Counted from the stretch's first letter, positions 1 through 64,000 are shown. The stretch: DNA of 64,000 bases from Candidatus Latescibacterota bacterium (GCA_965217585.1 OZ244561.1:5920001-5984000), one strand, 5' to 3'. The notes: generated by a model from the sequence alone, not told the origin. A program made the numbers and translations.

Positions 1-1545
1 CCGACCCACGCCGAAAATGTGGCGCGGGCGCGGCGCTTTGCCGGTTTCTATCTCAACGAAGACCTGGAGGCCCTCAACTACGACCCAGAGCACAAGATCA
101 TCAAATGTGCCCACAACGGGAGCAAGGGGCCGCGCTGGCTGTACGAAGAGGATGAGGAGCCGTCGTATGGGTACAGTCCGGGGATGGCGTGCTATGGCCT
201 GCCCTACGAGGACTTAGAGGGGATTGATGAGCCTGCCGACCTCAAGGACCCGGCGAAGGCACGGCGCATGGGGCAGGCTATGAAGGAGCGCATGACCCGA
301 GGCGATTGCGCCACCAACCTGCACGTCACCTCGCTGATCGCCAACGCCTGCTACCTGACCGGCGACGACAAATACCGCGCTTGGCTGCTCGAATACGTGG
401 ATGCGTGGATCGAAAGGGCCGCGGCCAATGGGGGCCTGTTGCCCGACAACGTGGGGCTGAGCGGGCAGGTCGGAGAATACATGGAGGGACGCTGGTATGG
501 GAGCATGTACGGCTGGACGTGGCCGCACGGGTTGTACAACATCGCCATGGCGGCCATTTTGGCCGGCACCCATTGCTATGTGCTGACCGGCGAGCAAAAG
601 TATCTCGAACTGCCCCGCACCCAGCTTAGAAAGGTGCTAGAGCAGGGGAAAATGGCCGACTTGGGCCAAATCGAGATGAGCTTGGGTGTGCACTGGATCG
701 GCCAGCTAACCGCCCTCGGCGACGACAAGGTCAGCTTTGTGGTGCCCTATTGCTACGGGGCCAAGGGGTGGTCGGACTTCCAGCCGCTGGCGGCCATGTA
801 TCCGGCCGCGCTGTGGAACGCGAGCGGGGCGGCGGTCGATTGGGAGATGCTCGAAGCGCTCCGCGCCAAAGAGCGCTACGACTGGCGCACAGTCGTGTCG
901 TTCCACAACAAAGAGGACGCCTACCACGAGCCGCCGTGGTTTTGCTATCTCAAGGGCGAAAACCCCGACTACCCGGTGCAGATCCTCCAAGCTGCTCTCT
1001 CGCAGGTCTATCGGCGGATGGAGCTTATCCGCTGCGACGAGAGCGACCCTCGCGACAACCATATCCACTGGTGGCAACAGCTAAACCCAGTGACGACCGA
1101 GGCACTCATCCAACTAACCTTGGGCGCGCCGCAGCTCCTGTACAACGGCGGCATCTTGGTGGCTCCGCTGCGCTACTTTGACGCCGAGCGCAAACGCCCG
1201 GGCCTGCCAGCGGATGTGGCCGCGCTCGTCGAGACCGTGGAGCGGGATCGCCTCGTGGTGCACTTGGTGAACTTGAGTGGGATGGCTGCCCGCAAGGTGT
1301 TGCTGCAAGCCGGAACCTTGGCCGAGCATCGGTTTGGGGAAGTGGCGTACAACACTTTGCAAAGCGCGTACCCGGGCACGGTAGGAAGCTATGCCGCGCC
1401 GCCCGTGGAGCAGGTGATCAAGCGCGTTGCCGTCAATGACACGCACTTTGCGGTAGCCTTGCCGCCGGGGACTGAAATCCGCCTCGAAATCGGCTTGGCG
1501 CGGCACGCGAACGCGCCGACATACGACTTGCCAACGACTTGGTAA
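1..1545 (+). CDS. Conserved hypothetical protein, 5'-partial (possible alpha/alpha-barrel glycoside hydrolase/lyase-like)
   Basis: Frame is open from base 1 (PTHAENVARARR...) to TAA at 1545; >508 aa, W/Y/G-rich; no family confidently recognised. Confidence 0.75.
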   Translation, partial: PTHAENVARARRFAGFYLNEDLEALNYDPEHKIIKCAHNGSKGPRWLYEEDEEPSYGYSPGMACYGLPYEDLEGIDEPADLKDPAKARRMGQAMKERMTRGDCATNLHVTSLIANACYLTGDDKYRAWLLEYVDAWIERAAANGGLLPDNVGLSGQVGEYMEGRWYGSMYGWTWPHGLYNIAMAAILAGTHCYVLTGEQKYLELPRTQLRKVLEQGKMADLGQIEMSLGVHWIGQLTALGDDKVSFVVPYCYGAKGWSDFQPLAAMYPAALWNASGAAVDWEMLEALRAKERYDWRTVVSFHNKEDAYHEPPWFCYLKGENPDYPVQILQAALSQVYRRMELIRCDESDPRDNHIHWWQQLNPVTTEALIQLTLGAPQLLYNGGILVAPLRYFDAERKRPGLPADVAALVETVERDRLVVHLVNLSGMAARKVLLQAGTLAEHRFGEVAYNTLQSAYPGTVGSYAAPPVEQVIKRVAVNDTHFAVALPPGTEIRLEIGLARHANAPTYDLPTTW

Positions 1546-1631
1546 GGACGCGGGTACCTACCAACCTATAATCGACGGATGTTACGCACCTCCGATGATG
1601 CGTACCGTCATGCATTGAATTAGGAGAGAAT

Positions 1632-2600
1632 ATGGATTATGTGCGATTGGGCCGGGCCGGGGTCAAGGTCTCGCGGCTGTGCTTGGGCACGGCCTTTCGG
1701 GGATACTGGCATGGGCAGACCGATGAGGCGACTGCTGTGCGCACGGTCGAGACGGCCATTGATCTAGGGTGCAATTTTATCGACTGCGCCAACTACTACT
1801 TTCAGGGCCGTTGCGAGGAGCTGTTGGGCAAGGCCATCAAGGGCAAGCGCGACGATTTGGTGATCACCACCAAGGTCTGGAGCCAAATAGGCGACGGCCC
1901 CAACGATCGCGGCTTGTCGCGCTTTGCCATCATGCGCGAGATCGAGCGGTCGCTGAAGCGCTTGGCCACGGATTACGTGGATATCTACTTGCTGCATAAC
2001 TGGGATCCAGACACCGAACTCGACGAGACGCTAAGGGCGTTTGACGACTTGGTGCGGCAGGGCAAGATGCGCTATGTGGGGGCCTGCAATTTTACCGCCG
2101 TCCAAGTGGTGGAGGCGCTGTGGGCGGCCGATCGCGGGGGAATAGACCCGCTGTTCACTTTGCAAAACCAGTACAACCTGTTGCAGCGCTGGGAAGTAGA
2201 GCCGGAGCTGTTGCCTTTGTGTCAGCAGTACGGCCTTGGCATGATGACCTACAGTCCGCTGGCCGTCGGCCTGTTGAGCGGGCGGTTTAGGCGGGGACAC
2301 AAGCCGCCGGTGGATAGCGCTTGGCAGGACGATGCGCGGTTTGCCGAGGCCATGAACGAAAAATGCGACCGGATTGTGCAAAAGCTGATCGAGATCGGCG
2401 CAGCACAGGACAAGACCCCGGCGCAGGTTGCCGTCGCTTGGATATTGGCCAACGAGGATGTTACCGCGCCGATCATCGGCCCGGACCGGCCCGAACACGT
2501 GGAGGAAGTTGTTGGGGCACTGGAAGTGGAGCTAGGGGCCGAAGAATTAGCCGCCTTGGACGCCCTCTCTCAGTGGACGCCCTTGGAGCGCACGCATTAG
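1632..2600 (+). CDS. Aldo/keto reductase
   Basis: GVKVSRLCLGT, FIDCANYY, SLKRLATDYVDIYLLH, YSPLAVGLLSG motifs; RBS AGGAG upstream. Confidence 0.93.
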   Translation: MDYVRLGRAGVKVSRLCLGTAFRGYWHGQTDEATAVRTVETAIDLGCNFIDCANYYFQGRCEELLGKAIKGKRDDLVITTKVWSQIGDGPNDRGLSRFAIMREIERSLKRLATDYVDIYLLHNWDPDTELDETLRAFDDLVRQGKMRYVGACNFTAVQVVEALWAADRGGIDPLFTLQNQYNLLQRWEVEPELLPLCQQYGLGMMTYSPLAVGLLSGRFRRGHKPPVDSAWQDDARFAEAMNEKCDRIVQKLIEIGAAQDKTPAQVAVAWILANEDVTAPIIGPDRPEHVEEVVGALEVELGAEELAALDALSQWTPLERTH

Positions 2601-2744
2601 CTGCTGCGGCCGGCTCAGCGACAGGTTCTACTTCCGCCGGTCCCATTTCTGGCCGCCTTGCTCACCAAATAGAAAACCGGCACCCTAAATGTCAGAGATG
2701 TACTTTTTATCGAGAGTTCGCGCACGGCAGACTGCTAAAAACGC

Positions 2745-2780
2745 AAAAAAGGGTTCAACGACCCGAAGCCGTCGAACCCC
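2745..2780 (-). terminator. Rho-independent terminator
   Basis: Minus strand GGGTTCGACGGC-TTCGG-GTCGTTGAACCC followed by TTTTTT, about 30 nt after the stop of the 2809-3036 remnant. Confidence 0.7.
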
Positions 2781-2808
2781 TTCGACCAAAAGGCGGTGCT
2801 GTGCAGCG

Positions 2809-3036
2809 CTACAGTTTGCGCAGGCGGATGGAGCCCCCCGAAGTGGACACCGACGCCGTACCGGAGCAGCTTTTTAGAGAGATGGACCCACCCGAAGTTT
2901 TGCCCTCGATCGGTCCTTCGATGTGGCCAAAGCTCAGACTGCCGCCCGAAGTCCGGGCTGAGACGCGGCCCTGAAGATCGCCTACCTCAATGCCACCGCC
3001 GGAGGTGCTCAGTTCCAAATCGTGCTGGCGCGGCAC
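2809..3036 (-). pseudogene. C-terminal remnant of a DUF4097-type beta-strand repeat (adhesin-like) protein
   Basis: Four (S/R/K)TSGG(G/S)(I/L) repeats; only 75 aa, no signal peptide or N-terminal part. Confidence 0.7.
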
Positions 3037-3176
3037 CGTGAGGCGGAACAGGGGGGCGCGTCCCTTCGCAAGGCCGAAGAAGTAATACTCCCGATTGGGA
3101 ACAAGTCTGTCGTTTCTATATTTTAAATGGAATACCGCTCGGCAATTTCAACCCAATATCACCGGAAGGCTTTTTC

Positions 3177-3476
3177 ATGCCCGCAGTGCAAGACATTCTA
3201 GTATTTTTTCAGACCACGCCCGCGCTCGACGCCCAAGTCGTCGCTTGGGCACGCTACGAAGCCTCCAAGGGCACGGGCCTAGGCGACTTGGTCGAGGAGA
3301 GCGATCCTCCCTACCAGAATGCCATGGCGGCCATGCGCGACGGCTGGCAAGTCATCCAGATGTCGGAACTCAAACATCGCTTGCCCCAAGAGGGCTATGA
3401 ACTGGGGCCGCTGCCCTACCAGATCGTGCTGGCGAAATTCAACGAGCTGCAAAAAGAGGAAGGAGCCACATCGTGA
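3177..3476 (+). CDS. Small hypothetical protein coupled to PhyH gene
   Basis: 99-aa ORF; stop overlaps GTG start of the next gene (GTGA). Confidence 0.7.
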   Translation: MPAVQDILVFFQTTPALDAQVVAWARYEASKGTGLGDLVEESDPPYQNAMAAMRDGWQVIQMSELKHRLPQEGYELGPLPYQIVLAKFNELQKEEGATS

Positions 3477-4282
3477 AAGAGCATCTTTTGAACTCGAAGC
3501 AGATGGCGCAATTCGTTGCCTCGGGGTATTTGAAGTTCGAAGAAATGGTGCCCCAAGATCTGTGCCGAGCCTGCCTTGAGGAAATGCACCACAACCAGGG
3601 CTATCTCGCCGTGGGTACCCCCTTTGAGGAGACTTGGCCCAAAGGCACGGCTTTGGGCGATGCGTTCCGCCTGCCGCAGGTGCAGGGACTCATCCACTCC
3701 TTGGTCGGCCCCGATCCCCTGTACGACCACCACGGCGTGCACTTGACCAAGGCCGAACAAACCAAGGGGCCCAATATGCACCAAGACTCGGTCATCGACT
3801 TCCGCGACCATTACTTCGATATCCAGCTATCGCTGTTCCCCGCGGATACAACAGACGAGATGGGCGGTACTTTCTTGGTGCCGGGAACGCAATTCCGCAA
3901 TGTGCGCACCGGGGAGATCTCCATTTACCACCACATGCGCGGCAAGATCTGGGCGACCTGCCCGGCGGGGACGATGTACGTGTGGAACACCCGCGTCTGG
4001 CACGGGGCGCGCAGCAACTACACGGATCGGGATCGCTTCATGTACAAGTTGCGGCTCAACCCGACGCAGCCGCAGGTCTGCAACTTTAACACCGCGGATC
4101 TGGACGACCCTGAGATCGGTCGCATCCTGTCGACCAACCACGGCTGGGAGGGCAACGAGCATCGCTACGAACTGATGCAGCGCGTGCGCTTGTGGCGCTT
4201 TGTCTCCGACCAGCCAAACTACGATGTGGGCGAGCGCTTTATGCGGCGCATTGAGTACCAGCCCGGCGAGGCGGCAGGCTAG
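3473..4282 (+). CDS. Phytanoyl-CoA dioxygenase (PhyH) family Fe/2OG oxygenase
   Basis: MHQDS (HxD), GGTFLVPGT, distal VWHGA, conserved Arg. Confidence 0.88.
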   Translation: MKEHLLNSKQMAQFVASGYLKFEEMVPQDLCRACLEEMHHNQGYLAVGTPFEETWPKGTALGDAFRLPQVQGLIHSLVGPDPLYDHHGVHLTKAEQTKGPNMHQDSVIDFRDHYFDIQLSLFPADTTDEMGGTFLVPGTQFRNVRTGEISIYHHMRGKIWATCPAGTMYVWNTRVWHGARSNYTDRDRFMYKLRLNPTQPQVCNFNTADLDDPEIGRILSTNHGWEGNEHRYELMQRVRLWRFVSDQPNYDVGERFMRRIEYQPGEAAG

Positions 4283-4311
4283 ATGCCGAGGATTCTTTTT
4301 TTTCCAAAGAC

Positions 4312-6051
4312 ATGGTTCTAGAAAGTCCAGTGCTGCTGTCGTCTTATGCCCGCTGCGGACAGGAGCGCTCCTTTGCGTTTGTCGATCCGGTGGACGAGGT
4401 GGTGGCCGTAGCGGCGGGGGAGGTGCGCCCGGCTCTCAGCGCGGTGGAGCGGGCAGTGGAACAAGGGTTGCACGCCGCCGGATTTGTCTGCTACGAGGCC
4501 GCTGCTGGTCTGGACCCAGCCTTCACCACCCGTCCTGCTGGTGCGCTTCCTTTGGTTTACTTTGGCCTTTTTGCGGAGCGGACGCCGGTGGCCGCGCCTA
4601 GCGCTGGCTTGGGCACCTATGAGTTGGATGAGTGGCGGCCGTCGGTGTCGCGGGAGGAGTACGAGGCCGCCATCGCTCACATCCGCGCCTATATTGCGGC
4701 CGGCGACACGTACCAAGTCAACTACACCTTGCGCTTGCACAGCCGTTTCCGGGGCGATCCGCAGGCGCTGTACCGCGATATGGGGCAGGTGCAGGAGTCC
4801 GCGTTGTGCGCGTACTTCGACTTGGGCCGGCACGTGCTGATCTCGGCGTCCCCCGAGCTGTTCTTCCGCCTGCGCGACGGGCGTTGCACGGTGCGGCCCA
4901 TGAAGGGAACCCGGTCGCGGGGCCGCTTTGCGGCTGAGGATCAACAGCGGGCCGACGAGCTGCAAAATTCCGCTAAGGATCGCGCTGAGAACCTGATGGT
5001 TACGGATATGTTGCGCAACGACTTAGGGCGCATCTCGCAAGTCGGCAGCGTGGCGGTTCCGGCCCTGTGGTCGGTCGAGCGCTATCCCACGGTGTGGCAG
5101 TTAACGTCCACCGTGGAAAGCCGACTCAAAGCCGACGTGAGCTTGCCCGACATCTTTGCCGCGCTCTTCCCCTGCGGCTCGGTGACCGGCGCGCCCAAGG
5201 TGCGGACTATGGCAATCATCGCCGAACTGGAGCGTGCCCCGCGCGGCATTTACACCGGCTGCATGGGCTATGTGTCGCCTGGGCCGGAGGCGTGTTTCAA
5301 CGTGGCGATTCGCACGGCGCATCTCGACCGGGAGAGCACACAACTCGAATTTGGCGTGGGCGGTGGGATCGTCTGGGAATCGTCGGCTGCGGAAGAATAC
5401 GCCGAATGCGTCGTCAAGGCCGAGGTCTTGCGCGCTAGGCCGCACCCGTCTTTTGAGTTGTTGGAGACGCTGTTGTACGAAGATGGGGCGTACTTCCTGT
5501 TAGAGAGTCACTTAGAGCGGTTGTCTCAGTCGGCGGCATACTGGGGATTTTGCTATGCGGATGACCGCGTGCGTGCGCAGTTACAAGACGCGGCCAACGC
5601 TATGGAGGGCCGGTGCAGGGTGCGCTTGTTACTGGCCCGCAACGGCGAGATCCGCGTGCAGCATCATGCACTCGCGCCGCGGCGGCGGTTGCGGGTGGCT
5701 CTTGCCGCCGAGCCGGTGGACAGCACCGATCCCTTGCTGTACCACAAGACGACCCACCGGGCTATGTACGACCAGCAGTTGGCGGCGCGCCCGGATTGCG
5801 ACGATGTGGTGCTGTACAACGAGCGCGGCGAGCTGACCGAGTGCTGCATCGGCAACTTGGTGCTGGAGCGCGACGGCGTCCGCTACACGCCCCCGGTCGA
5901 ATCCGGGCTGTTGGCCGGCACCTTCCGCGCCGAGCTTGTGGCGCAGGGCCAACTTTGCGAACGCCCATTGCCCATTGGCGAATTGGCGCGGGCCGACGCC
6001 CTCTATCTCATCAATTCAGTTCGGCGCTGGGTCGAACTGGAACTCGTGTAA
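4312..6051 (+). CDS. pabB: Fused aminodeoxychorismate synthase component I / class IV aminotransferase (ADC lyase-like)
   Basis: GDTYQVNYT, SPELFF, RPMKGT, KDRAENLMVTDMLRNDLG, SVTGAPK; C-terminal YHKTT...GLLAGTFR...INSVR. Confidence 0.93.
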   Translation: MVLESPVLLSSYARCGQERSFAFVDPVDEVVAVAAGEVRPALSAVERAVEQGLHAAGFVCYEAAAGLDPAFTTRPAGALPLVYFGLFAERTPVAAPSAGLGTYELDEWRPSVSREEYEAAIAHIRAYIAAGDTYQVNYTLRLHSRFRGDPQALYRDMGQVQESALCAYFDLGRHVLISASPELFFRLRDGRCTVRPMKGTRSRGRFAAEDQQRADELQNSAKDRAENLMVTDMLRNDLGRISQVGSVAVPALWSVERYPTVWQLTSTVESRLKADVSLPDIFAALFPCGSVTGAPKVRTMAIIAELERAPRGIYTGCMGYVSPGPEACFNVAIRTAHLDRESTQLEFGVGGGIVWESSAAEEYAECVVKAEVLRARPHPSFELLETLLYEDGAYFLLESHLERLSQSAAYWGFCYADDRVRAQLQDAANAMEGRCRVRLLLARNGEIRVQHHALAPRRRLRVALAAEPVDSTDPLLYHKTTHRAMYDQQLAARPDCDDVVLYNERGELTECCIGNLVLERDGVRYTPPVESGLLAGTFRAELVAQGQLCERPLPIGELARADALYLINSVRRWVELELV

Positions 6052-6062
6052 AGGAGCACATC

Positions 6063-7232
6063 ATGTATCGCATTGGCCAAGCAGAAATCAAGCAACTACA
6101 ACGGCTATTCGACAGCGGCGCGATCTTCCGCTATGGGGCAGGTGGGGAGTGCGACCGCTTTGAAAGGAACTGGGCGCGCTACGTAGGCGTGGGGCACTGT
6201 CGGATGACTCGCTCGGGGACCTCGGCGCTGTACGCAGCACTAGTGGGATTGGGCGTGGGGCCGGGGGATCAGGTGATTGTGCCCGCCTATACCTACATGG
6301 CGACCGCGTTGGCGGTGCTGGGGGCTGGAGCCATTCCGGTAATTGCCGATGTAGATGACTCCTTGACGCTGTGCCCCAAGGATTTAAAGCGACGCATTAC
6401 CAAGCACACTAGGGCGATTATTCCGGTCCACATGGTCGGCTTGCCCTGCGATATGAAGCGAATTGCCAAGATCGCCCGCAAACGCGGCCTGCTCGTTCTC
6501 GAAGACGCCTGTCAGGCGGTGGGCGGCGGGTACGAGGGCCGAATGCTGGGCAGTTGGGGCCACGCCGGTGCGTTTAGTTTCAACTTCTTCAAGAACATGA
6601 CCTGCGGCGAGGGTGGGGCTTTTGTAACCAATGCCGAGGCAGTGCATCAGCGCGGCTCGGTGGCGGTGGACTGCTGCTCCTTTTACTGGAACCCCGACGA
6701 AGAGCGCGAAGAGCTACAATTTGCCGGCCCCAACTTCCGGGCTTCTGAAGTCGAGGGGGCCATACTCAACGTGCAATTGCGGCGGATCCGGGGGATGCTT
6801 AAGACCATGCGTGCCCACAAGCAGGAGTTGCTCCAGGTCGGGCTGGAGGCAGGATTGGAGTCGATAAAAAACAACAGCTTGGACTACGAGTGCGGTACGC
6901 ACGTGGGCTTTTTGTTTGCCACCGAGGACGAGGCGCGCTCCTTCTGCAACCGATTGGCCGCCCAAGACGTGCGCTCCTTTTTGCCCATGGATACCGGCCG
7001 CCACGTCTATACGCGCTGGGAGCCTATTTTGCGCTACCAAGGCGCGCACCATCCGGCGCTCAACCCCTATGAGCTGCCGGCCAACCGCAAGGCGCGGGTC
7101 AAATACAAGCTGGATACGTGTCAAGACTCGCTCGACGTTTTGGCGCGAGCCGTACTGGTGTCCATGCACCCGAACAACACCAAGACCAAGGTGCGGAAGA
7201 TGGGCGAAGCGATCCGGGTGGCCGCGGGCTGA
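6063..7232 (+). CDS. DegT/DnrJ/EryC1/StrS PLP-dependent aminotransferase
   Basis: SGTSALY, VIVPAYTYMAT, EDACQA, FSFNFFKNMTCGEGG; start placed at ATG 6063 after AAGGAG. Confidence 0.92.
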   Translation: MYRIGQAEIKQLQRLFDSGAIFRYGAGGECDRFERNWARYVGVGHCRMTRSGTSALYAALVGLGVGPGDQVIVPAYTYMATALAVLGAGAIPVIADVDDSLTLCPKDLKRRITKHTRAIIPVHMVGLPCDMKRIAKIARKRGLLVLEDACQAVGGGYEGRMLGSWGHAGAFSFNFFKNMTCGEGGAFVTNAEAVHQRGSVAVDCCSFYWNPDEEREELQFAGPNFRASEVEGAILNVQLRRIRGMLKTMRAHKQELLQVGLEAGLESIKNNSLDYECGTHVGFLFATEDEARSFCNRLAAQDVRSFLPMDTGRHVYTRWEPILRYQGAHHPALNPYELPANRKARVKYKLDTCQDSLDVLARAVLVSMHPNNTKTKVRKMGEAIRVAAG

Positions 7233-7269
7233 GATTGACGTGCCTGCACACGCCGTCTATATTGCAGGC

Positions 7270-7527
7270 ATGACAGAAAAATCGACTCAGTACACCATCC
7301 GCAAAGTGCCTCCGCAGCTAGACAGGGAACTCAGGAGGAGGGCACGCGAGGAGCACAAGAGCCTGAATGAAATCGCCCTGTGGGCACTCGAGCGTGGCTT
7401 GGGCTTGTCGGAACAGGCCGTGCGTCACCACGACCTAGACGACTTGGCGGGCACTTGGGTGGACGATCCGGCCTTCGACCAAGCCGTCGACGCTATGGAT
7501 CAAGTAGATCCAGAGCTGTGGCGGTGA
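7270..7527 (+). CDS. Ribbon-helix-helix (FitA/VapB-like) antitoxin
   Basis: YTIRKVPPQLDRELRRRA...SLNE RHH pattern; acidic DLDDLAGTW tail; overlaps the toxin start. Confidence 0.8.
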   Translation: MTEKSTQYTIRKVPPQLDRELRRRAREEHKSLNEIALWALERGLGLSEQAVRHHDLDDLAGTWVDDPAFDQAVDAMDQVDPELWR

Positions 7528-7910
7528 AAATTGTCCTAGACACCAACCGCTACCGCGACTTTTGCCTCGGCGATCCGGTGGTCTTGGACCGTCTCCAGCT
7601 AGCCGAACAGATCTTCCTATCCTTCGTCACTCTGGCTGAATTGCGCGCTGGTTTCCAGTGCGGTACCAGAGCTGGCAAAAATGAGCGCATTCTGTTGCGC
7701 TTTCTCAGTCGGCCTCGGACATCCGTTCTCTATGCCAGCGAAGCCACCACGCGGCACTATGCCCAGCTCTTTTACCAGCTACGTCAGCAGGGTACGCCCA
7801 TTCCGACCAACGATATCTGGATTGCCGCCTTGGTGGTTGAGCACGGCCTTCATCTTTTTTCTCGCGACCAGCACTTCGACCACCTTCCGCATCTGCCGCG
7901 CATCGATTAA
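7524..7910 (+). CDS. vapC: VapC PIN-domain toxin
   Basis: IVLDTN, LAELRAG, IPTNDIWIAA, SRDQHF PIN motifs; GTGA overlap with the antitoxin. Confidence 0.9.
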   Translation: MKIVLDTNRYRDFCLGDPVVLDRLQLAEQIFLSFVTLAELRAGFQCGTRAGKNERILLRFLSRPRTSVLYASEATTRHYAQLFYQLRQQGTPIPTNDIWIAALVVEHGLHLFSRDQHFDHLPHLPRID

Positions 7911-7935
7911 TTAGTCGCCCGTCGGTAGCGTTGGA

Positions 7936-8883
7936 TCAGCGATAGACGGCTTGGATCATGGCGCGGATGAAGCCGGTGGCGAAGGCGTGGCCTTGGCGTC
8001 CGCCTTGGTCGTCGGGGATGGACGGGGTGTGATCCATCATAAACGGCCCGTTAAAGCCCACCTCCTTGTAGGTCTGCATCGCTCGGTACATATCGACATC
8101 GCCCTCGTCGACAAAGACCTCCCTAAAATCCTTGGGCGTCCCGCGCACGTTGCGGAAGTGGACGTAGGCGATTTTGCCTTGGCGGCCCATGCGGCGGATG
8201 GCCTCGTACACGTCAATGCCCATCTCGGTGACGCAGCCTTGGCAGAACAGCATGGCGTTTTGGGGGCTGGGGTTGAGGGCGAAGATGCGCTCGTATTGGT
8301 CCAGGGTGGAGACAATTCGCGCGGCGCCGCCCATCGGCTCGGGTAGCGGGGGATCGTCCGGGTGTAGGGCCAAGGTAACGCCGGCTTCTTCGGCGACGGG
8401 GACGATGCGCTGGTGGAAGTAGGCGATGTTGGCCCACATCCCGTCCTCGTCGATGTGCTTTGCTGGATAGTCGTGGTTCTCTTTTTCGTATTCTGCGTAG
8501 GTGAAGGTGCTGTAGTGGGCACCGCCGCGGCCGGTGTCCGAGGGGGTGCGGAAGTTGCCCACGGGTTTGAAATTGTAGCCGAGGGTAGGGACGCCGACGG
8601 TGCCCATGGCCCGGAGCCAGTTACACCACTCCTCGATTTTGGCGTCGCGATCTTGTTGCGCGAGAGTGATTTCGTCCGGGCCGGTTAAGGCGGCGTTGTA
8701 CAGGCGGAGGCCGTTTTTTTCGGCGCGGGCGCGGACCCCCCTTAGGAACTCGACCATCTCGGGGTAGGTGTGCAGGTCGAGGGGGAGGGAGTTGACGGTC
8801 AGATAATCGACGCCAATGGCTTTGTAGTAGCTCAAGTTGTCATCGGTAATGCGGTCGTGGGGGAGTTGGTCTTGGATGTACAT
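7936..8883 (-). CDS. Mannonate dehydratase (UxuA)-like protein
   Basis: LALHPDDPP, FCQGC, IAYVHFRNV, EGDVDM, MDH motifs. Confidence 0.88.
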   Translation of the reverse strand: MYIQDQLPHDRITDDNLSYYKAIGVDYLTVNSLPLDLHTYPEMVEFLRGVRARAEKNGLRLYNAALTGPDEITLAQQDRDAKIEEWCNWLRAMGTVGVPTLGYNFKPVGNFRTPSDTGRGGAHYSTFTYAEYEKENHDYPAKHIDEDGMWANIAYFHQRIVPVAEEAGVTLALHPDDPPLPEPMGGAARIVSTLDQYERIFALNPSPQNAMLFCQGCVTEMGIDVYEAIRRMGRQGKIAYVHFRNVRGTPKDFREVFVDEGDVDMYRAMQTYKEVGFNGPFMMDHTPSIPDDQGGRQGHAFATGFIRAMIQAVYR

Positions 8884-8988
8884 GGCGTCTCCTTTGGGTT
8901 GGGTAGCTACTGCACTAGGATTTGGCTATATACTTAGGAAAGAAAGGCATCGTCCTCACGGCGCGCCAATCGGCCTTTCACACAAAAT

Positions 8989-9804
8989 ATGGGATTATCA
9001 CAAATGCCGAAAAAACTACCCCTCGCCGGGGTCAAACAATCCGAAGAGCAGATTGCCCAGTGGATCGAGAGATTTCATCGCGAGGGGTATCTGTGCGTTA
9101 AAAACGTCCTGCCGCCGGACTGGTGTGCGCAATTGCGGGCCGACTTGGACCGGGCGCTGGCGGACAATCCGAATGGACTGAACAACTACAGCGAGCGCAC
9201 GAAGCTCGCGCATCGGCTATTCGAAACGAGCGCAGCGAACCTGCGCCTGTTCGATCTCGAGCCGATTGTGAGCTTCGCAGAGGAGCTGGTAGCGCCGAAT
9301 TGCCACGTGATTCACAACAACTCGTTTCAGACGTTTCCGGGCGGAGGGATCTCGACGTGGCATCAGGACGACGCCCCGCACTACGTCATCACAGATGGCA
9401 AGCCACCGGCGAATGTCCATCTGCCCGTGCTGTTTTTCACGGCCAACTACTATCTGACCGATGTGGATACGCCGGCGCACGGCGGGACGGAAGTGATTCC
9501 GGGGACGCACATGCTCGGTAGATCACCGGGCGAAATCGAGGGCTCCGAGTGGGAAGACAAAATCGTCCACAACAGCGCGCCGGCGGGGAGCGTCGTGATG
9601 TTCAACAATCAGGTGTGGCATCGCGGGGGGCCGAACCGCACTGACCGCACGCGGTACATCACTCAGGTGACGTATGCGCGCCGGATCGTCGGGCACAAGT
9701 ACTACCCGTTTATGAACTACCAAATGCCGCCGCATGTGTACGAAAATGCAAACCCCCGGTTGAAACGGCTGCTCGGCTTCCTCGATCACGGCGCGTACGG
9801 CTAG
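8989..9804 (+). CDS. PhyH family Fe/2OG oxygenase
   Basis: WHQDD, GGTEVIPGTH, VWHRGG, R; start may be ATG 9004. Confidence 0.88.
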   Translation: MGLSQMPKKLPLAGVKQSEEQIAQWIERFHREGYLCVKNVLPPDWCAQLRADLDRALADNPNGLNNYSERTKLAHRLFETSAANLRLFDLEPIVSFAEELVAPNCHVIHNNSFQTFPGGGISTWHQDDAPHYVITDGKPPANVHLPVLFFTANYYLTDVDTPAHGGTEVIPGTHMLGRSPGEIEGSEWEDKIVHNSAPAGSVVMFNNQVWHRGGPNRTDRTRYITQVTYARRIVGHKYYPFMNYQMPPHVYENANPRLKRLLGFLDHGAYG

Positions 9805-9822
9805 CTGACTGGAGCAAGGCTC

Positions 9823-11931
9823 ATGGCGAACCCATACTGTCGCATCCTAATTGCTGTACTCATAGTGTCGAGCGCTTGCTTGGCCGCCGAAAGCGTTCAG
9901 AGTCAGCCACAAGTTGCGATCATCACCGGCGAAGTCCGGGATCCAACCTCGCGGGAAATCACATTTAGCTACCCGTCGCCGACAGAGTTGGACAATTCCG
10001 AGCAGCGCGTCGTGCTCGACAGTCTGAACCGCTTCTCCTGTGAGCTGCCTGTCGTCCGAGGGACCCTCGTCAGGGGGCATTACGAGGGAGGGCAGCCGAA
10101 ATGGAAGTGGGTGCAGTGGTTAGGAGCCTTCCTCTTTGATCACAGTCCCTTGGTCTTCTTCGTCGAACCCGGCGACAGTCTGTACGTGGCCGTGGAAGAG
10201 GGATTTTTCGGTCCTTCTTACTCGTTCAGCGGCCCCAACTCAGACAACAGCCGTCTCATTGCCGAGTGGTTCCCGCGATACTACTCCTTCCGTCTCGACT
10301 ACGAAGATCTGGAGGTGGAAGATTTCAAGCGCCAGATAGACCAGCGGCGGCAGGATCAGTTCGAGTTTCTGGCCGAGAGGCGCGAGAAATACGCACTCTC
10401 TCTAGGGTTTATCGACTACGCGACAGCCTACTTCAACTACGGGTGGGCCAATCTCATGATTTCTTATCCGACGAATTACTGGTTTGCCAACGGCCATAAT
10501 AACAGAAATATCCCCCCGGAGTACTATGACTTTCTCGAGGAAATCCCCCTAGGGGACGAAAAGGCCATAGGCGTAGGTAGTTATCACACCTTTCTGGAAC
10601 GAACCCTGGACTGGGAGTCTCAGGAGATGCCCCGACCATCCAGGCGGCCAAGTGGAGCTATCGGTCCCCCGACCAGTGATCGCGGGGAGTTAGGTGAGGT
10701 ACCCAGACGATCTTGGCAGCTATCCCAGATATACGATCTAGCGGATCTGGAGTTGTCGGAGGAGACCGTGGCCCAACTCGACGCCCTGTACGAAAAGGAG
10801 GGCCGGCGGCCCAAGCTGTCGCAGATGGTCGATCTGTCGGCGGTTGGTTTGTTGTCGGCTACCCAGACCCGGCTCGACTCAATGTACGAAAAAAAGAGAC
10901 TTCCCAAGCTCTCCCAGAGTTTTGATTTATCGGCGTTTGGTCTTTCGGAGTCTGCCCAAGCCCAACTCGACTCCTTATTTGAAAAATCTAAATCCTATAG
11001 CTTCTTCTCTTCGAGCAAGGAAGAAGTGCCTAGGGTGGATACGACGGGTGGGGTGTTGGCGTTCTATTTGCCAATCGCAATAAAGATGGATTCTCTGGCG
11101 AAAGAGCCGCCCAAGCTATCCGAGAAACTCGACCTATCGGGGCTGTCACAACCGGCCCGTGCCCAACTCGACTCCCTGTACGAACATCGCCAGCCGCTCA
11201 GGCTGTCTGAGAAGATTGATCTACCCGGCTTGGGTCTATCGGAGGCCACCCAGGCCCAACTCGATTCGATATATGCCTCTAAAGGAGGCCGGACGCATTG
11301 GAATTTTTCGAAAAGATACGATCTGGCCAAAAAAAAACTGGAGGGGAGAGTACTCTACTGGTTGCTGGCCGGAGAGGTGATTCGTGGCTTCAAACACGGC
11401 AGTGATGCCTTTGCGTTGGCCTATCGCAAGTGGGAAGATTTCCAAGAGATCAACCCGCACCCGGAATACACCGAGGCCGTCCAAGCGGCTCTGTATGAGG
11501 CCCTGAAGCTACAACCTGGGCAACCCGCACCCGAATTTACCCTTCACGATCTCGACGGTCAGCCCGTATCGCTGAGCCAGTTCAAGGGGCAGGTGGTTCT
11601 GCTCGATTTCTGGGCGAGTTGGTGCGGGCCGTGTATCGGTGACTTGCCCGAGCTCCGCGCAATCAAAGAAAAGACGGCGGATCAACCCTTGGTCTTCCTC
11701 AATCTATCGCTAGACACAGATGAGGCCGCTTGGCGAGAGGCGATTGATAAACACGGAATCGAAGGCGTCCACGTACGCGCGGATGGCTGGGGTGCGGACG
11801 TGGCCAAGTCTTACCAGGTAAACTCTTTGCCTTCGTATTACTTGGTGGACTCGCAAGGATTGATCGTGGAGCGTCTGTCTGGCGTAAGGGATACAGACGA
11901 GATCGTCGCGACGATCGAGAAGAGCTTGTGA
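9823..11931 (+). CDS. Exported TlpA/redoxin-family protein with internal ~30-aa repeats
   Basis: Signal-like N-terminus; C-terminal GQPAPEFTL...LDFWASWCGPC thioredoxin domain; five KLS..DL..LS..AQLDSLY repeats. Confidence 0.88.
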   Translation: MANPYCRILIAVLIVSSACLAAESVQSQPQVAIITGEVRDPTSREITFSYPSPTELDNSEQRVVLDSLNRFSCELPVVRGTLVRGHYEGGQPKWKWVQWLGAFLFDHSPLVFFVEPGDSLYVAVEEGFFGPSYSFSGPNSDNSRLIAEWFPRYYSFRLDYEDLEVEDFKRQIDQRRQDQFEFLAERREKYALSLGFIDYATAYFNYGWANLMISYPTNYWFANGHNNRNIPPEYYDFLEEIPLGDEKAIGVGSYHTFLERTLDWESQEMPRPSRRPSGAIGPPTSDRGELGEVPRRSWQLSQIYDLADLELSEETVAQLDALYEKEGRRPKLSQMVDLSAVGLLSATQTRLDSMYEKKRLPKLSQSFDLSAFGLSESAQAQLDSLFEKSKSYSFFSSSKEEVPRVDTTGGVLAFYLPIAIKMDSLAKEPPKLSEKLDLSGLSQPARAQLDSLYEHRQPLRLSEKIDLPGLGLSEATQAQLDSIYASKGGRTHWNFSKRYDLAKKKLEGRVLYWLLAGEVIRGFKHGSDAFALAYRKWEDFQEINPHPEYTEAVQAALYEALKLQPGQPAPEFTLHDLDGQPVSLSQFKGQVVLLDFWASWCGPCIGDLPELRAIKEKTADQPLVFLNLSLDTDEAAWREAIDKHGIEGVHVRADGWGADVAKSYQVNSLPSYYLVDSQGLIVERLSGVRDTDEIVATIEKSL

Positions 11932-12078
11932 GCAAGCTGCGCAGGCCTCTCTTGCAAGTTCCGGCAAATTCCTCACGGCCCTTCCCGACCTAAGCTCTGG
12001 GTACAAGAATTTTTTGCAATTAATGGGTCAGCATTAAAACGCTGGCCCATTTTTTTTGCCTGCTGGGTAAAAAAGTAT

Positions 12079-12138
12079 TTGCCTGAGCATACAGGATGTT
12101 TTATTATATCAGTGTATCGTTATACCGATACACTGATA
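12079..12138 (+). promoter_or_regulatory. Sigma70-like promoter overlapped by a YtrA/GntR-type palindromic operator
   Basis: -35 TTGCCT (12079-84), 17-bp spacer, -10 TATTAT (12102-07); perfect 13-bp inverted repeat TATCAGTGTATCG-N6-CGATACACTGATA (12107-12138) upstream of the GntR gene. Confidence 0.8.
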
Positions 12139-12233
12139 CTGCAAGAAAATCTCGACGAGGAGGCACTGTGAAACGCGACAGCCGACGCACAATTACCACA
12201 AGGCAGGGGCAGGACAGCTAAGGAGAGTCGCCA

Positions 12234-12626
12234 TTGCGCATAGATCCATCTAGCGGGGTTCCCATCTACCTGCAGATCATTGAGCAGGTGAAGTACCAGA
12301 TCGCCACCAAAGTGCTCAAGCCGCACGACGAATTGCCTTCGGTGCGGGCCTTGTCCGGGCAGTACTTGATCAATCCCAACACCGTGGTGCGGGCCTATTT
12401 GGAATTGGAGCGCGATGGGGTGATCTACAAAAAGCGGGGTATGGGCACTTATGTGGCCGAAAAGGATGTGACCATGAGTCAGGAGGAAAAATTCGAGATT
12501 GTGCGGCAATTGCTCGACAAAGCCTTGGTCCAGGCGACTGAACTGGGGCTGAGTCCGGGGGAGATGCAGCAGATCTTTCAGAAGCGTCTGGACCAGTTTG
12601 GCAAAGAGGAAAGCGAATCGACATGA
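12234..12626 (+). CDS. GntR family (YtrA subfamily) regulator
   Basis: PIYLQIIEQ, LPSVRAL, INPNTVVRAYLELERDG, RGMGTYV; short C-domain; precedes ABC genes. Confidence 0.93.
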   Translation: MRIDPSSGVPIYLQIIEQVKYQIATKVLKPHDELPSVRALSGQYLINPNTVVRAYLELERDGVIYKKRGMGTYVAEKDVTMSQEEKFEIVRQLLDKALVQATELGLSPGEMQQIFQKRLDQFGKEESEST

Positions 12627-13522
12627 CTGATACAGCGATCGCCATCGCGGGTTTGACCCACCGCTTTGGCCAGCGCACGGCTGTGGACAACCTCCAGATA
12701 GAGGTGCACGCCGGCGCGGTCTGCGGCTTTTTGGGGCGCAACGGAGCCGGCAAGACCACGACCATCAAAATACTGATGAACCTGCTTCAACCCACGGCCG
12801 GGCAGGTGGAGGTACTGGGGCTAGATCCGGGACGGGACTCGCTGGCGCTGTGGCGACAGGTAGGGTACGTAGCGGAGAATCCGATTCTGTACGGGTGGAT
12901 GAAGGTGCGGGAGTTGGTCTGGTTCACTGGCCAGTTCTACGAGACTTGGAATCAAAGCAAAGTCGAGGGCTTCATCGACCGTTTCGGCCTGGACCCAGAA
13001 CAGAAGGTCAAGCACCTCTCTCGCGGCATGAATGCCCAACTGGCCCTGGCCTTGGCCCTCGGGCACGAGCCTCGGCTGCTGATCCTCGACGAGCCGGCCT
13101 CGGGGCTGGACGTGGTGGTGCGGCGCGACTTTCTCGAAAGCATCATCGGGCTGATCCAAGAGGAGGGGCACACGGTCTTTCTGTCCTCGCATCTGGTGCA
13201 TGAAGTGGAACGGGTGGCCGACCGGGTGGTTATTATCGAGGCTGGTCGGCTGCAAGTGGAAGGGACGGTGGACGAGGTGAAACAGTCGGCTAAACGGGTG
13301 ATGGTGCGCTTGGCGGAAGATGCGGGTGAATTGACTGGTATCTCCGACTTGCGGGAGGTGCGAGGAGAGGGGGCACAGCGGCTGTTGACGGTGATGGGAT
13401 ATGGCGCAGAACAGGCCGCCCAGATAGAAGCGCAGGGCGGTCGGATCGCGGACGTGATGGATCTGAGCTTGGAGGATGCTTTCGTCGCTCACGTCCGCGC
13501 CACGGAAGGAGGCAAATCGTGA
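12623..13522 (+). CDS. ABC transporter ATP-binding protein (YtrB-like)
   Basis: GRNGAGKTT, LSRGM, LILDEP, SSH. Confidence 0.95.
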   Translation: MTDTAIAIAGLTHRFGQRTAVDNLQIEVHAGAVCGFLGRNGAGKTTTIKILMNLLQPTAGQVEVLGLDPGRDSLALWRQVGYVAENPILYGWMKVRELVWFTGQFYETWNQSKVEGFIDRFGLDPEQKVKHLSRGMNAQLALALALGHEPRLLILDEPASGLDVVVRRDFLESIIGLIQEEGHTVFLSSHLVHEVERVADRVVIIEAGRLQVEGTVDEVKQSAKRVMVRLAEDAGELTGISDLREVRGEGAQRLLTVMGYGAEQAAQIEAQGGRIADVMDLSLEDAFVAHVRATEGGKS

Positions 13523-15636
13523 ATCCGCTACGGGCGCTGATCTGGAAAGAAGGGCGCGAGTCGATCTACAAAATTGCCCTCGGTGTCTGCTTGGGGCTAT
13601 TCGTCGGGCTGACTATCAATCTCGACCACTATCCCTATCCCGACCCCTCCAATGTCATCAACTTTACTTTCGAGCAGATAAGCTTTCTGGTGGGTCTTTG
13701 CGGCGCTGTGCTGATGGGCATGGATGTAATGGCCGGGGAGCGCCGCCGGGGGACGCTGCCCTTCCTGTTGAGCCGGCCACTGAGGCCGGATATGTTGCTG
13801 GGAGTGAAGTTCGCAGTGGGGGCGGCCGGACTACTGGCGGTGCTGGCCGCGTACTGGGCCGGGGTGTACCTCGGGAAGTCGGGATGGGGAAATCCCGACT
13901 TCCAGGCCTCTGAATATTATATAAATTATATAGAGACGATCCTGACGGATGTCGGGTACGTCCGCATTGTCCTGCTGTGGTTTTTTCTTTTCCTGATCCT
14001 GTACACTGCGGTGTTCCTCGCCTCAGTTTTTTCCGACCGTTCCGCCCAAGCAGTGATAATTGGCCTGATGACGGTTTGGGTTGGGCTATTCTGCGTCGTC
14101 TTACTGTCTTTCGAGGCAGTCTCGTATTATCTCATGCTGGTCTTCCACACGGTGTTGGATCGCGATGCCGGGATCCTACGCCAAGCCTTTGACCCACCGC
14201 TGCTTCTGGCTAGGGTCGCGGGTGCTGGTCTATTAGCAGGCGGTGTGGTACTGTGGGCCTGCCGGGCGTTTAGAGCTCAGGCGAACAGGCGTTTCCAGTG
14301 GACTGTAGGCGCACTCACCCTGATTTCTGGGGGCATCGTGATGTGGTTGGATGTCACGCAGTCTCAGGGTGTAGAAGAGCCGACCGAGCCGGTGGGCCGC
14401 CTCCCCTATGCTACTCCCATCGTAGATCTGGCGCTGCAAGATCGGTTGGCGGTGGTGCTGCTGGAGCGGGGGGTGAGCGTGGTGGATGTGGCGGATTGGC
14501 GGGCACTGAGGGAAAGCGGCCGGGCGGAAATAGAGGGCTGGCAGCTCTGGCGGCTGGCCCTGTCCGGCTCGACTGCTTATGTCTGGGGATCGGCTGTGGC
14601 GCAAGACAGTGTAGGGGTGGCTGTATTTGATCTCAGTCAGCCCGAGCGTCCCCAACTGCGGGCACAGCGTTTACTCTATCCCATTGAGACGGGTCCCACT
14701 CCCTGGCTGAAGCACACTCCTAGGGTGGTGGGTTGGGCCGCATGGGAGGGCCATCTGTACGCTGGTCTGCTTGGGAACGAATCACTTGAACTGCATAGTT
14801 TCGACGTGCGGGAAGGCGGTCTGCCTCAACCCGTCCATGTGCTGCCGATCGCAGAGCGAGCTAAACACGTCTGGAACAACAACTGGGAGATGCGCTTGGC
14901 TGGCCTACATGCCTTTCTGACCTTGGGCCACGATTTCGTCGTTCTCGATCTAACCGATCCTCGTCGGCCTGAAGAGCTGAGTCGGACGCCTCTGCGCCGC
15001 TTTGGACCCTCCAAGCAGTATGAGGAATCCATCGAAGAACTCCATCACCAGCTAGCTCCCGGAGTGCTGCCGGACTCTGTCGCGCAGAAGCTGAAAGAAG
15101 CCGGTCGTCCAGGGCTGGGGGTTTTTCAGATGCGCAAGCGGACTCCCGATGGCGAGTCCTTCTATCGGATCGCCGCGCCGCCAGGATTGGGGCCCATCTC
15201 GCTAAGTGGTGACAAAGCGTATGTCCAGCGGTACTGGCCCGAGGAGCTAGCTGTGCTGGACATAGCCGATCTACGGAGGCCGGTGGAGGTCGATTATGTT
15301 CCTAATGAGTCTTTCTCTAGCGGACTGACCATGGACGGGGATTTTGCCTATGTCCTGAGATGGAACGGGATCGGTGCCTACGCCGTGGCTAGGTACGGAG
15401 CCTTGTGGAAGCGGGAGACGTTGGGCCTTGCGGACGAGGAAGAGGGCCTGCGGATTCCCGACATAATGACCGCGATCGCCGACACGAGCATAATCAGCTA
15501 CACGGGCCGCGAAATCGTCAAGGTCGTCGACATTTATATGCGCTATAAACGCCCCATCCCCATCCTAGCGGGCGATTATATCTGCGCGGTTCTGAAAAAC
15601 AACCTCGTCGTCTTCGAGGCCCTGCAGGACGACTGA
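13519..15636 (+). CDS. ABC-2 type permease fused to an LVIVD-like beta-propeller domain
   Basis: ALIWKE, E..RGTLPFLLSRP, about 7 TM segments; C-terminal VVLDLTDPRRP / VLDIADLRRPVEV / VFDLSQPERP repeats. Confidence 0.8.
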   Translation: MNPLRALIWKEGRESIYKIALGVCLGLFVGLTINLDHYPYPDPSNVINFTFEQISFLVGLCGAVLMGMDVMAGERRRGTLPFLLSRPLRPDMLLGVKFAVGAAGLLAVLAAYWAGVYLGKSGWGNPDFQASEYYINYIETILTDVGYVRIVLLWFFLFLILYTAVFLASVFSDRSAQAVIIGLMTVWVGLFCVVLLSFEAVSYYLMLVFHTVLDRDAGILRQAFDPPLLLARVAGAGLLAGGVVLWACRAFRAQANRRFQWTVGALTLISGGIVMWLDVTQSQGVEEPTEPVGRLPYATPIVDLALQDRLAVVLLERGVSVVDVADWRALRESGRAEIEGWQLWRLALSGSTAYVWGSAVAQDSVGVAVFDLSQPERPQLRAQRLLYPIETGPTPWLKHTPRVVGWAAWEGHLYAGLLGNESLELHSFDVREGGLPQPVHVLPIAERAKHVWNNNWEMRLAGLHAFLTLGHDFVVLDLTDPRRPEELSRTPLRRFGPSKQYEESIEELHHQLAPGVLPDSVAQKLKEAGRPGLGVFQMRKRTPDGESFYRIAAPPGLGPISLSGDKAYVQRYWPEELAVLDIADLRRPVEVDYVPNESFSSGLTMDGDFAYVLRWNGIGAYAVARYGALWKRETLGLADEEEGLRIPDIMTAIADTSIISYTGREIVKVVDIYMRYKRPIPILAGDYICAVLKNNLVVFEALQDD

Positions 15637-15669
15637 ATCAATGCACAGAACCTGAATGGAGGAAGCCTC

Positions 15670-17775
15670 ATGACGAATACATACTGCAACCTTCTAATTG
15701 CCATACTGATAGCGTCGAGCGCTTGTCTGGCCAGCGTTCAGAGCCAGTCATCGGTTGCGATTATCACCGGCGAAATCCGGGAGCCAACTTCGCGGGAAAT
15801 CGCGTTTAGCTACCAGCCGCCGTCGGCGATAGGAAGTGGTGAGGAGCGCGTCGTGCTCGACAGCCTGAACCGCTTCGCCTGCGAGCTGCCCGTCGTCCGA
15901 GGGGCCCTCGCTAGGGGGCATTACGAGGGCGGGCAGCCGCGGTCGAAATGGATGCAGTGGATTGGATACTTCCTCTTTGATCACGGTCCCTTCATCTTCT
16001 TCGTCGAACCCGGCGATAGTCTGCACATAGTCGTGGAGGAGGGCTTTTTCGGTCCTTCCTACTCGTTCAGCGGCCCCAACGCGGACAACAGCCGCTTCCT
16101 TGCCGAGTTGCTTCCGCGCTTTCGCGGCACTCGCTTGGACTACGAAGATCTGAAGGTGGAGGACTTTTCTCGCCAAGCGGACCAGTGGCTGCAGGATCAG
16201 TTGGAATTCTTGGCTGAAGAGCGCGAAGAATACGCACTCTCTCCGATTTTCGTCGACTATGCAACGGCCTACTTCAACTACGGGTGGGCCAGACTCATGA
16301 TTTCCTACCCGACGGAGTACCGCTTTGCCAACCACCATGAGAACAGAGAAATCCCCCCAGAGTACTACGACTTCCTCTAAGAAATTCCCCTAGGCGATGA
16401 GAAGGCTATTGGCGTAGGCAATTATCACACCTTTCTGACACGAACCTTGGACTGGGAGTCGGAGATGCCCAGACCACCTAGGCGGCCAAGTGGAGCTGTC
16501 GGCCCCTTGCCCAGTGAGCGCAGGGAGTTAGGCGAGGTGCCCAGACCATCTTGGCAGCTATCCGAGGTATACGATCTAGCGGATCTGGAGTTATCGGAGG
16601 AGGCCTTGGCCCAACTCGACGCCCTGTACGAAAAGGAGGGCCAGCGGCCCAAGCTGTCGCAGATGGTCGATTTGTCGGCAGTTGGGTTGTTCTCGGCTAC
16701 CCAGGCCCGGCTCGACTCGATGTACAAAAAAAAGAGATCTCCCAAGCTATCCCATATGTTGGATTTGTCGGCGTTTGGTCTTTCGCAGACCGTCCAAGCT
16801 GAACTCGACTCCTTCTTTGAAAAAAATGGCAGATCGTATACTACCATTTCTTCGAGTGAGGAAGAAGTGGCTAGGATGGATACGACGGATGGAGCATTGA
16901 TGTTCTTCATGCCTATAAACGAACAGATGGAGCCGCTCAAGAGGACGCCGAAATTGTCCGAAAAGGTCAATCTGTCAGCGATTGATTTATCGGAGGCTAC
17001 CCAGGCCCAACTCGATTCGATGTACGAACATCGGCAACCGCTCAGGCTGTCCGAGAAGATCAATCTATCCAGCTTGGGTCTATCCGAGGCCACCTGTGCC
17101 CAACTCGACTCGATATATGCCGATACCGGAGCCCGGATTATTTGGAGTTTTTCGAAAAGATACAATCTGGCCAAGGAAAAACTGGAAGGAAGAGTGCTCT
17201 ACTGGTTTTTGGCCAGAGAGCTGATCGGTAGGTTCGAGCGCGGCGGCAGCGGAGCTTTTGCGTTGGCCCAACGCAAGTGGGAAGATTTTCAACAGATCAA
17301 TCCGCATCCGGAATACACCGAGGCCGTCCAAGCGGCTCTGGATAAGGCCCTGAAGCTGCAACCTGGACAACCCGCCCCCGAATTCACCCTCGACGATCTC
17401 GACGGTCATCCCGTATCGCTGAGCCAATTTAAGGGGCAAGTAGTGCTGCTCGATTTCTGGGCGAGTTGGTGTGGACCGTGTATTAGCGACCTGCCCGATC
17501 TCCGCAGAATTAAGGGAAAAACGACTACTCTGCCGGTCGTCTTCCTCAACGTGTCGCTGGACACGGACGATGCCGATTGGCGAGAGTCGATTGACAAACA
17601 CGAGATCAAAGGCGTCCACGTGCGTGCGGACGGCTTTGGCTCGGACGTGGCCAAGTCCTACCAAGTAAATGGCATTCCTTCGTATTACTTGGTGGACTCA
17701 CAAGGGCTGATCGTAGAGAATCCTATCGTAGAGAATACGGACGAGATTGTAGCGACGATCGAGAAGAGCTTGTGA
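15670..17775 (+). pseudogene. Second repeat-containing TlpA paralogue interrupted by an in-frame TAA (16378-16380)
   Basis: Colinear with 9823-11931; GACTTCCTC-TAA-GAAATTCCC here vs GACTTTCTC-GAG-GAAATCCCC in the paralogue; ORFs 15670-16380 and 16447-17775 are in the same frame. Confidence 0.88.
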
Positions 17776-17906
17776 GCGAACTGAGCAGGCGTTCCTTGAG
17801 CCGAGCTAGTGCGTTCTAAATTCAAAAGCCCCATTCTCCCGCGTATTGCCGAGCCAGATCGGCGTGATTAGCTTGCGGAGGTAGTACATCCCAAGGAGAA
17901 GAGGCT

Positions 17907-18317
17907 ATGAAAGCGCTCGTCGTGCTCGTCGCGTTGGTCTGGACGGGGACGTCTTGTTCCGGTCCGACCACGAGCACGGATATGGTATTCGACTCTGCTG
18001 CCGAAGGGCCGGCGACCTTTGCGCAGGTGCAAACGACGATATTCGATGTGTCCTGCGCTTTGAGCGGCTGCCACGGCGACAGCGCCTGGCCCAACCTGTC
18101 GGCCGGGCAAGCATACGACAACATCGTCGATGTGGAGAGCAGCCGTGGCATAGCCTTGGTCGAGCCGGGCGATCCCGACAACAGCTACTTGTATCGCAAA
18201 CTCCTAGCAGACGCCGATGTCGATGGAGTCCGCATGCCTCTTGGCGGGCCGTACCTGACACCGGCCGCGCTCGAAACGGTGCGCGCTTGGATAGAAAAGG
18301 GGGCACCCAACGACTAA
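17907..18317 (+). CDS. Putative lipoprotein c-type cytochrome
   Basis: Lipobox-like GTSC; CALSGCH (CxxxxCH); VEPGDPDNSYL...RMP...WIEKGA. Confidence 0.75.
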   Translation: MKALVVLVALVWTGTSCSGPTTSTDMVFDSAAEGPATFAQVQTTIFDVSCALSGCHGDSAWPNLSAGQAYDNIVDVESSRGIALVEPGDPDNSYLYRKLLADADVDGVRMPLGGPYLTPAALETVRAWIEKGAPND

Positions 18318-18336
18318 TTCGCGCCGGGCAACGTGT

Positions 18337-18909
18337 ATGCGTTGGCTCATCCCGTTTCTGATCTGTTCGCCGCTGGCCGTCCACGGCGGCGAATGGCACG
18401 TCGATAAAAAGGCCGAGGGCAACCAAGTCGCGTTCACTTCCAAAGTGGTGGCCTTCACTTTTACCGGCACGACCGATAAAATCGACGGCTTTATCTATTG
18501 GGAAGGCGAGTCGCTTTTTGCGGCCAAGGACCAACTGCATTTTGAAGTGGACCTAGCCAGCTTTGATACGGGCATTGGCAAGCGGGACCGGGATATGCGC
18601 CAAGTGCTGGACACGGACCAGTGGCCCAAAGCCGTGTACAAAGGGGAAATCGCCGAACACACCGCCGTCGATTCCACCGTGGTCGCCTATCGCGTCAAGA
18701 CCAAGGGAATCCTGTCGCTACATGGGGTGGATCGGGCCGTAGAAGTGCCCGGTACCTTAGTGGTGGAAGAGGGGCGCTCCAAGGTCGAGGCAGCGTTCAC
18801 CATTAAACTGGCCGACTACAACATTGAGGCACCCTCGCTGGCGGCCTTTGTCAAGGTGAGTCAGGAAATTGCCATCAAAGTCTCGTTCTACTTAAAGCAC
18901 GTACAATAG
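18337..18909 (+). CDS. YceI family protein
   Basis: SFDTGIGKRDRDM, GILSLHGV, KLADYNI; signal peptide. Confidence 0.9.
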   Translation: MRWLIPFLICSPLAVHGGEWHVDKKAEGNQVAFTSKVVAFTFTGTTDKIDGFIYWEGESLFAAKDQLHFEVDLASFDTGIGKRDRDMRQVLDTDQWPKAVYKGEIAEHTAVDSTVVAYRVKTKGILSLHGVDRAVEVPGTLVVEEGRSKVEAAFTIKLADYNIEAPSLAAFVKVSQEIAIKVSFYLKHVQ

Positions 18910-18920
18910 GGCAGGAGAGA

Positions 18921-19787
18921 TTGACCGTGAACATTCGCGTCTTGTGGTTGGGAGCGCTGCTGCCGGCTTTGGCCGGTGCCCAGCCGTCGTGGCAGGCGAC
19001 TGTGCCGACCGAGATCCGGCTGGAGCTGTTTAGCGCTATTAAGACGGCCAATTATCCCACCACCGAAACGCTGTATCAAGGCGATTTCCACTACGAGATT
19101 TCGCACCGCTTTTCCCCGCCTATTGACGAGGGGTACAAGGCCAATTTCGGTTTTGATGGGCCGGCCAATATCCGCACCTCGCTTAGTTACGGCCTCAGCG
19201 ACCGGCTGATGGCGACCTTGGGGCGGAGTAATGTGCTGGACAATTTGGATCTGCAGTTGCAGTACCATTGGCTACAATTCCCCCACGAGCGCTTACCGGC
19301 GGTCGTGGCCCTAAACGTCGGCATGGCCTGGAATACGGATATGCCGGCTATTGTCGATCGAGATGCGGCTGCGGCTGACAATTTTCAGTACTATGGGCAG
19401 TTGATTGTCAATGCGCTGCTGGACGAAAGGTTGGGCATAGGGTTGGTGCCTTCCTATCTGTACAACAGCGCCATTTTCAGCGTCGATGCGCAGTACACCT
19501 TTACGCTGGGAACCTACGTCCAGTATTACTTTGACGATATGTGGGGCGTGTGGTTGGAGTATAGTCCGACCCTGACCGGGTACCAGGGCATTTTATTGCC
19601 GGGGGAAGCGGGCCGCTCGCACAATTCATTGGCTTGGGGCCTGTCCATAGATACGGGAGGGCATACCTTTTATATATTCGCCACCAACAATACGCGCCTC
19701 AGTCCAGCCCAGTACTTGGTGGGGGCACCCGACGACGCGGCCCCTGACAACTGGCGCTTGGGCTTTGGAATTACGCGCTTTTTGTGA
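18921..19787 (+). CDS. DUF5777-like outer-membrane beta-barrel protein
   Basis: ISHRF, FGFDG.ANIR, DTGGHTF, LGFGITR C-terminus; next to YceI. Confidence 0.75.
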   Translation: MTVNIRVLWLGALLPALAGAQPSWQATVPTEIRLELFSAIKTANYPTTETLYQGDFHYEISHRFSPPIDEGYKANFGFDGPANIRTSLSYGLSDRLMATLGRSNVLDNLDLQLQYHWLQFPHERLPAVVALNVGMAWNTDMPAIVDRDAAAADNFQYYGQLIVNALLDERLGIGLVPSYLYNSAIFSVDAQYTFTLGTYVQYYFDDMWGVWLEYSPTLTGYQGILLPGEAGRSHNSLAWGLSIDTGGHTFYIFATNNTRLSPAQYLVGAPDDAAPDNWRLGFGITRFL

Positions 19788-21037
19788 GTCTCTATCGCAT
19801 CGTGCTTGACGATCGCTTCATCCGCCCCCGCTATAACGGCCACTGTTTTGCCGATCTGCCGGCCACCATCAAATGGGTCCTGACGGGCCAAGGATCGCCT
19901 AGCCTCGACCCGGCGCTACTGACGGATGTAGGCCCTTGCGACACCGTGGTGCTCTTTTTTATCGACTCCTTTGGCTGGCGCTTTTTCGAGCGCTGCGAGG
20001 ACCGCTATCCCTTCCTAAGCGATATTGGCCGCGAGGGATCGGTGGCCCGCCTCACCGCGCAGTTTCCGTCCACTACCGCTGCCCACGTCACCTGCATCCA
20101 CACGGGTCAGCCGGTCGGGCGCAGCGGCGTGTTTGAATGGCAGTACTACGAGCCGAGCCTCGACGCCATTATCACCCCGCTGCCTTTTGCCCTAGCCGAC
20201 AGCGACCAGCCCGATTCGCTGCCTCGGGAAGCGGCTCGGACCGTCTTCCCCCAAGGCACGCTGTACCAAGAGTTGGGGCAGTTAGGGGTCGAAAGTTGCG
20301 TTTTTCAAAGCCGCGCCTTTACTCCCTCGACCTGCTCTGACACATACTTGCAAGGCGCTCAAGTCTATCCCTGCTACACCTTTTCCGAGGCGCTGACCAA
20401 TCTGGCTACGCTACTGCAAAAACCGCGTTCAGGGCCGGCTTATTTCCTGTTCTACTTCGACCAGATCGACCTTATAGGCCACTGCTACGGTCCGGACTCG
20501 CCGCAGTTTCAAGTCGAAATCGACACCTTTCTGACCGCAGTTGATCGGCTCTTTTGGCGTCCGCTGGCCGGCCGTTTACAGCGCACTTTATTCGCCCTCA
20601 TCGCCGATCATGGTCAGGCTCCGGTCAATCCGGAAACCACCGTGTATATCAATGACGAGACTCGTTTTCCCGGCTTGGTTCCCATGCTGCGCACTGACCA
20701 CCGCGGCCGCCCTCTAGTGCCAGCCGGCGCGTGCCGCGATTTCTTTCTCTACGTCGAGGACGATCGGCTCGACGAAGCCCACGCCCTGTTGGCCCGCCAA
20801 CTTGAAGGCTGTGCCCAAGTCTGCCGCACCGAGGATCTGATCGAAGCCGGCCTCTTCGGGCCACTGCCTCCGTCCTCGCGCTTCCTCGACCGAGTGGGCA
20901 ACTTGGTCATCCTGCCCTTTGCCGGCGAGTCGGTCTGGTGGTACGAAAAAGACAAATTCGAGATGAATAAGCACGGTGCCCACGGGGCCCTGACCCCGGC
21001 CGAAGTAGAAATCCCGCTGCTGCTGTTCTATTTTTGA
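19784..21037 (+). CDS. Alkaline phosphatase superfamily (nucleotide pyrophosphatase/phosphodiesterase)
   Basis: FIDSFG, FPSTTA, DLIGH, IADHG, HGALT. Confidence 0.88.
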   Translation: MSLYRIVLDDRFIRPRYNGHCFADLPATIKWVLTGQGSPSLDPALLTDVGPCDTVVLFFIDSFGWRFFERCEDRYPFLSDIGREGSVARLTAQFPSTTAAHVTCIHTGQPVGRSGVFEWQYYEPSLDAIITPLPFALADSDQPDSLPREAARTVFPQGTLYQELGQLGVESCVFQSRAFTPSTCSDTYLQGAQVYPCYTFSEALTNLATLLQKPRSGPAYFLFYFDQIDLIGHCYGPDSPQFQVEIDTFLTAVDRLFWRPLAGRLQRTLFALIADHGQAPVNPETTVYINDETRFPGLVPMLRTDHRGRPLVPAGACRDFFLYVEDDRLDEAHALLARQLEGCAQVCRTEDLIEAGLFGPLPPSSRFLDRVGNLVILPFAGESVWWYEKDKFEMNKHGAHGALTPAEVEIPLLLFYF

Positions 21038-22809
21038 CCCTTGGCCAGAAAAACCATTCGCCTGACCACCTCGTGAACTTCATCCGCCAGTTCTATCGCC
21101 TCGTCCGTCCCCAACGCACCCTCCTGGCCCTGACCATCGGCTGCGGATTCCTCTTTGTTGCCACCAACCTGCTGCCGCCCTTGGTCATCCGCCGCCTCAT
21201 CCAATGGCTCACCGAAGGGGGTGGCTCCTCAGCCGGTCTGCTGGAGCTATCCCTCTTGCTGCTGGGCACCTACCTGATCCGGGGCTTGGTGCGCTACGGC
21301 TATGGCCTGTACTCGCACATGGCCGCCTATCAAGTCATGCACCGGCTTATGACTCGGGTGTACCGCCATTTGCAACGGATGCCGCACCGCTTTTTCCACC
21401 AGCGCCGCACTGGCGAACTCATGGCCCGCTCCATCAACGACGTGGAGACTGTGGAGGACTTTATCGCCCACGGCATTCCCGAGACCTTCATCGCCTTGGT
21501 CATTCCCGGCGCCATGTTGACGGTGCTGTTCATCCTCGACGCTCGCCTCGCCCTCATCGCGCTGGTACCCATCCCCCTGACCGCCTTCCTCGTCTTTCGC
21601 TACGTCTCGCGGGTACGGGGCATGTGGGCCGGAGTGCGGGGCGGCTTGGGCGATTTGGTGGCCCAAGTGCAGGACTACCTCTCCGGCGTCTCCGTCATTA
21701 AATCGTTCGTCCAAGAAGAGCGCTGCGCCCGCAGCATCGAGGCCCGCAGTCAGACCTTCCGCGACCGCATGGTCGCCGCCAACAAGATCTCGATTATCCC
21801 CTCCGGCCTAATCGAAGGGGCCGGTGGGGTAGGGGTGGTGCTGGTGATCTGGGCGGGAGGCACTGATGCGCTCCAAGGCGGCATTTCCGTGGCCGACCTC
21901 TTTGTCTTCGTCGCCTATATGGCCCATATCTACGAGCCTTTTCTGCGCTTGGCCGCCATCAACGACGTGCTGCAGAAAGCGGCCTCCAGCACCGAGCGGA
22001 TCTTTGCCCTGCTGGCGCAAAAACCTACTATCGTTGACGCGCCCAACGCCGTGGCTCCAGCTCACTTGGACTGGTCCCTGCGCTTCGATCGCCTCACCTT
22101 TGGCTACGAGTCAGACCAGCCCGTGCTGCACGATATTGATTTTCAGATAGAAGCTGGACAGGTGGTGGCCTTGGTCGGCCCCACGGGTGCTGGCAAGAGC
22201 ACGATTGCCGCCCTAGTGCCGCGCTACTACGACCCGCAAAGGGGCCGAGTCGAACTGGGAGGGCGCGATGTGCGGAGCCTGCCCTTGGACTATCTGCGCG
22301 GCCACATCGCCTCCGTCCCCCAAGACGTCTTTCTCTTTCACGGCACCGTGCGCGACAACATCCTCTTTGGCCGACCCGAAGCCAGCCAGGCCGACATGGA
22401 GGAAGCAGCCCGGGCGGCCAATGCCGAGGAATTCATCTGCGATTTGCCCGAAGGCTACGACACTTTGATCGGCGAGCGCGGCGTGCGTCTGTCGGGCGGC
22501 CAAAAGCAGCGTCTATCCATTGCCCGCGCCTTGCTCAAAAACGCCCCGGTCCTGCTCCTCGACGAGGCCACTTCCTCGGTGGACACCGCAACCGAGGCCC
22601 TCATCCAAGAAGCCGTCCAGCGCCTCATCCACAACCGCACCACCCTGGTCATTGCCCATCGCCTATCCACGGTGCGCCGGGCCGATTTGATCTTGGTGCT
22701 GGACCGAGGCCGCATTGTCGAGCGCGGCACCCACCAAGCTCTGCTGACCCGAGATGGTTTCTACGCCCGCATGGTCCAGGCCCAGGAGCTAGCCGACGCG
22801 CTGGTTTAA
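21034..22809 (+). CDS. ABC exporter, fused permease/ATPase
   Basis: TM N-domain; GPTGAGKS, LSGGQKQR, LLLDEATS, IAHRLST. Confidence 0.94.
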   Translation: MTLGQKNHSPDHLVNFIRQFYRLVRPQRTLLALTIGCGFLFVATNLLPPLVIRRLIQWLTEGGGSSAGLLELSLLLLGTYLIRGLVRYGYGLYSHMAAYQVMHRLMTRVYRHLQRMPHRFFHQRRTGELMARSINDVETVEDFIAHGIPETFIALVIPGAMLTVLFILDARLALIALVPIPLTAFLVFRYVSRVRGMWAGVRGGLGDLVAQVQDYLSGVSVIKSFVQEERCARSIEARSQTFRDRMVAANKISIIPSGLIEGAGGVGVVLVIWAGGTDALQGGISVADLFVFVAYMAHIYEPFLRLAAINDVLQKAASSTERIFALLAQKPTIVDAPNAVAPAHLDWSLRFDRLTFGYESDQPVLHDIDFQIEAGQVVALVGPTGAGKSTIAALVPRYYDPQRGRVELGGRDVRSLPLDYLRGHIASVPQDVFLFHGTVRDNILFGRPEASQADMEEAARAANAEEFICDLPEGYDTLIGERGVRLSGGQKQRLSIARALLKNAPVLLLDEATSSVDTATEALIQEAVQRLIHNRTTLVIAHRLSTVRRADLILVLDRGRIVERGTHQALLTRDGFYARMVQAQELADALV

Positions 22810-22907
22810 AATTGGCTGCTCAAACTTCATTCGACGGATCTAGAGAAGACGAGGTGGTTCTACTGAGACGTTTTAGGCGGTGTGGTCGCTTGCGACTCCG
22901 ACGAGAA

Positions 22908-24161
22908 CTATCCCAAGTCTGCTTCACCACGATTGTCGCGCTGCCTAAAACAAAGCCAAAAAATCGCCGCGCCAGAGGCAGTTAAGCAACCTGCCATAAG
23001 GAATAGAGCGCGATATCCCACCGCTTCAATCATATAACCCCCACCTAGCGATACGCCGGCATAACCAAAGCCGGTCATGGTGGCCGCCGCCCCGGCCATC
23101 GCTGTCCGCCAGCGCCGTGGCATCATTTCCTGTTGGAAAACGGTAAAGGCCGGTCGGCGGATCCCCGCCAGGCACATCGTGCCCATAAGGCATAAACCAG
23201 CGATGCCCCAATGGGGAATTAAAGCGAGGGGGACCAATATCAGAGCCGAGCACAAAACTGCTCCATTGAACGTGCGGGTGCTACCAAAACGTCGCACTAG
23301 AAAGGGCATCATTAGGGCGGCGGGAATGGCGAGTAATTGTCCTGAAGCAGCTAGGGTACCAATGAGGGCGGTACTCGCATTTAATGCGTCATCTAGATAG
23401 ACATTTAAAAAAGTGCGAACTGCACCTTCACTGGCGGTATAAAGAAACGCAATAAAAGAGAGTAGCAGGATGAGCTTCAGCGGCAAGGGGGTGGCATCAG
23501 TTGGAGTGTCCTCATGGTGTTCGCGGGTCTCTTGACCCGTTGCCACAAGGGCAAACACGCCTGGGGTGAGTAGCAGGGAAGCAACGAGCAATGTATGCCG
23601 ATAGGGGGTGGGATGGTCGAGGGAAAGTTGTAAGAGGCCGGCAAAGCCGCCCGGTAGGAAACCCCCGACCAAACTGCCAGCGAAACCCGCCAGGGGAAAG
23701 AGCGCGGCTTGGAGCGAGAATACGTGGTGGCGCTGTGCGGCGCTGGAGACCGCCATTAGGTAAGGATAGCCGTTGACGATATACAGCGAGATGCCGAGTA
23801 AGCCGAGGGCGTTCGTGCTGAGAATGAAGCTTTGCCGGTGGATATCAGAGACGAACTCAGCTTGGGAAAGCAGCGCATGGCCGACGATGGCCAAACTAAG
23901 GCCGAGGATCATGGTGCGGCGATTGCCCCAACGGCTGCCGAGGAAACTGCTCGGTAGGCTGGATAGGGCAAAGGCTAGGCCGCCGACGGCGTTGACCTGG
24001 CCGACGAATGCGGGACCGTAGCCCAGCCGCAGCAGATATAAATTGAACAATAGCGAGTAAATGCCGCTGAATAGGCAAAATCCAACCAACCCAGAAGCAA
24101 ACAGATACAGGCGAATGTCGCGATTGAAATGGCGAATTGTGCGCAGATATTGGTCGGGCAT
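22908..24161 (-). CDS. MFS transporter
   Basis: About 12 hydrophobic helices; GSRWGNRR motif A-like. Confidence 0.88.
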   Translation of the reverse strand: MPDQYLRTIRHFNRDIRLYLFASGLVGFCLFSGIYSLLFNLYLLRLGYGPAFVGQVNAVGGLAFALSSLPSSFLGSRWGNRRTMILGLSLAIVGHALLSQAEFVSDIHRQSFILSTNALGLLGISLYIVNGYPYLMAVSSAAQRHHVFSLQAALFPLAGFAGSLVGGFLPGGFAGLLQLSLDHPTPYRHTLLVASLLLTPGVFALVATGQETREHHEDTPTDATPLPLKLILLLSFIAFLYTASEGAVRTFLNVYLDDALNASTALIGTLAASGQLLAIPAALMMPFLVRRFGSTRTFNGAVLCSALILVPLALIPHWGIAGLCLMGTMCLAGIRRPAFTVFQQEMMPRRWRTAMAGAAATMTGFGYAGVSLGGGYMIEAVGYRALFLMAGCLTASGAAIFWLCFRQRDNRGEADLG

Positions 24162-24202
24162 ACTGCGGGCTTATGGGTCGGGGGCGATGGGGCGAACTAG
24201 AT

Positions 24203-25744
24203 CTAGACTTTCTTCCTTTTTCTGTGCCGGTCCTTCTTTCCGTTCGGCGTCCTGCCTTTGGCGGTAAGCCTCTTTTTTGTCGTACCGGACTTAGGAGGAA
24301 AGGGAGCGGCTTTACCACGGCGGGGATACCCATTCGGTGATTTTGTTGCTGGCTGCGCCTTCTCGTGCTGGTCAGTACTCCGTTCTTGGTGCTCTCTAGG
24401 TCGCCGTCCCTGCTCCGCGTTCGCCGCAAGGAGTAGCGGTTCGTCGCCTTGGACCATCTTCGCCAGGGCTGAAGCCACATCCAGCGCCGTTGCATTGTGC
24501 TCCTGTTGATATTGCTCGATGATCGTGCGGAACAGGCCTAGGTCCTCAGTAGCAAGCACATTGGTAATCATCTGCTTAAAGCGGGCGATGCGCTGATCGT
24601 TGATTGCCGCGGTCGAAGGAAGCTGCAAAAGCGGGATCTTCTGTTGAGTGGACCGCTCTATGGCGTAGAGCAAGCGGCGCTCGCGTGGCGCGACAAAGAG
24701 AATCGCTTCGCCGGCACGTCCCGCTCGGCCGGTGCGTCCGATGCGGTGGATATAGGCTTCGACATCGGAAGGGATATCGAAGTTGATGACGTGGCTGATG
24801 CGGTTGATGTCCAAGCCGCGCGCGGCGACATCCGTGGCCACGAGGATATCGAGTCGGCCCTTCTTCAGTTGTGCTACTGTTTCTTCGCGTCGTTTTTGCG
24901 CCATATCGCCGCTCAGGGCCGCACAGGCGTAGCCGCGGGCTTCCAGTTTTTCGGCTAACTCAACCGTTGCCGTCCGCGTGCGGACAAAGATCAAGATACC
25001 GTCGAAAGGTTCAGCTTCCAAGATGCGGGTCAGCGCATCGAGCTTGTGGTCTTTGCCGCTGACCATCCAATGGCGCTGGCGGATCTTATCGGCAGCAGAG
25101 GTGCGCTCTTTAATGGCGATATGGGCTGGGTCGCGTAGGTATTGTTCGGCGATGCGGCGGATCGGCGCTGGCATCGTCGCGGAGAACAGGGCCGTCTGGT
25201 GGGTGTCCGGCGTTTGCTCCAAAATCCACTCGACATCTTCGATAAAGCCCATCCGCAGCATTTCGTCCGCCTCGTCTAGCACCAAGCAGCTAAGGCTGTC
25301 CAGACGCAGGGTCTTGCGGCGCATGTGGTCCATCACTCGGCCCGGCGTGCCGACCACTACATGTACGCCGCGCTTAAGCGAGCGCAATTGGCCGTCGTAG
25401 GCTTGGCCCCCATAGATGGGTAAGACGTGAAAACCCGGGATATGCGCGGCATAGCGCTGGAACGCCTCGGCGACTTGGATGGCCAACTCGCGAGTGGGGG
25501 TTAAAACCAGCGTTTGCACTTCCCGGTGCCTAAAGTCGATCCGCGAGAGCAATGGCAGGGCAAAGGCCGCGGTTTTACCCGTGCCGGTTTGCGCTTGGCC
25601 GACTACATCGCGTCCGGCCAGCACCAACGGGATGGTCTGTTCTTGGATCGGCGTTGGAATCTCGTAGCCGACTTCGGCCAGTGATTTGAGTACGGGCTCA
25701 GCTAGGGCAAGGTCTTGAAATTTCGTGCCGGATGCTGCGGACAT
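24203..25744 (-). CDS. deaD: DEAD-box RNA helicase DeaD/CsdA-like (no C-terminal DbpA domain)
   Basis: AQTGTGKT, PTRELA, DEAD, SAT, HRIGRTGRAG; DeaD-type dimerisation region then a basic tail. Confidence 0.9.
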   Translation of the reverse strand: MSAASGTKFQDLALAEPVLKSLAEVGYEIPTPIQEQTIPLVLAGRDVVGQAQTGTGKTAAFALPLLSRIDFRHREVQTLVLTPTRELAIQVAEAFQRYAAHIPGFHVLPIYGGQAYDGQLRSLKRGVHVVVGTPGRVMDHMRRKTLRLDSLSCLVLDEADEMLRMGFIEDVEWILEQTPDTHQTALFSATMPAPIRRIAEQYLRDPAHIAIKERTSAADKIRQRHWMVSGKDHKLDALTRILEAEPFDGILIFVRTRTATVELAEKLEARGYACAALSGDMAQKRREETVAQLKKGRLDILVATDVAARGLDINRISHVINFDIPSDVEAYIHRIGRTGRAGRAGEAILFVAPRERRLLYAIERSTQQKIPLLQLPSTAAINDQRIARFKQMITNVLATEDLGLFRTIIEQYQQEHNATALDVASALAKMVQGDEPLLLAANAEQGRRPREHQERSTDQHEKAQPATKSPNGYPRRGKAAPFPPKSGTTKKRLTAKGRTPNGKKDRHRKRKKV

Positions 25745-25748
25745 GAGT

Positions 25749-27617
25749 CTATTCTTCTTTCTTGGCGTTTTTTTCGGCGCGGTAGCGCAGGCTGTGTTGC
25801 AGCTCCCTCTTGCGTATGCGCAGGGCCTTGGGCGTCACTTCCAAGAGCTCGTCGTTGTCCAGGTATTCAATCGCCTCGTCAAGCGTCAGGATGCGCGCCG
25901 GTGAGAGTGAATCCAATAGGGCCTTGGGCGCAGCGCGGTGGCCGGTCAGGTGTTTGGTGCGGCAGACATTGACGACCAAGTCTTCGTTGCGGATAGTCTC
26001 GCCGACGACTTGACCGGCATAGACTTCCTCACCGGGACCAATGAAAAAAGTGCCGCGCTGCTGTAGATGCTCCAGCGCATAAACACTGGCGGTGCCGCGC
26101 TCGTGTGAGATAAGTGAGCCGTGTTCTTGCACGTCGATCTCCCCAGCCACCGGCTCGTAATCGTGGAAGAGCGTATTGAAGGTGCCCGTACCGCGCGTGG
26201 TAGTTAAGTAGGGCTGGCGAAACCCGAGCATCCCGCGGGTGGGAACGAAGAATTCGGCATAGACTACGCCGTCATCGCCGTGGCGGATGTCCTGTAGCCG
26301 CCCGCGCCTTTTGCCGAGTATTTCGCTAACGGGCCCCAAATACTCGGCAAGCACCTCGATAAAGACCCGCTCAACGGGTTCGAGGAGGCCGCGCGTACTC
26401 GGGCGCAAGATGACCTCGGGATTGCCCACCGCTAGCTCGTAGCCCTCGCGCCGCATTGTTTCGATCAGGATGGCTAGGTGCAACTCGCCGCGGCCAGACA
26501 CGACAAACTCGCCCGAACGCTCCAAGTCCTCCACGCGCAGCGCGACATTGCTCTCCAACTCGTCGAAGAGCCGTGTGCGGAGTTCGCGGCTGGTCACGAA
26601 GCGGCCCTCGCGCCCGGCGAAGGGGCTGTCGTTGACCTTGAAGAGCATGCGTACTGTCGGCTCTTCGACTTTGATCGGCGGCAGCGCCACGGGTCGGGCC
26701 GGGCAGGTCAGCGTATCGCCGATACCGACGGCGGGTACGCCGGAGACGGCGACGATATTGCCGGCGTGGACTTGTTCGACCGACTCGCGCTTGAGGTTGC
26801 GGAAGACGAAAACCTGTCCGACCGTGGCCGGCTGCATCTCGCCTTCATCGTTGATGTGGACAATTGCCTGACCGGCGGCCAGCGAACCGCTGCTCAAACG
26901 GCCGACGGCGATCTTGCCGACATAGGAGCTGTACTCCAAGGTCGTAACCAATAACTGCGGCGGACCGTCTATGGCGATCTGCGGCGGCGGGAGGTGGCCG
27001 ACGATCGCATCGAATAAGGGGACTAGATTTTCAGCTAGCCGATCGGGTGCAAGTCCGGCGCGACCTTCTAAGGCCCGGGTGTAAATCACGGGGAAGTCGG
27101 CCTGTTCGTCGTTGGCCCCGAGGTCGATAAAAAGATCAAAAGTGGCGTCGATCACTGCGTCGGGGCGGGCGGCGGGCCGGTCTATTTTGTTGACGACGAC
27201 GATGGCCTTGTGCCCGCGCTCCAGCGCTTGCTTGAGGACGAAGCGCGTCTGCGGCATCGGCCCCTCGACGGCGTCAATGAGCAACACCACGCCATCGACC
27301 ATATTCATAATGCGCTCGACTTCACCGCCGAAGTCAGTGTGGCCGGGGGTATCGACGATATTGATGGTCGTGCCGTCGTACATAATGCCCGTGTTCTTGG
27401 CCAAGATCGTGATGCCGCGCTCGCGCTCGAGATCGTTGGAGTCGAGGACGCGTTCGGCGACTTGTTGGTGCGCCTCGAAGACATTGCTCTGTTTGAGCAT
27501 ACCGTCGACTAGGGTGGTTTTACCATGGTCAACGTGGGCGATAATGGCCACATTGCGGATATCGGTGCGGGGTGCCGTTTGCACTGCGTCTTGCGTTGCG
27601 GGTTCGGGTTGGGTCAT
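25749..27617 (-). CDS. typA: Translational GTPase TypA/BipA
   Basis: [38 protein letters not shown]. Confidence 0.97.
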
Positions 27618-27640
27618 GGATCCTCTAGGATTGGGCCAAT

Positions 27641-27686
27641 AAAAGGAAAGGGGGCCGCGCTGTGGCTTTCTGCGCGGCCCCCTTTT
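27641..27686 (-). terminator. Strong terminator hairpin in the typA 5' leader
   Basis: 14-bp perfect arms AAAGGGGGCCGCGC / GCGCGGCCCCCTTT, 11-nt loop, T-rich tail on the minus strand ending about 25 nt before the typA ATG. Confidence 0.75.
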
Positions 27687-28024
27687 ATGGTCGCCGCACG
27701 AGCTAACTCTACGCGGCGTATTCGCTGAGCGTTTCGTCTAATCGATTTGGAAGCTGTCTAATTTTTTATAAGACAATGCCTTAGAGTAAATTAGGGTGCT
27801 TTTAAGTATTGGGCAAATAAATGGTCATCGCCGCCGCGCATCCGCCGCCGCAAACGCGTCCTCTCCCGGACCGCCGTAGCAGTATTTTGCTGACCAACGA
27901 ATGCTACCTCGATGCTCAGTCTCGCTGGTCTGCTGCAGTTTTTGCCGCATTGTAGCCGGCGGTGTATCTTCCTATTTATCTAGGTTAGAACGTGCAACTT
28001 TGCAACCTCCGCAGACAAAGTATA

Positions 28025-30718
28025 ATGCCCGGTAAGCACCGCCGCAGAGATCGAAAGCGGAAACGGCTAAAACAGAGGCGCGTACCTCCCAAGCATCTGT
28101 TGGAGCAGGCCCGGCAGAGTTTAACTGAGGGAGATGGACGCCAAGCCCTCGACCTGCTCAGGCAGGCCCAACACGGCGACTCCGCTCTGGAGGGACTGCC
28201 GCTGTTGCTCTTTTGTGCCTGCATTCAACGCGCCCGTCAGTTGGCGAAAAAGGGCTTGGCCAAAGAAGCCGTTGCCATGCGCACCTTGGCCGCTCAACAC
28301 CGGGCCTCCATTGCCTTCCAGACGCTGGCCGAAGAAGATTTGGTGCAGTACATCCGCCACTCAGATGGGGCCGAAGCCTTGGAGGATTACGCGGACTATT
28401 TGAAGGCCCAACCGTCGCCCATTCTCCAAGTCGAACGGGTGCTGGCGGACCTTCTCGTGATCCAAAGGTGCTGGAAGGGCCTCGAAGTCCTCGCGGCGGA
28501 CCACCCCCTCCGGCGAGACGCCGAGCAGGTCGAACAGAGTCTCGAAGCCATGGACGCCGGGGACTGGGAGCGGGCCGTCGGCCTGCTACAAGGAATCGGC
28601 CGGCGCTCCCCGTTTGCCGCTTGGCGTCTGTTTTGCAAGGCCATGGTGTGTTTCGGCACCGGCGATGACCAGGGGTTGCGCCGAATTCTCGAGCTGTTGC
28701 CGGCCGACTTTGCCATGACCCACACGGTCGCCGAATGGAGACGCCTCTGTACAGGCGAAGGAGTGGACGGGCTGGCCCAAGTGCAGCAGGCCCTAGGGAC
28801 GGCCGGCGCGGCCAGCATGGCCTTGGCCGACCAACTGCGCCGGGCGATCCACAAAGGGCGTCTGCGCGATATCGAACGACTTATCCCCCGCCTAGCCGTT
28901 GCCCTGTACCCCGAAGAGCCCCTCCAAGCTCAGATGGCCCTGCTGCAGATCGTTGGTCTAGCCGTTCCTCGGGACAAAGTATCCATCCAAGCCATCCCCG
29001 GACTGGCGCAACGTCTCCTGCCGATTGAGCGGGCGGCTAGTGCCACGGCCCAGATTGGCTTGTTAATCCAGCAGCTGTCTCCCGACAGGTGGGATCCCGG
29101 GCCGGCGGCTGTGTACCTCGACCTGCTATCGGTGGAGTTTCCCCAGGCGCCAGATCGGGCCGTGGCCCGAGGCCGCGTGCTGGAGGCCATGGCCCGGACC
29201 GGCCACAAGGTCGGTCTTCAGCCCCACTTCCTGCCGGCCGAAATGGTCGAGTCGCTCGCCGCCCTGCTGGACGAGCGGCTCGACGATCCCGGGATGGCAT
29301 TGGCCCAATTGATGACGGCTAGCCTCGCGGCCGATCCCGACAACCGCGAAGGCTATCGCTTTCTTCTCGATCTGCTGCGGGGCCACCCCGAGTACCAAGC
29401 CAAGTTCGAAAAGACCTTGCGCGATATGGCGGCCCGCTTCCCAGACGATCCAGACCCCCACCTAGAACTGGCGGCCCTCCACTATGCCAAAAATGCGTAC
29501 CGCCGAGCCGAAAAGTCGCTGGCTGAGGGCCGCCAGTGCGCTCCCCACGACGAGCGTCTCTTGGATATGCAGGCCATCGGCTTCCTCAAATCCGCCGATC
29601 AGAGCCGCAAGCGCGGACGGTTTGAGCTAGCGGCCCAAGATCTCCAGCGCGCTGAGGACTTAGAACGCCCGCGGCTGGCGTTCGTCTTGCGGGTGAAGCG
29701 GCTCCTGCTGGCGGTGGTATCCGCCGGCCGGGATGCCGCCGAGGTCGTCGCTCCCCACTTAGAGTGCCTGCCGCCCAGTGCCCGACTCAGAACTTTGGCC
29801 CTGCTGCTCCACGATTTGGCGGAAAACAGCCATATCAAGAACGTCAAGCCCGAGATGGGAAATGCCCTGAAGGCGTTGCTCAATCGCCAGGCAACGGTCT
29901 TGGAGCAACTCGGCCCCGACGCAGTGCTCGAGCTCATCGCCCCTTTGCCCGCTGACTTCCGCATCCTCTACGACCGCCTCCAGATCGCTCCGGTCCTCGC
30001 CGACTGGTGGACCGCACTCATGGAGCGCCTCGAAGGGGATCACCTGCTCGCCTTCTTCGATATCCTGCTGGCCGGCGACCAGCACGCTCCGGTGCGCGCC
30101 GAAATAAACCGCCGCCTGCGGGGCCGCAAAAAGGCCCAACGCGACCCGCTGCTCCTGTTCTACTTGGCGGTGATCCGCTACCAAGAGGGCCAAGACTACG
30201 ATTCGAGGCGCTTTGCCGAAGTCCTCGACGCGGCAGATGCCGCCGACCAGACGCGGCTGCGGGCGGCGGCGGTGCGGCTGGCCAGCTACGCGCACGGCCC
30301 CTTGCGGCAGGCCCTACAGCAGTTCCGCTTTGACGTGCTGGATTGGCCCGTGCCCCTGTTCGGGGGTGGGCTGCCGCTGCCCGCAGACCTCCTCGGCGGG
30401 GAAGGCGGGTCGTTAGAGGAGGCTTTAGAGATGCTGCTCGGCGACGAGGCCGAGCCCTTGGCGATACCGGAGCTGAGCGACGGCGATATAGCGGACGAAC
30501 TGAGCGAGCTGGAGGACTTCATCGACGAAAACAGCCTGCGCGGTGCCCCGCTGGCCGCATTGAAGGAATTTGCCGGCTCCCTCAAGTCTAGCCAGCAGAC
30601 GCGGCGAGATCTGGAACGGATCGGCCGCGAGTGCGAAGCGGCGGACCTGAGCGACGACCTCTCGCCCGAACTGTACTTTCTGCTCTTCGCCCGCAGAAAA
30701 AAGAAAAAACATCGTTGA
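28025..30718 (+). CDS. Large TPR-like alpha-helical protein, first gene of the chaperone operon
   Basis: About 897 aa, Ala/Leu-rich helical repeats (e.g. ARFPDDPDPHLELAALHYAKNAYRRAEKSL); basic N- and C-termini; start could be GTG 27992. Confidence 0.8.
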   Translation: MPGKHRRRDRKRKRLKQRRVPPKHLLEQARQSLTEGDGRQALDLLRQAQHGDSALEGLPLLLFCACIQRARQLAKKGLAKEAVAMRTLAAQHRASIAFQTLAEEDLVQYIRHSDGAEALEDYADYLKAQPSPILQVERVLADLLVIQRCWKGLEVLAADHPLRRDAEQVEQSLEAMDAGDWERAVGLLQGIGRRSPFAAWRLFCKAMVCFGTGDDQGLRRILELLPADFAMTHTVAEWRRLCTGEGVDGLAQVQQALGTAGAASMALADQLRRAIHKGRLRDIERLIPRLAVALYPEEPLQAQMALLQIVGLAVPRDKVSIQAIPGLAQRLLPIERAASATAQIGLLIQQLSPDRWDPGPAAVYLDLLSVEFPQAPDRAVARGRVLEAMARTGHKVGLQPHFLPAEMVESLAALLDERLDDPGMALAQLMTASLAADPDNREGYRFLLDLLRGHPEYQAKFEKTLRDMAARFPDDPDPHLELAALHYAKNAYRRAEKSLAEGRQCAPHDERLLDMQAIGFLKSADQSRKRGRFELAAQDLQRAEDLERPRLAFVLRVKRLLLAVVSAGRDAAEVVAPHLECLPPSARLRTLALLLHDLAENSHIKNVKPEMGNALKALLNRQATVLEQLGPDAVLELIAPLPADFRILYDRLQIAPVLADWWTALMERLEGDHLLAFFDILLAGDQHAPVRAEINRRLRGRKKAQRDPLLLFYLAVIRYQEGQDYDSRRFAEVLDAADAADQTRLRAAAVRLASYAHGPLRQALQQFRFDVLDWPVPLFGGGLPLPADLLGGEGGSLEEALEMLLGDEAEPLAIPELSDGDIADELSELEDFIDENSLRGAPLAALKEFAGSLKSSQQTRRDLERIGRECEAADLSDDLSPELYFLLFARRKKKKHR

Positions 30719-30731
30719 GAGGAGCAGCGAT

Positions 30732-31079
30732 ATGATAGCTCATTATTGGGTCTTGGGACTTTCCCCGGCCGCGTCCCAAGAAGAGATTCGCCAGCGCTAT
30801 TTGCAGCTAATCCGCACGCATCCGCCTAGCCAAAACCCCGAGCGTTTCCAGCAAATTACGGCCGCATACGAGGCCTTGAAGGATGCCCGCTCTCGAGCGG
30901 AAACGGCCATTTTCGGGATGGCCCAGTACGGCGATTTTGAATTGGCACTCGCGGCATTGGTGCAGGCGCGTCCGGCTGAGCGCAAGGTGCCGGGCTTAAA
31001 AACTCTCCTCGCCGCAGAAGGCAAGACGACTGGAAATCCGCAGATGGCGCAGATGAAAGGCGAAGGCAAGGATGGGTAG
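30732..31079 (+). CDS. Small J-domain protein (HPP in place of HPD)
   Basis: HYWVLGLSPAASQEEIRQRYLQLIRTHPP...ERFQQITAAYEAL. Confidence 0.88.
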   Translation: MIAHYWVLGLSPAASQEEIRQRYLQLIRTHPPSQNPERFQQITAAYEALKDARSRAETAIFGMAQYGDFELALAALVQARPAERKVPGLKTLLAAEGKTTGNPQMAQMKGEGKDG

Positions 31080-31740
31080 AAAGGGCGACGACTGGAAGCA
31101 ACAGGCCCTAGCGGATTTTGGACAGTGGCTGGACGAGTGGGCCGAGGACCCTTTAGAGGCCGATGCCGAGGAAACCGCCGAGTGCGACCTGCGCGACCTG
31201 TTTGCCGAAATTGCCGCCCTGCGGCAGGAGACCCGTCTGCAGAACCGGGAGCAGGCCAAGGCCGGCCGGGAGTTGGAAAAGGCGGCTACCCTATACGGGA
31301 CGGTCGCAGACTGGGCGCAGCGCCGGGAAGAGGATCTGGCGTCCTTTGAGAAGCGCATCGCTAGGGCGGCCGAGGATCGCTGTCTGCGGCCCTTTTTAGC
31401 TGTGCGCGACGCTTTGGTGCGAGGCCGAGCCGCGGCGGTCCAGCTACACAGACCGCCGCGGCTGTTCCGGCGTCCAGCGCCGGGGATCGCCGGGGTGGTG
31501 CAAGGCTATGAATTGGCCCTCAGACGCTTTGACCGGATGCTGGCCCAGTTTGGCGTCCAGCTTTTGCAGACCGTAGGGCATCCCTTTGATGCCCGCACGA
31601 TGCGGGCAGTAGAGACGCGCCGGGTCGCGCAGCGCGAAGACAACGTGGTCGTCGAGGAATTCCTCAGTGGTTTTACGCGCGAGGGCGAAGTACTGCGCTT
31701 GGCCGAGGTGGCAGTGAACCGTCTCGACATACAGGAGTGA
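31072..31740 (+). CDS. GrpE-like nucleotide exchange factor
   Basis: Coiled coil followed by VGHPFDARTMRAV...VVEEFLSGF...VLRLAEVAV. Confidence 0.88.
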   Translation: MGRKGDDWKQQALADFGQWLDEWAEDPLEADAEETAECDLRDLFAEIAALRQETRLQNREQAKAGRELEKAATLYGTVADWAQRREEDLASFEKRIARAAEDRCLRPFLAVRDALVRGRAAAVQLHRPPRLFRRPAPGIAGVVQGYELALRRFDRMLAQFGVQLLQTVGHPFDARTMRAVETRRVAQREDNVVVEEFLSGFTREGEVLRLAEVAVNRLDIQE

Positions 31741-31745
31741 TTTCC

Positions 31746-33488
31746 ATGGAAGCAATTATCGGTATAGACTTGGGCACGACCAACTCGGAAGTGGCGATCA
31801 TTTCCAAGGGGACGCCAGCAATCGTCTGGGAGGACAATGAAGCGCTTTTACCTTCGTGCGTGGGGCTCAATGAAATGGGGCAGGTCATCGTCGGGCACCA
31901 GGCCCGCAACCAGTACGCGGTCGCCCCCGAGCGCACGGTGCTTTCTATCAAGCGCCTGATGGGGTCTGAGACCCGGGTGCCGATGGGGGCGGAGGAATAC
32001 ACGCCTCAAGAGATTTCGGCCTTTATCCTCAAGGCGCTCAAAGAGCGGGCGAGCCGCGCCCTAGAGCGGCCTGTGTCCAAGGCGGTCATTACCGTACCGG
32101 CCTATTTCACCGATGCCCAGCGGCAGGCCACCCGGGAAGCCGGCGATCTCGCCGGCCTAGAGGTCGTGCGGATCATCAACGAGCCCACGGCCGCGGCCCT
32201 CAGTTACGAGAGCAGCAGCGAGGGACACCGCAAAATCCTCGTGTACGATCTGGGTGGGGGCACCTTCGACGTCTCGGTGGTGGGCATGGAAGCAGGTGTG
32301 GTCGAGGTCTTGGCTTCCACCGGAGACAACCACTTAGGCGGCGACGATTTCGATCAGGTCCTTCTCGAGCGCCTCAACGCCCACCTCGAAACTGAGTTGG
32401 GCCTCGCAGACGTCCGCCAGAACCGCCTTTTGCAGGCGCGGCTGCGACGGGCGGCCGAAGGGGCCAAAATCGAACTCTCTCGCCAGCCTTACACCCGCGT
32501 GGAGGAGGACCACATCGCCTCGGTCAACGGCGAGGCCCTGCATCTTTCCTGCGAACTGAGCCGCGCCGACTTTGAGCGCGACCTAGAAGAGCCGCTCGCC
32601 CGCACCATGCAGGCCGTCACTGGGGCACTCAACGACGCCGATGTGCGCCCCAGCCAACTCGACCGCATTCTGCTGGTGGGCGGTTCGACCCGCATTCCGC
32701 GCATTGCCCAACTCCTTTCGGAGAGACTGGGGCAGGAGCCCCACGGCGGCGTGGACCCCGATTTGTGCGTGGCGCTGGGGGCCGCGGTGCAGGCGGGGAT
32801 CGAAATGGGACAGACCGTGCGAGCCGTGCTGGTCGATATCACGCCCTATACTTTTGGGACCAGCGCCGTAGGGGAACTCTATGGCATGCCTTACGCCCAC
32901 CAATTCATTCCCCTCATCCGGCGCAACGCCAAACTCCCGGCCACCCGGACCGAGGTGTTCTTCACTATGCACGAAGAACAAGAGACCGTGGAGATCAAAG
33001 TCTATCAGGGGGAAGATACAGACGCCTTGAAGAACGTGGAGATCGGCACCTTCCTCTTTGGCGACTTAAATCAGCAGAAAGGCGCTCAGGAGCAGGGCAT
33101 CCTCTTTACCTACAGCTTGGATCTCGACGGTCTCTTGAAAGTTCACGCAGTCGAACGGGCGACCGGCCGGGAAATCCGCGGCGTAGTCAATAATGCTCTG
33201 GGGCATTCCACCGAAGAAGAACTCAGCGCATCTAGGAAGCGGATCGAGGCGCTTTGGGGCGCGGAGGAAGCAGCATCCGTGGAGGAGGCCGGCCACGCCG
33301 AGAAATCCGCGGCGGTCAAGGATACCCTAGAGAGGGCCGCAGAAGCGCTCGATACGGCCCCAGCCGAAGATCGAGAAGAGATCGTCAATCTGGTGGAGGA
33401 TCTGCGCGACGCCCTGCAGGAAGGGTGTGCCGAGAAGGTCGCTGCTTGCAAGCGGGAACTCGACGAAATTCTCTTCTATTTGGAGTAG
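31746..33488 (+). CDS. Specialised Hsp70 (DnaK-like) chaperone
   Basis: IGIDLGTTNS, TVPAYF, INEPTAAA, YDLGGGTFDVS, LVGGSTRIP; divergent linker/SBD and short lid. Confidence 0.95.
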   Translation: MEAIIGIDLGTTNSEVAIISKGTPAIVWEDNEALLPSCVGLNEMGQVIVGHQARNQYAVAPERTVLSIKRLMGSETRVPMGAEEYTPQEISAFILKALKERASRALERPVSKAVITVPAYFTDAQRQATREAGDLAGLEVVRIINEPTAAALSYESSSEGHRKILVYDLGGGTFDVSVVGMEAGVVEVLASTGDNHLGGDDFDQVLLERLNAHLETELGLADVRQNRLLQARLRRAAEGAKIELSRQPYTRVEEDHIASVNGEALHLSCELSRADFERDLEEPLARTMQAVTGALNDADVRPSQLDRILLVGGSTRIPRIAQLLSERLGQEPHGGVDPDLCVALGAAVQAGIEMGQTVRAVLVDITPYTFGTSAVGELYGMPYAHQFIPLIRRNAKLPATRTEVFFTMHEEQETVEIKVYQGEDTDALKNVEIGTFLFGDLNQQKGAQEQGILFTYSLDLDGLLKVHAVERATGREIRGVVNNALGHSTEEELSASRKRIEALWGAEEAASVEEAGHAEKSAAVKDTLERAAEALDTAPAEDREEIVNLVEDLRDALQEGCAEKVAACKRELDEILFYLE

Positions 33489-33493
33489 CCCGC

Positions 33494-33799
33494 GTGGAAC
33501 GCTGTCCGACGTGTAAGGCCCAGCACCGAGGGGGCCTTTTCTGCCATCGCTGCAAGACCGATTTGCGCCAAGTGCTGGCGGTCGAACGGGCTGCGGACCG
33601 CCAGCGGCGGCACGCACGTGCGGCGCTTGAACGCGGTTGTAGGTCCCAAGCCCGCGCCTGCGCCCGCCGCGCCTGCGCCCTCCACCGATCCCCCGATTCC
33701 CTAAGGGTGCGGGCCCTAGTTGCTCTGGGGGACGGCGATTTCCCGCTGGCGCTGAGGCTTTGGCGGGAAATTCGGCAAGGGCGTGAGGCCGAGATATAG
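33494..33799 (+). CDS. Double CxxC zinc-ribbon plus TPR-like small protein
   Basis: GTG start 5 nt after the Hsp70 stop; RCPTCKA...FCHRCKTDL then a helical Ala/Arg-rich segment. Confidence 0.75.
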   Translation: MERCPTCKAQHRGGLFCHRCKTDLRQVLAVERAADRQRRHARAALERGCRSQARACARRACALHRSPDSLRVRALVALGDGDFPLALRLWREIRQGREAEI

Positions 33800-33840
33800 C
33801 TCTTGGCGCTGGCGACCGGGCCGAAAGTGCCGACCTGATA
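33788..33840 (-). repeat. Decayed partial copy of serine hydrolase gene segment 34767-34840
   Basis: GCCGAGATATAGCTCTTGGC identical at 33788 and 34767; after a 21-bp gap a further 33 bp align (YQVGTFGPVAS-AKSYISA vs YLVASFGPVASVEVTFSCAKSYISA). Confidence 0.8.
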
Positions 33841-33949
33841 AAGGACGGTCTCCTCCTTCAGTCGATCAGTACTTTTTCGCGGCGTTGGGCGCTGTCGTAT
33901 AGGGCGTTGAGCACCTGCATGAGGCGATAGGCGTCTGGGCGCGGGGGGA

Positions 33950-35071
33950 TCAACCAGACGGAACTTCACTGGCGAGAATGCGGTCAATCACGGCCTTGGC
34001 ATCGCCGCACCAGCGCAGGACGATGACCAGCTCGCGCTCCGGCTCGACGAAGACGATGTTGCCGCCGGCCCCGCGCGCCGCAAAACTTTCGAGACAGGCC
34101 AAATCGGACATGTCGTGTTGGTGGTTGAGCCACCACAGGAAGCCGTACTCGGGCTTGATGGAGCAGGGGGTGAGGGAGTGGTCAATCCATTGTTCGGAGA
34201 GGATTTGTCGGCCGTTCCAGCGCCCTCGCCGCTGGAAGAGCAGGCCAAAGCGGGCGTGGCCGTAGGTGGCGATCCACAGGCCGCCGCCCCAGTGCGTGCC
34301 GCCGGAGACGGATTGGACCCTTTGCCCGCCTTCCTCGACCCAAGAGGTTTCGTACCCGTGCCATTCCCAAGTGGGAGAGGCCCCAATGGGGTCCATGATG
34401 GTTTCTTTGAGCACTGGAGGTAAGGGGCCACGGAAAAGGCGCAACAGGCTGAGGGCGGTGCGGTTGACGCGGACGTCGTTGTATTCCCAAAAGGTGCCGG
34501 GCGGTTCCAGAGACCGGTAATCGTCGGCGCTGGAGGCCGCGCCGCCCACCGTGGCTTCGGCGGCACCTTGGCCCAGTTGGCGGCCGCGGTCAATCCAGTC
34601 GGGGAGGCCGAAGAGTTCGCCTTCCCACTCGCTGGTTTGTTGCAGCAAATGCCGCCAAGTGATGGAGGCGTTGTGGGCGCTGTCAAAGCCGCTGTCGGCG
34701 ACCGTGCGGCCGACGGGTTCGTCCAGATCGCGTATTAGCCCTTGGTCGAAGGCGACCCCGGCCAGCGCCGAGATATAGCTCTTGGCACAACTGAACGTGA
34801 CTTCGACGCTAGCGACTGGGCCGAAGGAGGCGACCAGATATCCTTGCCGCACGATCAGGCCGGCTGTGGCTCTCCGTTTTTTGAGTGGGCCTAACGGACG
34901 GTCGTTGGGGTGGCGGTCGCCCTTGGGCAGCATGGTGGCCAAATTGGTGGAGGCTTGGATCTCTTGGGTCTGGGCGAAGGCCAATGCCGCGGCTAGTTTG
35001 TCGGCGTCGAAGCCGGCTTGGGCGGGGCTGCGGCGCAGCCAATCGTGGGGGGTGGGGCAGTAGGTAGTCAT
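33950..35071 (-). CDS. Serine hydrolase, beta-lactamase class C family
   Basis: SCAK (SxxK), HLLQQTS, WEYND (YxN-like), YGFLWW, AARGAGG. Confidence 0.9.
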   Translation of the reverse strand: MTTYCPTPHDWLRRSPAQAGFDADKLAAALAFAQTQEIQASTNLATMLPKGDRHPNDRPLGPLKKRRATAGLIVRQGYLVASFGPVASVEVTFSCAKSYISALAGVAFDQGLIRDLDEPVGRTVADSGFDSAHNASITWRHLLQQTSEWEGELFGLPDWIDRGRQLGQGAAEATVGGAASSADDYRSLEPPGTFWEYNDVRVNRTALSLLRLFRGPLPPVLKETIMDPIGASPTWEWHGYETSWVEEGGQRVQSVSGGTHWGGGLWIATYGHARFGLLFQRRGRWNGRQILSEQWIDHSLTPCSIKPEYGFLWWLNHQHDMSDLACLESFAARGAGGNIVFVEPERELVIVLRWCGDAKAVIDRILASEVPSG

Positions 35072-35075
35072 AGCA

Positions 35076-36050
35076 CTACACCTCTCCATCGAGGGCCCGG
35101 AGCAACGCCTTTGTGTAGCCCACGGCAAAGGCAGTGGCCGCGCGCTGTCCGTCGTCGTCGTCGTAGTGCGGCAGGTGATCCATCTGCAAGCCGCCGTTGA
35201 AACCCACCTCGCGCAGCGTCTCGAGCACGGCGAACATATTCATGTCGCCGTCGTCGATCCCAACTTCGGCGTAACCGCCGTTGGGCACCGTTCCCTCGAC
35301 GTTGCGGAAGTGGGTGTGGAAGATCTTCCCCTGCTGACCCCAGTGGCGGATGTCGTCCAGAATGCCGTCCCCGAGGGCTTCGTAGCGGGTGCCGATGCAG
35401 TAGAGCAGACCGCTGTGGTCGCTGGGCACTGCGGCCAAGATATCCGTCCAGCGCCGGGGGGAGAGTTCGCTATCGGGCAGGGGTGGGTCGGAGGGATGGA
35501 CGATGAGCCGCACGTCGCAGGCCTCGGCCACGGGTACGAGCCGTTCGTACATGGACACGCAGCGCTGCCAGTGCTCCTCTGGGTCGAAGGGCTCGAGGGG
35601 ATCGGTGGCGAGGCTCTGCCGCAGGCGCTCCGCATCGAAAGCACCCATGCGGTAGCCGCCGCGGTGGGTCTTGGTGTAGCCGCCGCGGTAGCCTGGGTTG
35701 TGGTGCCGGTACGCCGGCGTCTGCGCCAGATGGACGGGCATCGACATGAATGGAATTCCCACGCGCCCGATGATCTCGATCGCGGTACACAGGGCGTCGA
35801 GCTGCGCCTCGCCACCGGGCTCGCCGCTCAGGAAGTGGACTGGTTCGGCCGGGGTGACGCGGTAGATGTGCAGTCCAGCCGCCTCGACCCGGGCCTTTAG
35901 CATGCGCAACTCCTCCAAGTGCGGGTAGCCCTGCTCGGCGAACCTGGGCAGGCTTTCCGCGTTGTGGATGTCGAGGCCGTCAGCGCCGATCTGCACGGCG
36001 AAGCGCAAGTAGTCGTCGGAGAGATCGCGCTGGCGTACGAGGACTTTCAT
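35076..36050 (-). CDS. Mannonate dehydratase (UxuA)-like protein, second paralogue
   Basis: VHPSDPP, YCIGT, IFHTHFRNV, DGDMNM, MDH. Confidence 0.85.
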   Translation of the reverse strand: MKVLVRQRDLSDDYLRFAVQIGADGLDIHNAESLPRFAEQGYPHLEELRMLKARVEAAGLHIYRVTPAEPVHFLSGEPGGEAQLDALCTAIEIIGRVGIPFMSMPVHLAQTPAYRHHNPGYRGGYTKTHRGGYRMGAFDAERLRQSLATDPLEPFDPEEHWQRCVSMYERLVPVAEACDVRLIVHPSDPPLPDSELSPRRWTDILAAVPSDHSGLLYCIGTRYEALGDGILDDIRHWGQQGKIFHTHFRNVEGTVPNGGYAEVGIDDGDMNMFAVLETLREVGFNGGLQMDHLPHYDDDDGQRAATAFAVGYTKALLRALDGEV

Positions 36051-36289
36051 CGGTGAATCTCCGGCATTAGGGGTCGCGTCAGCAGCCTTTACAGAGTATG
36101 CAAAGTATTGAAAAATGCCATAGCGGACAATCCGCTCACTACTCCCGGAGACGGCCCCAGCCTGCAATCGATCTTCAGTTCAATGACCCGGATGGTTATA
36201 TTGTGCAGATATTCGACCCGATTGACCCGTGCGAGCATCTGGTAGGGTCATCTCGACCATGTGCATCGTCAGCGCCGCAAGAGACCTTT

Positions 36290-37531
36290 ATGCAGAAAAA
36301 CCAGTGCCCAATTCACCTATGGCGGTGTTGTGTGTGCCTGTTGATCATGACGCTGCAGGGAGCCCAGACCATGTCCGCCCAGAACAGGTCGGCCAGTACG
36401 AGCGGAAGCCCCAAACAGGTCATGGGGCTGGAAAAGGTGATCGCCTTCTACGGAGCCTACCCGGAACTCGAATCGCAGACCTTTACCAGAGGCGGTGATT
36501 GGAAGTATTGGCAGGCTAGGGGCGGGATCGTCTCCGAGGGGGTGGTCCACTATAATTTTCTGCGCAAGAACGTCGACGAGGCTGCCGATGTCTTGGCCCG
36601 GATGGACTTTGCAGACAATCCCAACCCGGTGATCAACATCGACGAGTTCGGCTGGGACTACGACGGAGGCATCGACCAGCATACGGCCGCGATCCTCCAG
36701 GCCGTGCACGAGAAGAGGCCGGACCTGAAAATCACAGTCTGGCAGATGCGAGGCCCGGTTGCGCCGGAGTTGGCGGCGGTGTACCGGCAGACGGTCGAGC
36801 TGGTTTTGCTGGAGACCTATTTCGACCTCAACGACGCGTGGATGATCCCGTTTCAGCTTCAGGCCGCGCGGCTTACCGGCCTCCTCGACAAGTGCGTGGT
36901 GGCCCTCGGTCTGGGCAAGGAGAGCGAGGACAAGGGCAACCATAGATGGACCCAGACGGCGGAAGAACTAGAACAACAGATCCGCCTGATCCGCTTTGTC
37001 GCGCCCGAGTCGCCCGGCGTGGGGTTCTTTGGCAAGTGGAAGCTCAAGGAGAACAATTGTCCGCTGACGGACGAACAGCTGGACGAGATCTGCGGCCGGT
37101 TCCTAGAGACTCCCACCGACGGCAGTGGCCTCGCGCCTGAGCTGCTCGAACTGGGGAAGGTGTTCACCAAGCGCTACGAAAAGCCAGCCATCTTCTGTTC
37201 GTCGGAGTTCGCACTGCCGCATTTCCACTCTGGCCACGATGGAGGTCCTTGGGGTAGCATGCATGAACCTCCGACCGTGCGCCTATTGATGATGAATCTG
37301 GGTCAAGAGGACGCCAGCGGCGTCAAAGCGCGATTGCGAAGTCCGGGAGCGGAGGGCGAAGTCTGGGCCAGTGGACAGGTAGACATCCCGGCCCGGTCCG
37401 TCGTGGTCGCCCTGCTGGACATACTGCCGGGCAAGCAATACAATGGCTGGACGGGCACCGAGGTTTTGGAGGTTGAAGCGCCGGGAGCCGCGGTGTTCAA
37501 TTTCAAGGATTCTCGTTTCCACGAAAGATAG
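36290..37531 (+). CDS. Hypothetical exported protein
   Basis: Long ORF with a signal-like segment (VCLLIMTLQGA); NIDEFG possible TIM-barrel acid; start uncertain. Confidence 0.7.
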   Translation: MQKNQCPIHLWRCCVCLLIMTLQGAQTMSAQNRSASTSGSPKQVMGLEKVIAFYGAYPELESQTFTRGGDWKYWQARGGIVSEGVVHYNFLRKNVDEAADVLARMDFADNPNPVINIDEFGWDYDGGIDQHTAAILQAVHEKRPDLKITVWQMRGPVAPELAAVYRQTVELVLLETYFDLNDAWMIPFQLQAARLTGLLDKCVVALGLGKESEDKGNHRWTQTAEELEQQIRLIRFVAPESPGVGFFGKWKLKENNCPLTDEQLDEICGRFLETPTDGSGLAPELLELGKVFTKRYEKPAIFCSSEFALPHFHSGHDGGPWGSMHEPPTVRLLMMNLGQEDASGVKARLRSPGAEGEVWASGQVDIPARSVVVALLDILPGKQYNGWTGTEVLEVEAPGAAVFNFKDSRFHER

Positions 37532-37546
37532 AGGGATGACTCCGAA

Positions 37547-39793
37547 TCAGCGACACTGCGCTCCTGCCGACGCCACCAATTCGATCCGATATTGAGGATG
37601 GCAGTCCATCTCCAGGGCGGCGTGGGCGAAAAAGGGATACACACTCCACTCGACGCAGGCCAAGAGATCGGGCTTGCCGTCGCCGTTGAGATCCCCGGCC
37701 CAGGCGCTGGGGCCGTGGATGGTACAGGCAATGGGGGTGCCGTAGCACTTGAATTGCCGGGGGGCCGCAAAGACGGGCTCTTGCGGTGAGCCGACATTGC
37801 GCAAGAGGTAGATTTCGCCCGTGCCAGCGAGATTGTAGATGAGATCGATCAAGCCATCGCCGTCCCAGTCGCAGGCGCGGAAGGATTCGGTCCAGTGTTT
37901 TTGCCGGCCGACAATGCTATCGTCAATGGGGCGGCCGTCCTCCAATAGCACCGGGCCGGCCGCTCTGACCCGCGGCTGGCCATCGCTGTGCATGTACTGG
38001 ATAAAAAGCGTGGCTTGGCGCTGATAGTTGTGGGTGATAAAATCCATCAGACCGTCGCCGTTCCAGTCGGCAAAAGCAGCGCCCGTGCGCCAGAAGAAAG
38101 GCGAGCGAGGGTCGGTTGGGTAGGGATGATTGGGCAAGTTGGGGTCGGTGCCCAAAAGACCCGATTCGGCTCGGGTCTGGGGCGAATCGGGGAAGCCTTC
38201 CACTTCGATGAATTGGCGCGGCCCAAAATAAGGGACTTTGTCAGTACCTATATTGCGATACCAGATAATGCGGTTGGTCTCGTTGGGCAGCATCAGGTCG
38301 AGCAGGCCGTCGCCGTCCCAATCGACCAGCACGGGATAGGGGTAGCCCATATTGTGCCAGTGGTCGCCGCCCAGCAAATCGCCGCGCAGTACCCGGATGG
38401 GCCCCTCAGTAGAGGGGATCAATTGCGGTTCGTCAAAGGCGGGACGCTGGTTATCGCCCCGGTTGTGCACTAGGCGCGGCCAGCCGTAGCCGCCGCCAAT
38501 GACCAAATCCCAAACCCCGTCATTGTCCCAGTCCGCGGCGCAGGGCCAGGCCTGGTCACTCCAAGAGACCGGAGGCGATGGGGCTTGGAGGAGGCCGCGC
38601 CTCACTAGCTGGCCGGGACCGGTCAATTCATAAAAGACTAGATGCTGATAGGTGTTGCACTGCAACAGGAGACCGGGGTGCGGCTCTTGGCTGGCGGCTA
38701 GTTGGGTGTAGTCCGCGGCGTCGGGTATGTCGGGCAGGGCTTGGGGCGGACCGTACTGGATGGGATTGGTGCCAGTGAGACAGCGCCAGCAGAGCGCGCA
38801 CGGCTGGTCTGGGGGCGGATAGGCGGAAGCCCTCCCTTCCAGGCCGATCAGTTCCAAACGACCGTCGCCATCTAGGTCGAGAAAGGCGATGTGCGGGCCA
38901 CTGCCCAAGTCTTGGGGTGGGCCGGGCCGGAAGGGAGCACCGGTGGCCGCGAGATTGGCAATGAGGTGGCCGTTGACCACCAGATCGACCGCGCCGTTGC
39001 CGGTGATGTCTTGCAGAATTAGGTGCTCAATGGTAACAAAAGGGGTCTCAATGGAGCCATGGGGGGCAAAGAGCGGTAGGTTGCCCTCGTCGCACTGGCC
39101 GGTGTTGCGAAAGAAGGAGACCTCGCTGCGGCTGCGGTCGGCAAAGGCCAAGTCGACCAGCCCATTGCCGTCCATATCGGCAAAGGCGGCTCGCACGTAC
39201 ACGCCGGGAAAGTGCTTTAACTCGCCGTCCTCGACATAGCGCAGGCGCGCCATATCGCCAAAGAGCAAGTCCTCTGCGGTGCCAATGCGCGGACAGCAGA
39301 CCAAGCCGCTTATGGGCGCACCGGGCCGGTGGTAGTAATTCCAGCAGCCCGCCAGGTCGGCCCGGCCGTCGCCGGTCAGGTCGACCAGATGCAGGGAATT
39401 GCTCAGGACCAAGGGGCGTGGGTTAGGGGCGTTGTAGCGCAGCAGGTCGCCGTTGCCCACCAAGGGGACATAGGACTGCGGCACTAGCGCCGGCCGGCAG
39501 TCGGCCGTGGCAAAGCGGATTTCGTATTCAATGTGGTCGGGCTCGTCTATGGTCCACTCAATGCGGCCCCGATCGCCGTAGGATAGGTCCTCGCTGCGGG
39601 CAAAAGCGACGGGTGCACCGCTGGCGAGATTGACTACGATAATGGAATTGGGATCGAGCACGCCCCGGGCCCCGGCCTGGGCAATGAGACGGCCAAAGTC
39701 GACGACGGGCGAAAAGGGAATGCGGCCCCAATCGCTGGGCAGGGGCGAAGTAATGATGAGTCGGCAGCGGAGCACGTTTAGCGAGACTCGCAC
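37547..39793 (-). CDS. FG-GAP/VCBS repeat beta-propeller protein
   Basis: Repeated DxxGDGxxDL motifs (DLTGDGRADL, DMDGNGLVDL, DWDNDGVWDL, DWDGDGLLDL, DLNGDGKPDL); start uncertain. Confidence 0.88.
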   Translation of the reverse strand: MRVSLNVLRCRLIITSPLPSDWGRIPFSPVVDFGRLIAQAGARGVLDPNSIIVVNLASGAPVAFARSEDLSYGDRGRIEWTIDEPDHIEYEIRFATADCRPALVPQSYVPLVGNGDLLRYNAPNPRPLVLSNSLHLVDLTGDGRADLAGCWNYYHRPGAPISGLVCCPRIGTAEDLLFGDMARLRYVEDGELKHFPGVYVRAAFADMDGNGLVDLAFADRSRSEVSFFRNTGQCDEGNLPLFAPHGSIETPFVTIEHLILQDITGNGAVDLVVNGHLIANLAATGAPFRPGPPQDLGSGPHIAFLDLDGDGRLELIGLEGRASAYPPPDQPCALCWRCLTGTNPIQYGPPQALPDIPDAADYTQLAASQEPHPGLLLQCNTYQHLVFYELTGPGQLVRRGLLQAPSPPVSWSDQAWPCAADWDNDGVWDLVIGGGYGWPRLVHNRGDNQRPAFDEPQLIPSTEGPIRVLRGDLLGGDHWHNMGYPYPVLVDWDGDGLLDLMLPNETNRIIWYRNIGTDKVPYFGPRQFIEVEGFPDSPQTRAESGLLGTDPNLPNHPYPTDPRSPFFWRTGAAFADWNGDGLMDFITHNYQRQATLFIQYMHSDGQPRVRAAGPVLLEDGRPIDDSIVGRQKHWTESFRACDWDGDGLIDLIYNLAGTGEIYLLRNVGSPQEPVFAAPRQFKCYGTPIACTIHGPSAWAGDLNGDGKPDLLACVEWSVYPFFAHAALEMDCHPQYRIELVASAGAQCR

Positions 39794-41145
39794 TTTTGCA
39801 GGGCCTGCCCTATAGCGCGCTGCACCGCGGCCACGTACTGATCCGTGGTACAGCCCCGCACGCGGGTCTCAAAGCCGTGGGCACCAAAGCCGGGGACAAT
39901 CTCTTCGCGGATGCGCTTCTCCGGGTCGTTGAAGTAATAGGGCTGGGTGCGGCGCAGGAACTCGGGCAGGTCCGCCCCCTCGGTGCGATACAGGGCGGGG
40001 TTGGCCAGAATGACTTGGGGCTCGTCGCCGGGTATGGCCGGTCGCCGGGGGACGGCCAGATCGCCCATGAGCACCTCCTCTTTCAGTTCGGGGGCCCAGT
40101 GACTGATGGCGTAGGTCGGACCGGGTTCTATCCACGGGCCAATGCGCCGCCGCACGACGACGAATTCGTACCACTTTTCCAACTCGTCCAGCAAGTGGGG
40201 CGGCAGGCCGCTCTGGTCTTGGTACTGGCTGCGGTCGCCCTGGGCGCGGAGGTGGTTGAAGACCATGAACCAATTGACTAGATCGCGGATGCCGCGGGGG
40301 ACTTTGGTATAGCGCTCAGTGCCCCGGGGACTGCACACGTCCACCAGCACCACGTGGGGCATATGGGCGCTCAAGTGGCGCATGAACTCGGGAGCAAAGC
40401 CATTGCGCTGAAAGCGCTCGGTATAGTGGGGCACGGTCAGGCGCATGGAGAGGTGCGAGGGGGTGCGCTCGTAGCGCACGGCAAAGTCGCCGGCCAAATG
40501 CGGCTCTAGGGGATCGACGACAAAGAGGCGGCCGTAGCGCTCGTTGCCGACCACGACTATAGACCTTTGGGTGTGGGCGCGGAAATGGCGCAGGAAATCG
40601 AGCAGGCCGCGCGCCTCCCAGGCGGCCCGCTGGACTTCGAGGCAGTCCTGGTCGGTCAGGCGGCAATCCTCCTCCTGCTGGGGCGGGAGGATCGCCAAAG
40701 CGTCAAAGGCGCAACGCCGTCCAGCCTCGTCCTGAGGCCAGGTCGGCTGGCGTTTTGCCTCGGAGGCGTAGCGCCGGTACTCCAGTTCCCGCTGCAAAAG
40801 GTCATCCGGGTCGAATTGGCCCAGACTAGTCGCCCGGCGCCGCTGGTCCAAATCGGCGATGCGAGCTTGGATATCGCCGCTGGACAGGTGGCTCACCAAG
40901 GCCGGGGTCAAGGTCACGCCATCGTGGTTCTGGGTGTTTATTCCGGCCATCCAGGCGGCCAGGGTTTCGAGGTGTTTTAGGGCCTGGGCACCGGTGCGGC
41001 CGGCGAAGAAAGGGGTCAAGTCCTGGGTGGGCAGTCCTAGGATTTGGACTGTGGCCGGAGGAATGGACCTTGTTTTCGGGTGGGACAAAGCGGCTAGCTC
41101 CTGTGGCTTGGGCACTTGGGGAGGCGAGTGCCCTTGTTGGTGCAA
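39778..41145 (-). CDS. Hypothetical protein
   Basis: 455-aa ORF co-oriented with and overlapping the FG-GAP gene; no family recognised; start uncertain. Confidence 0.7.
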   Translation of the reverse strand: MHQQGHSPPQVPKPQELAALSHPKTRSIPPATVQILGLPTQDLTPFFAGRTGAQALKHLETLAAWMAGINTQNHDGVTLTPALVSHLSSGDIQARIADLDQRRRATSLGQFDPDDLLQRELEYRRYASEAKRQPTWPQDEAGRRCAFDALAILPPQQEEDCRLTDQDCLEVQRAAWEARGLLDFLRHFRAHTQRSIVVVGNERYGRLFVVDPLEPHLAGDFAVRYERTPSHLSMRLTVPHYTERFQRNGFAPEFMRHLSAHMPHVVLVDVCSPRGTERYTKVPRGIRDLVNWFMVFNHLRAQGDRSQYQDQSGLPPHLLDELEKWYEFVVVRRRIGPWIEPGPTYAISHWAPELKEEVLMGDLAVPRRPAIPGDEPQVILANPALYRTEGADLPEFLRRTQPYYFNDPEKRIREEIVPGFGAHGFETRVRGCTTDQYVAAVQRAIGQALQKCESR

Positions 41146-41171
41146 CTACGGGATTCTCGTACGTTAGCTCT

Positions 41172-41255
41172 ATCATATCTGCTCGGAGAGCGACACGCCA
41201 TGAGCGAAGGAAATATCGCAAAATTCAAGCTGGATAAAAAGAACCCACCGCGTCG
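41172..41255 (+). pseudogene. Remnant of a BrnT/BrnA-type toxin-antitoxin junction
   Basis: IISARRATRHERRKYRKIQAG* (41172-41237) matches the BrnT C-terminal pattern; overlapping ATG 41200 MSEGNIAKFKLDKKNPP resembles a BrnA-type N-terminus; both truncated. Confidence 0.7.
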
Positions 41256-41386
41256 TTGGAATAGGTGCCGGAAGAATTCCAGCGGATGCGCTCCTTTTCC
41301 CCGACGCTCAGCTCCCGGCCCGCCCGGTGGGCTCGTTCGACCAGTTGGCCGGCTACCCCCTCAAGAAAGCGAAATAGGAATGAGTC

Positions 41387-41722
41387 ATGATCTATAAAGT
41401 CGAGAAGGACCAGAGGAATTTAGCCGCTTTTGACGTGCCCGGTGCCACGGTGCAGGTTTCCGATCCCATTATTGGCGTCGGTGACAAACTGTCGGCCGGT
41501 TTTACCGAGTATCTAGAGGCCAGTCGGTTGACGTGGACCTTTGATTACGACGAGGTCTTTTTTATGTTGGAGGGGCGCTTGGAGATCCAAGTCGCGGGTC
41601 AGGAGCCGGTGCAATACGAGGCAGGTGACTTGGGTTATATTGAGAAGGGTACGCAGACGATCATCACCGTGCCGGAACGAGCCTATTTGCTGCATGTCAC
41701 CCACCCAGCGTGGCGGAGGTGA
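41387..41722 (+). CDS. Cupin (EutQ-like) protein
   Basis: LSAGF, WTFDYDEVFFMLEG, AGDLGYIEKG. Confidence 0.85.
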   Translation: MIYKVEKDQRNLAAFDVPGATVQVSDPIIGVGDKLSAGFTEYLEASRLTWTFDYDEVFFMLEGRLEIQVAGQEPVQYEAGDLGYIEKGTQTIITVPERAYLLHVTHPAWRR

Positions 41723-41757
41723 AGGTGACTTTCGAGCCTAGGAGGGCAAGAGAGCGG

Positions 41758-42552
41758 ATGGAAACGACACTGCGCCAAGCATACGACGAGCAGGGCTTTT
41801 GCATTGCCCGCAAGGCCATTGACGCGGGGCTGGCGGCCGAGACGGTGGAGCACGTGCACTGGTTGGTCAAAAAGCATCCGGGCACGCGGCCCGAGCGCCT
41901 GCACCACGAACTGATGGTGCACGATCCCTTTATGCACCGCCTAGTCACCGACGACCGGCTGGTCGATATTGCGGCGCAGTTCCTCGGGCCTAATGTGGCC
42001 ATGTTCGCGGCGCACTATATCGCCAAAAAACCCAGCACCGGCCAAGCCGTGCAGTGGCATCAGGACGGCTCGTACTGGCCCTTGGAGCCGATGGAGGTCA
42101 CCACGTTGTGGGTGGCCGGCACGGACTCGACGGTGGCCAATGGCTGTATGCGGGTTTTGCCGGGAACGCACACCAAGCAATTGCTCAAGCGCAGCGAGAT
42201 GGTCGCTCTCGATACGGACAAATACGTCCTCGGTGTCGGCATCCACCCCGACCATATCGACGATGCCGACGCCGTCGATCTGGAGCTGGAGGCGGGGGAT
42301 ATTTCCATCCACCACCCCAGCATCATCCACGGCTCCAACGCCAATACTTCGGACCAATGGCGGGTTGGGCTTACCCTGCGCTACATTCCGACCAGCACCA
42401 AGGTCACCGTGGATCGCAGCCCGTGCATTATGTGTCGGGGCGAGGTGGTGCCCGCAGTGGGGAACAAGTACGCGCCGCGGCCGCAGTATGTCGAGGGGGA
42501 GCACATGCCCTTTGCTGGGTGCGAGCACTGGAGTTTGCAGACGGCTTCTTAA
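41758..42552 (+). CDS. PhyH family Fe/2OG oxygenase
   Basis: WHQDG, NGCMRVLPGTH, IIHGS, WRVG. Confidence 0.9.
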   Translation: METTLRQAYDEQGFCIARKAIDAGLAAETVEHVHWLVKKHPGTRPERLHHELMVHDPFMHRLVTDDRLVDIAAQFLGPNVAMFAAHYIAKKPSTGQAVQWHQDGSYWPLEPMEVTTLWVAGTDSTVANGCMRVLPGTHTKQLLKRSEMVALDTDKYVLGVGIHPDHIDDADAVDLELEAGDISIHHPSIIHGSNANTSDQWRVGLTLRYIPTSTKVTVDRSPCIMCRGEVVPAVGNKYAPRPQYVEGEHMPFAGCEHWSLQTAS

Positions 42553-42619
42553 CGGGCGTTACTCAGGGCCGTACTGACCCATGTACCCGGTTCGCTCCCC
42601 AGAATTTCCTTTGGAAAAT

Positions 42620-43483
42620 TCACTTGCCAAGCGCGACGTTGCCGTCTGAGTCCACCTGTAAATGCAGCCCCTTGGCTATACTGGAACAGGGGCCGTGCAT
42701 GACGGCGCGTTGCTCGGGTGTCATACCCTCTACGATAGCCTCGTCCCAATAGACTTCCGGCGCTGCTAACTCAATGGAGACGCCAGAGCGGGTGGCGGTG
42801 CGGCTCGCGTACTTGTAGAGTGCGGCGCGGCGCGGCGCATCGCCGGTCCAGGGCAGGGTGCCGTGGGTCTGGGCTCCGTCCATAAAGAAAATGACATCGC
42901 CGGCTTTGAGCGCGGGTTGGTGGACCACGTCCAGCGGCTCGTCGCAGGAGCGCACGCCGGCGGGCATGGGGAATTTGGCTTTGTGGCTGCCCGGTACACA
43001 GGCAAAACCGCCATCGCCGGCCTTGCAGTCGGCCAACTGCCAAGTCACGGTGACGCCAGCGCAGTGGAACTGGCCGTTTTGGTGATGGTAGGCCACGTAG
43101 GGTCTATGGGGTTCACCCGCTCCGTGCAGGATGAGGCCCTCGGTCCCCTTGGGACTGTAGGATACCCAGGGGCCATGGTCGTGGCGGAACCCCTTGCCGC
43201 ACATCGCGTTGAGGCGAGAGACAACTTGGGGATGCACCAGTAGGCGGCGAAAGGGTTCGCAGTGGGGATGGGGCAATTCGAGCAGGTTGGGGAGGGTCTG
43301 TTGGCCGGTGCCTTGGAGCGCGTTCGACTCTCCCCTAGCGCCGCCATTGTCGGGGCTTTGCTGCATTCGCTCCATGCAGTGATCGATAGCGGCGTTGCAT
43401 TCGCTTAATTCCTCAGCGGTGAGGACATTGCGGACGACCAGATAGCCGGTGAGATCCCAAAAGTAGCGTTCGCGCGCATCCAT
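42620..43483 (-). CDS. PhyH-fold Fe/2OG enzyme with HGA in place of HxD
   Basis: GYLVVRNVL, LILHGAG, GGFACVPGSHK, THGTLPW, RRA. Confidence 0.88.
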   Translation of the reverse strand: MDARERYFWDLTGYLVVRNVLTAEELSECNAAIDHCMERMQQSPDNGGARGESNALQGTGQQTLPNLLELPHPHCEPFRRLLVHPQVVSRLNAMCGKGFRHDHGPWVSYSPKGTEGLILHGAGEPHRPYVAYHHQNGQFHCAGVTVTWQLADCKAGDGGFACVPGSHKAKFPMPAGVRSCDEPLDVVHQPALKAGDVIFFMDGAQTHGTLPWTGDAPRRAALYKYASRTATRSGVSIELAAPEVYWDEAIVEGMTPEQRAVMHGPCSSIAKGLHLQVDSDGNVALGK

Positions 43484-43484
43484 T

Positions 43485-44354
43485 TTAGCCCTCCGCAATC
43501 CAGGTTTTTTGGCCGTCGGATTCCAGTAGGGGCAGACTCTTATGGTGGACGCCCGGCCCGTAGAGGACGGCTTGTTGTTGGGGCGTGAGTTCGTCGGTCC
43601 AGGTGCCGTAGCGCGCCTGTGGGGTGAAGTGTTTGCCCGTAGCTCGGGCCGCGCCCCGGGAAGCGTATTTGTAGAGTACGGAGCGCCGTGGATTTTTGCC
43701 CTTCCAGGGCAGGGTGCCGTGGGTGGCGGTCTCGGCGAAAAAGAGGACGTCGCCGGCGCGCAGGGCGGGTTGGACGACCAAGTCCCCGTACTCTGCGAGC
43801 GAGCGGATCTCGGGCGGGGTTGGCTCGCAGGTTTTGTGGCTCCCGGGGATTACGGCAAAGCCGCCGTCTCCGGGGTTGCAGTCGGTTAGTTGCCAGGCCA
43901 CGGTGATGCCCCGGCAGTAGATTTTGCCGTTTTGCTGGTGATACCAAGTGGCGGGGCTAAAAGGCTCGCCCGAGCCGTGCAGGTAATGCCCTTCAGTTCC
44001 CTCGGTGGCGCTGATGAGCAGGGGGCCGTGATCGAGGCGAAAGCCCGGACCGCTGAATTCGTTGAGGCGCGAGACGACGGTGGGATGGACCAGCAGGCGG
44101 CGAAAGGGTTCGCGGTAGGGGGGTGGCCAACCGAGCATGCCGGTGAGTTGCTGGCGGCTGGTAGTGCCTTGCAGCGCACGCGACTCGCGGGCGAGGGTGC
44201 CGGGGTAGGCGGCGATCTGGTCGGCGAAGTGGTCGATGGCGGCGTTGCATTCGCCTACTTCCTCGGCGGTGAGGGCGTTGCGAACCACGAGGTAGCCGCG
44301 CAGGTCGAAGTAGTATTTCTCTTCTTCTGAGACCGTATAGAGGTATTTGTCCAC
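43485..44354 (-). CDS. PhyH-fold Fe/2OG enzyme with HGS in place of HxD (tandem paralogue)
   Basis: GYLVVRNAL, YLHGSG, GGFAVIPGSHK, THGTLPW, RRS. Confidence 0.88.
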   Translation of the reverse strand: MDKYLYTVSEEEKYYFDLRGYLVVRNALTAEEVGECNAAIDHFADQIAAYPGTLARESRALQGTTSRQQLTGMLGWPPPYREPFRRLLVHPTVVSRLNEFSGPGFRLDHGPLLISATEGTEGHYLHGSGEPFSPATWYHQQNGKIYCRGITVAWQLTDCNPGDGGFAVIPGSHKTCEPTPPEIRSLAEYGDLVVQPALRAGDVLFFAETATHGTLPWKGKNPRRSVLYKYASRGAARATGKHFTPQARYGTWTDELTPQQQAVLYGPGVHHKSLPLLESDGQKTWIAEG

Positions 44355-44365
44355 GGCTTTGCTCC

Positions 44366-44413
44366 TTTGACATCAACATCTTCATCGAGATACAGTTCGG
44401 CAAACAAACTCAT
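44366..44413 (-). pseudogene. Truncated DUF5615-type PIN toxin (N-terminal ~15 codons only)
   Basis: ATG overlaps the DUF433 stop; reads MSLFAELYLDEDVDV then runs into the RBS of the PhyH gene. Confidence 0.7.
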
Positions 44414-44694
44414 TGAGTTGGCTGTACAAGTGGGTCAATCAATCTGTGGGGAATGCGATTTTCTTCAATGTATTTCTGTATTTCCTCTTGGTGGTCGCTG
44501 TAATAACTCAGGGCATCAAAAACCTGTCCCAAAGACAAATGCGGAAGGTGGTTTGGAATGTCTTCAGGGTGTGTGCCCAAACGCCAGATTTCGACAATCG
44601 CACGAACCGGCGTACGCGTATCTTTGACGATAGGCTCTCCACCTAGAATCTGATCATCTGTCACGATGTAGGGATGTTCGGTTGTTTGGGCCAT
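44410..44694 (-). CDS. DUF433 antitoxin-like protein
   Basis: ILGGEPIVKDTRTPV...LPHLSLGQVFDALSYY. Confidence 0.9.
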   Translation of the reverse strand: MAQTTEHPYIVTDDQILGGEPIVKDTRTPVRAIVEIWRLGTHPEDIPNHLPHLSLGQVFDALSYYSDHQEEIQKYIEENRIPHRLIDPLVQPTQ

Positions 44695-44914
44695 GAAATA
44701 CCTTTTTGTTTTTGGGTTCAGGAATCACGTACATCCAATGAGCGTTGGCAATCCCACCACCTGCCAGTTCGTCCTCCGACGGGCGGCGCGGGCGGCTCCA
44801 CCAGAAAACATAAGGGAGGGGTAAAGGCGTTGGCAATAGAGCATTTAGCGCGGTGCGTAAGCCGTCGTTGGTCGGGGCCGCGATGGTGTTCTCAAGCATG
44901 AGCGTGGTGATGAG

Positions 44915-45034
44915 TCGCGCCAAGAGGCCGAGTCCTGGTGCCAGCCCTGCGCCGTGCTGCCGGTGCCCAACTCGCCCAAGAGCTGACGCCGCACCGGGTC
45001 GCACCCCCGGCAAGACTTCCGGGGCTTGGTGCTC
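44915..45034 (-). repeat. Decayed direct copy of PhyH gene segments 62128-62168 and 62674-62755
   Basis: 44915-44955 matches 62128-62168 at 39/41; 44952-45034 matches 62674-62755 with a few mismatches and +1 nt; joined at CCGT microhomology. Confidence 0.9.
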
Positions 45035-45464
45035 AGGCTGGGGCCTCGGCCCGTTCCAGCAGCTTGGCGAAGTCGTAGTTGACGCTGGTGCCGCCAAAGT
45101 CGGGTTCGCGCTGGAAGGGGTGGCGCAAATAGCTAACGCAGTGCCTGCCGTCGTCCAAAAACTCTACTAGGGTGAGAATGAAGTCGTCGGGTTTATTGAG
45201 GCTGTAGAGAATTTCGTTTTTGGTCACCGTGATGGTCGCCGCCCCGCTTGCGCGGCCCTTGACCTCGATAAAGCGCAGCCGCCCCGTGCCGGGCACCCGC
45301 GACTCGATATCGTAGCCGAGTTTGTCAAACTCCCGATCCGTCGGCTCGTAGCCGAGGCTGCGTTCTACTTCCATGATAATAGCCCGCGCCCGTGCGGCAA
45401 CTTTCTGCGTATCCACAGGCGACCGACGTCCTGCCATGGTGTCTACCAGTCCCCGCGGCACCAC
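45033..45464 (-). pseudogene. DUF3883 (PD-(D/E)xK-like nuclease) C-terminal domain detached from the helicase
   Basis: GYDIES...FIEVKG...TKNE; same frame as 45522-48644, separated by the 81-bp insertion. Confidence 0.85.
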
Positions 45465-45467
45465 TAA

Positions 45468-45548
45468 TACCGATTTGACTTTTTAGTGTCCTAATTACCC
45501 TCTTCTCTTGGGGGAGACTTATTAGGACAGACGATTAGCAAAACGGTA
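45468..45548. mobile_element. 81-bp MITE-like insertion with a TAA/TTA target-site duplication
   Basis: TAA at 45465-67 and 45549-51; imperfect ~28-bp TIRs TACCGATTTG..TGTCCTAAT / TACCGTTTTG..TGTCCTAAT; AT-rich; removal restores GGLL-VVPRG. Confidence 0.88.
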
Positions 45549-48500
45549 TAACAAGCCCCCGAGCACCACCGGCGGTAACGGCGAGAGTTGTGCTTCGAGT
45601 TTCAATTCCTGTAGCCTCTTGTGCAGCCGAGTCTGCAACGCATCGGCCCGTTTACGGGCTTCGTCCGAGTTGAGCCGAGCACCACTGACGCCAGCCTTCT
45701 CCTGTAGCTTGAGTTGTTCGGCGCGGTGATCCCAGTAGGAGATTTCCTTGGTCAGACGGTCCTTGACCGCGGCCTCGGTCTTGGCGATCAGCGCCAGCTT
45801 AGGATCGCGGCCTTGGGCTAGATGTTCGGGGACGACTTGAGCCACTGCATAGGCTTGCGCCTGCTGCTCCATTTCTCGGTTGATCCACGCGCATTCCGGC
45901 CGCTCCAAGATGGCCTCGACACTAGGCTCGTCTTGGGCCAGCGGCCGATAGTCCAAGTAGGGGGCGTAGTGCAGGTGGCGGGCGTTGCCAGCGGCGTCAA
46001 TTTCGACGTAGAGCATCTGCTTGGAGACCATCCGGCGGTCGCCCGCCCGCGTCCGGCCCGCGTCTTGAATGGCGTGTTCGAGATAGAAAAGTACTCGCGG
46101 TGTCTGCCCCGGATCGCGCTCGTCAATGAGCACTGCGCCGCGCTTGAGCAGATCGCGGTGCTGCTCCAGCGTCAGGTCGAGGACGGCGTCCAGCAAGGGG
46201 TGTCCCGGGCAAACAAAGGCTGCCGTTGGTTGGCCGGGGGGAGTAACCAGCGACTTGTCGAAGGCGATCCGTTCGTAGCGGGGGAGCACACTTTGGTTGC
46301 GGATCGGCGGGGGGACATGCGTAACCTCGTAGCGGCGCGGCTCACGCTGCCGGGCCGAGCCACCGATTTGCTGGAACGCCTCCAAAAAAAACGCCTCAAT
46401 GTAATGTGGCTGTAGGCGGCGCGCCTCGGCCCGCTCCATCTCTTCGCGCACCCTCTGCACACGGCTGGCGTCCATCGCGTCATGGACGAGTTGATGCTCC
46501 TCCAGCAGGTCCTGCAGCGAGCTATGGTCGAGTGCCTGATCGACCGCGGTGTCGAGGCGTGCGCGAACTTCTGGCTGCTCGCCGTAGCGGATGGCTTCGA
46601 GCAGAAGGTCGCGCAACGGCCGCCCCTCGAATTCGAGCTTGCCGAGTACGTCAAACACCTGACCGCCCAGGGCTTGCCGCGCCTGTTCTAGTTTAGTCAG
46701 CAGTCGCTGGTAAACATCACCCTCGCGGGTTTGGTCCGCGACCAGATTCCACAGATGGCACACTTCCGTCTGACCGATTCGGTGGATGCGGCCGAAGCGC
46801 TGCTCTAGGCGGTTCGGGTTCCAGGGGAGGTCGTAGTTGACCATCAGGTGCGCTCGCTGGAGGTTGATCCCTTCGCCAGCGGCATCGGTGGCCAGCAGCA
46901 CCTGTACCGCTGGGTCGTGGCGGAAGGCTTCCTGCGCTTGGTGGCGATCCTCGCGGGCCATGCCCCCGTGAATGATTACTACCGACTCTGCACGTCCAAG
47001 CAACGTGGTGATGCGGTCTTGCAGGTAGCGGAGTGTGTCGCGGTGCTCCGTGAAGAGCACCAGCTTCTGTGTAGGGGAGGACATTGGACGCGGGATTTCG
47101 CCACTGCCGTAGGGAGCTGTCGGTTCCCCGATCTGGCCCGCTATACCCGCCGTCGTAAAGACCTCGCTGAGCAGGCTGGCAAGTTCCCGCCACTTCGCGT
47201 CTCCACCGCGGCGACGGACGTCAAGCGCACGATTTTCCAGCATCTTCAGGGTGTCGATTTCCGCCTTCAACTCGGTGATGGAGCGGGCGGCGGTCGCTTG
47301 GTCGAGGATGCGCGTTTCGGCGGCTTCGACCTCGTGCCCTGGTGCGTCGTCGAGATCCTCGATGTCTTCGGCATCAAGCTCTGTGACTGTGGACGCGGCC
47401 AAGCCGGGACGCCGGGACTCCTCCAACTCGCATAGGCGGCTCTCCAAACGCTCTCGTCGTCGGCGCAGCGACTGGTAGATCGCCTCGGGAGACGAAGCGA
47501 GCCGCCGCTGGAGGATCGTCAGGGCGAAGCCGACCGTGCCGGCCCGCTTGGCGTTGGCGAGTGCATCCGCCCGATTGAACTCCTCCCGCACATAGTCGGT
47601 GACTGCCTCGTAGAGCTGGGCTTCCGCCTCTGAGAGCTGGTACGGCACGGTGTAGGCTATGCGCTCGGGAAACAGCGGCTTGCCGTCGAACTTGAGCAGC
47701 CGCTCCTTGACCATGCGCCGCATCAAGTCCGAGACATCGGCCACATGGACGCCATCGCGGAAGCGGCCCTCAAAGCGATCGCTGTCGAGCAGCGCCATGA
47801 AGAGTTGGAAGTCTTCTTCCTTGCCGTTGTGCGGTGTTGCCGTCATCAGCAGGAAGTGGCGCGTCAATGTCGATAATAACTGTCCCAGCCGGTAGCGTTT
47901 CGTGTAGTGGATCTCGCCCCCGAAGAAACTGGCCGACATCTTGTGCGCCTCGTCGCATACTACCAGATCCCAGCCCGTGTCCGGCGCTTGGAGCTTCTGC
48001 TGGACCTGTTCGTCGCGCGCTAGTTTGTCGAGGCGTGCGATGACGAGGTTGGCCTCCAAAAACCAGTTGCCGGTGCGGGCGGCTTCGAGCTTGTCGTTGG
48101 TCATAATTTCAAAGGGCAACTGGAAGCGCTGAGAGAGTTCGTCCTGCCATTGCTCGGCGAGGCTGCCGGGGCAGACGATCAGGCATCGCTCGAGGTCGCC
48201 GCGGGCGATCAACTCCCTGATGAGTAGGCCCGCCATGATGGTCTTACCGGCACCCGGATCGTCGGCGAGGAGGAAGCGCAGCGGCTGGCGCGGCAGCATG
48301 GATTCGTACACCGCGGTGATCTGATGGGGCAATGGCTCGACGACCGAGGTGTGGACCGCCAGCACGGGATCGAACAGATGCGCGAGGCGGATGCGCAGGG
48401 CCTCGGACACCAGCCGGAACAGGGCCCCATCGCCGTCAAAGCTCCACGGCTGCCCCTGTTCTGCCACTTCGAGCCGCGCCTCGTCAGAGCGGTAGAGCAG

Positions 48501-48644
48501 TTCATTGGCCACCTTGCCGTCCGGTGTCTTGTAGGTCAGTTCTAGAGCTTCGGAGCCAAACCACTGCACGCTGACGACCACCACGAGGCCATCGGTGAGA
48601 ATGCCGCGCACTGCGGCGTTAGGCTGGAGGTCTTCGAGCGTCAC
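45522..48644 (-). CDS. SNF2-family helicase of a DUF499/DUF1156 restriction-like system (truncated by the MITE)
   Basis: LADDPGAGKT, DEAH, TATPH, TDAAGEGINLQ, EQRFGRIHRIGQ. Confidence 0.92.
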   Translation of the reverse strand: MTLEDLQPNAAVRGILTDGLVVVVSVQWFGSEALELTYKTPDGKVANELLYRSDEARLEVAEQGQPWSFDGDGALFRLVSEALRIRLAHLFDPVLAVHTSVVEPLPHQITAVYESMLPRQPLRFLLADDPGAGKTIMAGLLIRELIARGDLERCLIVCPGSLAEQWQDELSQRFQLPFEIMTNDKLEAARTGNWFLEANLVIARLDKLARDEQVQQKLQAPDTGWDLVVCDEAHKMSASFFGGEIHYTKRYRLGQLLSTLTRHFLLMTATPHNGKEEDFQLFMALLDSDRFEGRFRDGVHVADVSDLMRRMVKERLLKFDGKPLFPERIAYTVPYQLSEAEAQLYEAVTDYVREEFNRADALANAKRAGTVGFALTILQRRLASSPEAIYQSLRRRRERLESRLCELEESRRPGLAASTVTELDAEDIEDLDDAPGHEVEAAETRILDQATAARSITELKAEIDTLKMLENRALDVRRRGGDAKWRELASLLSEVFTTAGIAGQIGEPTAPYGSGEIPRPMSSPTQKLVLFTEHRDTLRYLQDRITTLLGRAESVVIIHGGMAREDRHQAQEAFRHDPAVQVLLATDAAGEGINLQRAHLMVNYDLPWNPNRLEQRFGRIHRIGQTEVCHLWNLVADQTREGDVYQRLLTKLEQARQALGGQVFDVLGKLEFEGRPLRDLLLEAIRYGEQPEVRARLDTAVDQALDHSSLQDLLEEHQLVHDAMDASRVQRVREEMERAEARRLQPHYIEAFFLEAFQQIGGSARQREPRRYEVTHVPPPIRNQSVLPRYERIAFDKSLVTPPGQPTAAFVCPGHPLLDAVLDLTLEQHRDLLKRGAVLIDERDPGQTPRVLFYLEHAIQDAGRTRAGDRRMVSKQMLYVEIDAAGNARHLHYAPYLDYRPLAQDEPSVEAILERPECAWINREMEQQAQAYAVAQVVPEHLAQGRDPKLALIAKTEAAVKDRLTKEISYWDHRAEQLKLQEKAGVSGARLNSDEARKRADALQTRLHKRLQELKLEAQLSPLPPVVLGGLLYRFANRLS

Positions 48645-48652
48645 TTCCCGCC

Positions 48653-51592
48653 CTATTCCCGTTCAAAACCCTGGCTGGAAAACTTGAGCGTCCGGCTGTT
48701 CTCGGTGACGGTGCGCACGACGTGATCGGGCGCACCCGAGGGGATTTCGGCTTCTATCTCTAGGGTCACGGTCACTTTGGCACCTACCAAGCCGGCGAGA
48801 TGGGCAATGACCTCATCGGCGATCTGGCTCGCGTCACGGCCGACGCGGGTAGCATCGAGGGTCACGGCCCCGTGAAAGCGCCGCGCTTTCTGCTCAGGTG
48901 GGGGAGGCGTTGGCTCTGGATGGGTGCCGGTACCGGCCGACGCGCTGGCATTCGTCTCAGCGACGCCGACGCCCGCCCCGGTTGCCGATGACGCTGGCTC
49001 TGCCTCCTGCTGTGCGATCGCGGCTGCGGGCTTGACTAGCAGCCCATCGCTCGCAGGATCAAGCAGGGGGACCTCACGGCCACAGCGGAGTCCGCGATAG
49101 CGGCTCGTGGCTTCATCGAAGGCATCGGCATAAGCGAACGATTCATCTCTCCAGAGGAGAAGCCCCAACCCGTCTTGAATGGCTGCAATTAGGACCTCTG
49201 GACCAGCGAGACGGGGCAGGTAGAGATAGCGGGCGAAGTGGTCTGCCAACTGGCGGATTTCTACGTGATCGCCACGCCACAAGGGCACCCGGTCGAGTTC
49301 CATTCGCAGGCGCGTGCCCGCGAGCGCCGGTACCAACAGCTCTTCCGACCGCAGTTTCTTGCTGGCGCGCACGGCGAGCGGGTCCTGCCCAGCCAGCCGC
49401 AGAGCCTGCCACTCGACTGCCGCTTGGGGTGTGGACTGCACTGGCACTAGGAGCCACTGGTAGGCCTCCGGCAGCCGTCCCACCACGGCACCATCCTCCG
49501 ACTTCAACTGTGCTTCGGCCTGCCGCACCTGATGCGGGTCGAGGTTCAGGGTCTCTTTGTCTTGGAGGATGGACGACCACGCCAACCAGCGACGAACCGC
49601 TTCATCCAGGTCCTGCAAGCGGGTCTGGTCCACGGCGAGGAAGACCAGCGTATTGCGAAAGAGGCGCGGGGTGTTGCCGCGATTTTCAAGTATGGCGGTG
49701 GCCGCGGCCTGCGCCTTGCTGTTCGACCCGCTGCTGTGCGGGTGCTCAGTCCCCAGCACCACCAGACGAGCGTCCATATCGTCGGGGATGTCAGCGCCGG
49801 ATTGCGGCACCGTATGGATGCGCTGGAAATCGCCCGTGCTGCGTAAATCGGCACGCAACCGCTGCTCGATCTCAGCCACCACCGGCGCGGGATCGCGCCT
49901 GAATTGATCGGCCCGGTCTTCCGCCAGCTTAGTGACAGTCGGCTGTGTTGAGTACCAGTAGCGCGGGCCATCCTGATAGAGAAAGGTCGCCTGCGTGCTC
50001 AGACGACGCAGGGCATCGCCAAAGATCGCCGGTGTTTCACCCGGCATTGCGGAGCCGAGCTTTATGCGGCGGTCCTCAATGCCGCGATTGGCTACCGAGG
50101 TCGTCGGTGCGGAGCCGAGGTACACGGTGCGCGCCACCCGACGAGTCGCCGAAAACTTGCCTAGGTTCGCTACCTCGCCGTCAATGTGCTGCGGCAGCGC
50201 ATTCGGGCCATCTACATCCGCCTCGATGATCGGCGTCCAGTTGTCGGACAGATAGCGGGTCAACTCGTTGCGGACGTGCAGGTCGTCAATGGGGATGTGT
50301 GCTGGCATGATCAGCGGGTTGCGGTCACCGCGGTCCCACAGACTGTGGATGACGGCGGCCATCAGGCGCAGGACGCCACGGGTGCGCTGAAATTTCACTA
50401 GTGCGGACCAGTCCGTGTAGAGCCGGTCAAAGACTTCTGGATGGATTGGATAGGCGGCACGCAGGCGACGCTCGTAGTCGGCATCTCGACATTCGGCAGG
50501 GAACTCCTGCTGCTGGGCGCGGTAGAAGTCGGCGAAGGTGCGTGAGACATTGTCGCGGGCAGTGAAATGCTCGCGCTCGCTCAAGGGTTCAAACAGGCGG
50601 CGGCGCACGATCTCGAAGCCTTCCTCGGTACTCGCTGGCGTCCAGGAGGATTCGACGCGGCCAATGACGTTTTTGAGCCGCGCCAGCGCCGCCCGGCCGC
50701 GGAGGCCACCGACTTCCTCGTCTTCACCTTGGGCATGGGGAGAGGTCGTCGTATCCGATGACGGCAAGCTGATCACCAACAGGCAACTGTTTGCCGCCCG
50801 TGCGGATTCGGTCAAGGTCTGGGCAAAGCTGAAGTGGGTTTCAAAACTGCCGGCTGGCAGGTCGGCATCGTCGTGCAACTGGCGGGCATAGGCGACCCAT
50901 TCGTCGATCAGAATGAGACACGGCCCGTATTCGTTCATCAGTTCGCGGAGGGTGTCGCCTGGGTTGGTGGCGCGTTCGTCGTCCTGCCGCACTTTGTCGA
51001 ATGCCGCTTTGCCGCCGAGTTGCCAAGCGAGTTCACCCCACAGCGTCTTGACCACGGTGCCATCTTCCTTTGCCGATGGGTTGCCGGGCGAGATCTTATT
51101 GCCGACCAGCACGACCCGTTTGACATGGTCGGGCCGGGCGGCGATTTCGGCTGACGCTATCAGGTCGTCGATGCCGAGCAACTCGCCGGTTGGCATTCCA
51201 GAGAATAGATGGTACAGGGCCAGCATGGAGTGGGTCTTGCCGCCACCGAAGTTGGTCTGTAGTTCCACCACTGGATCGCCGCCCTGACTGCTCAGCCGCT
51301 GCATCGCTCCGCTTAGCAGGCTCTTCAGGCTTTCCGTCAGATAGGTGCGGCGAAAGAATTCTCTTGGGTTGCGGTACTCGTCCGTGCCTTCACCGATATG
51401 GACCTGCCACAGGTCTGCGGCGAACTCGGCCTGTTGGTAGCCGCCGCTGGCCACGTCGCGATGCGGGGCCACGACCTCGCGCCAGGGCTTCAGGCTGCCG
51501 GTGGCTTGGCTTTCGACGGTGGTGCCCGCGCCGCGCCGGCGTTCGCTGCGCGCCTGCTCCTCAAAGATCAGACGGCGCAGCTCCATCTTCAT
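48653..51592 (-). CDS. DUF499 AAA+ ATPase (main part)
   Basis: LKPWREV, QAEFAADL, TNFGGGKTH (Walker A), LILIDEWV (Walker B), YPIHPE, FQRTRGVLR. Confidence 0.9.
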   Translation of the reverse strand: MKMELRRLIFEEQARSERRRGAGTTVESQATGSLKPWREVVAPHRDVASGGYQQAEFAADLWQVHIGEGTDEYRNPREFFRRTYLTESLKSLLSGAMQRLSSQGGDPVVELQTNFGGGKTHSMLALYHLFSGMPTGELLGIDDLIASAEIAARPDHVKRVVLVGNKISPGNPSAKEDGTVVKTLWGELAWQLGGKAAFDKVRQDDERATNPGDTLRELMNEYGPCLILIDEWVAYARQLHDDADLPAGSFETHFSFAQTLTESARAANSCLLVISLPSSDTTTSPHAQGEDEEVGGLRGRAALARLKNVIGRVESSWTPASTEEGFEIVRRRLFEPLSEREHFTARDNVSRTFADFYRAQQQEFPAECRDADYERRLRAAYPIHPEVFDRLYTDWSALVKFQRTRGVLRLMAAVIHSLWDRGDRNPLIMPAHIPIDDLHVRNELTRYLSDNWTPIIEADVDGPNALPQHIDGEVANLGKFSATRRVARTVYLGSAPTTSVANRGIEDRRIKLGSAMPGETPAIFGDALRRLSTQATFLYQDGPRYWYSTQPTVTKLAEDRADQFRRDPAPVVAEIEQRLRADLRSTGDFQRIHTVPQSGADIPDDMDARLVVLGTEHPHSSGSNSKAQAAATAILENRGNTPRLFRNTLVFLAVDQTRLQDLDEAVRRWLAWSSILQDKETLNLDPHQVRQAEAQLKSEDGAVVGRLPEAYQWLLVPVQSTPQAAVEWQALRLAGQDPLAVRASKKLRSEELLVPALAGTRLRMELDRVPLWRGDHVEIRQLADHFARYLYLPRLAGPEVLIAAIQDGLGLLLWRDESFAYADAFDEATSRYRGLRCGREVPLLDPASDGLLVKPAAAIAQQEAEPASSATGAGVGVAETNASASAGTGTHPEPTPPPPEQKARRFHGAVTLDATRVGRDASQIADEVIAHLAGLVGAKVTVTLEIEAEIPSGAPDHVVRTVTENSRTLKFSSQGFERE

Positions 51593-51867
51593 GCGATTGA
51601 CCTCGTCTGCTTGCGGCGCGGAGACGGCTGTTAGCAGGCGAGCGATAGAGTCGAGGGTGCGGTCGGCGTCGTCGCTGGAGAAGCTGTCTTGGTGCGCCCT
51701 ATGGGCTTGTCCGTCAGGTGCGGATCATCGACAAAGCGCCGTATGGTATCCATGTGTACGCCACCGGCCTTGATTTTGTCTTGGAGTTCGCGCTCGACAA
51801 ATGGGCCAAGCCCGGCCTTGAGGAGTTCGAGTGCTTTGCCGACGCGTTCTTGATTGGTAATAGCCAT
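51593..51867 (-). pseudogene. Swt1-like HEPN N-terminal domain of the DUF499 protein, internally deleted and frameshifted
   Basis: MAITNQERVGKALELLKAGLGPFVERE...KPI, then a frame change near 51698 to AHQDSFSSDDADRTLDS..., which is in frame with 48653-51592. Confidence 0.8.
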
Positions 51868-52048
51868 GATATTGCTTCCTTATAAATAGCTGCACGGGCG
51901 ACCTTGGCCGCGATGAGACTGATTGCGCTAGGCCACAATTCAATCCGAGGGCCTTGGGACCGAGGGAGCAATTTTAGACGGCGTTGTTCGGCGAGATGAT
52001 AAGGGATTCCTGCCCCCGATAAGAAGACTTCTGGTGGTTTGCGAATCC

Positions 52049-52486
52049 TCAGCCGAGATGGGCGATTTCCACGTTGCCCCAATGCTGTTTTAGGTACTCG
52101 GCCACAAGCCGACGGTGACAGTGGTGCGGCTTGTCCTCGCTGCACAGCAGGCAGCCATCCGCGACGATCTCTTGCGGGATCGTCTCCTCAATTCGCCGCT
52201 CGCGCATGAGCGCGATGAAGCGGTCCTCGTAGGTCTTCCAGTCGCCGCGCCTTTTCTTGTAGTCGTCCAGCATCTCCTTCGTTGGGGCCAGTGTGGGCAG
52301 GTGAACGTACTCCATCCGGCAAAGCTCGCTGAGAAAGTACTCGAGGTCATCCTTCTTGGCGAAGCCGGCTAGTTGCGACCCATTGTTGAGCCGCACATCG
52401 ACGATGCGCTTGGTGCCCGATTGGCTCAATAGGTCGAAGAAACGGCGGGCCGACTTCTTGGTGAAGCCGATGGTAGAGAGTTTCAT
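52049..52486 (-). CDS. DUF488 family protein
   Basis: TIGFTKKSA, IVDVRL, LLCSEDKPHHCHRRLV. Confidence 0.88.
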   Translation of the reverse strand: MKLSTIGFTKKSARRFFDLLSQSGTKRIVDVRLNNGSQLAGFAKKDDLEYFLSELCRMEYVHLPTLAPTKEMLDDYKKRRGDWKTYEDRFIALMRERRIEETIPQEIVADGCLLCSEDKPHHCHRRLVAEYLKQHWGNVEIAHLG

Positions 52487-53118
52487 GGGTTTGATTCCTC
52501 GGAGGTTGCGGCTAGGTTTTTGTCAACAAAGGCAACGCGTTTTGCCTGAAGCCCAACGGCCTCCGCGACCAGTTTTTCCCGTGGTTGAGTTGTGCGGAAC
52601 AGATCGTCGGCGGGATGTAAATTGAAACGGTCGAGCAAACGATCCATCGCCTTGCCGTGCGGCTCCAGTCGGCCATCGGCGTGGATGTGCGCGACCTCGA
52701 CACCGCGCTCGTCAAGTGCCGGAGCGACGAGGAGCGTCCGGTGGCATTCGAGAGGCTCCCGCTCTGCACATAAGAGCACAATGCAGTGATTAGCTGCGCC
52801 GTGAACGACGCGATCTAAGCCGTGTCGGAACGAATCCGTTTCGGCGACACGGTCGTAGCGGACGCGGCCGTCCTCGTAACAGGCGGGGTCATCGGAGCGA
52901 CCGCCTAGCGCCTGACCGAGATATACATACTCGATTCCACACTTGTTGAGACTGCTGGCTAACGATTCGCGATTGAATTGGGGATTGAAGCGGCTGTACG
53001 GCGCGGAGCGCACATCGGCCAAGGCTGTGACATGGTGCTGGTGCAGGAGCGCGATGAAGGAGTCCAAGGTGTGGTTGGAATGGCCGATGGTAAGGACGGG
53101 GTTGTTGGTCGTGCTCAT
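52483..53118 (-). CDS. DUF488 family protein
   Basis: TIGHSNH, ADVRSAPYSR, LGGR, LLCAEREPLECHR. Confidence 0.88.
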   Translation of the reverse strand: MSTTNNPVLTIGHSNHTLDSFIALLHQHHVTALADVRSAPYSRFNPQFNRESLASSLNKCGIEYVYLGQALGGRSDDPACYEDGRVRYDRVAETDSFRHGLDRVVHGAANHCIVLLCAEREPLECHRTLLVAPALDERGVEVAHIHADGRLEPHGKAMDRLLDRFNLHPADDLFRTTQPREKLVAEAVGLQAKRVAFVDKNLAATSEESNP

Positions 53119-53128
53119 GGCATTATCA

Positions 53129-53812
53129 CTATTCTGCCCGAATGATCGCAGCAATCAGTTTGTAACATGCTCCCTCGAATGGTTCCCCAAGGCTGATGGT
53201 GAGGTAGCATCCGCCGATGTCATAGGTGCCATCCAGCTTCGCCAGATATGCCCGCTCGTATTCAGGATCGGTGACCCAGAGCTTATATCCCTTACCCGCG
53301 TGGACGAATTGTCCCTGTACACGCCGCTTGGGATTACCAAAGGCTTCACCGGGGTTGAATACCGCAAGGTTCAGCCGTTCTACATGGATCAGTCTCAACG
53401 AATCGGAAACCGAGTTTGCCGATTCGAGCAGCATTTTGTCGTTCTGGCCGTGGTACGTTCCTTGTCCGTCAATCCATAACGGGGCGATGGGATCTACAAG
53501 TTTAGGCAGAAATCGCCGCGAAAACGCACCTGTCTTCTCCCAGTAGTAGCCGGGATTGAGCAACCAATTCTCGGTTTGATAGTCCTTGGGCTGCGGCCCC
53601 AGAACCGGGATGTTGATGATGTCCAGTACCCGGGGATCGCTGCCGTCTTCGTATTGACGCTCGTACTCGGACACTTCTTGGTTTTCGCGTGCGCTCACGG
53701 GCCGGACCCAACTGCCAGCGCCCTGCTCCTTACTCCATTCCCGGCCAGCGATGCACCGTCCTGTCAGTTTCCGAGCGTTCGCCAGACAGACGATGTGCTT
53801 CAAGTCATGCAC
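53129..53812 (-). CDS. Dual OB-fold-like domain protein
   Basis: IVCLANARK..GRCIAG, WVRPVS, QTEN, VTDP, LTISLGEP, CYKLIAAI; GTG start after AAGGA. Confidence 0.75.
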   Translation of the reverse strand: MHDLKHIVCLANARKLTGRCIAGREWSKEQGAGSWVRPVSARENQEVSEYERQYEDGSDPRVLDIINIPVLGPQPKDYQTENWLLNPGYYWEKTGAFSRRFLPKLVDPIAPLWIDGQGTYHGQNDKMLLESANSVSDSLRLIHVERLNLAVFNPGEAFGNPKRRVQGQFVHAGKGYKLWVTDPEYERAYLAKLDGTYDIGGCYLTISLGEPFEGACYKLIAAIIRAE

Positions 53813-53844
53813 GAATGAATTCCTTTTTTTGCTTTGCCCGGCTT

Positions 53845-55074
53845 CTATGCTGCCGCCCAAATAACCAACCTCAACTCGCTGTCGTCAATCAGGTTGTATT
53901 CGGGGAGGCGGCCCGAAATTCGCTGGCACTCTTCTCGGATAATCGGCACGCCGTCACCGCGCCGGTCCATCAGATGCATCCGTCCGAGATCGGCCGGTGC
54001 GGGGCAACGGGCCAACAGGGACACGATGAGTTCGTTCCGGCTGGCTTGCCGCAGGTGCAGACTGTCCGGCGAGAGCGTATTCGCCAAGGCACCAGGGACG
54101 TATAGCTCAAGGCGGTCCCCGAACAGGTGCAGACGAATCCGCGAACCTGCCATTGAGTAGTCGCGGTGAGCCACCGCATTGACGAGCGCCTCGAACACGG
54201 CTCGCTCGCTGAACTGCGGGAGATCGACCCGGGCTGTCGTCTTGGTCGCCCGCACGAGCATGTTCCGCCGCACAAAGTGCAGAGCGTCCGCAACCTGCTC
54301 GTCGAGTGGTCCCTTTATATCGCGGGCGTCGGTCTGATAGTTGACATCGGTCCGCTCGCCCGCATAGCTGACGGCTTGTATGTATGCGTGGGGGAGCCAC
54401 TGTTGCGGTTCGCGCGTACCCAGCAGAACGCCGGCGAGCGTGAGGCGTGCAACATCGTCCTCGTTATCGGCCACGAGGCAGAGCTTGCGTGCCGCCTCCT
54501 CGGTGACGCTCTCCTCAATGGAATCCTCCCGCAGGAACCGGCGCGTCAACGAGTAGTTCAGATCGCCCGGCTCGGTGCGGGGCACCAGCGATTCGTCGAA
54601 GCGGATCGTGCGGCTCTGGCTGCGCTCTTGGAAGAGCCGCGCCAAAAGTTCGGCGGCCATTTCGCGCTTCGAACTGCCGATCCTGCGGAAGTACCCACCT
54701 GGGCTTTTGTGGACGAATAGGCTGCGGGCGATGTCGATGCGAATGACCGGAACGAGCGTTCCGGCGGCGTCCGGTAGTTCGAGCTTGAGGATGTCGACGT
54801 CGAGCGCGGGGTTCACCGAGTCGTTACAGATTTCGCGGACCCAGCCCTCGACCACATCCAAGCGCTCTAAAGGGATACCCAAGACCTCGCGGGTCGTGTC
54901 GTCCACTCCCAAGACGAGGGTTCCGCCGCGGCTGTTGGCAAAGGCGGCAAGTTCGTCGGCTAACTCGTTCCGATGCGGGCTAGTGACGCGGTCGCTGGAC
55001 AGCAAAACGCGCTTGAGTTCCAAGGTCGAGTCCTCACCAAGGCGGATGCGGCGAGCTATAGTGGTCTCGGTCAT
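53845..55074 (-). CDS. AlbA_2/Schlafen-like DNA-binding domain plus HATPase_c_4 protein
   Basis: GEDSTLELK, AAFANSRGGTLVLGVDD, EALVNAVAHRDYS, RNELI, GDGV. Confidence 0.88.
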   Translation of the reverse strand: MTETTIARRIRLGEDSTLELKRVLLSSDRVTSPHRNELADELAAFANSRGGTLVLGVDDTTREVLGIPLERLDVVEGWVREICNDSVNPALDVDILKLELPDAAGTLVPVIRIDIARSLFVHKSPGGYFRRIGSSKREMAAELLARLFQERSQSRTIRFDESLVPRTEPGDLNYSLTRRFLREDSIEESVTEEAARKLCLVADNEDDVARLTLAGVLLGTREPQQWLPHAYIQAVSYAGERTDVNYQTDARDIKGPLDEQVADALHFVRRNMLVRATKTTARVDLPQFSERAVFEALVNAVAHRDYSMAGSRIRLHLFGDRLELYVPGALANTLSPDSLHLRQASRNELIVSLLARCPAPADLGRMHLMDRRGDGVPIIREECQRISGRLPEYNLIDDSELRLVIWAAA

Positions 55075-55087
55075 CCCGTCGTTCTCC

Positions 55088-57969
<2,882 letters not shown>

Positions 57970-57973
<4 letters not shown>

Positions 57974-58269
57974 GCGCAGACGGCTAAGAGTTTGCGGAAT
58001 GATTTGAATCGAGGATACTGTTTCCGATGCCGGACCTTCCATTCAATACGGCAGTAGGTGTTCAGATACTCACTGAGCACCATAGCGTCCATGATCAATT
58101 CGGCACCTACAGACTGCATGGATTTTAACCCGTTGCTATATTGCGCGAAGAATTTGCTCTTGCTTGTAGATGGCGGCGGATACAGGTAGAGCCACACGTT
58201 GGCATCGAGCAAGAACGTTTCGCCACAGCTAAACGAATAGGCCGCCAGATCGTGCGCCTTATTCTTCAT
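57970..58269 (-). pseudogene. Shortened PIN-domain protein of a HATPase-STAS-PIN triad
   Basis: FLLDANVW and VLSEYLN present; only 99 aa, later acidic PIN motifs absent; stop overlaps the methylase ATG. Confidence 0.7.
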
Positions 58270-58615
58270 CGCCCAGTTCCTCCTGCCATGCCCGGTCAAA
58301 ATCCTCGGGCCTGCTGAAATACGCCTTGGCGTTATCGACGACGTGCGTGAGCATTTCGCGGTCGTCAGCAGCCAAATCGCGGAAGGAAAGCAACTCGTCA
58401 ATGCGATCCTCGGACAGCTCGCCGTAGAGCTGGCCTACCGCCGCGTTCAGAAACGCGGAGATAAGGATATCCACCCGCTCGAAGGAAAGGACAACCGGCG
58501 TCCCCGCCTTTAGGAGCGGAGCGATCTTGTCGTGCAGATGCTGGCCGTCCCTGGCGGATACGCACAGGGGACCGCCGATGATGTCAAATACTCGGACAGT
58601 AATTGGTTCAGGCAC
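58259..58615 (-). CDS. STAS-like (DUF4325) protein
   Basis: CVSARDGQ, VVLSFERV, SAFLNAAVGQLY. Confidence 0.85.
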   Translation of the reverse strand: MPEPITVRVFDIIGGPLCVSARDGQHLHDKIAPLLKAGTPVVLSFERVDILISAFLNAAVGQLYGELSEDRIDELLSFRDLAADDREMLTHVVDNAKAYFSRPEDFDRAWQEELGDEE

Positions 58616-58633
58616 GGGTTCACTCTTTCCTAT

Positions 58634-59506
58634 TTAAGACACGTCGTCCGTGTCGATCTCACTCTTCAAGAAATAGACCCCTTCATCAGCCGTGTTGATC
58701 CCAATCGTCACGGCAGTTCCAGGGAAGTCCGCCTCCATCTTCGCAAAGGTTTCCTTGTCGCAGTTCAACTCGTAAAACCCAAAGCGAGAGGCGATCTGAA
58801 TCTTCCCTTCATTCAGGCGGGCGAATTTCTGAAGAAACTCAAGGCCCAGCCCACCGGGATGAGGGCCGCTCTTCGTGGTGTGGAATGGCTCGAGTGCCCA
58901 TTTGAGAGCCGGGAGAGAATTGATACGGGGATTATTGAAGTAACGACGGACAGTCTCACGGATTCCGATACCGGCATCGGCGATGGTGAAGTCGAGGCGA
59001 TGCTGTTGCGGGAAGAATTGCCCACAGACGAAGACGCCGAGTTCTGATTCGGAATGGATGACGGCATTCTGATACACCTCAAAGACCTTTTTCTTGAAAA
59101 CCCGGCTCGCCCCTTCGGACATCCTGGGAATACCTCTGCCGCTAAGTTGCCGATGGATATATTCCTCGAACTCGCCTTCGTCACTAAGGCGTAGGCGGCG
59201 AAAGGGCATCGTTATGTAGTCAGTGTCATCGAGCGATTCATACCAATAATTGGTTAGAAACTGGTTTTTCCGAAGCACCTGTTCCACCTCGTCAGGAACA
59301 GCAACTATCTCCACGATGTTGAATTTGTCAGCCACCTGGGCAAGAATCGCCCCTAGGGGTGCAGCCATGTTGGCGTCGAAAAACGAGACCCGCGACATAT
59401 TGAGTTGCAGTCGGTCGGCAAAGAGACCTGCGGCCGCCTTGGCGAGGGCACCGATGCTCTCGAAGCCTTGGCGGTTACTATGTACGGTTGGTAGGTAATA
59501 GATCAT
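58634..59506 (-). CDS. GHKL/HATPase (anti-sigma kinase-like) protein
   Basis: EVYQNAVIHS (N box), IADAGIGI (G1), GGLGL (G2), FPGT. Confidence 0.85.
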   Translation of the reverse strand: MIYYLPTVHSNRQGFESIGALAKAAAGLFADRLQLNMSRVSFFDANMAAPLGAILAQVADKFNIVEIVAVPDEVEQVLRKNQFLTNYWYESLDDTDYITMPFRRLRLSDEGEFEEYIHRQLSGRGIPRMSEGASRVFKKKVFEVYQNAVIHSESELGVFVCGQFFPQQHRLDFTIADAGIGIRETVRRYFNNPRINSLPALKWALEPFHTTKSGPHPGGLGLEFLQKFARLNEGKIQIASRFGFYELNCDKETFAKMEADFPGTAVTIGINTADEGVYFLKSEIDTDDVS

Positions 59507-59700
59507 TGCGGCCCCAGCGTCGGAAAGAACTTTGGGCAGGCTGATAGATTGTCCACCATCTGCACGAAAATCACCGCCCGCGCTACGGCCAGCACAGATG
59601 CAGCGTGCTTAGATGTCCGCGCCGACGCGGCGTTGATTGCGTCGAGCGGCGGGGCGACTTCGACGAGCTTTTTGCGAGATCTGGCTGGCGGTGCGCTCAT
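59503..59700 (-). pseudogene. Decayed copy of the DUF1156 methylase 5' end
   Basis: [20 protein letters not shown]...AVARAVIFVQMVDNLSACPKFFPT vs [20 protein letters not shown]...[24 protein letters not shown]; internal deletion of the HLWWARRP segment. Confidence 0.88.
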
Positions 59701-60164
59701 GGCTTGAGTCCCTTGCTGAGTGGATCGCCGCATTTGATCAATGCCGTTCTTCTCCGTTGTCCACGCAGTTGTATTTTCCTAGCGCGAAGCACTTTGAGGT
59801 CATTCCGATGGATCGTTTTCCCATGCGCAAGGACTGGAGCCAATTGGAACGAAACTCCTTGTGGGAGCCAGACATCAGCCATTCGGGCCCCTCCCTCAAG
59901 TTGCTCCAATACCTGACTGACGCTCAATCTGCCGCTCTTCAACTCAATCGGTGCTACCCAAGTCGCATTCCGTTCTTCGCCGACGAACAAATAGTCGCAT
60001 CGTTTCCAATTATTCGGAATTGACAGTGCGTCGCAGTCCATATCGACGAGAACGCTCATCGGCGGTGCTCCTGTCAAATCAATCCGACATCCGTCTTTAT
60101 CACAGCGAGTCTCATGGCAGTCATTGGGTACTTTGTTGGCAACTACTGCAACTGTTCCGTTCAT
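59697..60164 (-). CDS. Hypothetical protein, PD-(D/E)xK-like
   Basis: RCDYLFV...PIELKSG; coupled to the upstream AAA ATPase (ATGA overlap). Confidence 0.7.
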   Translation of the reverse strand: MNGTVAVVANKVPNDCHETRCDKDGCRIDLTGAPPMSVLVDMDCDALSIPNNWKRCDYLFVGEERNATWVAPIELKSGRLSVSQVLEQLEGGARMADVWLPQGVSFQLAPVLAHGKTIHRNDLKVLRARKIQLRGQRRRTALIKCGDPLSKGLKP

Positions 60165-61699
60165 TCGGTTCTACTGTCCTCGATGCGATTAAAAATACTC
60201 ACGCTTTCGTTGTACAGCGCCGCACTGACTGCATCGTAATCGGTCGGATAGAGGCCGGTTTCCGCATCCAGCTTCACTTCCTCCACTACCGATCCCTTCG
60301 GGCGGAGCTTCGGCTTGAACAGCCATGCCCCCACTTGGTCGGAACGCAGCGCGCAATCCCCCTGGGGGATCTCCTTGCGGCGGGCCTTGGGAAGTTTGGA
60401 GCGCTGCACGATGTTGGCGAGCTCCTCTAGCACCCACTCGCTGTGCGTCGTGACGATCACCCTGACGCCTGCATTAACGAGCACCGCGATTTGGCGGGTG
60501 AATTCGACCTGCATGGCCGGATGCAGGTGCGATTCCGGCTCTTCGATGATCAAGGTCTCGCCGGGTTGGACGACATGGCGGAGATACATGACCACCGGCG
60601 CGAGTTCCGACACCATCGACGAGGTATTCATTAGGGGTAGGGCGTTCTTCCATCCGTCGGGTTTATAGAAAAACTGCGGGTAGCCCATTTCCGACGTTTT
60701 GATTTGAACCAGGCCTCCGAGGATCTCTTGCTCAATGCGCTTGGCTGGAGCGTCCGCTCCGTTGCGCCGACGTTCCGAAAGATCGCCCAACTCGATGAGT
60801 TGATTCAGAAAATCGGCGACAACGCCGGAAAGGTCTGGCAGCGGATCATCTCGGCGAAGTCGAGGTTGCGAGGCACGATTGATCAAGGAACTGACGAGCA
60901 CGCGATGAGCGTGCATCACGCCCGTGCGATCAGCGGGGAGATAATGGGCGGGGCGGCTGATTGGACCGAGGATACAGGAAAGGACGGAGTTGGCAAGGTG
61001 CTCCGACACTTCCGACACACCCGCCATTCTGTCTATATCGTTGCGCCAGCTAAGGAGTCTTGAAGAATAACCATATTTTCTCGGCGGTTTTGCAACCCGC
61101 AAAGGCACTGCCTCAGAGATCGCAGTAGTTAGCTGCGATCCCTTCTGCGTCATCGAAAGTGCGTATTTGAACGGTGCCGCGTTGCCACCTTCTCCCAATC
61201 CGCTGCTTTGCAGGGCAACCTCGGCTTGGGTGCTGCTCGAATGGCGAATCAGGTTCTTGGTGCCATTGACACCGAAACACCGCGTGATCTCCTCATTGAG
61301 TATCTCTTTAAAACCACCATCAACATTCCGGAGTAGAGGAAGCACCAAGTCTGTGACCGGAGCCGACAGAGTTGCATCGGGCTCGGGGTTTTTTACTTCC
61401 CATTCGCGCAACGCTTGGAGGATGCAGTCGAATTCGGCATCGGGCAGCCAAAGGTCCGGTTCCTCGTCCGCGACAAGCTCAGAAAGATCAATTAAGTCTG
61501 TAACCGGCCGAGTTATAGGATAGGGACCGGCCCTAAAAAACCGATGCAGTGCATAAATCAGGATCGCCAGGTAGGATTTCCCCGTGTTGCTCGGCCCGAC
61601 GAATACGGTCAGCGGACGCAGATCGATCTTGGCCTCGACGATCGGCCCGAAATTGGCCACTTCGAGTTCAAGTGAGTCTTGTTTGGTTAGATCGTCCAT
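60161..61699 (-). CDS. AAA_15/AAA_21-type ABC-like ATPase
   Basis: NFGPI, GPSNTGKS, LPADR, SSMVSE, IIEEPESHLHP, TTHS. Confidence 0.9.
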   Translation of the reverse strand: MDDLTKQDSLELEVANFGPIVEAKIDLRPLTVFVGPSNTGKSYLAILIYALHRFFRAGPYPITRPVTDLIDLSELVADEEPDLWLPDAEFDCILQALREWEVKNPEPDATLSAPVTDLVLPLLRNVDGGFKEILNEEITRCFGVNGTKNLIRHSSSTQAEVALQSSGLGEGGNAAPFKYALSMTQKGSQLTTAISEAVPLRVAKPPRKYGYSSRLLSWRNDIDRMAGVSEVSEHLANSVLSCILGPISRPAHYLPADRTGVMHAHRVLVSSLINRASQPRLRRDDPLPDLSGVVADFLNQLIELGDLSERRRNGADAPAKRIEQEILGGLVQIKTSEMGYPQFFYKPDGWKNALPLMNTSSMVSELAPVVMYLRHVVQPGETLIIEEPESHLHPAMQVEFTRQIAVLVNAGVRVIVTTHSEWVLEELANIVQRSKLPKARRKEIPQGDCALRSDQVGAWLFKPKLRPKGSVVEEVKLDAETGLYPTDYDAVSAALYNESVSIFNRIEDSRTE

Positions 61700-61754
61700 A
61701 TCTTCACTCTCCGTTTCCGCAATAGTCCGGCTCGCCTTTTATTCAATATTCGCC

Positions 61755-62549
61755 TCAAACCCTCCCAGGAAAAGACCGTCCTCGCACCTGCTTAAAGGGA
61801 GGCATCTTGGGCGCGTCGGTGACCGCTTCGTCGCGCCAGGAAGCCGCGCGCATGTAGTGCACGGCATAGCCCCTGCGCCGCGTACCGGTCCGATTGGCGT
61901 TGCTCTGGTGCAGCGTCAGGCTGTGGTGGAAGCTGATGCTGCCGGGGCGGAGGGGAGCGGGTCGGATGGGCCAGCCGCCGCTTTTTAGGTCGGCGACAAA
62001 AGGGGCCAAGCGCTCGCCCCGCAACATGCCCCAGCGATGGGTGCCCGGGGCGAAGTTGAGGCAGCCGTTGTCGAGGGTGGCCGCGTCAATGGCGGTCCAG
62101 GCGGAGACCAAGTCCATGGGGAAAATATCGCGCCAAGAGGCCGAGTCTTGGTGCCAGCCCTGTGCCGTACCCGTGCGCGGAGCTTTCATAAAAAGCTGGT
62201 CGCCATACAGCTTAATGTCGTCGGTGCCGAGCAGGTCGGCGGCGATATCGGCGATTTTGGGGTGGGTGACGTGGGCCCACATTACGTCGTCGTACACTGC
62301 TATGCTGTACAATTTGCGCACGGCCAGCACTTGGTCGGTGACGGCTTTTTCGCCGCGGCGGAAGACGGGTTCGAGCTGGATGCTGGTGTCGGGGATGTGG
62401 TCTAGCTCGCCGGCGGCAATGCGGTCAGTATGGGCCGCTAAAGCGGCTACCTCGTCGGGGGTCAGCACATCTTCGACGGTCAGACAGCCGTCGAGATAGA
62501 AGCGCTCTACTTGGTCAGGGGTGAGGTGGCGCAGGTTTTGTTGGGTCAC
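61755..62549 (-). CDS. PhyH family Fe/2OG oxygenase
   Basis: WHQDS, NGCLNFAPGTH, TLHQS, RRG; GTG start overlapping the upstream stop. Confidence 0.9.
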   Translation of the reverse strand: MTQQNLRHLTPDQVERFYLDGCLTVEDVLTPDEVAALAAHTDRIAAGELDHIPDTSIQLEPVFRRGEKAVTDQVLAVRKLYSIAVYDDVMWAHVTHPKIADIAADLLGTDDIKLYGDQLFMKAPRTGTAQGWHQDSASWRDIFPMDLVSAWTAIDAATLDNGCLNFAPGTHRWGMLRGERLAPFVADLKSGGWPIRPAPLRPGSISFHHSLTLHQSNANRTGTRRRGYAVHYMRAASWRDEAVTDAPKMPPFKQVRGRSFPGRV

Positions 62550-63451
62550 GGGACGGTCTCCTCCTTCAGTATAGACCGATAATTCTCCGCCCAAGCTTTG
62601 AGCGGAATATCCTCGTCTTGGGGCCGCCAGTAGCGCGACACCGGCAGCACCAAGGGGTCGTCGCCCGCATAGTCCGTGCTGCCGGTGCCCAACTCGCCCA
62701 AAAGCTGACGCCGCACCGGGTCGCATCCTTGCAAGACTTCTGGGGCTTGGTGCTCGTAATCCGAGGGGCGGATCCAGCGGTGCTGATAGCCGTAGTACAG
62801 GCATTTGCGCGGTTGGTCGGACAGATTGGGGGTCAAGCAGTGGTACAAGGCCGTGCGCCATACCAGCGCGGTGCCGGGGGCGACGTTGACTTCGACAATG
62901 CGCGCGGGATCGACGCGGCGCGCATTGTCGTCAATCCACGGCGATTGGCGATGGCTGCCGCGCACAACGCAAATGGCACCGCTCAACGGTTGGGTCAGGT
63001 CAGTTAAATAATAGCCGACCTTCATCTCCATAAAGGGCAGTACCCCATCGACAGCGGGCCAGCCGTAGTTGGGGCCGTCGGCGTGCCAGGGGAAAAAACT
63101 GTCCGGGGCACCCAACTCATGCTCGCCGTCGGCGGGATCTTGCGGCGGGCGCACATCGAGGTGCGACGTGCGGAGCTGGATATTGTAGCCCATCAGGTCC
63201 ACAACCAGAGGTAAAACGGGCGGATAGTCTACCAACTCCTTAAAGAGGGAATCAGCCGCAATATTGCGCATCTGAAAGGCTTGGCGGGGACCGATATTGC
63301 GCTCCCGTCGGTAGCGGTCGTACACCTCGTCGAGCCGTTGCAATAGAACAGCGATGCGGTCGGGTGGTAGGGCGTCTTCGACGAGAAAGAAGCCGTCTTC
63401 GTCGAATTGCCGCTGTTGTTCGGGGGTGATCTTTAAGGTGGTTTTGCTCAT
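62546..63451 (-). CDS. PhyH family Fe/2OG oxygenase
   Basis: WHADG, GAICVVRGSH, LYHC, RK. Confidence 0.9.
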   Translation of the reverse strand: MSKTTLKITPEQQRQFDEDGFFLVEDALPPDRIAVLLQRLDEVYDRYRRERNIGPRQAFQMRNIAADSLFKELVDYPPVLPLVVDLMGYNIQLRTSHLDVRPPQDPADGEHELGAPDSFFPWHADGPNYGWPAVDGVLPFMEMKVGYYLTDLTQPLSGAICVVRGSHRQSPWIDDNARRVDPARIVEVNVAPGTALVWRTALYHCLTPNLSDQPRKCLYYGYQHRWIRPSDYEHQAPEVLQGCDPVRRQLLGELGTGSTDYAGDDPLVLPVSRYWRPQDEDIPLKAWAENYRSILKEETVP

Positions 63452-63470
63452 TGGACGATCCTTTAAGACG

Positions 63471-64000
63471 CTACTTCCAGATGCAAAAGCCGCCGTCCAC
63501 CACCAAGTTGTGACCGGTTATATAGTCGGCGGCGGGCGAGGCCAAAAAGCGCACCGCTCCTTTCAGATCCATGCCGTCGCGGCCCATGCGGCCCAAGGCG
63601 GTGGCTTCGCTATACGCGTCGATAAAGGCCTGGGGCTGGCCGCGCTCAAAGCCACCAGGCGAAATGGCGTTGACCCGCACTCCCATAGGAGCCAAATAGG
63701 CGGCCGCGTCCATCGTCAGGCCGATGACGCCGGCTTTGGCTGCGGCGTAGTCAACCGGTTGCGGTTGCAAGCCGCTGCGCTGGTACATGCGGCGGTCGCG
63801 GCCCACCAGACCGGCGATGGAGGCGATATTGATAATGGAGCCCGAGCCTTGGTCGGCCATGATGCGGCCGAAGATTTGGCAGGAGAACAGGGGGCCGGTC
63901 AAATTGGTATCGATGAGCAGGCGGGCGTCTTCGGGTTTGCGCGCGAATAAGTCGGTGGTGCTCAGCTCCAAGCCGCCGCCGGCGTTGTTGACCACCACAT
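63471..64000 (-). CDS. SDR family oxidoreductase, 5'-partial
   Basis: VNNAG, IINIAS, YAAAK (YxxxK), RVNAISPG, ITGHNLVVDGG. Confidence 0.92.
   Translation of the reverse strand, partial: VVVNNAGGGLELSTTDLFARKPEDARLLIDTNLTGPLFSCQIFGRIMADQGSGSIINIASIAGLVGRDRRMYQRSGLQPQPVDYAAAKAGVIGLTMDAAAYLAPMGVRVNAISPGGFERGQPQAFIDAYSEATALGRMGRDGMDLKGAVRFLASPAADYITGHNLVVDGGFCIWK

Follow-up and report, generated by a model that had tools for sequence, protein, structure and literature searches.

A mobile five-gene Hsp70 cassette with an HPD-less J-like protein in uncultured bacteria

The window (the whole stretch of DNA that was analysed, 64,000 nucleotides) carries five genes in a row, in which a small J-like protein, a GrpE and an Hsp70 lie between a large repeat protein, here called BIG, and a small zinc-ribbon protein, here called ZnR. 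This raised the question if the locus is a housekeeping chaperone operon or rather encodes an Hsp70 machine of its own, and which part the repeat protein would play in it.

Gene content and conservation of the cassette

The preliminary description of the locus held that the five genes form a tightly coupled set, and this set is real: all five ORFs were found on the + strand at the coordinates first given (28025–33799), with junctions of +13, −8, −4 and +5 bp in that order, overlaps being negative (medians among relatives +12, −8, −1 and +5 bp). The sequence features noticed at first reading, namely HPP at residues 30–32 of the J-like protein, the Hsp70 linker AVLVDITPYTFG and the ZnR cysteines C4, C7, C17 and C20, are present as well (Table 1). 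As for the gene boundaries, a GTG at 27992 would give a longer BIG and is not conserved among relatives, the relatives of the 115-aa J-like ORF have about 100–106 aa, and the Hsp70 homologues have 580 aa and begin 3 aa later, the matching ATG in the window being that at 31746. The ZnR ORF spans 33254–33799, and the start conserved in relatives is the GTG at 33494. Homology to close Latescibacterota loci begins at about 27969–27972 and ends about 35 bp past the last stop codon.

Table 1. Features of the five-gene cassette, in window coordinates
Feature	Position	Strand	Remarks
Whole cassette as transferable unit	27969..33835	+	about 5.9 kb; delimited by homology to close Latescibacterota loci
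BIG	28025..30718	+	897 aa; all-helical TPR-type solenoid (predicted)
J-like protein	30732..31079	+	115-aa ORF; J-domain helices I–III and conserved C-terminal extension (residues 52–100)
HPP in place of HPD	30819..30827	+	residues 30–32 of the J-like protein
GrpE	31072..31740	+	222 aa, divergent; Pfam GrpE
Hsp70	31737..33488	+	583 aa; assigned to HscC-related branch from Pfam HSP70, trees and alignment
Hsp70 interdomain linker RAVLVDITPYTFG	32823..32858	+	residues 363–374
Hsp70 L1,2 substrate-binding loop, eight-residue insertion	32877..32900	+	about residues 381–388; from alignments
Hsp70 C-terminus ILFYLE	33468..33485	+	nearly invariant in family
ZnR	33494..33799	+	101 aa; zinc ribbon and four-helix mini-TPR (predicted)

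We compared the locus to 77 related loci, all of them from uncultured MAG or SAG records and together covering at least seven phyla. In 66 of the 77 the five genes follow one another in the same order and on one strand; the arrangement is thus more than chance, and the earlier view of a self-contained unit is upheld. Eight further loci are interrupted by a contig end and are consistent with the five-gene order as far as they can be read, and three are exceptions or remnants (L018, L070 and L077). L018 holds a BIG gene without the downstream partners, L070, L071 and L077 are broken or possibly frameshifted, and split Hsp70 matches in L027, L028 and L074 likewise indicate broken or possibly frameshifted copies; all of these count against the explanation preferred below. 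No description of the five-gene cassette was found in the literature, in agreement with the initial statement that no functional characterisation is known.

The Hsp70 and its J-like partner

The Hsp70 and GrpE are recognized by the respective Pfam profiles (470 bits for HSP70, cut-off 20.6; 65.2 bits for GrpE, cut-off 25.8), but both score below the equivalog cut-offs of NCBIfam: the Hsp70 reaches 496.2 against 648 (NF001413) and 484.7 against 822.55 (TIGR02350) for DnaK, and the GrpE reaches 33 bits against 231 for its best equivalog. The best match of the Hsp70 among solved structures is Geobacillus DnaK (385 bits), and its close homologues are named 'Hsp70 family protein' by NCBI. In trees of 54 rows (IQ-TREE) and 123 rows (FastTree) with the same topology, whose rows were drawn from the 150 nearest representatives and are not a balanced sample, the cassette Hsp70 falls into a 26-row clade (SH-aLRT 99), the sister of which is a 10-row clade (98) containing E. 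coli HscC on a long branch (1.82). Both clades are joined in a group of 36 rows (SH-aLRT 100), and E. coli DnaK lies in a separate group. Since the protein scores below the equivalog cut-offs and stands outside the E. coli DnaK group, it is not housekeeping DnaK, as the preliminary description had supposed; nor is it HscC proper, as it lies outside the HscC clade. Five intact cassette copies in one genome speak, indirectly, against its being a single-copy gene. Judged from its sequence, the cassette Hsp70 is a member of an HscC-related branch.

Mayer (2021, PMC8215388) gives a length of 550–580 aa, a lobe-I deletion and a 4–8 residue insertion in L1,2 as HscC-type traits. The cassette Hsp70 (580–583 aa) has the lobe-I deletion, corresponding to DnaK 76–101, and an 8-residue L1,2 insertion, which is seen in comparison to Geobacillus DnaK and the E. 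coli paralogues and is conserved in the family. Its lid region, where the HscC criterion is a nine-residue deletion in helix B, aligns poorly with the E. coli paralogues. Of 61 family members, 58 have the linker DITPYTFG and the other three DVTPYTFG, and the alignment places this stretch opposite DICPYSLG in E. coli HscC and DVTPLSLG in E. coli DnaK. Both HscC and the cassette Hsp70, which are 34% identical, are specialised non-housekeeping Hsp70s of about 556–583 aa that share the lobe-I deletion, the L1,2 insertion, a D-I-x-P-Y linker and the lack of a long tail (trait list in PMC8215388). The likeness extends to the partners: HscC has dedicated class-C J proteins (DjlB/DjlC), DjlC has a short helix II–III loop like the cassette J-like protein and a non-canonical H-P-E motif, and the hscC locus also contains a TPR-like gene, the Sel1-repeat YbeT, besides YbeU.

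The two systems nevertheless differ in several respects. The cassette Hsp70 retains the IIB 'GrpE' loop, where the alignment has gaps of 7–8 residues in HscA and HscC, and it comes with its own GrpE, whereas HscC has neither according to the review PMC8215388. DjlB and DjlC are described there as tail-anchored, while the cassette J-like protein has about 100 aa, is soluble and carries HPP or HRP; moreover, BIG shares no detectable homology with DjlC (hhalign probability 0.04%) and the Hsp70 stands outside the HscC clade proper. A 2026 review terms derivatives of bacterial DnaK 'dark matter' (PMC13580251). Among these, the Hsp70s related to HscC are largely unexplored, and the cassette provides a concrete case of them that is also portable.

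The J-like protein matches Pfam DnaJ (45.1 bits, cut-off 27.8), and its family profile matches solved J domains with a best E-value of 1.5e-8. The aspartate of the HPD motif is regarded as indispensable to J-domain action. It is kept in none of the 73 J-like family sequences, in which HPP (36) and HRP (29) prevail over YPP and HRV (2 each) and HRT, NPP, TPP and QRP (1 each), so that the HPP initially noticed in the window is borne out as the local form of a family-wide loss. Such a domain may simply be inactive. It stands, in at least 73 proteins kept under purifying selection, beside a GrpE and an Hsp70 that, in an alignment read by eye, retains residues equivalent to the DnaK ATPase residues D8, K70, E171, D194 and T199; the cassette can therefore be used to test roles of J domains other than firing the ATPase.

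With Hsp70, J domain and GrpE, the cassette comprises the same three families as the housekeeping dnaK-dnaJ-grpE operon. Unlike the latter, it combines an Hsp70 and a GrpE below the equivalog cut-offs with a J-like protein that is without HPD and in which Pfam detects neither a G/F region nor the zinc-finger and C-terminal client-binding domains, it has two additional genes, and it is mobile, multi-copy and common to several phyla. The cassette could still be an extra general-purpose stress chaperone set, that is, a DnaK paralogue for a complex proteome with the TPR and zinc proteins as incidental co-chaperones, in line with the preserved ATPase residues, the presence of GrpE and the large contigs (4–11 Mb) that carry cassette homologues; one study also reports a correlation of DnaK paralogues with the complexity of the proteome (PMC11019930). 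We consider this improbable: HPD is lost in 73 of 73 J-like proteins, the client-binding domain of DnaJ is missing, the substrate cleft of the Hsp70 is altered, and five genes that are strictly linked across phyla move as a unit. Heat-shock marks are also scarce within 400 bp upstream, where a search with consensus patterns for two regulators gave CIRCE-like sites in 0 of 66 and sigma-32-like sites in 1 of 66 regions.

BIG and its predicted complex with the J-like protein

The BIG family has at least 227 homologues. Its AF2 model (pLDDT 83.8) shows about 50 helices, and Foldseek aligns it with generic TPR solenoids such as Ctr9, Ski3, Naa15 and OGT at a probability of 1.0 and E-values of 1e-5 to 1e-3, with TM-scores of only 0.12–0.23; Pfam TPR_19 stays under its cut-off (21.9 against 25), and the family profile found no match among PDB sequences. 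Both termini are rich in K/R (median counts 11 for N-terminal residues 1–30 and 6 for the C-terminal 12 residues), with a C-terminal end of the form LLF(A/P)R followed by K/R, and the model contains disordered linkers at residues 245–256 and 775–818, the latter acidic.

We modelled BIG together with the J-like protein. The complex prediction reaches a score of 0.77, compared to 0.00 for the best of three controls; this value, a confidence of the model and no measurement of binding, is attained by 116 of the 157 complexes of solved structure and by 2 of the 215 pairs of mismatched proteins that served as reference. The contacts agree to at least 96% between runs, and partner pLDDT is at least 84. 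In the prediction, residues 52–100 of the J-like protein, i.e. its C-terminal half, lie inside BIG and contact residues 145–440, leaving helices I–III nearly free. The early proposal that the TPR protein is coupled to the chaperone set thus gains support from modelling. Counting against the interface, its BIG columns are no more conserved than the rest of the protein (at least 90% conservation in 25 of 66 versus 219 of 690, p 0.34); as weak evidence, no BIG-J fusion was found among longer proteins, none of 2513 candidates giving a score. Because the prediction puts the C-terminal half of the J-like protein inside BIG, the pair resembles an adaptor in two pieces that serves a private Hsp70, and BIG appears as the half of a split J-protein that provides targeting or a scaffold, more than as just a client.

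We think it somewhat probable that the cassette encodes an Hsp70 machine of its own, which belongs to the HscC-related branch, is passed on by horizontal transfer and works through such an adaptor. The solenoid would grip the J-like protein by its C-terminal helix and tail, so that the exposed helices I–III turn BIG and J into a two-piece class-C J-domain adaptor. This would deliver the cognate Hsp70, with ATPase residues kept, a peptide cleft probably remodelled by the L1,2 insertion and no disordered tail, to the ligand of the solenoid, which may be an outside client as well as, or instead of, the K/R-rich hydrophobic termini of BIG itself, and the cassette GrpE would reset the Hsp70. Since every J-like protein is without the HPD aspartate, we infer that it tethers the Hsp70 or fires it via an altered contact rather than canonically; it would then be chiefly the binding of a client, possibly of a single dedicated one, on which hydrolysis depends. 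The predicted architecture joins a plug-in J subunit to a TPR scaffold and adds a private Hsp70, the nucleotide exchange factor of the latter and a zinc mini-TPR protein.

The K/R-rich tails of BIG would also fit its being the client or sensor instead of an adaptor, whereby the Hsp70, recruited by J, clamps these hydrophobic tails and keeps BIG inactive until proteotoxic stress titrates the chaperone. Models for a switch by chaperone titration are sigma-32/DnaK and IRE1/BiP. The K/R-rich N-terminal stretch and C-terminal end, the predicted anchoring of the J-like protein on BIG and the disordered linkers speak for such a switch, but we rate it as unlikely, given that no output domain was found in BIG by Pfam or Foldseek and that the two heat-shock marks searched for are scarce upstream. 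Positive charge dominates peptide binding by HscC (PMC8215388), which together with the K/R-rich termini of BIG counts for the switch and for the preferred explanation alike.

In ZnR, the four cysteines of the CxxC-x9-CxxC motif are invariant in 43 rows, and Pfam DZR_2 scores 16.4, below its cut-off of 27. Its AF2 model (pLDDT 92.5) resembles designed TPRs, Tah1, Hop TPR1 and CHIP-TPR in Foldseek (TM-scores 0.55–0.66), at E-values of 0.1–0.4, which are not significant. Hop, CHIP, Tah1, Sgt2 and Tom70 are eukaryotic TPR co-chaperones docking the EEVD tails of Hsp70/Hsp90, and the four-helix module of ZnR superposes on Tah1, Hop TPR1 and CHIP-TPR. The cassette Hsp70 likewise ends in a short motif, ILFYLE in 50 of 61 members with close variants in the others, for which ZnR is a candidate receptor by likeness of fold. 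Unlike EEVD, however, this motif is hydrophobic; similar ends occur across the wider sister clade, the protein has no long disordered tail, and in the alignment ILFYLE may form the final helix of the lid and be no docking peptide.

The mitochondrial import motor PAM consists of mtHsp70, the Tim44 scaffold, Pam18, the HPD-less J-like Pam16, Mge1/GrpE and the Zn-finger escort Hep1. By analogy only, the cassette resembles it in combining an Hsp70, a GrpE, an HPD-less J-like protein, a small CxxC...CxxC zinc protein and a putative J-positioning scaffold, but it has no membrane component and no second, HPD-bearing J protein. In fold searches, ZnR showed no sign of being related to Hep1, nor BIG to Tim44.

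Transfer, selection and genomic neighbourhood

The cassette moves as a unit and is horizontally transferred among phyla. In the tree, the cassettes of Binatota are nested between those of gamma- and alphaproteobacteria, and Pseudomonadota occupy three places; one genome holds five intact and two decayed copies, and close Latescibacterota relatives carry the cassette at another site, which matches the window at 42527 to about 42590. No flanking gene family is common to the cassettes across lineages (the largest occurs in 7 of 56 loci and the window), and no recombinase or enzymatic effector was found in the cassette itself. Comparison of 15 close pairs indicates purifying selection on each of the five genes, with dN/dS of 0.24–0.54 for BIG and 0.16–0.50 for the Hsp70. 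Because the cassette is cross-phylum, multi-copy and moving as a unit, a selectable, transferable function in uncultured bacteria is suggested.

A role of the cassette in defence is possible. In an anti-phage or conflict system, the BIG solenoid would recognise a foreign protein that the private Hsp70 holds, unfolds or dismantles or, in a variant, the Hsp70 would keep BIG off until infection titrates the chaperone and BIG is released. The cross-phylum transfer, the multiple copies, the changed genomic site and a dN/dS that is high for an Hsp70 argue for it, as do the surroundings: an Hma defence island lies 11.7 kb downstream of the cassette in the window, and the point where this island is inserted is only about 2 kb away from the cassette of close relatives. 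At 11 of 28 loci, a mobile-element or defence-type Pfam domain was found among the two nearest ORFs per side, including Cas1–Cas4, AAA_15/21, Schlafen AlbA_2, Fic, PIN, integrase and transposases; however, this count has no random-locus baseline, and mobile units of whatever function would land in variable regions. Furthermore, none of the PADLOC-DB 2.0 families matches any of the five proteins at E-values up to 0.01, Pfam and Foldseek found no nuclease, toxin or other effector domain in them, BIG has no match in phage and plasmid collections, and the nearest neighbours in the window are ordinary genes, for TypA, DeaD, a UxuA-like enzyme and a hydrolase of beta-lactamase type. The copies of any one phylum form a single clade, as would be expected if the cassette had long been retained by vertical descent. 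On balance, we regard such a system as rather unlikely. One form of it, a mobile immune or conflict module in which the TPR solenoid and the HPD-less J-like subunit capture a phage or host protein for the private Hsp70 and GrpE to hold or unfold, appears doubtful to us; if true, it would mean defence by protein remodelling instead of a nuclease or toxin, and a coupling of J and Hsp70 for which the aspartate of HPD is not needed.

Hsp70 homologues do occur in predicted conflict systems, which adds to the case for defence. Kaur (2020, PMC7159879) describes neighbourhoods of GAP1-N2 GTPases with HSP70, GrpE and DnaJ- or TPR-fused proteins, and the CnuD protein of type III CoCoNuT, according to PMC10542128, joins an Hsp70-like domain to HEAT-like repeats. 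Both resemble the cassette in combining an Hsp70 homologue with helical repeats, the GAP1-N2 neighbourhoods also in GrpE and the J domain. In contrast to them, the cassette has no GTPase, FNIII, McrBC or HEPN partner beside it, the GAP1-N2 GTPase and FNIII-repeat partner being absent from the 109 nearest ORFs of 28 loci and from the window, and its Hsp70 keeps the ATPase residues checked by eye, whereas the motifs of CnuD are described as degenerate (PMC10542128).

Finally, BIG might be a eukaryote-like repeat protein of a symbiont with NLS-like basic ends, which is delivered to a host or acts on it and is kept export-competent by the Hsp70 set. We give little credence to such a host-interaction factor, since neither a signal peptide nor a hydrophobic membrane segment is obvious in the ORF translations as read by eye and no flanking family, secretion genes included, is conserved beside the cassette across lineages. 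If either defence or host interaction proved true, the cassette would represent a new mechanistic class. The mix of lineages bearing the cassette would be typical of animal-associated marine consortia. This counts for a role at the host, as do the origin of all 77 loci from uncultured MAG or SAG records, the basic termini of BIG and, in L004, an ankyrin-repeat gene directly 3′ of the cassette.

Organization and conservation of the five-gene cassette

The cassette consists of five genes arranged head to tail on the + strand, encoding a large TPR-type protein (BIG), a small J-domain protein without the HPD motif (J-like protein), GrpE, Hsp70 and a zinc-ribbon/mini-TPR protein (ZnR), with junctions of +13, -8, -4 and +5 bp. 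The tight coupling of the five genes noted in the preliminary description is borne out, as are the HPP triplet (residues 30–32 of the J-like protein), the divergent Hsp70 linker (AVLVDITPYTFG) and the zinc-ribbon cysteines, which form a CxxC-x9-CxxC pattern in ZnR. Pfam recognizes DnaJ (45.1 bits), GrpE (65.2 bits) and HSP70 (470 bits), while the sole matches of BIG (TPR_19) and ZnR (double zinc ribbon) fall below the cut-off and NCBIfam searches with these two proteins gave no match.

Positions of the cassette genes and of further features in the window
Feature	Position	Strand	Remark
BIG	28025-30718	+	897 aa
J-like protein	30732-31079	+	115-aa ORF
GrpE	31072-31740	+	222 aa
Hsp70	31737-33488	+	583 aa
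ZnR	33494-33799	+	101 aa; conserved start GTG 33494
Hma defence island	45522-58042	-	PADLOC: HmaA 1493 bits, HmaC 1133, HmaB 1564
PhyH-type ORFs	3473-4282, 8989-9804, 41710-42552, 42620-43498, 43485-44354, 61755-62861, 62546-63451		

An Rfam search of window positions 27000–34500 gave no match at E-values up to 0.1. A promoter-like site (TTTGCA-16-TATAAT, 10/12) lies at 27999–28026, with its -10 box overlapping the ATG start codon of BIG; since the scan returned 1 site versus 1.2 expected in shuffles, this site may be a chance occurrence. No terminator-like site was detected on the + strand after ZnR. Upstream of the cassette, a CIRCE mark was present in 0 and a sigma-32-like mark in 1 of 66 loci.

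The BIG family comprises at least 227 homologues of ~900 aa each. Scanning genomes with the BIG alignment yielded 77 loci, every one from MAG or SAG records, which are assigned to Latescibacterota (77–92% identity), the likely phylum of the window, and to Vicinamibacterales/Acidobacteriota, Binatia, Spirochaetia, Alpha- and Gammaproteobacteria, Dehalococcoidia and one 'Syntrophobacterales'. When these loci were searched by tblastn with the five proteins of the window, all five genes were found with order and strand preserved in 66 of the 77, and 8 further loci end at a contig edge and agree with this order as far as they are present. The five-gene order, for which the preliminary description had proposed a neighbourhood survey, is hence conserved elsewhere. 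The three exceptions hold BIG alone (L018), a BIG fragment (L070) or remnants (L077); L018 and locus L019 are 99.9% identical until precisely where BIG ends (L018:12706) and unrelated beyond. The 66 include one locus, L071, that is broken by an insertion of a ~1.9-kb repeated sequence (L071:11643-13573), and the split Hsp70 matches in L027, L028 and L074 may reflect frameshifts or assembly errors. Across phyla, identity to the window is ~70–75% for Hsp70, 60–70% for the J-like protein and ZnR, ~60% for GrpE and ~50% for BIG. No flanking gene family is common to several lineages, the largest occurring in 7 of 56 loci and the window, so that the unit is made up of just these five genes. In 15 close pairs dN/dS was below 1 for all cassette genes save for noisy values of the short J gene, ranging from 0.24 to 0.54 for BIG, 0.16 to 0.50 for Hsp70, 0.18 to 0.57 for GrpE and 0.10 to 0.70 for ZnR.

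Relationship of the cassette Hsp70 and its partners to the HscC branch

The cassette Hsp70 scores under the NCBIfam DnaK cut-offs and is 36, 34 and 37% identical to DnaK, HscC and HscA of E. coli, respectively. Judged by eye in the alignment, it retains the equivalents of the ATPase residues D8, K70, E171, D194 and T199 of DnaK. With HscC it shares a deletion in lobe I, a D-I-x-P-Y linker, the lack of a long tail and an insertion in the substrate loop L1,2, which amounts to 8 residues in the cassette protein; these features match the list of HscC traits in the HscC section of Mayer 2021 (PMC8215388). In contrast to HscC and HscA, both of which have lost the IIB loop, the cassette Hsp70 retains it.

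An exhaustive search of representatives returned Hsp70 relatives in a graded series, many of which are 565–625 aa long, share the linker type of the cassette protein and terminate in ...LFYLE-like sequences. Trees were calculated with FastTree (123 rows, including the 108 out of 150 representatives with a length of 540–660 aa) and IQ-TREE (54 rows, LG+C20). In both, the cassette Hsp70s form one clade (support 97–99) nested in a larger clade (99), whose sister clade contains E. coli HscC (98–99), and the two are jointly supported at 100, apart from the E. coli DnaK group, in a sample that is biased toward the query, with a long HscC branch and an assumed root on HscA. As surmised in the preliminary description, the protein thus falls outside the housekeeping DnaK proteins. 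Members of the wide clade of 565–625-aa Hsp70s sister to the HscC clade (representatives P0242–P0302) have in common C-termini of the LFYLE type and a D[IV]TP[YHF][ST][FL]G linker.

The J-like protein contains a J domain, which is recognized by Pfam as well as in a profile search against solved J domains, and its residues 52–100 are conserved. All 73 sequences carry a triplet without an acidic residue at the HPD position, HPP in 36 and HRP in 29 of them. As in DjlC of E. coli K-12 (djlC locus, L080:2213-3664), the loop between helices II and III is short; Pfam detects no J domain in DjlC at E-values up to 1e-3. DjlC carries H-P-E at the HPD position, so that the HscC branch offers a conservative precedent for the departure from HPD; profile comparison of the J-like protein with DjlC gave a weak match (probability 36%). 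Profile comparison of BIG with DjlC revealed no relationship. The cassette GrpE is recognizable and very divergent. The AF2 model of ZnR (pLDDT 92.5) consists of a zinc ribbon and four helices, which superpose with non-significant E-values on small TPR modules, among them those that bind tails in Tah1, Hop and CHIP; the ZnR profile matched PDB sequences at E-values of 0.1 or worse only. The ESM Atlas contains unnamed clusters of ~100-aa ZnR-like proteins in Acidobacteriota, Thermodesulfobacteriota and Planctomycetota, and together with the LFYLE-type ends of the wide sister clade this suggests that ZnR may travel with that clade.

Predicted complex of BIG and the J-like protein

The AF2 model of BIG (pLDDT 83.8) contains ~50 helices, with disordered stretches at residues 245–256 and 775–818 and K/R-rich N and C termini, the latter ending in LLF(A/P)R followed by K/R. 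Foldseek retrieved generic TPR solenoids only (E 1e-5 to 1e-3, TM 0.12–0.23) and revealed no enzymatic domain in this model, and the ESM Atlas likewise gave generic TPR clusters. The family profile had no match among PDB sequences, nor did tblastn with BIG find one in plasmid and phage collections.

Complex prediction for BIG (64-row alignment) with residues 1–100 of the J-like protein (45-row alignment) reached a score of 0.77, compared with 0.00 for the best of three controls; 116 of 157 solved complexes reach this mark, as do 2 of 215 mismatched pairs. Agreement between runs extended to at least 96% of contacts, with a partner pLDDT of at least 84. In the model, residues 52–100 of the J-like protein are placed against residues 145–440 of BIG, leaving J helices I–III nearly free. 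The prediction supports binding of the J-like protein by BIG; conservation is not enriched in the predicted interface columns of BIG relative to its other columns, and no BIG-J fusion scored among longer proteins.

The best-supported reading of the cassette is a private Hsp70 machine of the HscC-related branch. BIG and the J-like protein would together make up a class-C J adaptor in two pieces, the Hsp70, its cleft remodelled, would be paired with a GrpE of its own, and ZnR may serve as an additional small TPR protein. That the HPD aspartate is lost in every J-like sequence suggests tethering involving the J-like protein or an altered firing contact. Alternatively, BIG may be the client, and the machine may serve in stress sensing, host interaction or defence. 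In line with the preliminary description, which knew of no functional characterization, full-text literature searches, which covered main texts, returned no account of the cassette. Among the nearest publications are the aforementioned HscC section of Mayer 2021, a study on DnaK paralogues (PMC11019930) and a 2026 review that presents bacterial DnaK derivatives as unexplored (PMC13580251).

Movement and genomic context of the cassette

The Vicinamibacterales assembly CBDHGC01 harbors five intact cassette copies with 94–99.8% DNA identity over 5.95–8.35 kb, in addition to two decayed ones. In most pairs the shared stretch begins ~350 bp before BIG (90 to 650 bp over all pairs) and stops ~70 bp past ZnR; the flanking sequences show no relation. 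Four cassette loci are present in the CAXXVU02 genome. When the window was compared with four close relatives (L001, L002, L003 and L005, ~91% DNA identity), the cassette site of the latter lay between window positions 42527 and ~42590, compared with 27837 to 33962 in the window itself, which indicates that the unit (27969 to ~33835) and a neighbouring 8.6-kb block swapped order. By eye, neither terminal (inverted) repeats nor target duplications were seen at the unit ends, and the unit contains no recombinase. In a tree calculated from the five concatenated proteins of 50 loci and the window, Acidobacteriota (17), Spirochaetota (9) and Latescibacterota (6 and the window) are each monophyletic, Pseudomonadota appear in three places and Binatota are nested between one gammaproteobacterial copy and the alphaproteobacterial copies. 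This topology fits a history in which a few cross-phylum transfers would have been followed by long vertical retention.

The cassette is flanked in the window by genes for an MFS transporter, DeaD and TypA on one side and a beta-lactamase-like hydrolase, a UxuA-like enzyme and an FG-GAP protein on the other. We consider a role in defence rather improbable. Predicted conflict systems containing Hsp70, described in Kaur 2020 (PMC7159879) and the CoCoNuT preprint (PMC10542128), are also among the nearest published items. Of the 28 loci in which the two nearest ORFs per side were scanned (109 ORFs, 7 further loci being left out), 11 had at least one such ORF with a domain of the mobile-element or defence type, a figure that has no baseline. 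PADLOC returned no match for the five cassette proteins. ARMADA was discarded as an Hsp70-based defence system, ARMADA II being described as DISARM-like in a preprint (10.1101/2025.09.22.677730).

The Hma island of the window embeds the candidate systems PDC-M45A/B (DuOB, DUF488) and a Schlafen AlbA_2 protein and is followed by a PD-T4-4_A-like AAA ATPase, the span noted being that of the island plus 60161–61699. The block from ~44.4 to 61.7 kb is absent from the close relatives L002, L003 and L005. In another Latescibacterota locus, L004, a gene for an ankyrin-repeat protein directly follows the cassette (L004:15757-16791). Seven of the 37 window ORFs scanned are of the PhyH type (phytanoyl-CoA dioxygenase), a marked paralogue expansion.
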